A stretch of DNA of 20,000 nt, taken from the IMG/VR virus record IMGVR_UViG_3300042154_002181. One strand, 5' to 3'. The translations under genes were made by a program, and so were the position numbers. The DNA comes from an uncultured virus (IMG/VR IMGVR_UViG_3300042154_002181). Lineage: Duplodnaviria; Heunggongvirae; Uroviricota; Caudoviricetes. The notes under the pieces are model-generated. The model was not told the DNA's origin and searched no databases. It was given only the letters and a program-made list of their open reading frames with translations. Shown here piece after piece: positions 1 through 20,000 of the stretch (its first letter is position 1; every line of letters starts with the position of its first letter).

Positions 1-14
1 TAAGTCTTTTAACA

Positions 15-46
15 GGGCGGTTCTTAATTGAACTGCCCATTTTTTT
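15..46 (+). terminator. Rho-independent (intrinsic) terminator
   Basis: 9-bp stem GGGCGGTTC (15-23) / GAACTGCCC (30-38) with one G-U pair, 6-nt loop, then A and 7 T's. A TAA at 1-3 may end an upstream gene. Confidence 0.85.
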
Positions 47-50
47 ACAC

Positions 51-121
51 TGTTTCTTGGTGTAACGGTAGCACAAGTGGTTTTGGTCCACTTAGTTTAG
101 GTTCGAATCCTAAAGGAACAT
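51..121 (+). tRNA. tRNA-Gln (anticodon UUG)
   Basis: Acceptor TGTTTCT/AGGAACA; D-stem GTGT/GCAC; anticodon stem AGTGG/CCACT with loop TT-TTG-GT (TTG at 83-85); T-arm TTAGG-TTCGAAT-CCTAA. CCA not encoded. Confidence 0.95.
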
Positions 122-181
122 CTCTTACAAATTAATTAATATACTCAAAAGATCTATTTAATAAATTAGAAGATTTAGTAT

Positions 182-189
182 TATATTTA
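182..189 (+). promoter_or_regulatory. Putative promoter element TATATTTA upstream of the tRNA-like RNA
   Basis: The same octamer occurs in the intergenic gaps at 2154-2161 and 6644-6651. It resembles the Bacteroidota -7 element TAnnTTTG. Confidence 0.45.
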
Positions 190-199
190 GATAATAGAT

Positions 200-355
200 T
201 ATCAGATGGTGAAACACTCTAGAGTATGGCAGACACACCCGCCCGTCTCGCGGGCGCAGAGTTTGAAATAGGTAAATGGATATGGGTTGACCACAAGCCG
301 GCTATTTTGTCTCTTACCGAATCACTGCGTGAAGGTTCGAATCCTTCTCTGATAG
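200..355 (+). tRNA. Atypical 156-nt tRNA-like RNA (GUC/Asp in the canonical register, CUC/Glu in an alternative register) with expanded D-loop and ~75-nt variable arm
   Basis: Perfect acceptor TATCAGA (200-206)/TCTGATA (348-354), discriminator G355; D-stem GTG (209-211)/CAC (234-236); stem CCCGC/GCGGG with loop CCGTCTC (243-249); variable arm closed by CGCAG (255-259)/CTGCG (325-329); perfect T-arm GAAGG-TTCGAAT-CCTTC (331-347). Confidence 0.8.
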
Positions 356-361
356 CTTTAT

Positions 362-445
362 ACCTTAGTGGCGGAACGGTATACGCGTTTGACTTAAAAT
401 CAAATGGGCTGAAAGCCCGTATGGGTTCGAATCCCATCTTAGGTA
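362..445 (+). tRNA. tRNA-Leu (anticodon UAA)
   Basis: Acceptor ACCTTAG/CTTAGGT (one T-T mismatch); D-arm GCG..GGTATA-CGC; anticodon stem TTTGA/TCAAA with loop CT-TAA-AA (TAA at 395-397); class II variable arm GGGCT-GAA-AGCCC; T-arm ATGGG-TTCGAAT-CCCAT; discriminator A445. Confidence 0.95.
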
Positions 446-460
446 CTAAAATAAACAGTT

Positions 461-718
461 ATGAATACAGACAACAATCCCATAGAAAAATGCGTAATAT
501 GTGGTAAAGATACCCCATATAGATTTAATGATCACATTGATTTGAGAATAGGATACGTAGAAGGCTCAGGCCAAGGATGTTATCAATCTCATATGTGTAG
601 TCAAGAAAAAAGTAGAAGACTAATCACAATCAGCGAGGAATTGGTATATAATACACCTAATGATCAAGAGCTAGGATCTAAAGTCAGAGAATTATATTGG
701 AACACTAAAAATAAATAA
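461..718 (+). CDS. Hypothetical Cys-rich (putative zinc-binding) phage-type protein
   Basis: 85-aa ORF with CVIC and later C..HMC residues; A-rich leader; abuts the next gene. Confidence 0.8.
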   Translation: MNTDNNPIEKCVICGKDTPYRFNDHIDLRIGYVEGSGQGCYQSHMCSQEKSRRLITISEELVYNTPNDQELGSKVRELYWNTKNK

Positions 719-719
719 A

Positions 720-959
720 ATGCAACAACAAAAACCTGTACAAGTTAAAATACCTCTAGATAAAACTACTGGTGTTACATGTGAAGAATGCGGTAGTAGC
801 GCATTTCAAGAAGCTTTAATGTTACGTAAAGTAAGTAGATTTTTAACTGGTGATGCACAAGACGGCGTAATGCCTATTGCTACATTTGCTTGTGTAAAAT
901 GTGGGCATGTTAACAAAGAGTTTTATCCTAAAGAATTAACTAAGAATGAGCAAGAATAA
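720..959 (+). CDS. Zinc-ribbon protein
   Basis: 79 aa with paired CEECG and CVKCGH knuckles. Confidence 0.85.
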   Translation: MQQQKPVQVKIPLDKTTGVTCEECGSSAFQEALMLRKVSRFLTGDAQDGVMPIATFACVKCGHVNKEFYPKELTKNEQE

Positions 960-1212
960 AGAAATCTGGGGAACAATTACCGAATATAAACCTGAGAACA
1001 GTAGAACAATTCTTAAAACTGATTCAATAGTAGATTCAGTTCTAGACAAGTTTATTAGTCGCTCAAGGGTAGGAAAGAAAAAGTATAATACAGATCTAGA
1101 TAGAGAAGATCTATCTTTATCAGATTGGCTTACGCACCTCCAAGAAGAGTTGATGGATGCAGTTAATTATATAGAGAAATTGAAAAGAATCATAGACGGT
1201 AAAAAGAACTAA
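946..1212 (+). CDS. Small helical protein, putative MazG-like (all-alpha) nucleotide pyrophosphohydrolase
   Basis: GKKKY..DL followed by acidic motif WLTHLQEELMDAVNY (EExxD), typical of phage all-alpha NTP-PPase-like proteins. Confidence 0.6.
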   Translation: MSKNKEIWGTITEYKPENSRTILKTDSIVDSVLDKFISRSRVGKKKYNTDLDREDLSLSDWLTHLQEELMDAVNYIEKLKRIIDGKKN

Positions 1213-2117
1213 TGCCAAGACCAAAAATAGACATCAATTATGCTTATCAAAAAGCAGTAAGCTATTCTCAGTATTCTATATATAAACAATGCCAACATCA
1301 ATGGTACTTAACTTATATAAAGAAAGAGAGTAGTTTTAAACCGTCTATATATTTAATTTACGGTACTAGTATGCACGAAGTTATACAATCGTATTTGCAA
1401 ATAATGTATGATAAATCAGGAAAAGCTGCTGATGATTTAGATCTTAATAAGATGCTAGAAGAAAGACTAGTGGCTAATTATAAAGAGTCTATAGCTGAGA
1501 ATAAAAATGAACACTTCAGCACTAAAGAAGAGCTTAAAGAATTCTTAGCAGACGGACAAGCTACTCTAGATTGGTTTAAAAAGAATAGAGCTAAATACTT
1601 CTCAAGAAAAACATCTGAGTTAGTAGGGATAGAAATACCAATTCTGCTTCCTATTTTAGATGACATGCCAAACATTCTAATGAATGGATCTATTGACTTT
1701 ATCATTTATGAGAAAGCTGTAGACAGGTATACCATCTATGATATTAAAACGAGTACTAAAGGCTGGTCCGATTATGAAAAGAAGGATCAAACTAAACTGA
1801 ATCAGATATTACTATATAAAAGATTCTATTCTAAAGGAATGAATATTCCTGAAGACAAAATAGATGTCAAATTCTTTATAGTAAAAAGAAAAGTATTTAA
1901 TAGCCCAGACTTTCCTACATATAGAGTTCAAGAGTTTATACCGGCTAATGGTAAAAAGAAAGTAGAAGATGCAGTCAAAGATATGTCTAGTTTTATAAGA
2001 GAGTGTTTTACAGATAAAGCAAAATATAGAATAGACAGAGTATACCCTAAAAATTTAAATAGTTGCAAATTCTGTCCTTATACCAATAAGCCAGAACTAT
2101 GTGATAAAAATAAATAA
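1212..2117 (+). CDS. PD-(D/E)XK nuclease, RecB/AddB/Cas4-like exonuclease
   Basis: SYSQ..Y.QC, GTSMHE, GIEIPI, GSIDFI, YDIKTS, QILLY and C-terminal CKFCPY..ELC (1+3 Cys Fe-S pattern). Confidence 0.9.
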   Translation: MPRPKIDINYAYQKAVSYSQYSIYKQCQHQWYLTYIKKESSFKPSIYLIYGTSMHEVIQSYLQIMYDKSGKAADDLDLNKMLEERLVANYKESIAENKNEHFSTKEELKEFLADGQATLDWFKKNRAKYFSRKTSELVGIEIPILLPILDDMPNILMNGSIDFIIYEKAVDRYTIYDIKTSTKGWSDYEKKDQTKLNQILLYKRFYSKGMNIPEDKIDVKFFIVKRKVFNSPDFPTYRVQEFIPANGKKKVEDAVKDMSSFIRECFTDKAKYRIDRVYPKNLNSCKFCPYTNKPELCDKNK

Positions 2118-2153
2118 AATATTTTTTATTTACATATTTATTTTGTATTTCTA

Positions 2154-2161
2154 TATATTTA
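2154..2161 (+). promoter_or_regulatory. Putative promoter element TATATTTA upstream of the RHH/glycosyltransferase genes
   Basis: Lies in a very AT-rich gap, 11 nt before ATG 2173; recurring motif. Confidence 0.45.
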
Positions 2162-2172
2162 TTATAAAATAT

Positions 2173-2391
2173 ATGATTAATAAAACAAAAAGAGTAATAA
2201 CCTCGGTAAAAATACCGCAGACACTATACGAAGATTTTAAAATGACTTCTATAAGAAGTAAAATGAATTTACAGGATATAGTTGAAAGAGCTATGTTTAT
2301 GTATTTGACAGATTCAAAATTTAGACAGACTATTCACGAACAATACAACACGCATTATACTGGATCTAGTATTATTGAAGCAATAAAATAA
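2173..2391 (+). CDS. Ribbon-helix-helix (CopG/Arc/MetJ-like) DNA-binding protein
   Basis: 72 aa from ATG 2173 (preferred over GTG 2101). TSVKIPQTLYEDFK..SIRSKMNLQDIVERAMFMYL fits the beta-alpha-alpha RHH pattern. Confidence 0.75.
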   Translation: MINKTKRVITSVKIPQTLYEDFKMTSIRSKMNLQDIVERAMFMYLTDSKFRQTIHEQYNTHYTGSSIIEAIK

Positions 2392-2400
2392 GTTACAAAT

Positions 2401-3843
2401 ATGGTAAATGGTTATATCAAAAAAGAGGAAAGAAAAAAAATTCTACTCCTATGTGATGACATTAGAATGACATCTGGAATTTCTACAATGGCTAGAGAAA
2501 TAGTTTTAGGTACTGCGCATAGATTTAATTGGGTCAATGTAGGTGGCGCAATAAATCACCCAGAACAAGGAAAGAGATTAGATATTTCTCAAGATACAAA
2601 TGCTATAGCAGGTATTTCTGACGCGTCTATATTTTTATACCCTACAAATGGATATGGATCTCCAGAGTTAGTTAGGCAACTATTAGAAATGGAGAAGCCT
2701 GATGCTATAATGATATTCACAGATCCTCGTTATTGGGTTTGGTTATTTCAAATGGAAAATGAAATTAGAAAAAAAGTTCCTATTGTCTATTTGAATATTT
2801 GGGATGATCTACCGGCTCCCTTATATAATAAATCCTACTATGAATCTTGCGATGCATTAATGTCCATATCTAAGCAGACATTCAATATCAATAGAATGGT
2901 ACTTGGAGATACTGCAAAAAATAAGATATTAAAGTATGTACCGCATGGTATTAATGAAAAAGCTTTCTTTCCTATCAATGAATTTATGGTAGAAGAGAAT
3001 AGGCTTACTCAAGAAAAGAAAAAACAATTATTTGGAAACTTTGATCCTGAGTTTATTGTATTTTATAATGCAAGAAACATTAGACGTAAATGTACCTCTG
3101 ACTTGGTGGCAGCGTATGCTGTATTCTGTGATAAAATAGGAAAAGAAAAAGCAAGCAAGTGTGCGCTTCTTTTACATACTCAAGTTATGGATGAGAACGG
3201 TACAGACTTAAAAGCAGTTTCAGAATTATTATGTGATCCTGAATATCAAAAAGTATACTTCTCCGAAGCAAGACTTAATACAGAAGAGGTTAATAGGTTA
3301 TATAATATATCAGATGTAACGGCATTAATATCTTCTAATGAAGGATGGGGACTTTCTTTAACTGAAGCAATGATGGCAGGTAAGATGATCATAGCTAATG
3401 TTACTGGAGGAATGCAAGATCAAATGAGATTTGTAGATGAGGATGGCAAGTGGATTGATTTTAACGATAACTTCTGTTCTAATCATTACGGAACTTATAA
3501 ACAACATGGCGAATGGGCGGTACCAGTATTTCCTACTAACTTAAGTATTGTAGGATCCATTCCGACTCCTTATATCTTTGATGATCGTTGCGATTTTAGA
3601 GACGTAGCTAAAGCTATAGAAGAAGTTTACAATCTAGGATCAGAAGAAAGACATGTAAGAGGGATGAAAGCTAGAGAATGGGTAACTTCAGATGAATCCA
3701 TGATGAGTGCTAGAATAATGTGTAAAAATGTAATTGACACATTTGAAGAGACTTTTGCTACATGGAAACCTAGAAATAACTTTGAATTAATTAAAACAGA
3801 AAAACTACCTAGAAAAAAGATTCTACATAAATTAATCTACTAA
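2401..3843 (+). CDS. Glycosyltransferase, GT-B fold (GT4-like)
   Basis: N-terminal ILLLCDD..TSG, YVPHGIN, NARNIRRK, and LYNISD..SSNEGWGLSLTEAMMAG (EX7E motif), GGMQDQ. Confidence 0.92.
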   Translation: MVNGYIKKEERKKILLLCDDIRMTSGISTMAREIVLGTAHRFNWVNVGGAINHPEQGKRLDISQDTNAIAGISDASIFLYPTNGYGSPELVRQLLEMEKPDAIMIFTDPRYWVWLFQMENEIRKKVPIVYLNIWDDLPAPLYNKSYYESCDALMSISKQTFNINRMVLGDTAKNKILKYVPHGINEKAFFPINEFMVEENRLTQEKKKQLFGNFDPEFIVFYNARNIRRKCTSDLVAAYAVFCDKIGKEKASKCALLLHTQVMDENGTDLKAVSELLCDPEYQKVYFSEARLNTEEVNRLYNISDVTALISSNEGWGLSLTEAMMAGKMIIANVTGGMQDQMRFVDEDGKWIDFNDNFCSNHYGTYKQHGEWAVPVFPTNLSIVGSIPTPYIFDDRCDFRDVAKAIEEVYNLGSEERHVRGMKAREWVTSDESMMSARIMCKNVIDTFEETFATWKPRNNFELIKTEKLPRKKILHKLIY

Positions 3844-3844
3844 T

Positions 3845-5167
3845 ATGAAACAGTTGTGCGTAATATCGTGTCCTATTGACACATACTCAGGTTATGGTGC
3901 TAGAGCTAGAGATTTTTTTAAAGCTCTACATGAATTGAAAAAAGAAGAATATGAATTTATTGTCATAAGCCAACGTTGGGGATCAACTCCTTGGGGATAT
4001 ATTAAAGATAATAAAGCTGATTGGGGATGGGTGATCCCAATGATATTTGCGGGCGCACAACTTCCTAAACAACCGGATATTTGGATTCAAATAACAGTAC
4101 CTAATGAATTTCAACCACTAGGAAAACATAATATTGGAATAACTGCAGGTATTGAAACTACTATATGCGATGCTACTTGGATAGAAGGAGTAAATAGAAT
4201 GAATCTTACTTTAGTATCATCAAAACATGCAAAGTCAGTATTCGAATCATCTAAATTTGAAAAGAAAGATACCGCAACAGGACAAACTCAGTTAGTTAAA
4301 CTAGAAAAACCTGTTGAAGTATTATTTGAAGGATTAGATTTAGATCGGTATTTTCATATAGAAGATGAAGACATAGAAGCCACTGAATTGGTATCTGCTC
4401 TTGATGAAATAAAAGAAGAGTTCTGTTATTTGTTTGTAGGACATTGGTTACAAGGAGATATGGGAGAGGATAGAAAAAATGTCCCTCTTATGATCAAAAC
4501 ATTCTTAGAAACATTTAAAGATAAAAAGAATAAACCAGCTCTTATTATAAAGACTTCTGGTGCAGGCTCAAGTATTATGGATCGAGATGAAATCTTAAGA
4601 AAATTAGACATTATAAAATCAACAGTATCAGGAAATCTTCCTAATATATACTTATTACACGGTGAATTAGATGATAAAGATATTAATGATCTTTACAATC
4701 ATGGAAAAGTTAAAGCTATGTTTAATCTAACTAAAGGTGAAGGCTTTGGTAGACCGCTACTTGAATTTACTATGGCTAAAAAACCGATCATAGTATCAGG
4801 TTGGTCAGGACATACTGATTTTTTAAATCAAGAATATACATGTTTAGTACAAGGACAACTAACAAATGTACATCCATCAGCTCAAGTACCAAATATGATC
4901 TTAGCAGAGTCTAAATGGTTTAGCGCTGATATTAATCAAGCTGTACATTATTTAAAAGATGTCTACGAAAAATATGAAAAGTATCAAGAGTTAGCTAAAA
5001 GACAATCTCATTTATCAAAAACAAACTTTAGTTTTACAGAAATGAAAAAGTTATTAGGAACTTATTTAGATGTTATTCCTAAACAAGAGCCTTTAAAACT
5101 TCCGCAACTTAAGAAGATAGAACTTCCAAAACTTAATAAGATAGAACTTCCAAAACTTAATAAGTAA
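3845..5167 (+). CDS. Glycosyltransferase, GT-B fold (GT4-like)
   Basis: SGYGARAR, EDRKNV, TKGEGFGRPLLEF (EX7E), SGWSGHTDFL. Confidence 0.92.
   Translation: MKQLCVISCPIDTYSGYGARARDFFKALHELKKEEYEFIVISQRWGSTPWGYIKDNKADWGWVIPMIFAGAQLPKQPDIWIQITVPNEFQPLGKHNIGITAGIETTICDATWIEGVNRMNLTLVSSKHAKSVFESSKFEKKDTATGQTQLVKLEKPVEVLFEGLDLDRYFHIEDEDIEATELVSALDEIKEEFCYLFVGHWLQGDMGEDRKNVPLMIKTFLETFKDKKNKPALIIKTSGAGSSIMDRDEILRKLDIIKSTVSGNLPNIYLLHGELDDKDINDLYNHGKVKAMFNLTKGEGFGRPLLEFTMAKKPIIVSGWSGHTDFLNQEYTCLVQGQLTNVHPSAQVPNMILAESKWFSADINQAVHYLKDVYEKYEKYQELAKRQSHLSKTNFSFTEMKKLLGTYLDVIPKQEPLKLPQLKKIELPKLNKIELPKLNK
5090..5164 (+). repeat. 24-bp coding tandem repeat (KIELPKLN)
   Basis: AAGATAGAACTTCCAAAACTTAAT exact at 5114-5137 and 5138-5161, plus a degenerate copy at 5090-5113. 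Confidence 0.95.
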
Positions 5168-5544
5168 TGAATAGTATAGAATTTGTATTATGGCTAAAAG
5201 GTTTTACAGAAGCTTGTGAAGGCTTAACTGCAACTCCTAAACAATGGAATAGAATTAAAGATGCACTAAGTGGCGTAGAAGATTCATATGACGAAGATAA
5301 AGAGGCTTGGGATGATTGGTATCATACACCTAATCCAATAAGCAACATACCACTAAATGGATCTATGAACACATCAGGATCTTTAAATACATCAGGATCT
5401 TTAGGAGTCTCGAATACTCATACATCTATGGTCTGGAATGATAAAATGGCAGCTTGGCATTATACTAATTACCCAGACGGTTTTGGATATTATACAAATA
5501 GTAGTGCAGAAAGTAAAAATAAAAAACAACAACTCAATGACTGA
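5167..5544 (+). CDS. Hypothetical phage-type protein
   Basis: 125-aa ORF coupled by TAATG overlap; short helical N-terminus (EFVLWLKGF..QWNRIKDAL) and low-complexity remainder. Confidence 0.8.
   Translation: MNSIEFVLWLKGFTEACEGLTATPKQWNRIKDALSGVEDSYDEDKEAWDDWYHTPNPISNIPLNGSMNTSGSLNTSGSLGVSNTHTSMVWNDKMAAWHYTNYPDGFGYYTNSSAESKNKKQQLND
5359..5403 (+). repeat. 18-bp imperfect coding tandem repeat (GS[ML]NTS), 2.5 copies
   Basis: GGATCTATGAACACATCA / GGATCTTTAAATACATCA / GGATCTTTA. Confidence 0.85.
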
Positions 5545-5989
5545 TAATTTAATAACATGCCCTAAATGTGGGGTTCAAGAATCTTGCTACGTAATACCTA
5601 TAAATGAATTTCACAATTCATATGTTTGTTTTAATTGTGGTTTTCAAACAAGTGACTTAATGCGTCAAGGTGAATTTGACTTCAATGAGTATGAGAAAGA
5701 ACTTCCAGAGTTATATAAAGACATTAAACACGTAGACGAAGAAGGAAGAGTTTGGTATCCTCATATCATTAATCTAGAAGGCAAAGGCACGGTGTTTGCT
5801 AATGGATCTTCTAAAGATGATTGGCAGTGGAGTGCTATCAAATCTGTTTCACTTACAGAAGAGGAAAAAGAAAGCACTAGGTTTAAAGGAAAGACATCCA
5901 AGTCAGATTCTAAAACACTTCAAAACTTTGGTAAAGATTATTTTGAAGCATGTGACTATATTGGATTCTTTGATGTGCAACTAAACTAA
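5537..5989 (+). CDS. Hypothetical protein with N-terminal zinc ribbon
   Basis: 150 aa from ATG 5537, which overlaps the previous gene's end by 8 nt (preferred over 5438); CPKCG and CFNCG knuckles. Confidence 0.82.
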   Translation: MTDNLITCPKCGVQESCYVIPINEFHNSYVCFNCGFQTSDLMRQGEFDFNEYEKELPELYKDIKHVDEEGRVWYPHIINLEGKGTVFANGSSKDDWQWSAIKSVSLTEEEKESTRFKGKTSKSDSKTLQNFGKDYFEACDYIGFFDVQLN

Positions 5990-5994
5990 ATGTT

Positions 5995-6612
5995 ATGAAA
6001 ATTTCATACGCTATTCCTGTATGCTATGAGCATGAGGAATTAAATAGATTATTGACTCTATTAGCAAATAATAAAAGACCTGAGGATGAGATCGTAGTTC
6101 AAGCTGATCTAGGAAATACTACCAAGGAAGTCTATGAAGTAATTGATAAATTTAAAAATCAAATCAAGCTTATTGAATATCCTTTGAAAGGAAACTTTGG
6201 TCAATTCAAAAACAATCTTAAAAAGAATTGCTTAGGAGATTGGATATTTCAAATTGATGCTGATGAATACTTCAAAGAAGAGTTCATACAAAATCTACAC
6301 TTGATACTAAATGAGAATCCTACTGTAGAAGTTTTTTTACTAGCAAGAATAAATACCGTAGAAGGAATAACTAAAGAGCATATAAATCAGTGGAAGTGGA
6401 ATGTAAATGAGAAAGGTTGGGTAAATTTTCCAGACCTACAACCAAGAATTCTCCAGAACTCACCCAAGATCAATTGGGCTAACAAGGTTCATGAGGTTTT
6501 AGTCGGGCATACAAAGTATTCATTTTTTCCTTTCGATGAAGAATATTGCATCATTCATCATAAAACTATAAAAAGGCAAGAGTACCAAAATGAATTATAC
6601 TCTATACTATAA
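5995..6612 (+). CDS. Glycosyltransferase family 2 (GT-A; beta-glucosyltransferase KdtX/LgtF-like)
   Basis: KISYAIPV, DWIFQIDADE (DxD), PDLQPRI, KVHE, IIHHK. Confidence 0.9.
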   Translation: MKISYAIPVCYEHEELNRLLTLLANNKRPEDEIVVQADLGNTTKEVYEVIDKFKNQIKLIEYPLKGNFGQFKNNLKKNCLGDWIFQIDADEYFKEEFIQNLHLILNENPTVEVFLLARINTVEGITKEHINQWKWNVNEKGWVNFPDLQPRILQNSPKINWANKVHEVLVGHTKYSFFPFDEEYCIIHHKTIKRQEYQNELYSIL

Positions 6613-6643
6613 AGATTAATTTTAAATGAAACAAAAAATTTTT

Positions 6644-6651
6644 TATATTTA
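6644..6651 (+). promoter_or_regulatory. Putative promoter element TATATTTA upstream of rfbH
   Basis: In the 63-nt gap before ATG 6676; third intergenic copy of the motif. Confidence 0.45.
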
Positions 6652-6675
6652 ATAAAGATCACAAATAATATAGTT

Positions 6676-7989
6676 ATGAAAGAACTATTAGAATTAGTAG
6701 AGAAGTTCATTAATGAAAAACATAAAGAAAAAACTTGGAAAGCTGGTGAAGATTGGGTACAGTATGCAGGACCTTACTTTGATTCTAAAGAATATGTAGC
6801 AGCAGTTAAAAGCTTACTTAGTGAGTGGCTTGTATTAGGTGCTGATGCAAATAAGTTTGAAACTAAATTCCCAAAGAAGTTTGGTAAAGATTATGGACTG
6901 TTGACCAATTCAGGATCTAGCGCTAACTTACTTATGATGTTAGCATTGACTTCTAAGAGAGGTTTAAATCTTCCTAAAGGCACAAAAGTAATTACACCTA
7001 TCGCAGGTTTTCCAACAACAATCAATCCTATTTTACAAGTAGGATTTACTCCTGTGTTTGTAGACATCGAATTAGAAACATTAAACTTAGATCTAGACCA
7101 AGTAGAAAAAGCTTGTATAGACAATCCAGATGTTAAAATAATTACATTTGCTCACGTATTAGGAAATCCTCCTAATATAAATAGATTGATGGAAATAGTT
7201 GAGAAGTATAAACTAATCCTATTAGAAGATTGTTGTGATGCTTTAGGATCATACTATGAAGGAAAACCTTTAGGATCATTCGGCGAATTAGCAAGTTGCT
7301 CATTCTATCCAGCACATCATATGACTATGGGTGAAGGTGGTTTTGTTGCATGTAAAGATGAGAATACCGAAAGAATTATTCGTAGCTTTAGAGAGTGGGG
7401 TAGAGGCTGTTATTGTATAGGCAAACAAAACCTATTAGAGAAAGGATCTTGCGGTTGTCGCTTCAATACATGGCTACCATCGCTGCCAAATGATTTGTTT
7501 GATCACAAATATGTTTATGAAGAAATAGGTTATAATTTGAAACCTATTGAGCTCCAAGCATCAATCGCATTAGTTCAAATGGAGAAGCTTGAAGAAATAG
7601 GACAAAAGCGTAGAGAGAATTACAAAAATCTATTTGCTGCCTTTAGTAAGTATAAACAATATTTTCATTTACATGAAGCACAACCAGGAGCTGATGTTGA
7701 TTGGTTTGCTTTTCCAATAACAGTTAGAGATGGAGCACCATTCAAAAGATCAGATATCTGTCAATTCTTTGAAGCAAATAAAGTACAAACTAGACCTTAC
7801 TTCGCAGGTAATATTATGCTTCAACCCGCTTATGAAGGACTTATGGATCCACAAGAAGTACTTACGAAGTATCCGGTTGCAAGAAAAGTTACAACAGATA
7901 CATTCTTCTTAGGAACATCTCCGGTTATTGATAAAGATAAAATTGATTATATAGAAATTATTCTAGATAGATTTATTAACAGATTATGA
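6676..7989 (+). CDS. rfbH: CDP-4-keto-6-deoxyglucose 3-dehydratase (E1, RfbH/DdhC), DegT/DnrJ family
   Basis: NSGSSANL, FAHVLGNP, LEDCCDALGS, SFYPAHHMTMGEGG (His where aminotransferases have the Schiff-base Lys), WGRGCYC..SCGCRF, DHKY..IGYNLK. Confidence 0.92.
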   Translation: MKELLELVEKFINEKHKEKTWKAGEDWVQYAGPYFDSKEYVAAVKSLLSEWLVLGADANKFETKFPKKFGKDYGLLTNSGSSANLLMMLALTSKRGLNLPKGTKVITPIAGFPTTINPILQVGFTPVFVDIELETLNLDLDQVEKACIDNPDVKIITFAHVLGNPPNINRLMEIVEKYKLILLEDCCDALGSYYEGKPLGSFGELASCSFYPAHHMTMGEGGFVACKDENTERIIRSFREWGRGCYCIGKQNLLEKGSCGCRFNTWLPSLPNDLFDHKYVYEEIGYNLKPIELQASIALVQMEKLEEIGQKRRENYKNLFAAFSKYKQYFHLHEAQPGADVDWFAFPITVRDGAPFKRSDICQFFEANKVQTRPYFAGNIMLQPAYEGLMDPQEVLTKYPVARKVTTDTFFLGTSPVIDKDKIDYIEIILDRFINRL

Positions 7990-8969
7990 AAATAGCTTTT
8001 TTAACTGAGATGGGTTTTGAAGGAAAGATTCCTGTAGATCATTATAATATGAGGACAGAGTTTGCTTGGATGTATGCACTAGATGCAGATCACAGACATC
8101 TTTACCATTATGCAGAGATTCAGGAATATGATCATGTTTTCATCATCTTTCCAAAAGGACAAATTAATTACAGTACTATAGGAGTTAAGTTAGGTGACAT
8201 ACCTAATCCTCATTCTCAATTACTTGCTAGTGATTGGCTACTTAAGTTAAAAGCTAATAATAAAAAAGTATATTACGTACAGGAAGGTCCTCATTGGATG
8301 TTTACTGAGCTAGAGATATCAGACCAGATCCATTTCTATAATATGCTTACATCAGTTGATATGATATTTGCTCACAATAATAGTGATGTAAAGTATTACG
8401 CGGGTTTAGTTCCTAATACTCCTATTAAAACTATTCCTAGCTTAATGATAGAAGATACTATTCTAAATGTAGAATGGAAGCCTGAAGATAAAGCTATCAT
8501 AGGAGGTAACTTTGCAAGATGGTATGGAGGGTTTGAAAGCTACGTAGTAGCTCAAGAATTTCAAGTACCTATTTGGGGACAAACTTCTCATGCTAAGAAA
8601 ATCCTGGAAGATCAATTAATACTACCCTTACCTAGAGTAATGTGGACAGAATGGATTCAGCAATTAAGTACCTTTAAATATGCAGTACACTTAATGCCAA
8701 CAGTAGCAGCAGGTACTTTCGTTTTAAACTGTTCTTACTTAGGTATACCATGCATAGGAAATATAGAAGTTGATACTCAAATGCGGTGTCAAAAAGACTT
8801 AGCTGTGGACATAGCCGATGTAGAGTCAGCAAGACAATTAGCTAAAAGACTTGTTGAAGATAAAAGCTTTTATCATAGATGTAGTGAAGATGCAAAACAC
8901 TATTATAATAAGGAGTATTCATTAGATTCTTGGAAAAGAAAAATGTTTAAAATATTAAATTTTATATAA
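7986..8969 (+). CDS. Putative glycosyltransferase (divergent GT-B-like)
   Basis: MKIAFLTE start; C-terminal YAVHL..AAGTFVLNCSYLGIPCIG resembles a GT-B nucleotide-binding region; context. Confidence 0.6.
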   Translation: MKIAFLTEMGFEGKIPVDHYNMRTEFAWMYALDADHRHLYHYAEIQEYDHVFIIFPKGQINYSTIGVKLGDIPNPHSQLLASDWLLKLKANNKKVYYVQEGPHWMFTELEISDQIHFYNMLTSVDMIFAHNNSDVKYYAGLVPNTPIKTIPSLMIEDTILNVEWKPEDKAIIGGNFARWYGGFESYVVAQEFQVPIWGQTSHAKKILEDQLILPLPRVMWTEWIQQLSTFKYAVHLMPTVAAGTFVLNCSYLGIPCIGNIEVDTQMRCQKDLAVDIADVESARQLAKRLVEDKSFYHRCSEDAKHYYNKEYSLDSWKRKMFKILNFI

Positions 8970-9992
8970 ATGAAAACAGCATTAGTATTAGGAGCTGGTG
9001 GATTCATTGGCTCACATTTAGTAAGAAAATTAAAAGAGGAAGGATTTTGGGTTCGCGGTGTAGACTTAAAGTATCCTGAGTTTTCTAAAACAGCAGCTGA
9101 TGACTTTGTTATTGGCGACTTAAGAGATCCTAGAGTAGTAAATAATATTATGCTATTGGAATCGAATAACGGAGAATATCCTTTAGAGTACTCTATTCAA
9201 TCACCTCGTCCGTTTATACAGCATATGCAATGGGATGAAGTATATCAATTAGCAGCCGATATGGGTGGTGCAGGATATATTTTTACAGGTGAGAATGATG
9301 CTAATGTAATGCATAACTCTGCTACAATTAATTTAAATGTTGTTGAAGCAGCTGTAAGACACAAAGTAAAGCGTGTATTCTATAGCTCATCTGCTTGTAT
9401 GTATCCTGAACATAATCAGTTAAATCCTGAGAATCCAAACTGCGAAGAGAGTTCAGCTTATCCAGCTAATCCAGATTCAGAGTATGGATGGGAAAAATTA
9501 TTTAGTGAGAGGTTGTACTTAGCATTTGCTAGAAACTACGGCTTAGAAGTTCGTATAGCTAGATTCCATAATATATTTGGACCAGAAGGTACATATAAAG
9601 GAGGCAAAGAAAAAGCACCTGCTGCTATATGCCGTAAAGTTGCAGAAACTTTAGAGGGAGGTGAGATTGAAGTATGGGGTGATGGTTTGCAGACTAGAAG
9701 CTTTTTATACGTAGATGAGTGTGTTAAAGGTGTACTAAAGTTAATAAGATCAGACTTCGAAGGACCAGTTAACATTGGAAGTGAAGAGATGGTTACTATT
9801 AATGAATTAGCTCAATATGCAATAGATATTAGCGGTAAGAAAATAACTATTAAGAATATTCCAGGGCCTACAGGAGTTAGAGGTAGGAATTCTGATAATA
9901 AATTAATTGAAGAGAAATTAGATTGGGTACCAAATTACTCATTGTACGAAGGTTTAATACATACTTATGAGTGGATCAGAAAACAAATATGA
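8970..9992 (+). CDS. NAD-dependent epimerase, GDP-mannose 3,5-epimerase (GME)-like extended SDR
   Basis: GAGGFIG, YQLAADMGGAGYI, YSSSACMYP, YGWEK, GGKEKAPAAICRK, WGDGLQTRSF, GVRGRNSDN. Confidence 0.9.
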   Translation: MKTALVLGAGGFIGSHLVRKLKEEGFWVRGVDLKYPEFSKTAADDFVIGDLRDPRVVNNIMLLESNNGEYPLEYSIQSPRPFIQHMQWDEVYQLAADMGGAGYIFTGENDANVMHNSATINLNVVEAAVRHKVKRVFYSSSACMYPEHNQLNPENPNCEESSAYPANPDSEYGWEKLFSERLYLAFARNYGLEVRIARFHNIFGPEGTYKGGKEKAPAAICRKVAETLEGGEIEVWGDGLQTRSFLYVDECVKGVLKLIRSDFEGPVNIGSEEMVTINELAQYAIDISGKKITIKNIPGPTGVRGRNSDNKLIEEKLDWVPNYSLYEGLIHTYEWIRKQI

Positions 9993-11076
9993 TTATCTAA
10001 TAGTTGGAGCTGGTTTCTTTGGAGCTATTTGTGCTCATGAATTAACTAAAAAAGACTACAAAGTCTTAGTAATTGAGAAAAGAGATCACATAGGCGGAAA
10101 TTGCTATACAAAAAATGTAGAAGGAATTAACGTTCATGTTTATGGTCCACATATATTTCATACCTCTAACGAAAAGGTATGGAAGTGGATTAACCAGTTT
10201 GTAAAGTTTAATAATTTTACTTATAGACCAGTTGCTAACTATAACGGAGAGATTTACTCTCTTCCTTTTAATATGTGGACCTTCTCTAAGCTATGGAATG
10301 TTACACATCCTAATCAAGCTGAAATGCGTATAAGACAACAAAGTAAACATATAGGAGAGCCTACTAACTTAGAAGAACAAGCTATCAAGTTAGTTGGAGT
10401 AGATGTTTACGAAAAATTAATTAAAGGCTATACAGAAAAACAATGGAGAAAGCCTTGCACCCAACTTCCTAAAGAAATAATTAAACGCCTTCCAGTTCGC
10501 TTTAACTATGATAATAACTACTTTAACGATAAGTATCAAGGCATTCCGATAGGAGGGTATACTCAAATATTTGAAAAGCTGTTAGAAGGAGTAGACGTGC
10601 GATTAGATTATGATTACTTTACTAGTGAGTTTGATTTTGAATACGATACAGTAATCTATACAGGACCTATAGATACTTTTTATAAGTACAAGTTCGGAGA
10701 TTTAGAATATAAGACTACTAGATTTGAGCATCATATACTTGATGATAGAAATTATCAAGGAACAGCTGTAATGAACTATACCGATAGTGAATCATCTCAT
10801 ACAAGAGTAATAGAACATAAACATTTCGAAAATACAGAATCAGATAAGACTTACCTAACTTGGGAATATCCCACAGAGTATAAACCAGAAGAAACAGAGC
10901 CAATGTACCCTGTAAACGATTTAGAAAATAATACTAAATACTTAAAGTATAAGCAGTTGGCAGATAAAGAAAAAAATGTTATTTTTGGAGGTAGACTAGC
11001 AGAGTATAAGTACTACGATATGCATCAAGTTATAGACTCCGCTTTAAACTTTGTAGATAAAATAAACAATAAATAA
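9967..11076 (+). CDS. glf: UDP-galactopyranose mutase
   Basis: YDYLIVGAG, HIGGNCY, HVYGPHIFHT, GYTEKQW, YFNDKYQGIPIGGYT, EPMYPVND, GRLAEYKYYDMHQVI. Confidence 0.97.
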   Translation: MSGSENKYDYLIVGAGFFGAICAHELTKKDYKVLVIEKRDHIGGNCYTKNVEGINVHVYGPHIFHTSNEKVWKWINQFVKFNNFTYRPVANYNGEIYSLPFNMWTFSKLWNVTHPNQAEMRIRQQSKHIGEPTNLEEQAIKLVGVDVYEKLIKGYTEKQWRKPCTQLPKEIIKRLPVRFNYDNNYFNDKYQGIPIGGYTQIFEKLLEGVDVRLDYDYFTSEFDFEYDTVIYTGPIDTFYKYKFGDLEYKTTRFEHHILDDRNYQGTAVMNYTDSESSHTRVIEHKHFENTESDKTYLTWEYPTEYKPEETEPMYPVNDLENNTKYLKYKQLADKEKNVIFGGRLAEYKYYDMHQVIDSALNFVDKINNK

Positions 11077-11077
11077 T

Positions 11078-12037
11078 ATGTTAGAAAGAAAAAAGACTTT
11101 AGCAGTATTTAGCAATGTTACTACGGAAAAGTTTATGGACCGAGTACAAGAGGTAAAAGAGTATACAGAGTTGGGGTTACTTTACGGGAACGATCAAAGT
11201 AGATACGATGAGTATGCAAAATGTGCAGTAGCTAGCTTTAAAAAATGGCATCCAGACGTAGAGACTATTTTTATTGATGATAATAACTTAGAGGAGTACT
11301 TTAAGCTTTTTGGTGATATCAAGTTCGTTAATAGCGCTGTTGTACAGAAACTAATCTTAGCTCTAGCAGCAGCACAGTATTATAAAGCAGATAAGTTAAT
11401 TATTATAGATATTGACACCATTACTACTTCAAGACTTACAGAAATGTTGGAAGACGACGAGACTGATATGTTACTCTCGATGAACTATAATAGGTTTGAA
11501 ACAACTAAATACTGGACTCCTCCTTCTTATGTATTAGAGTATGAAGACGGTACTCAAGTTAAAGAGGTTGTAAATATCAATACAGGAGTTATGTGCTTTA
11601 ATAATTTAAAAGCTTTAGAGAAGTCTGTTGAGTTATGTTTTACGCATCCTACAGACTTTGGAGAGCAAGGAGCTATAAACCAATTATTTACAATGCAAGA
11701 TAGCGGATTTACATCTAAAGTATTAGACGGTCCTTATATTTTATCTGATGTTGTTTATAATGTAAAAGCTAAAGGAGTGGACCAATCAGGTATTATTTTT
11801 CAGATAGCAATGAATAATCCTGGACAGTCTTATATTAGAAATTGGTATGTTAAAGAAGGTAAGTTATTTACTCCCGATCATAAGCATATTAAAGTATGGC
11901 ATATTGCAGAAGGACTACACGGTAGACCGAAAGAAGACTTTGATAATATAACAGAGGTGTATAAAAAGCATTTATTCAATGCAGACACTATTAAATTCTT
12001 CGAAGAAGAATGTGCATGCAAAGGATTCTTTAATTAA
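11078..12037 (+). CDS. Glycosyltransferase, GT-A fold (GT8-like)
   Basis: SFKKWHPD, IIIDIDTI (DxD), INTGVMCF, GEQGAINQL, KVWH. Confidence 0.75.
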   Translation: MLERKKTLAVFSNVTTEKFMDRVQEVKEYTELGLLYGNDQSRYDEYAKCAVASFKKWHPDVETIFIDDNNLEEYFKLFGDIKFVNSAVVQKLILALAAAQYYKADKLIIIDIDTITTSRLTEMLEDDETDMLLSMNYNRFETTKYWTPPSYVLEYEDGTQVKEVVNINTGVMCFNNLKALEKSVELCFTHPTDFGEQGAINQLFTMQDSGFTSKVLDGPYILSDVVYNVKAKGVDQSGIIFQIAMNNPGQSYIRNWYVKEGKLFTPDHKHIKVWHIAEGLHGRPKEDFDNITEVYKKHLFNADTIKFFEEECACKGFFN

Positions 12038-12049
12038 TAAATTTTTAAG

Positions 12050-13957
12050 ATGTATAAAGTAGTTCACAAACCTTGGGGTAAAGAAGAATGGCTTGAATTA
12101 AACGATGCCTATTGTTATAAGAGAATTTATATCAATGCTGGTTATAAAACTTCCTTCCAGTATCATGAGTTTAAAAAAGAAACAAATTACATTATTTCAG
12201 GCGAAGCTGAAGTATGGTTAGAAAACGATGAAGGAGTTGTAGAGAAAAAAATAATGAGAGGTGGAGAGTTCTTTAACGTGACACCTCCTAAGAAGCATAG
12301 AGTGATAGCTATTACAGATATTATTTTACAGGAAGTATCTACACCGCATGTAGATGATGTATTTAGAATTGACGATGAGTTTAATAGAGCGGATGGTAAA
12401 GTAGAAGCAGAGCATAAAACTCCGGCTGTATTAATACTAGCTGCTGGTTTAGGAACTAGATTGAAAGGTCTTACAGAGAACGTTAATAAGGGTATGCTTC
12501 CTATTAACAATAAAGCTATTATCTCTCATATTATAGAAAAATTTCCTAAAGAGTATGATTTCGTAGTAGCGCTAGGATACAAAGGAGTAGAGTTACAACA
12601 ATACTGTCAACTAGCATATCCAGATCATAAATTTACATTTGTCGAAATAGATAAATACGAAGGAGAAAATTCAGGCCCTGGCTACTCGGCTCTACAATGT
12701 AAACAGCATCTCCAACGTCCTTTCTACTTTACGGTGGTAGATTGTTTAATAGAAGGTAAAGTACCTCACTTAGACGGAAACTGGTTAGGAGTTCATCCTA
12801 CAAGCTATCCTGAAAAGTACGCTACTTTAGAAGCAAATAAGGAAGGTACTATTACAAATTTTGCCAATAAGGACGTAAATGGATATGATAATGCTTTCAT
12901 TGGCTTGGCTAGTATTTGGGATTACGGCATCTTCTGGAAAGAGTTAGGAGAGAACAACGAGATTGTTTCTGCGTTTAGTACTCCATCTGTGTATCCTACC
13001 TTTAAAGCTAAAGAATTAAAATGGTTAGATACAGGTAACTTAGATGACTTAGAAAGAGCTAAAGAGTATTTCGGAGACACTCCTTTATCTTTAGCTAAGA
13101 CTACAGGAGAGATTACTTATAAAGGAAGTAGCTTTATGAAATTTACACCTAGTGTAGAAATAAATCTTAACAAAGTAAAACGAGCAGAAGCATTGCAGAG
13201 CTTAATTCCATCTAACTTTAAATGGACAGATAACTTTATAGGCTACGATTGGGAATCAGGAGATACACTCTACCGTTACAATTCATTTTATACCTATAAG
13301 AAGTTTTTAGATAAGCTAAAGACTATTATTATTAAGAGTGAAAAGTATGACGGTGATACAGAACTATTTGATAAGTTTTACGGTAAGAAAACTACAGAAA
13401 GAATAGCAGCTTTTTTAGATAGGTTTGGAGCAAGTTATTTTAATCAGAAGTTTATTATTAACGGTAAACAATATCCTTCAATAGATAGTATTACAAGTAA
13501 GATTGATACAAAACAATTTTACGAGAATCCTCTTTATACTCTATTCCACGGAGACTTACAGTTCGATAATATACTTTGGGATAATCGTATGAGTAAATTT
13601 ACTTATATTGATTGGAGAGAGTCCTTTGGCGGATCAACAAAAGGCGGAGACATTTATTACGACTTAGCTAAGTTGTATGGCGGTACTATTATACCGTATG
13701 ATATGATGAAACAGGAAAACGCTGTTACTCTTCATGAAGGCTCTACAGCAGTTACTTACAATTATTTTGTTAGTGAAGACCTATATGAATTTAGAGAGTA
13801 TTATGAAAGCTGGCTTATAGAGAATGGCTTTGATTTAGAGAAAGTAAAATTAATAACAGGTATAATATTTTTGAATATGTCTCCTTTACACGATGAGAAG
13901 TTTGCAAAAATGCTATGGTTTAAAGCAATTGAAATTTTAAATGAATATTGTAAATAA
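12050..13957 (+). CDS. Three-domain fusion: cupin + sugar-phosphate nucleotidyltransferase + APH/choline-kinase-like phosphotransferase
   Basis: Cupin: KPWGKE, SFQYH..KKET, HRV, EVST..DDVFR. NTase: ILAAGLGTRL..NKGMLP, WLDTGN. Kinase: FHGDLQFDNIL, IDWR, YYDLAKL. Confidence 0.88.
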   Translation: MYKVVHKPWGKEEWLELNDAYCYKRIYINAGYKTSFQYHEFKKETNYIISGEAEVWLENDEGVVEKKIMRGGEFFNVTPPKKHRVIAITDIILQEVSTPHVDDVFRIDDEFNRADGKVEAEHKTPAVLILAAGLGTRLKGLTENVNKGMLPINNKAIISHIIEKFPKEYDFVVALGYKGVELQQYCQLAYPDHKFTFVEIDKYEGENSGPGYSALQCKQHLQRPFYFTVVDCLIEGKVPHLDGNWLGVHPTSYPEKYATLEANKEGTITNFANKDVNGYDNAFIGLASIWDYGIFWKELGENNEIVSAFSTPSVYPTFKAKELKWLDTGNLDDLERAKEYFGDTPLSLAKTTGEITYKGSSFMKFTPSVEINLNKVKRAEALQSLIPSNFKWTDNFIGYDWESGDTLYRYNSFYTYKKFLDKLKTIIIKSEKYDGDTELFDKFYGKKTTERIAAFLDRFGASYFNQKFIINGKQYPSIDSITSKIDTKQFYENPLYTLFHGDLQFDNILWDNRMSKFTYIDWRESFGGSTKGGDIYYDLAKLYGGTIIPYDMMKQENAVTLHEGSTAVTYNYFVSEDLYEFREYYESWLIENGFDLEKVKLITGIIFLNMSPLHDEKFAKMLWFKAIEILNEYCK

Positions 13958-14564
13958 AGATACTAAATTATACGGTTCATTCTCCTCTAATCCAGGAAAC
14001 AATGGCTGTATCTTTTTTAATACTCGCTTTCAACAAGAAGGTATAAATGCTATATACAAGTCATTTTATTCAGATAATATTCTAAGTTCGGTAATAGCCG
14101 CTAAAATATTAAAATTTAAAGGCTTTGCTATTAGTATGCCATTTAAAGCAGAAGTATTAAAGCACGTTGACGAAGTTGATTTTGCTGCTAAGATAATCGG
14201 TGCAGCAAATACTGTAGTAAACAAAGACGGCTTTTTAAAAGCATACAATACCGACTGGATGGGGGTTTATAACTACCTTTCTTTATTAACTAAACCTGAG
14301 CAGTTATACATTTTAGGTAACGGCGGTTTTGGTAAAGCGGTAGAGTATGCTTGTATTCAATTAAGCATACCTTGCAGATTTATTCTTAGAGCCGAATGGG
14401 ACAAAGTGCCTAATTTAGACGGAATGGTATTCAATGCGACACCTGTAGATGTAGAAGTAAGAGGAACATTGATCGACGGTAGACCCTTTGTTGAAGGGCA
14501 GGGTAGAATGATTGCTGATTTACAAGCTGAAGAACAATATAAAATTTATAAAGAATGGATGTAA
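13941..14564 (+). CDS. Shikimate dehydrogenase-family oxidoreductase, SdhL-like, shortened
   Basis: NKDTKL..S.SSNPGNNG..FFN, IYKSF, AISMPFK, AANTVVN..G.LKAYNTD, ILGNGGFGKAV, FNATP; lacks the AroE HSxSP motif. Confidence 0.85.
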   Translation: MNIVNKDTKLYGSFSSNPGNNGCIFFNTRFQQEGINAIYKSFYSDNILSSVIAAKILKFKGFAISMPFKAEVLKHVDEVDFAAKIIGAANTVVNKDGFLKAYNTDWMGVYNYLSLLTKPEQLYILGNGGFGKAVEYACIQLSIPCRFILRAEWDKVPNLDGMVFNATPVDVEVRGTLIDGRPFVEGQGRMIADLQAEEQYKIYKEWM

Positions 14565-15517
14565 AGTACTTTATCGGACCTATGACTAAGAATGTAGTAG
14601 ATGCTATAGTAGATTTCTGTAATGCTACAGGAAATCAAATAGCTTTTATTCCTTCTCGTAGACAAGTAGAATGGGACGGAGGTTATGTTAACAACTGGAC
14701 TACAGAAGAGTTTAGTAAGTATGTTACTACTTTACCTATTCAACGTGATCACGGAGGTCCAGGTCAAGGTAACAACGATGACGATGGATTGGAATCTTTA
14801 GCTCACGATGCTAAACACTTCCAGTTAATTCATATCGATCCTTGGAAGAAATATCCTAACTTCTCAGACGGCTTAGAAAAGACTATCGAGATGATTAAGT
14901 TTGCTTATAAAATTAATCCTACGTTAATATTTGAAGTCGGTACAGAAGAAGCAATTAGACCATTCGACCCAGACGAGTTAGACTTATTAGTAGCAAGCCT
15001 ACGATCAGCTCTACCTGAAGAAGTGTATTGGCAAATAAAGTATTTGGTTATTCAATCAGGAACTTCCCTTAAAGGAATTGATCAGACAGGCAATTACGAT
15101 TCTACTCGTTTAAAAGAGATGATTGAAGTAGCTAGAAGCTACGATATGTTATCTAAGGAGCATAACGGAGATTATATTCCTGCAGAAGTTATTAAAGAGA
15201 AATTTAGTTTAGGATTAGATGCTATAAATATTGCTCCTGAATTTGGATTAATAGAAACTTTAACATATCTTAAGGAGATAGAGGACGTTACTTTATTTAA
15301 TAGATTCTGGCAAATATGCTACGATTCTAAAAGATGGGTTAAATGGGTAAATTCTGATTTTAATCCTGAAGTAAACAGAAAAGAGTTGATTAAGATTTGC
15401 GGCCATTATGTATTATCTAATCCTGAATTTATTAATGAGATTAAATCTCAATTTCCAGGTATAGATGAGAAAGTAAAACAGAACATTACAAATAAATTAA
15501 ATGAACTATATTCGTAG
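14555..15517 (+). CDS. GatZ/KbaZ-like TIM-barrel protein (putative ketose-phosphate C4-epimerase)
   Basis: RDHGGP, IHIDP, FEVGTEE, VIQSGT, KEHNGDY, INIAPE parallel the GatZ motifs GDHLGP, IHLD, VIGTE, VVQPG, EAHSTDY, LKVGP. Confidence 0.75.
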   Translation: MDVKYFIGPMTKNVVDAIVDFCNATGNQIAFIPSRRQVEWDGGYVNNWTTEEFSKYVTTLPIQRDHGGPGQGNNDDDGLESLAHDAKHFQLIHIDPWKKYPNFSDGLEKTIEMIKFAYKINPTLIFEVGTEEAIRPFDPDELDLLVASLRSALPEEVYWQIKYLVIQSGTSLKGIDQTGNYDSTRLKEMIEVARSYDMLSKEHNGDYIPAEVIKEKFSLGLDAINIAPEFGLIETLTYLKEIEDVTLFNRFWQICYDSKRWVKWVNSDFNPEVNRKELIKICGHYVLSNPEFINEIKSQFPGIDEKVKQNITNKLNELYS

Positions 15518-16637
15518 AGACAGAGACGTAATAACAGGAGAAAAAGATTTAAGAGAGTTATATACTTTCAAAAACTTTCCTGTGTTTATGGGATGTACTG
15601 ATCAACCTAAAGAGAAAGACATTGTAGCAGATATGAGCTGGCAGATGAGTATCTCTTCAGGAATGATACAGTTAAATCCGCTATTGCCTTTAGAGGTCGT
15701 TTATGCAGAAGAACATGGATCAGGAACTGTAGGAGATATTTGGAATCAACATCATGAAGCTTTCGCTGAATTTGTTACTAAGTTTTCTTCTATTAAATCT
15801 GTTCTAGAAATAGGAGGACTACACGGACATTTAGCAAAGAAGTCTTTAGCAAAAAGAAACTTAGATTGGACTATAATAGAACCTAACCCTAGAGTTCCTG
15901 CTAACTTACCTGTCAAAGTAATAAAAGGCTTTTTTGATGATAAATTTATTTCAGAAGAAAAATACGATGCAGTTATTCATTCTCATGTATTAGAGCATGT
16001 GTATGATCCATTAACGTTTATGCAACACATATCAGACTTTATGAAGAAGGATTCTTTACTTATAATGTCTGTTCCTAATTTAGAAGCAATGCTTCGTAAT
16101 AACTATACTAACTGCCTTAACTTCGAACATACTTACTTTGCAAGCCAGCCTTATGTTGAGCTTTTATTAAGTCATTTTGGATATGAGTTATTAGAAGAAA
16201 GCTACTTTAAAGAAGACCATAGTATCTTCTTTTGTGCAAAAAAGGTAAGAGAATCTAAAGAAGAAATCTATATAACTTCAGGACAGCAAGATCAACTCTA
16301 TATGCATAATTTAGCCTTATTTTTAAATTACACACAGTACCATGAAGAGTTAGTTTCAGAGCTAAATAAAATAGAAGGAGATGTCTATCTTTTTGGAGCA
16401 CATATCTTTTCTCAAACCTTATTACAGTTTGGATTAGATGCTAAAAAAATTATAAACATTTTAGATAATGACCCTAATAAACAAAATAAACGTTTATATG
16501 GAACAGATCTAATAGTTAAGTCTCCAGAAGCATTAAGAGATGTAGAATCCGGAACTGTAATAGTAAAGACGGGAGTTTACAACGAAGAGATTAAAAAGCA
16601 AATAGAAAGTATAAACCCAAATATAAAAGTTATATGA
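15501..16637 (+). CDS. Class I SAM-dependent methyltransferase, NDP-sugar C-methyltransferase-like architecture
   Basis: VLEIGG, IIEPN, HSHVLEHVYDP, FEHTYF; C-terminal YLFGA..ILDNDPNKQ domain. Confidence 0.82.
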   Translation: MNYIRRDRDVITGEKDLRELYTFKNFPVFMGCTDQPKEKDIVADMSWQMSISSGMIQLNPLLPLEVVYAEEHGSGTVGDIWNQHHEAFAEFVTKFSSIKSVLEIGGLHGHLAKKSLAKRNLDWTIIEPNPRVPANLPVKVIKGFFDDKFISEEKYDAVIHSHVLEHVYDPLTFMQHISDFMKKDSLLIMSVPNLEAMLRNNYTNCLNFEHTYFASQPYVELLLSHFGYELLEESYFKEDHSIFFCAKKVRESKEEIYITSGQQDQLYMHNLALFLNYTQYHEELVSELNKIEGDVYLFGAHIFSQTLLQFGLDAKKIINILDNDPNKQNKRLYGTDLIVKSPEALRDVESGTVIVKTGVYNEEIKKQIESINPNIKVI

Positions 16638-16996
16638 TAGATCCTAGACCTAAGACAATATTCTGTGACATAGACGGAACTTTAATTGAACACTTTCCTC
16701 CAGGAAGTAATTTTCATGAGTTTAGTCCAAAAGCATTACCTGGTGTTACAGAAAAAATACTTGAGTGGGATAAGAAGGGCTATAAAATAATTCTTACGAC
16801 TGGTAGAAAAGAGTCTATGAGAAAATTTACAGAGAAGCAATTAGAGCAAGCAGGTATTTTTTATGATATGCTTATCATGGGTATAGGAGGAGGAGTAAGA
16901 GTATTAATCAATGATTATAAACCAAACAGCACAGAAGAGACAGCAGTTGCTATTGTTGTTGATCGCGATAAAGGAATAAAAAATATAGAAATCTAA
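16634..16996 (+). CDS. Capless HAD-superfamily phosphatase (capsule-biosynthesis BcbF/EcbF-like)
   Basis: FCDIDGTL (motif I), LTTGR (motif II), LIND (motif IV); 120 aa. Confidence 0.85.
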   Translation: MIDPRPKTIFCDIDGTLIEHFPPGSNFHEFSPKALPGVTEKILEWDKKGYKIILTTGRKESMRKFTEKQLEQAGIFYDMLIMGIGGGVRVLINDYKPNSTEETAVAIVVDRDKGIKNIEI

Positions 16997-18678
16997 TGAA
17001 TAAGTTTACAATAATAACTCCTTCGTATAATAATCTAGACTATGTTGAGTATAACTTAGCAAGTGTACTTAATCAAACTTATACTAATTGGAGGCTGCTC
17101 TACATAGACGACTGTTCTACAGACGGTACCTTTGAAAAAGTTTCTGAAATACTAAAAAATAATACTCAATGTAAAGTCATCAGAAACGAAATTAATAAAG
17201 GAGCTGCGTATAACTACATCGAACCGGTTAGACATTTATTTCCAGAAGACGATGAGATTATAGTTCACCTAGACGGAGATGATTGGCTCTTTGATGAGAG
17301 TGTATTAGAGAAGTTAAATGACTTTTATAACAAGACAAAATGCTGGATGACTTACGGGCAATTTGTATGCTGGGATGGAACCGGTAATGGTACTCAATCT
17401 TTTCCTCAAGGCACTCCTTATGATGATTTTATCCATAGACATAAATTCTATAGAAGAGATCAATGGAGAGCTAGTCATTTAAGAACTTATAGGTATTCTC
17501 TTTGGAAGAACATAGATAGAGAAGATTTGAAGTCTAGAATAGATGGAGAGTATTATTGGCATGCGAGTGATCTTGCTTGGGCGTATCCTGCTTTAGAAAT
17601 GTGTTCTAAAGATAAGATCGGTGTTGTAAATTTTACAACTCACGTATATAATGCTACTCCAAAAAATCAAGAAAGAACAAAAGAGAGAGAAGCTACAGAT
17701 AATTCTAAGTATGAGGTAGAGATTAGAAATAAGAAAACCTACAGAGAGGGATTAGGAAACGGAAAGCTTCCTCAAATAAATGTCTTTAATAAAGACTACT
17801 ACATGGAATATAATTCAGTACCAAAGAAGTTTACTTATTGCTACGAGCAGGTAGACGGAGAGTTTGATATAGTATTGCTTTGTGATCCAGCTATTAAAGA
17901 CTACTTAGAAGGTAGAATTAAAATAGATAGAAAAGTTCCTATTGTAGCTAGATTATTTGAACAAAGAGAGTACTTTCATAAAGAGCTTTACAATTTAGTT
18001 ATTCAACATCAAGATAAGTTTCATACTATCTTAACATTTGATAGAGAGTTATTAAAGATCTTACCTAATGCTAAATTCTTACCTCCAACAGAAGTAACTC
18101 AGTTCAACAGACTTCCTAATCCAGCCGGACATACTCCTTATAAGTCAGATCATTTCGATCAGTATGAGATCCCAGAAGATAGAGCTTATCATATTTTTCC
18201 AAAGTCTAAGTTAGTATCTGCTGTAATATCTACAAAAGCTTTTCTACCTGGACATAAAAAGAGATTAGAGTTTGTAAATACAATTAAAGATAGAATAGAT
18301 TTATACGGTAGAGGTATTAGAGAGATTCCTAGTAAGCTTGATGCATTGAGAGACTATATGTTTAATATTGCTATCGAGAATGTTTCTTGTGATGATAATT
18401 ACTTCTCAGAAAAAATTATAGATTGCTTCTTAACTGGAACTATTCCTGTCTATCATGGATGTATTCATATAGGAGAGTTCTTTGACGAGAGAGGTATTCT
18501 ATCTTTTCAGACTCAAGAGGAGTTAGACACTATAATGAATAGTTTAAGCTTAGAGAAGTATCAAGAGATGCTTCCTTACATAGAAGCTAATTATAAGAAG
18601 TGCTTTGAATGGCCTTTAAATAACGATATGCTTTACGATAACTACTACAAAAATATTATAGATGGTACTAATCTTTAA
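16996..18678 (+). CDS. Fused glycosyltransferase: N-terminal GT2 + C-terminal GT10 (fucosyltransferase-like)
   Basis: GT2: TIITPSYN, IDDCSTDGT, HLDGDDWL, SHLRTY. GT10: DYMFNIAIEN..YFSEKIIDCFLTGTIPVYHG. Confidence 0.88.
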   Translation: MNKFTIITPSYNNLDYVEYNLASVLNQTYTNWRLLYIDDCSTDGTFEKVSEILKNNTQCKVIRNEINKGAAYNYIEPVRHLFPEDDEIIVHLDGDDWLFDESVLEKLNDFYNKTKCWMTYGQFVCWDGTGNGTQSFPQGTPYDDFIHRHKFYRRDQWRASHLRTYRYSLWKNIDREDLKSRIDGEYYWHASDLAWAYPALEMCSKDKIGVVNFTTHVYNATPKNQERTKEREATDNSKYEVEIRNKKTYREGLGNGKLPQINVFNKDYYMEYNSVPKKFTYCYEQVDGEFDIVLLCDPAIKDYLEGRIKIDRKVPIVARLFEQREYFHKELYNLVIQHQDKFHTILTFDRELLKILPNAKFLPPTEVTQFNRLPNPAGHTPYKSDHFDQYEIPEDRAYHIFPKSKLVSAVISTKAFLPGHKKRLEFVNTIKDRIDLYGRGIREIPSKLDALRDYMFNIAIENVSCDDNYFSEKIIDCFLTGTIPVYHGCIHIGEFFDERGILSFQTQEELDTIMNSLSLEKYQEMLPYIEANYKKCFEWPLNNDMLYDNYYKNIIDGTNL

Positions 18679-19810
18679 CGTATACTTAACTGACACTTCA
18701 GGTAATCCATACTCTGGAATTACTAGAGGTATATTACCCCCTTATAGTAAGTTAGATATAACTAAGTATAGTCTATCAAGTCTTGCTGTAGCTTATGCTT
18801 GGACTAAAGCTATTATAAATGTAGAACTAGATACTAAGTTATACAGCGAACAAGATAGAGAAGAATTAAAAGCTTTTGTAAAGAAAGAGTTTAGCGGTAT
18901 AGAATTACTTTATAATAATAAGAGAGCAGTTTATCAGCAAGAGTGGAAGAGCTTATATAAAGAAATAAATGCTGACTTAATCTTACTATTATGTAACCAC
19001 GATCATATCTTTTTAGATTCAAGTAGAGAGTGTTTAGAACAAATAGTTAATCAAAAGCATGATAAGTACACCACTATTGTTATGAGTCATTGGCCTGAAA
19101 ATATTAGATGGGCTAAATCTGGATACATAGAGCTAAACGAAACTACTCCAAGACAATTAAATAAAGATTATTCTATTTTAGATTACGGATTAAGTTATAA
19201 AGGCACTTCTATTGATAGTTTAAATATTATAACAAAGGATTTATATTACAATTGGTTCTTCACAGGAGAGTGGACGGAAGTACCTCTACCAAGAGTAGAT
19301 GGAATCTCAGGAGTCTATCCTAGCATTATTAATATAAGACAGCGTTTAAACATACCACTTCCAGAACAAATAGTAATTATTCCATTTAAAGAACAAATGA
19401 GACACTTTGATGGGTATATGCATCAGAGAATAGATAATAACATTTGTCCGTCTCTAATTATACCAGAAGGCTTTTTTGATTCTAAGATTAAACTTAGATA
19501 TGGATATGAAGATCGAAAAGAAGGATGGGTCAATTTAAATCCTAAAGCAGAGAATTATAGAGCCGCAGATTTAAGCGGAGTAGAAGATAAAATAACTTTA
19601 GAAGATTTACCTTTAATGTGGCAAAATAGAGTTGATGAAATAGATAATAGTCCTTATATTATAGAAGAGGAGATGATTCAGTATAGATTGAAAGCAGTAT
19701 TAGAACAAATCTATTCAGATTTTCGATATAATCCTTATATAGAATCTAAAGTAGAGAGAGAGATTCTAAACAGTTATTTAAAAACATATAAAAATTATAA
19801 AATAGATTAA
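18662..19810 (+). CDS. Hypothetical protein, possible divergent GT-A glycosyltransferase
   Basis: 382-aa ORF; ILLLCNHDHIFLD and RHFDGY occupy positions like GT-A DxD and C-terminal His motifs; context. Confidence 0.7.
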   Translation: MVLIFNVYLTDTSGNPYSGITRGILPPYSKLDITKYSLSSLAVAYAWTKAIINVELDTKLYSEQDREELKAFVKKEFSGIELLYNNKRAVYQQEWKSLYKEINADLILLLCNHDHIFLDSSRECLEQIVNQKHDKYTTIVMSHWPENIRWAKSGYIELNETTPRQLNKDYSILDYGLSYKGTSIDSLNIITKDLYYNWFFTGEWTEVPLPRVDGISGVYPSIINIRQRLNIPLPEQIVIIPFKEQMRHFDGYMHQRIDNNICPSLIIPEGFFDSKIKLRYGYEDRKEGWVNLNPKAENYRAADLSGVEDKITLEDLPLMWQNRVDEIDNSPYIIEEEMIQYRLKAVLEQIYSDFRYNPYIESKVEREILNSYLKTYKNYKID

Positions 19811-19811
19811 T

Positions 19812-20000
19812 ATGACTAAAGTAGTTTACGTAACAGGATGCTTAGGCTTTATTGGCTCTCATGTAACTAGAGCATGTTTAGAAAAAGGCTGGTATGTGAG
19901 AGGTATAGATAAGTGTACATATGCTTCGAATCAAGAACTCCTTTTTGAATTCACAGAAAATTATCCGGATCAGTTCTATTTTGAAAGAGAGGATATTAAT
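19812..20000 (+). CDS. NDP-sugar 4,6-dehydratase (RmlB/RfbB-like) SDR, 3' end beyond window
   Basis: Not in the ORF track. ATG 19812 gives MTKVVYVTGCLGFIGSHV..RGIDKCTYASN..EREDIN, with GxxGxxG and the DKxTYA signature; open to the window end. Confidence 0.85.
   Translation, partial: MTKVVYVTGCLGFIGSHVTRACLEKGWYVRGIDKCTYASNQELLFEFTENYPDQFYFEREDIN

What the first reader, a model, noticed from the sequence alone, without database searches (positions are those of the whole stretch)
200..355. Oversized 156-nt tRNA-like RNA: Asp identity elements on a class II scaffold with a ~75-nt variable arm
Seen: between two ordinary tRNAs lies an element with a perfect 7-bp acceptor stem, perfect T-arm, a Leu/Ser-type 3-bp D-stem and a correctly spaced 5-bp stem with 7-nt loop CCGTCTC. 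The variable region (255-329) is 75 nt, closed by CGCAG/CTGCG, with further possible pairings (GGTAA 271-275/TTACC 314-318; GGATA 278-282/TGTCT 308-312; TGG-GTTGA-CCA; palindrome AGCCGGCT). Established: G34-U35-C36, C38 and G73 are tRNA-Asp identity elements and all are present, but real tRNA-Asp has a short variable loop, U33 and a purine at 37; here 33 is C and 37 is U. Inference: intact stems despite large inserts argue against a decaying pseudogene. It may be a chargeable but non-decoding tRNA mimic (e.g. decoy for anticodon nucleases, aminoacyl donor for a non-ribosomal transfer, protein scaffold) or a precursor with removable introns.
Basis: partly seen in the sequence, partly recalled or inferred. 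Interest (0 to 1): 0.85.

Follow-up and report, generated by a model that had tools for sequence, protein, structure and literature searches.

The report
Oversized Asp-type tRNA-like RNA family
The 156-base element is a real, folded, tRNA-shaped RNA gene: a phage-carried copy of an unannotated RNA family that many Bacteroidota bacteria hold on their chromosomes and that a Chitinophaga homologue expresses, with an aspartate-type anticodon loop and a giant extra arm whose job is still unknown.

Summary
Window 200-355 (plus C356) folds as a 7/3/5/5 cloverleaf with a 75-nt branched variable arm. ARAGORN in default mode and Rfam 15 both miss it.

- **Homologues:** full-length copies occur in at least 120 viral contigs and at least 120 Bacteroidota genome contigs.
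- **Covariation:** 97.2% of cells pair, against 43-49% for slid controls, and 26 of 38 pairs show double changes.
- **Origin:** it is not phage-specific. Three tested bacterial genomes each hold one strong chromosomal copy, and 15 of 151 sampled Bacteroidota genomes have it. RNA-run contigs of a Chitinophaga homologue cover it unspliced.
- **Conserved features:** U1-A72, G73 and C74 are invariant. The anticodon is always GUC and position 37 is a pyrimidine. Hosts and some phages also keep a normal tRNA-Asp, so it is an extra molecule.
- **Bacterial neighbour:** 54 of 81 loci have a divergent AsnC-like regulator upstream.
- **Viral copies:** they add gapless palindromes at the arm tip and a D-loop hairpin.
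- **Best guess, about 0.3 for the whole chain:** it matures like a tRNA, is charged by AspRS, is not an ordinary decoder, and may be a GatCAB substrate for asparagine synthesis.

I found no description of this family in Rfam 15 or in five literature searches.

The parts
200..356 (+). Whole tRNA-like gene 'X': 156 nt to discriminator G355, plus the encoded C74 at 356
   Evidence: Model R1 gives full-length matches in 27 of 80 related loci and in 80 of 80 pattern-found viral loci. It gives 90 matches in 80 bacterial loci. ARAGORN in default mode and Rfam miss it.
200..206 (+). Acceptor stem, 5' strand, pairing with 348-354. The first pair is U1-A72.
   Evidence: All 7 pairs are kept and 6 of 7 show double changes. 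U1-A72 is present in 107 of 107 distinct viral copies and in 8 of 8 pattern-free bacterial hits.
209..236 (+). D-arm: 3-bp stem 209-211/234-236 around a 22-nt loop that holds G18 and G19 (228-229)
   Evidence: D-stem cells are 100% paired and 2 of 3 pairs show double changes. The basal D-loop is 10-12 nt in 37 of 102 viral copies and 10-15 nt in 100 of 100 bacterial copies.
216..225 (+). Gapless 10-nt palindrome ACTCTAGAGT inserted in the D-loop
   Evidence: A D-loop of 20 nt or more occurs in 64 of 102 viral copies and in 0 of 100 bacterial copies. Many inserts are perfect 8-20-nt palindromes; others are ordinary hairpins.
238..254 (+). Anticodon arm: stem 238-242/250-254, loop CCGTCTC 243-249, anticodon GTC 245-247, T248 at position 37
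   Evidence: The stem is 100% paired with double changes. GTCT is invariant in 22 of 22 copies found without a pattern. GUC is present in 8 of 8 hits found by the model alone; position 37 is U in 7 and C in 1.
255..329 (+). 75-nt branched variable arm. Helices: 256-259/325-328, 264-266/322-324, 271-275/314-318 and 278-282/308-312. Internal loop: AAUA (267-270) opposite GAA (319-321).
   Evidence: Helices 4-6 covary; the two proximal ones are 99.6% and 100% paired, the third 85.2%. The arm has the same layout in bacteria, where the internal loop reads GAUAAAC opposite GGCUAA.
283..294 (+). Nearly invariant TGGGTTGACCAC. It forms hairpin G284-G285/C291-C292 with the 5-nt loop GUUGA.
   Evidence: GACCAC is invariant in the pattern-free alignment. 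The two G-C pairs never vary, so they are untestable. The motif is lost in the short bacterial paralogues.
296..303 (+). Gapless palindrome AGCCGGCT in the terminal loop of the variable arm ('H2')
   Evidence: A gapless palindrome of 8 nt or more lies here in 82 of 102 viral copies against 13 of 100 bacterial copies. It takes more than 25 different sequences of 6-12 nt.
331..347 (+). T-arm GAAGG/CCTTC with loop TTCGAAT
   Evidence: 100% paired, and 3 of 5 pairs show double changes.
51..122 (+). tRNA-Gln(ttg), the upstream neighbour on the same strand
   Evidence: ARAGORN; Rfam tRNA model, 57.8 bits.
362..446 (+). tRNA-Leu(taa), 5 nt downstream of X on the same strand
   Evidence: ARAGORN; Rfam tRNA model, 58.8 bits.

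Best explanation
Window 200-356 is a functional gene for an oversized tRNA-shaped RNA. It belongs to a conserved family found on the chromosomes of many Bacteroidota (Chitinophaga, Dyadobacter, Spirosoma, Arcicella, Saprospiraceae and others), where a Chitinophaga homologue is expressed. Large T4-like phages have taken it into their tRNA/tmRNA clusters.

**Shown.**
- The cloverleaf and the branched variable arm are kept by covariation.
- The tRNA elbow nucleotides are present.
- The 3' end has the same encoded C74 as the neighbouring real tRNA genes.
- The bacterial homologue is covered in RNA runs as one unspliced piece that ends at about G73.
- The genomes that carry it also keep a normal tRNA-Asp.

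**Inferred, step by step.**
1. It is cut out by the tRNA maturation enzymes and receives CCA (about 0.8).
2. AspRS charges it, because G34-U35-C36, C38, G73 and G2-C71 are conserved although nothing else about the molecule needs an Asp anticodon (about 0.5).
3. It is not an ordinary decoder, because position 37 is always a pyrimidine, position 33 is not always U, and the arm is 60-90 nt (about 0.7).
4. Its invariant U1-A72 makes the Asp-charged form a substrate of the amidotransferase GatCAB. U1-A72 is the pair that bacterial GatCAB needs, and the host tRNA-Asp lacks it. The RNA would then serve as an asparagine-making carrier under control of the divergent AsnC-like regulator. The phage copy would raise asparagine supply for an AT-rich, Asn-rich proteome (about 0.25-0.3).

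The palindromes in the viral copies are not explained by this chain.
For: **Family and structure.**
- establish the homologues and the covariation.
- There is one strong copy per genome in 3 of 3 bacterial genomes, and 15 of 151 sampled Bacteroidota genomes have it.

**Expression.**
- 13 of the 18 listed runs are on record as RNA (the 18 come from 12 studies) and hold 0.28-0.55 of the words of a 321-nt stretch in which X makes up 45%.
- In run X2 the summed contig depth is 82,000-270,000 over X, against about 5,000 upstream and 183 downstream.
- A 152-nt soil metatranscriptome contig covers 2977-3108 with no gap and has Illumina adapter on both sides.

**tRNA-like maturation.** C74 is encoded in 255 of 272 ordinary tRNA genes of these phages and in every X copy.

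**Asp-type identity.** GUC, C38 and G73 are conserved.

**An extra molecule, not the Asp decoder.**
- A canonical tRNA-Asp (G1-C72, A37) is present in 3 of 3 X-bearing genomes.
- One also lies beside X in 9 viral loci.

**GatCAB link.**
- U1-A72 is present in 107 of 107 viral copies and in 8 of 8 pattern-free bacterial hits.
- U1-A72 promotes amidation by bacterial AdT, and G1-C72 blocks it (PMC1635274, abstract read).
- GatB is present in 15 of 15 X-bearing genomes.
- AsnRS is present in 5 of 5 and GlnRS in 4 of 5. This is the 'why keep GatCAB' configuration discussed in PMC4206432 (abstract and passages read).

**Regulator.**
- 54 of 81 bacterial loci have a divergent regulator 125-305 nt upstream.
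- Its best NCBIfam match by a wide margin is AsnC: 157 bits, against 77 for the next family and 40 for Lrp.

**Phage demand.** The phage proteome is 6.49% Asn, against 4.69% in the bacterial flanking ORFs.
Against: - No charging, CCA end or amidation has been shown. The RNA contigs end at about G73 with no CCA visible.
- GatB occurs in 126 of 151 sampled Bacteroidota genomes, so 111 genomes have it without X. Its presence is necessary for the idea but not specific to it.
- AsnB-type asparagine synthase is present in 13 of 15 X-bearing genomes, so there is no sign that X replaces Asn synthetases. AsnA is rare everywhere, at 4 of 151.
- The regulator scores below NCBIfam's AsnC cut-off (157 against 227 bits). 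Its homologues in four AsnA-bearing genomes are not next to asnA. Where looked at, in two of them, they sit among unrelated genes.
- 27 of 81 bacterial loci lack the regulator.
- An Asn-charged carrier with a GUC anticodon would need a release step that is unknown.
- A long variable arm with G73 and G2-C71 also fits SerRS.
- The conserved internal loop, the GUUGA hairpin and the viral palindromes play no part in this model.
- The depth figures come from contigs, which the tool warns cannot rank parts of a gene.
Confidence: 0.3

Rival explanations
1. An uncharged structural mimic. The RNA uses its tRNA shape and Asp-type loop to bind and titrate a protein, without ever carrying an amino acid. 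The protein could be AspRS, a modification enzyme such as TGT, an anticodon nuclease, or an unknown partner of the conserved internal loop and GUUGA hairpin. The phage copy would act as a decoy or sponge during infection.
For: Position 37 is a pyrimidine and position 33 varies. The arm motifs are strongly conserved with no role in charging. RNA-run contigs over X carry far higher depth than those over its flanks. Viral copies carry their own elaborations. PHROGs and Pfam scans of the phage's ORFs named no partner protein.
Against: Both ends that a synthetase reads are invariant: U1-A72, G2-C71, G73 and C74 at one end, GUC and C38 at the other. C74 is kept as in real tRNA genes. The family is cellular and chromosomal, which argues against a purely anti-defence origin.
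Confidence: 0.2
2. A self-associating RNA. The gapless palindromes in exposed loops of the viral copies pair between molecules by kissing or extended duplexes. X would then form dimers, or chains where two palindromes are present. This could hold alongside any of the other readings.
For: The arm-tip palindrome is gapless, 6-12 nt long, and takes more than 25 unrelated sequences. The 6-nt forms (GCGCGC, GCTAGC, GCATGC and others, flanked by A) cannot form a hairpin on their own. It is 8 nt or more in 82 of 102 viral copies against 13 of 100 bacterial copies. A second palindrome lies in the D-loop insert. Short phage-associated RNAs that self-assemble through kissing loops are now known (bioRxiv 10.64898/2026.07.01.735769, abstract and passages read).
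Against: Seven of 102 viral copies have no palindrome longer than 4 nt. Several D-loop inserts are ordinary gapped hairpins. Bacterial copies mostly lack palindromes, so this cannot be the family's core function. A mutational origin of perfect inverted repeats is not excluded.
Confidence: 0.15
3. A working, if odd, decoding tRNA-Asp isoacceptor that reads GAY codons on the ribosome under particular conditions.
For: It has a full cloverleaf, the elbow nucleotides, a 7-nt loop and the GUC anticodon. U33 is present in about two thirds of viral copies (71 of 107) and in 84 of 100 bacterial copies. It sits in phage tRNA clusters. One viral locus has a normal-size tRNA-Asp with U37 (L124).
Against: Position 37 is always a pyrimidine. 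The arm is 59-93 nt. Normal tRNA-Asp genes coexist with it in hosts and phages. The acceptor end differs from the host tRNA-Asp (U1-A72 against G1-C72).
Confidence: 0.1
4. A serine-accepting class II tRNA with an Asp anticodon. Like the allo-tRNAs, it would be charged by SerRS through its long arm and G73.
For: It has a class II scaffold, G73 and G2-C71. Allo-tRNAs with a GUC anticodon are among the commonest in that family (PMC5389517, passages read).
Against: The acceptor/T branch is 7/5, not 8/4 or 9/3. SerRS does not read the anticodon, so an invariant GUC and C38 would be unexplained unless the RNA decodes. Decoding would put Ser at Asp codons in hundreds of species.
Confidence: 0.06
5. 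A tRNA precursor with an intron, such as ARAGORN's tRNA-Lys(ttt) with a 79-nt intron, or a chance or decayed tRNA-like sequence.
For: With introns allowed, ARAGORN reports tRNA-Lys(ttt) with a 79-nt intron at 226-304.
Against: That model needs a 3-nt D-loop. It also ignores the covarying anticodon arm and variable-arm helices. The RNA contig of the bacterial homologue keeps the whole arm. Conservation across hundreds of genomes excludes chance.
Confidence: 0.01

Closest known systems
Class II tRNAs (tRNA-Leu, tRNA-Ser)
   Same: It has a 3-bp D-stem, a D-loop of the GAAA..GGCAGA type, an extra arm that starts one base after the anticodon stem, and a canonical T-arm. Within phage T4, model R1 scores best on tRNA-Leu (37.4 bits) and tRNA-Ser (29.1 bits).
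   Different: The arm is 59-93 nt and branched, where these tRNAs have about 10-24 nt (figure recalled). The anticodon is GUC. The discriminator G73 excludes Leu and Tyr. The Rfam tRNA model does not reach E = 10 on it.
Bacterial tRNA-Asp
   Same: It shares G34-U35-C36, C38, G73 and G2-C71. The loop CUGUCUC differs from the host tRNA-Asp loop CUGUCAC at one base.
   Different: It has U37 in place of A37, and U1-A72 in place of G1-C72. The scaffold is class II. It coexists with normal tRNA-Asp genes.
tRNA-Asn as cofactor of the GatCAB transamidation pathway
   Same: It has U1-A72 and G73. GatB is present in 15 of 15 genomes that carry X. U1-A72 is the pair that bacterial AdT needs (PMC1635274, abstract read).
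   Different: The anticodon is GUC, not GUU. The arm is giant, and position 37 is a pyrimidine. No test has shown that it is a GatCAB substrate.
Phage T4 species 1 and 2 stable RNAs (rnaC 139 nt, rnaD 119 nt)
   Same: These are oversized stable RNAs of unknown function in the tRNA cluster of a T4-type phage. The present phage has a T4-type capsid, portal and terminase.
   Different: No homology was detected: R1 gives 14.8 bits on the 3' part of rnaC, less than on most of T4's own tRNAs. No T4-like anticodon arm or Asp loop is evident.
allo-tRNAs (8/4 and 9/3 tRNAs with long V-arms, often with a GUC anticodon)
   Same: They have a long arm, G73 and non-serine anticodons including GUC, and they also occur in phage tRNA clusters (PMC5389517, passages read).
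   Different: X has the canonical 7/5 branch, a much larger branched arm and an invariant anticodon.
tmRNA, and phage-associated ornate or self-assembling RNAs (GOLLD, ROOL, manA)
   Same: All are large structured RNAs carried by phages beside tRNA genes. This phage carries a tmRNA 73 nt upstream of the window. GOLLD, ROOL and manA assemble through kissing loops (PMC12286853, listing and abstract seen; bioRxiv 10.64898/2026.07.01.735769, passages read).
   Different: X keeps a complete anticodon arm and has no coding region. No Rfam model of these families matches it. Self-assembly of X is only inferred.

Membership tests
Canonical tRNA (Rfam RF00005 / ARAGORN) | Cloverleaf with 7-bp acceptor stem, D-arm, 5-bp anticodon stem with 7-nt loop, and 5-bp T-arm with a TTCRANT loop | tested here: met
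   RNAalifold and pair counts.
Canonical tRNA (Rfam RF00005 / ARAGORN) | Detected by the family model or by a standard tRNA finder | tested here: not met
   ARAGORN in default mode finds no gene at 200-356. There is no RF00005 match at gathering score, or up to E = 10.
Canonical tRNA (Rfam RF00005 / ARAGORN) | U33 and a purine at position 37 (rule recalled) | tested here: not met
   The window copy has C33 and U37. Across the family, position 37 is U, or C once. U33 is present in 71 of 107 viral copies and in 84 of 100 bacterial copies.
Canonical tRNA (Rfam RF00005 / ARAGORN) | 3' end like the neighbouring tRNA genes | tested here: met
   C74 is encoded in 255 of 272 ordinary tRNA genes of these phages and in every X copy.
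tRNA-Asp (AspRS identity set, recalled from E. coli work) | G73, G34-U35-C36, C38, G2-C71 | tested here: met
   Read from the sequence. G10 is present in the window copy but varies in the family.
tRNA-Asp (AspRS identity set, recalled from E. coli work) | Aspartylation by AspRS | not testable with these tools
   This needs an in vitro or in vivo charging assay.
Substrate of bacterial GatCAB | U1-A72 present and G1-C72 absent (PMC1635274, abstract) | tested here: met
   107 of 107 viral copies and 8 of 8 pattern-free bacterial copies have U1-A72.
Substrate of bacterial GatCAB | GatCAB encoded in the same genomes | tested here: met
   GatB is present in 15 of 15 X-bearing genomes, but also in 111 of 136 genomes without X.
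Substrate of bacterial GatCAB | Amidation of the Asp-charged RNA; no supernumerary U20A in the D-loop | not testable with these tools
   This needs a biochemical assay. D-loop numbering in this class II scaffold could not be assigned with confidence.
allo-tRNA | 8/4 or 9/3 acceptor/T branch | tested here: not met
   The branch is 7/5.
T4 rnaC / rnaD | Sequence and structure homology | tested here: not met
   R1 with filters off gives 14.8 bits on part of rnaC and no hit on rnaD.
tmRNA | Match to RF00023; no anticodon arm; a tag reading frame | tested here: not met
   X gives no Rfam match. The true tmRNA lies upstream.
Intron-containing tRNA | Mature RNA lacks the insert | tested here: not met
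   RNA contigs of the bacterial homologue keep the arm. This was not tested for the phage copy itself.

The most novel reading that the evidence does not exclude
X is a dedicated non-decoding aminoacyl carrier, built as a chimera. Its Asp anticodon loop lets an ordinary discriminating AspRS load it. Its Asn/Gln-type U1-A72 end lets GatCAB convert the load to asparagine. The pyrimidine at position 37 and the giant arm keep it off the ribosome. An AsnC-like regulator controls it. This would explain why these Bacteroidota keep GatCAB beside AsnRS and GlnRS. T4-like phages would carry their own version to feed an Asn-rich proteome, and that version would in addition self-associate through loop palindromes.
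Probability: 0.2. Interest if true: 0.9.

Novelty: new variant of a known kind. Interest (0 to 1): 0.8.

Why it matters
A tRNA-shaped RNA turns out to be a large gene family. It is missed by standard tRNA finders and absent from Rfam 15, yet it occurs in at least 120 bacterial species genomes and at least 120 viral contigs. RNA-run contigs of a Chitinophaga homologue carry depth over it far above its flanks.

It adds a new architecture to the tRNA world: a class II body, an Asp-type loop with a pyrimidine at position 37, and a conserved branched arm of 60-90 nt. It also shows that phages pick up more than tRNAs and tmRNA from the host's translation-related RNA set.

If the GatCAB/AsnC reading holds, it makes an open question directly testable: what the amidotransferase does in bacteria that already have AsnRS and GlnRS (PMC4206432). 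The loop palindromes specific to viral copies also offer a simple natural test case for RNA-RNA self-association.

Tried and rejected
- **Single-sequence folding energy.** Not significant (z = -1.12), so it was not used as evidence.
- **ARAGORN with introns.** It gives tRNA-Lys(ttt) with a 79-nt intron. I rejected this against the covariation and the RNA contigs.
- **Exact 19-mer scan of viral contigs.** It found only one near-identical contig, which is no use for covariation.
- **BLASTN against isolate phages.** Only T-arm-sized chance matches came back.
- **Rfam.** No family matched in the window, upstream, or in six bacterial loci. The weak 'drum' match (12.5 bits against a gathering score of 43) was rejected.
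- **T4 rnaC and rnaD.** No homology was detected.
- **Protein partner near X in phages.** No universal neighbour turned up. The commonest is a 75-aa ORF that ends 5-6 nt before X, in 43 of 107 loci. PHROGs on the window's ORFs and Pfam on the rest of the phage genome found no synthetase, SmpB, TROVE, RtcB or GatCAB. The window's own ORFs were scanned with PHROGs only.
- **RNAcofold dimer energies.** The median gain is -14.0 kcal/mol for viral copies and -10.6 for bacterial copies. Swapping of the near-palindromic T-arm dominates both figures, so the test is uninformative.
- **Anticorrelation with Asn synthetases.** None was found: AsnA in 4 of 151 genomes, AsnB-type in 13 of 15 X-bearing genomes.
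- **Context of the regulator's homologues.** Its homologues in four AsnA-bearing genomes without X do not lie next to asnA. The two contexts annotated are unrelated genes.
- **Earlier findings of this scan.** Nothing was on record.
- **Literature.** Five searches found no description of this RNA. Subscription journals and supplements were not covered.
- **RNA ends.** No CCA end is visible in the contigs, and contig 5' ends lie at positions 11-20 of X. Contigs cannot settle ends.
- **Promoter scan.** One weak sigma-70-like site lies at 158-187, no more than expected by chance.
Full report
**1. What is in the window**

The window is the minus strand of C1:89927-109926 of a single 162,469-bp contig with 33.4% G+C. 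The contig is a phage genome. It has a Gp23-type major capsid protein, a T4-type portal and a T4-type terminase. It also has a family A DNA polymerase, gp32, GroEL/GroES and a large sugar-modification cluster.

ARAGORN finds tRNA-Gln(ttg) at 51-122 and tRNA-Leu(taa) at 362-446, and nothing between them. Rfam at gathering score finds only these two tRNAs. Even at E up to 10 on 120-460, the tRNA model does not touch 200-356.

Just upstream of the window lies a tmRNA. It scores 56.1 bits on RF00023 against a gathering score of 47, and spans window coordinates of about -518 to -73. The local order is therefore tmRNA, tRNA-Gln, X, tRNA-Leu, all on one strand.

**2.

Read directly, 200-355 has:

- a perfect 7-bp acceptor stem;
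- U8 and G9;
- a 3-bp D-stem;
- a 5-bp anticodon stem with the 7-nt loop CCGTCTC;
- a 75-nt variable region;
- a canonical T-arm;
- discriminator G355.

Two things were missed. The D-loop is 22 nt because it carries a 10-nt gapless palindrome (216-225). A further 3-bp helix (264-266/322-324) lies in the variable arm.

Thermodynamics of the single sequence is not significant: z = -1.12. With introns allowed, ARAGORN calls a tRNA-Lys(ttt) with a 79-nt intron. That model needs a 3-nt D-loop and is contradicted by what follows.

**3. Homologues and covariation**

- Using the neighbouring exonuclease gene as bait, 80 related viral loci were fetched. nhmmer with X found full-length homologues in 27 of them, 23 distinct.
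- An alignment of 22 of these shows invariant GTCT in the loop, invariant GACCAC in the arm and invariant AGC at the 3' end.
It predicts 38 pairs, 26 of them with compensatory changes.
- A covariance model (R1) separates these 27 loci cleanly. They score 88-180 bits and the next best hit scores 38.5 bits.
All 80 loci fetched with flanks have an R1 match of 84-180 bits and 142-172 nt; two of these are cut by locus ends.
- On that alignment (71 distinct rows), 97.2% of cells form standard pairs, against 43-49% when partners are slid by 1-3 columns. It has 571 cells with changes on both sides, against 164 on average in shuffles. None of 500 shuffles reaches any observed measure.

One caveat applies. 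In pattern-found sets, GTCT, GACCAC and the T-loop are fixed by the pattern itself. Their invariance therefore rests on the pattern-free sets.

**4. It is a cellular RNA family, not a phage invention**

The 80 listed titles are all Bacteroidota names: Chitinophaga, Dyadobacter, Spirosoma, Arcicella, Emticicia, Flectobacillus, Aquirufa, Saprospiraceae, Cytophagaceae and others.
- R1 gives 90 matches of 73-118 bits in these 80 loci. They include tandem short paralogues of 110-122 nt that keep the body, the loop and the base of the arm but lose its distal part.
- Three bacterial genomes each have one strong copy.
- In an even sample of the phylum, 15 of 151 genomes have a hit at E of 1e-12 or better, under strict filters.
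- No Rfam family, and no tRNA, lies in six of these bacterial loci.
- In bacteria the arm has the same plan: two proximal helices, a conserved internal loop (GAUAAAC opposite GGCUAA), an 8-bp helix, and a terminal loop with the GG-GUUGA-CC hairpin.

**5. Expression**

- For the Chitinophaga locus L214:2880-3200, 18 runs were listed from 12 studies, 13 of them on record as RNA. They hold 0.28-0.55 of the sampled words, and X makes up 45% of that stretch.
- When laid, one transcriptome run (X2) has a summed contig depth of 82,000-270,000 across 2979-3077. The depth is about 5,000 upstream and 183 downstream.
- A soil metatranscriptome contig of 152 nt covers 2977-3108 with no gap or mismatch. 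It is flanked on both sides by Illumina adapter, so a short RNA molecule carries the complete variable arm and ends at about G73.
- These are contigs, so the depth comparison is only indicative and the ends are not settled. No CCA is seen, and the 5' ends of the contigs lie at positions 11-20 of X.
- The phage copy itself has not been shown to be transcribed.

**6. Features that bear on function**

Across 107 distinct viral copies:

- U1-A72 in 107 of 107;
- G2-C71 in 103;
- U3-A70 in 102;
- U8-G9 in 106;
- G73 in 107;
- C74 in 107.

The viral loops, after the corrected parse, are CTGTCTC in 54 copies, TCGTCTC in 32, TTGTCTC in 9, CCGTCTC in 5, TCGTCTA in 4, AAGTCTA in 2 and CCGTCTA in 1. The two AAGTCTA rows come with misparsed D-loops in that run. 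The stricter parse (102 copies) does not show them and gives U33 in 60 of 102.

In eight bacterial hits found by the model alone:

- GUC is present in 8 of 8;
- position 37 is U in 7 and C in 1;
- position 33 is U in 7 and G in 1;
- U1-A72, G73 and C74 are present in 8 of 8.

Other points:

- C74 is also encoded in 255 of 272 ordinary tRNA genes of these phages. X therefore shares their 3'-end signature.
- The host tRNA-Asp genes, found in 3 of 3 X-bearing genomes, have G1-C72 and the loop CUGUCAC.
- Nine viral loci carry a normal tRNA-Asp beside X.

X is therefore an additional molecule. Its two synthetase-facing ends are frozen: an Asp-type anticodon loop with a pyrimidine at 37, and an acceptor end of the Asn/Gln type.

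**7. The asparagine lead**

- In 54 of 81 bacterial loci with enough flank, a 156-aa regulator lies 125-305 nt upstream of X and is always divergent.
- Its best NCBIfam match is AsnC: 157.2 bits over its full length. The next family scores 77 bits and Lrp 39.7 bits. It is below the curated cut-off of 227 bits.
- Bailly et al. showed that U1-A72 promotes amidation of tRNA-bound Asp by bacterial GatCAB. They also showed that G1-C72 and U20A of tRNA-Asp prevent it (PMC1635274, abstract).
- GatB is present in 15 of 15 X-bearing genomes, AsnRS in 5 of 5 and GlnRS in 4 of 5. This combination has no obvious need for GatCAB. Alperstein et al. report it in some Bacteroidetes among other clades and leave it open (PMC4206432, abstract and passages).
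- Together these give a coherent chain: AspRS loads X through GUC, C38 and G73; GatCAB accepts it through U1-A72; the AsnC-like protein sets its level.

Evidence against the chain:

- GatB is present in 126 of 151 genomes overall.
- AsnB-type synthase is present in 13 of 15 X-bearing genomes, and AsnA is rare everywhere.
- The regulator's homologues in four AsnA-bearing genomes without X are not next to asnA. The two contexts I annotated hold unrelated genes.
- A release or use step for Asn-X is unknown.

I put the whole chain at about 0.3.

**8. What is special about the viral copies**

- In the 30 nt after GACCAC, 82 of 102 distinct viral copies have a gapless palindrome of 8 nt or more, and 95 of 102 have one of 6 nt or more. 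For bacterial copies the figures are 13 of 100 and 34 of 100.
- The palindromes take more than 25 unrelated sequences, among them GCTTGCAAGC, AGCCGGCT, GCCGGCCGGC, GCATGCATGC, TCCTGCAGGA, ACTGTGCACAGT and GCGCGC. The centre is always self-complementary. A hairpin does not require that, and the 6-nt forms cannot form a hairpin at all.
- A D-loop of 20 nt or more occurs in 64 of 102 viral copies and in 0 of 100 bacterial copies. Many of these inserts are 8-20-nt perfect palindromes, while others are ordinary hairpins.
- The simplest RNA-level reading is pairing between molecules, but this is inferred. RNAcofold could not test it, and a mutational origin is not excluded.

**9. Comparison with known things**

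- X works like, and probably descends from, a class II tRNA.
- It is not a member of RF00005 by score, and it fails the U33/purine-37 rule.
- It is not an allo-tRNA, because its branch is 7/5.
- It is not a tmRNA.
- It is not a homologue of T4 rnaC or rnaD, which are its nearest analogues by position.
- I found no description of it in Rfam 15 or in five literature searches. Those searches do not cover subscription journals or supplements.

**10. Verdict**

This is a real, widespread and previously unannotated tRNA-like RNA family. A bacterial homologue of it is expressed. The window holds its phage-borne form. Its function is open. The best-supported mechanism is a charged, non-decoding Asp-type carrier, possibly feeding GatCAB.

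Noticed in passing
Upstream of the window, about -518 to -73 (L001 601-1046, minus strand): A phage-encoded tmRNA. It scores 56.1 bits on RF00023 against a gathering score of 47. ARAGORN misses it here but calls tmRNAs in many related contigs, with tags ending ...YAVAA, ...YALAA or ...YAYAA.
   Followed up: partly
window 15-50: A terminator-like hairpin (9 pairs, 6 of them G-C) followed by a run of 7 T. It ends directly before tRNA-Gln at 51, so the tmRNA and the tRNA-Gln/X/tRNA-Leu group may be separate transcription units.
   Followed up: no
L031 1035-1146; L033 76-187; L044 399-495; L037, L038 and L039 (L037: 3002-3100); L040 3012-3110; L035 1789-1904; L005 1016-1117: Other tRNA-like elements of 97-116 nt that ARAGORN does not call. 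They score 20-37 bits on R1. Some have large D-loop inserts or odd anticodon loops, which suggests further non-canonical tRNA-like genes in these phages.
   Followed up: partly
L037, L038 and L039 (L037: 2846-2919); L040 2129-2202: ARAGORN calls tRNA-??? with four-base anticodons (aaat, aaaa) next to tRNA-Met in related phages.
   Followed up: no
L124 1781-1854: A normal-size tRNA-Asp(gtc) in a viral contig has the loop CUGUCUA, with U at position 37 as in X. It lies two genes upstream of that contig's X, with tRNA-Asn between them.
   Followed up: no
43 of 107 viral loci, for example L139 678-905 (minus strand): A conserved ORF of about 75 aa that looks membrane-like ends 5-6 nt before the 5' end of X on the same strand. 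It is absent from this window.
   Followed up: no
L244 2846-2955 and 3162-3271; L225 2550-2671 and 2777-2898; L291 3182-3296: Short paralogues of X (110-122 nt) lie in tandem beside the full-length gene in some Saprospiraceae and other Bacteroidota MAGs.
   Followed up: partly
G001 contig C17: X at 91130-91272, asnS at 98357-99781: In the Chitinophaga genome, the asparaginyl-tRNA synthetase gene lies 7 kb from X on the same strand. A TrmB-like tRNA methyltransferase gene lies about 260-290 nt downstream of X in 13 of 80 bacterial loci.
   Followed up: no
G000 C1:114235-116487 (L210 9235-11487, minus strand): The phage encodes a 750-aa protein with a TonB-dependent receptor plug and an outer-membrane beta-barrel domain. 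It also encodes GroEL, GroES and Hsp20.
   Followed up: no
window 2401-19810: A long run of sugar-modification genes: glycosyltransferases, a DegT-type aminotransferase, nucleotide-sugar epimerases and a GtrB-like protein. More lie elsewhere in the genome, including a carbamoyltransferase and a TylF-type methyltransferase.
   Followed up: no
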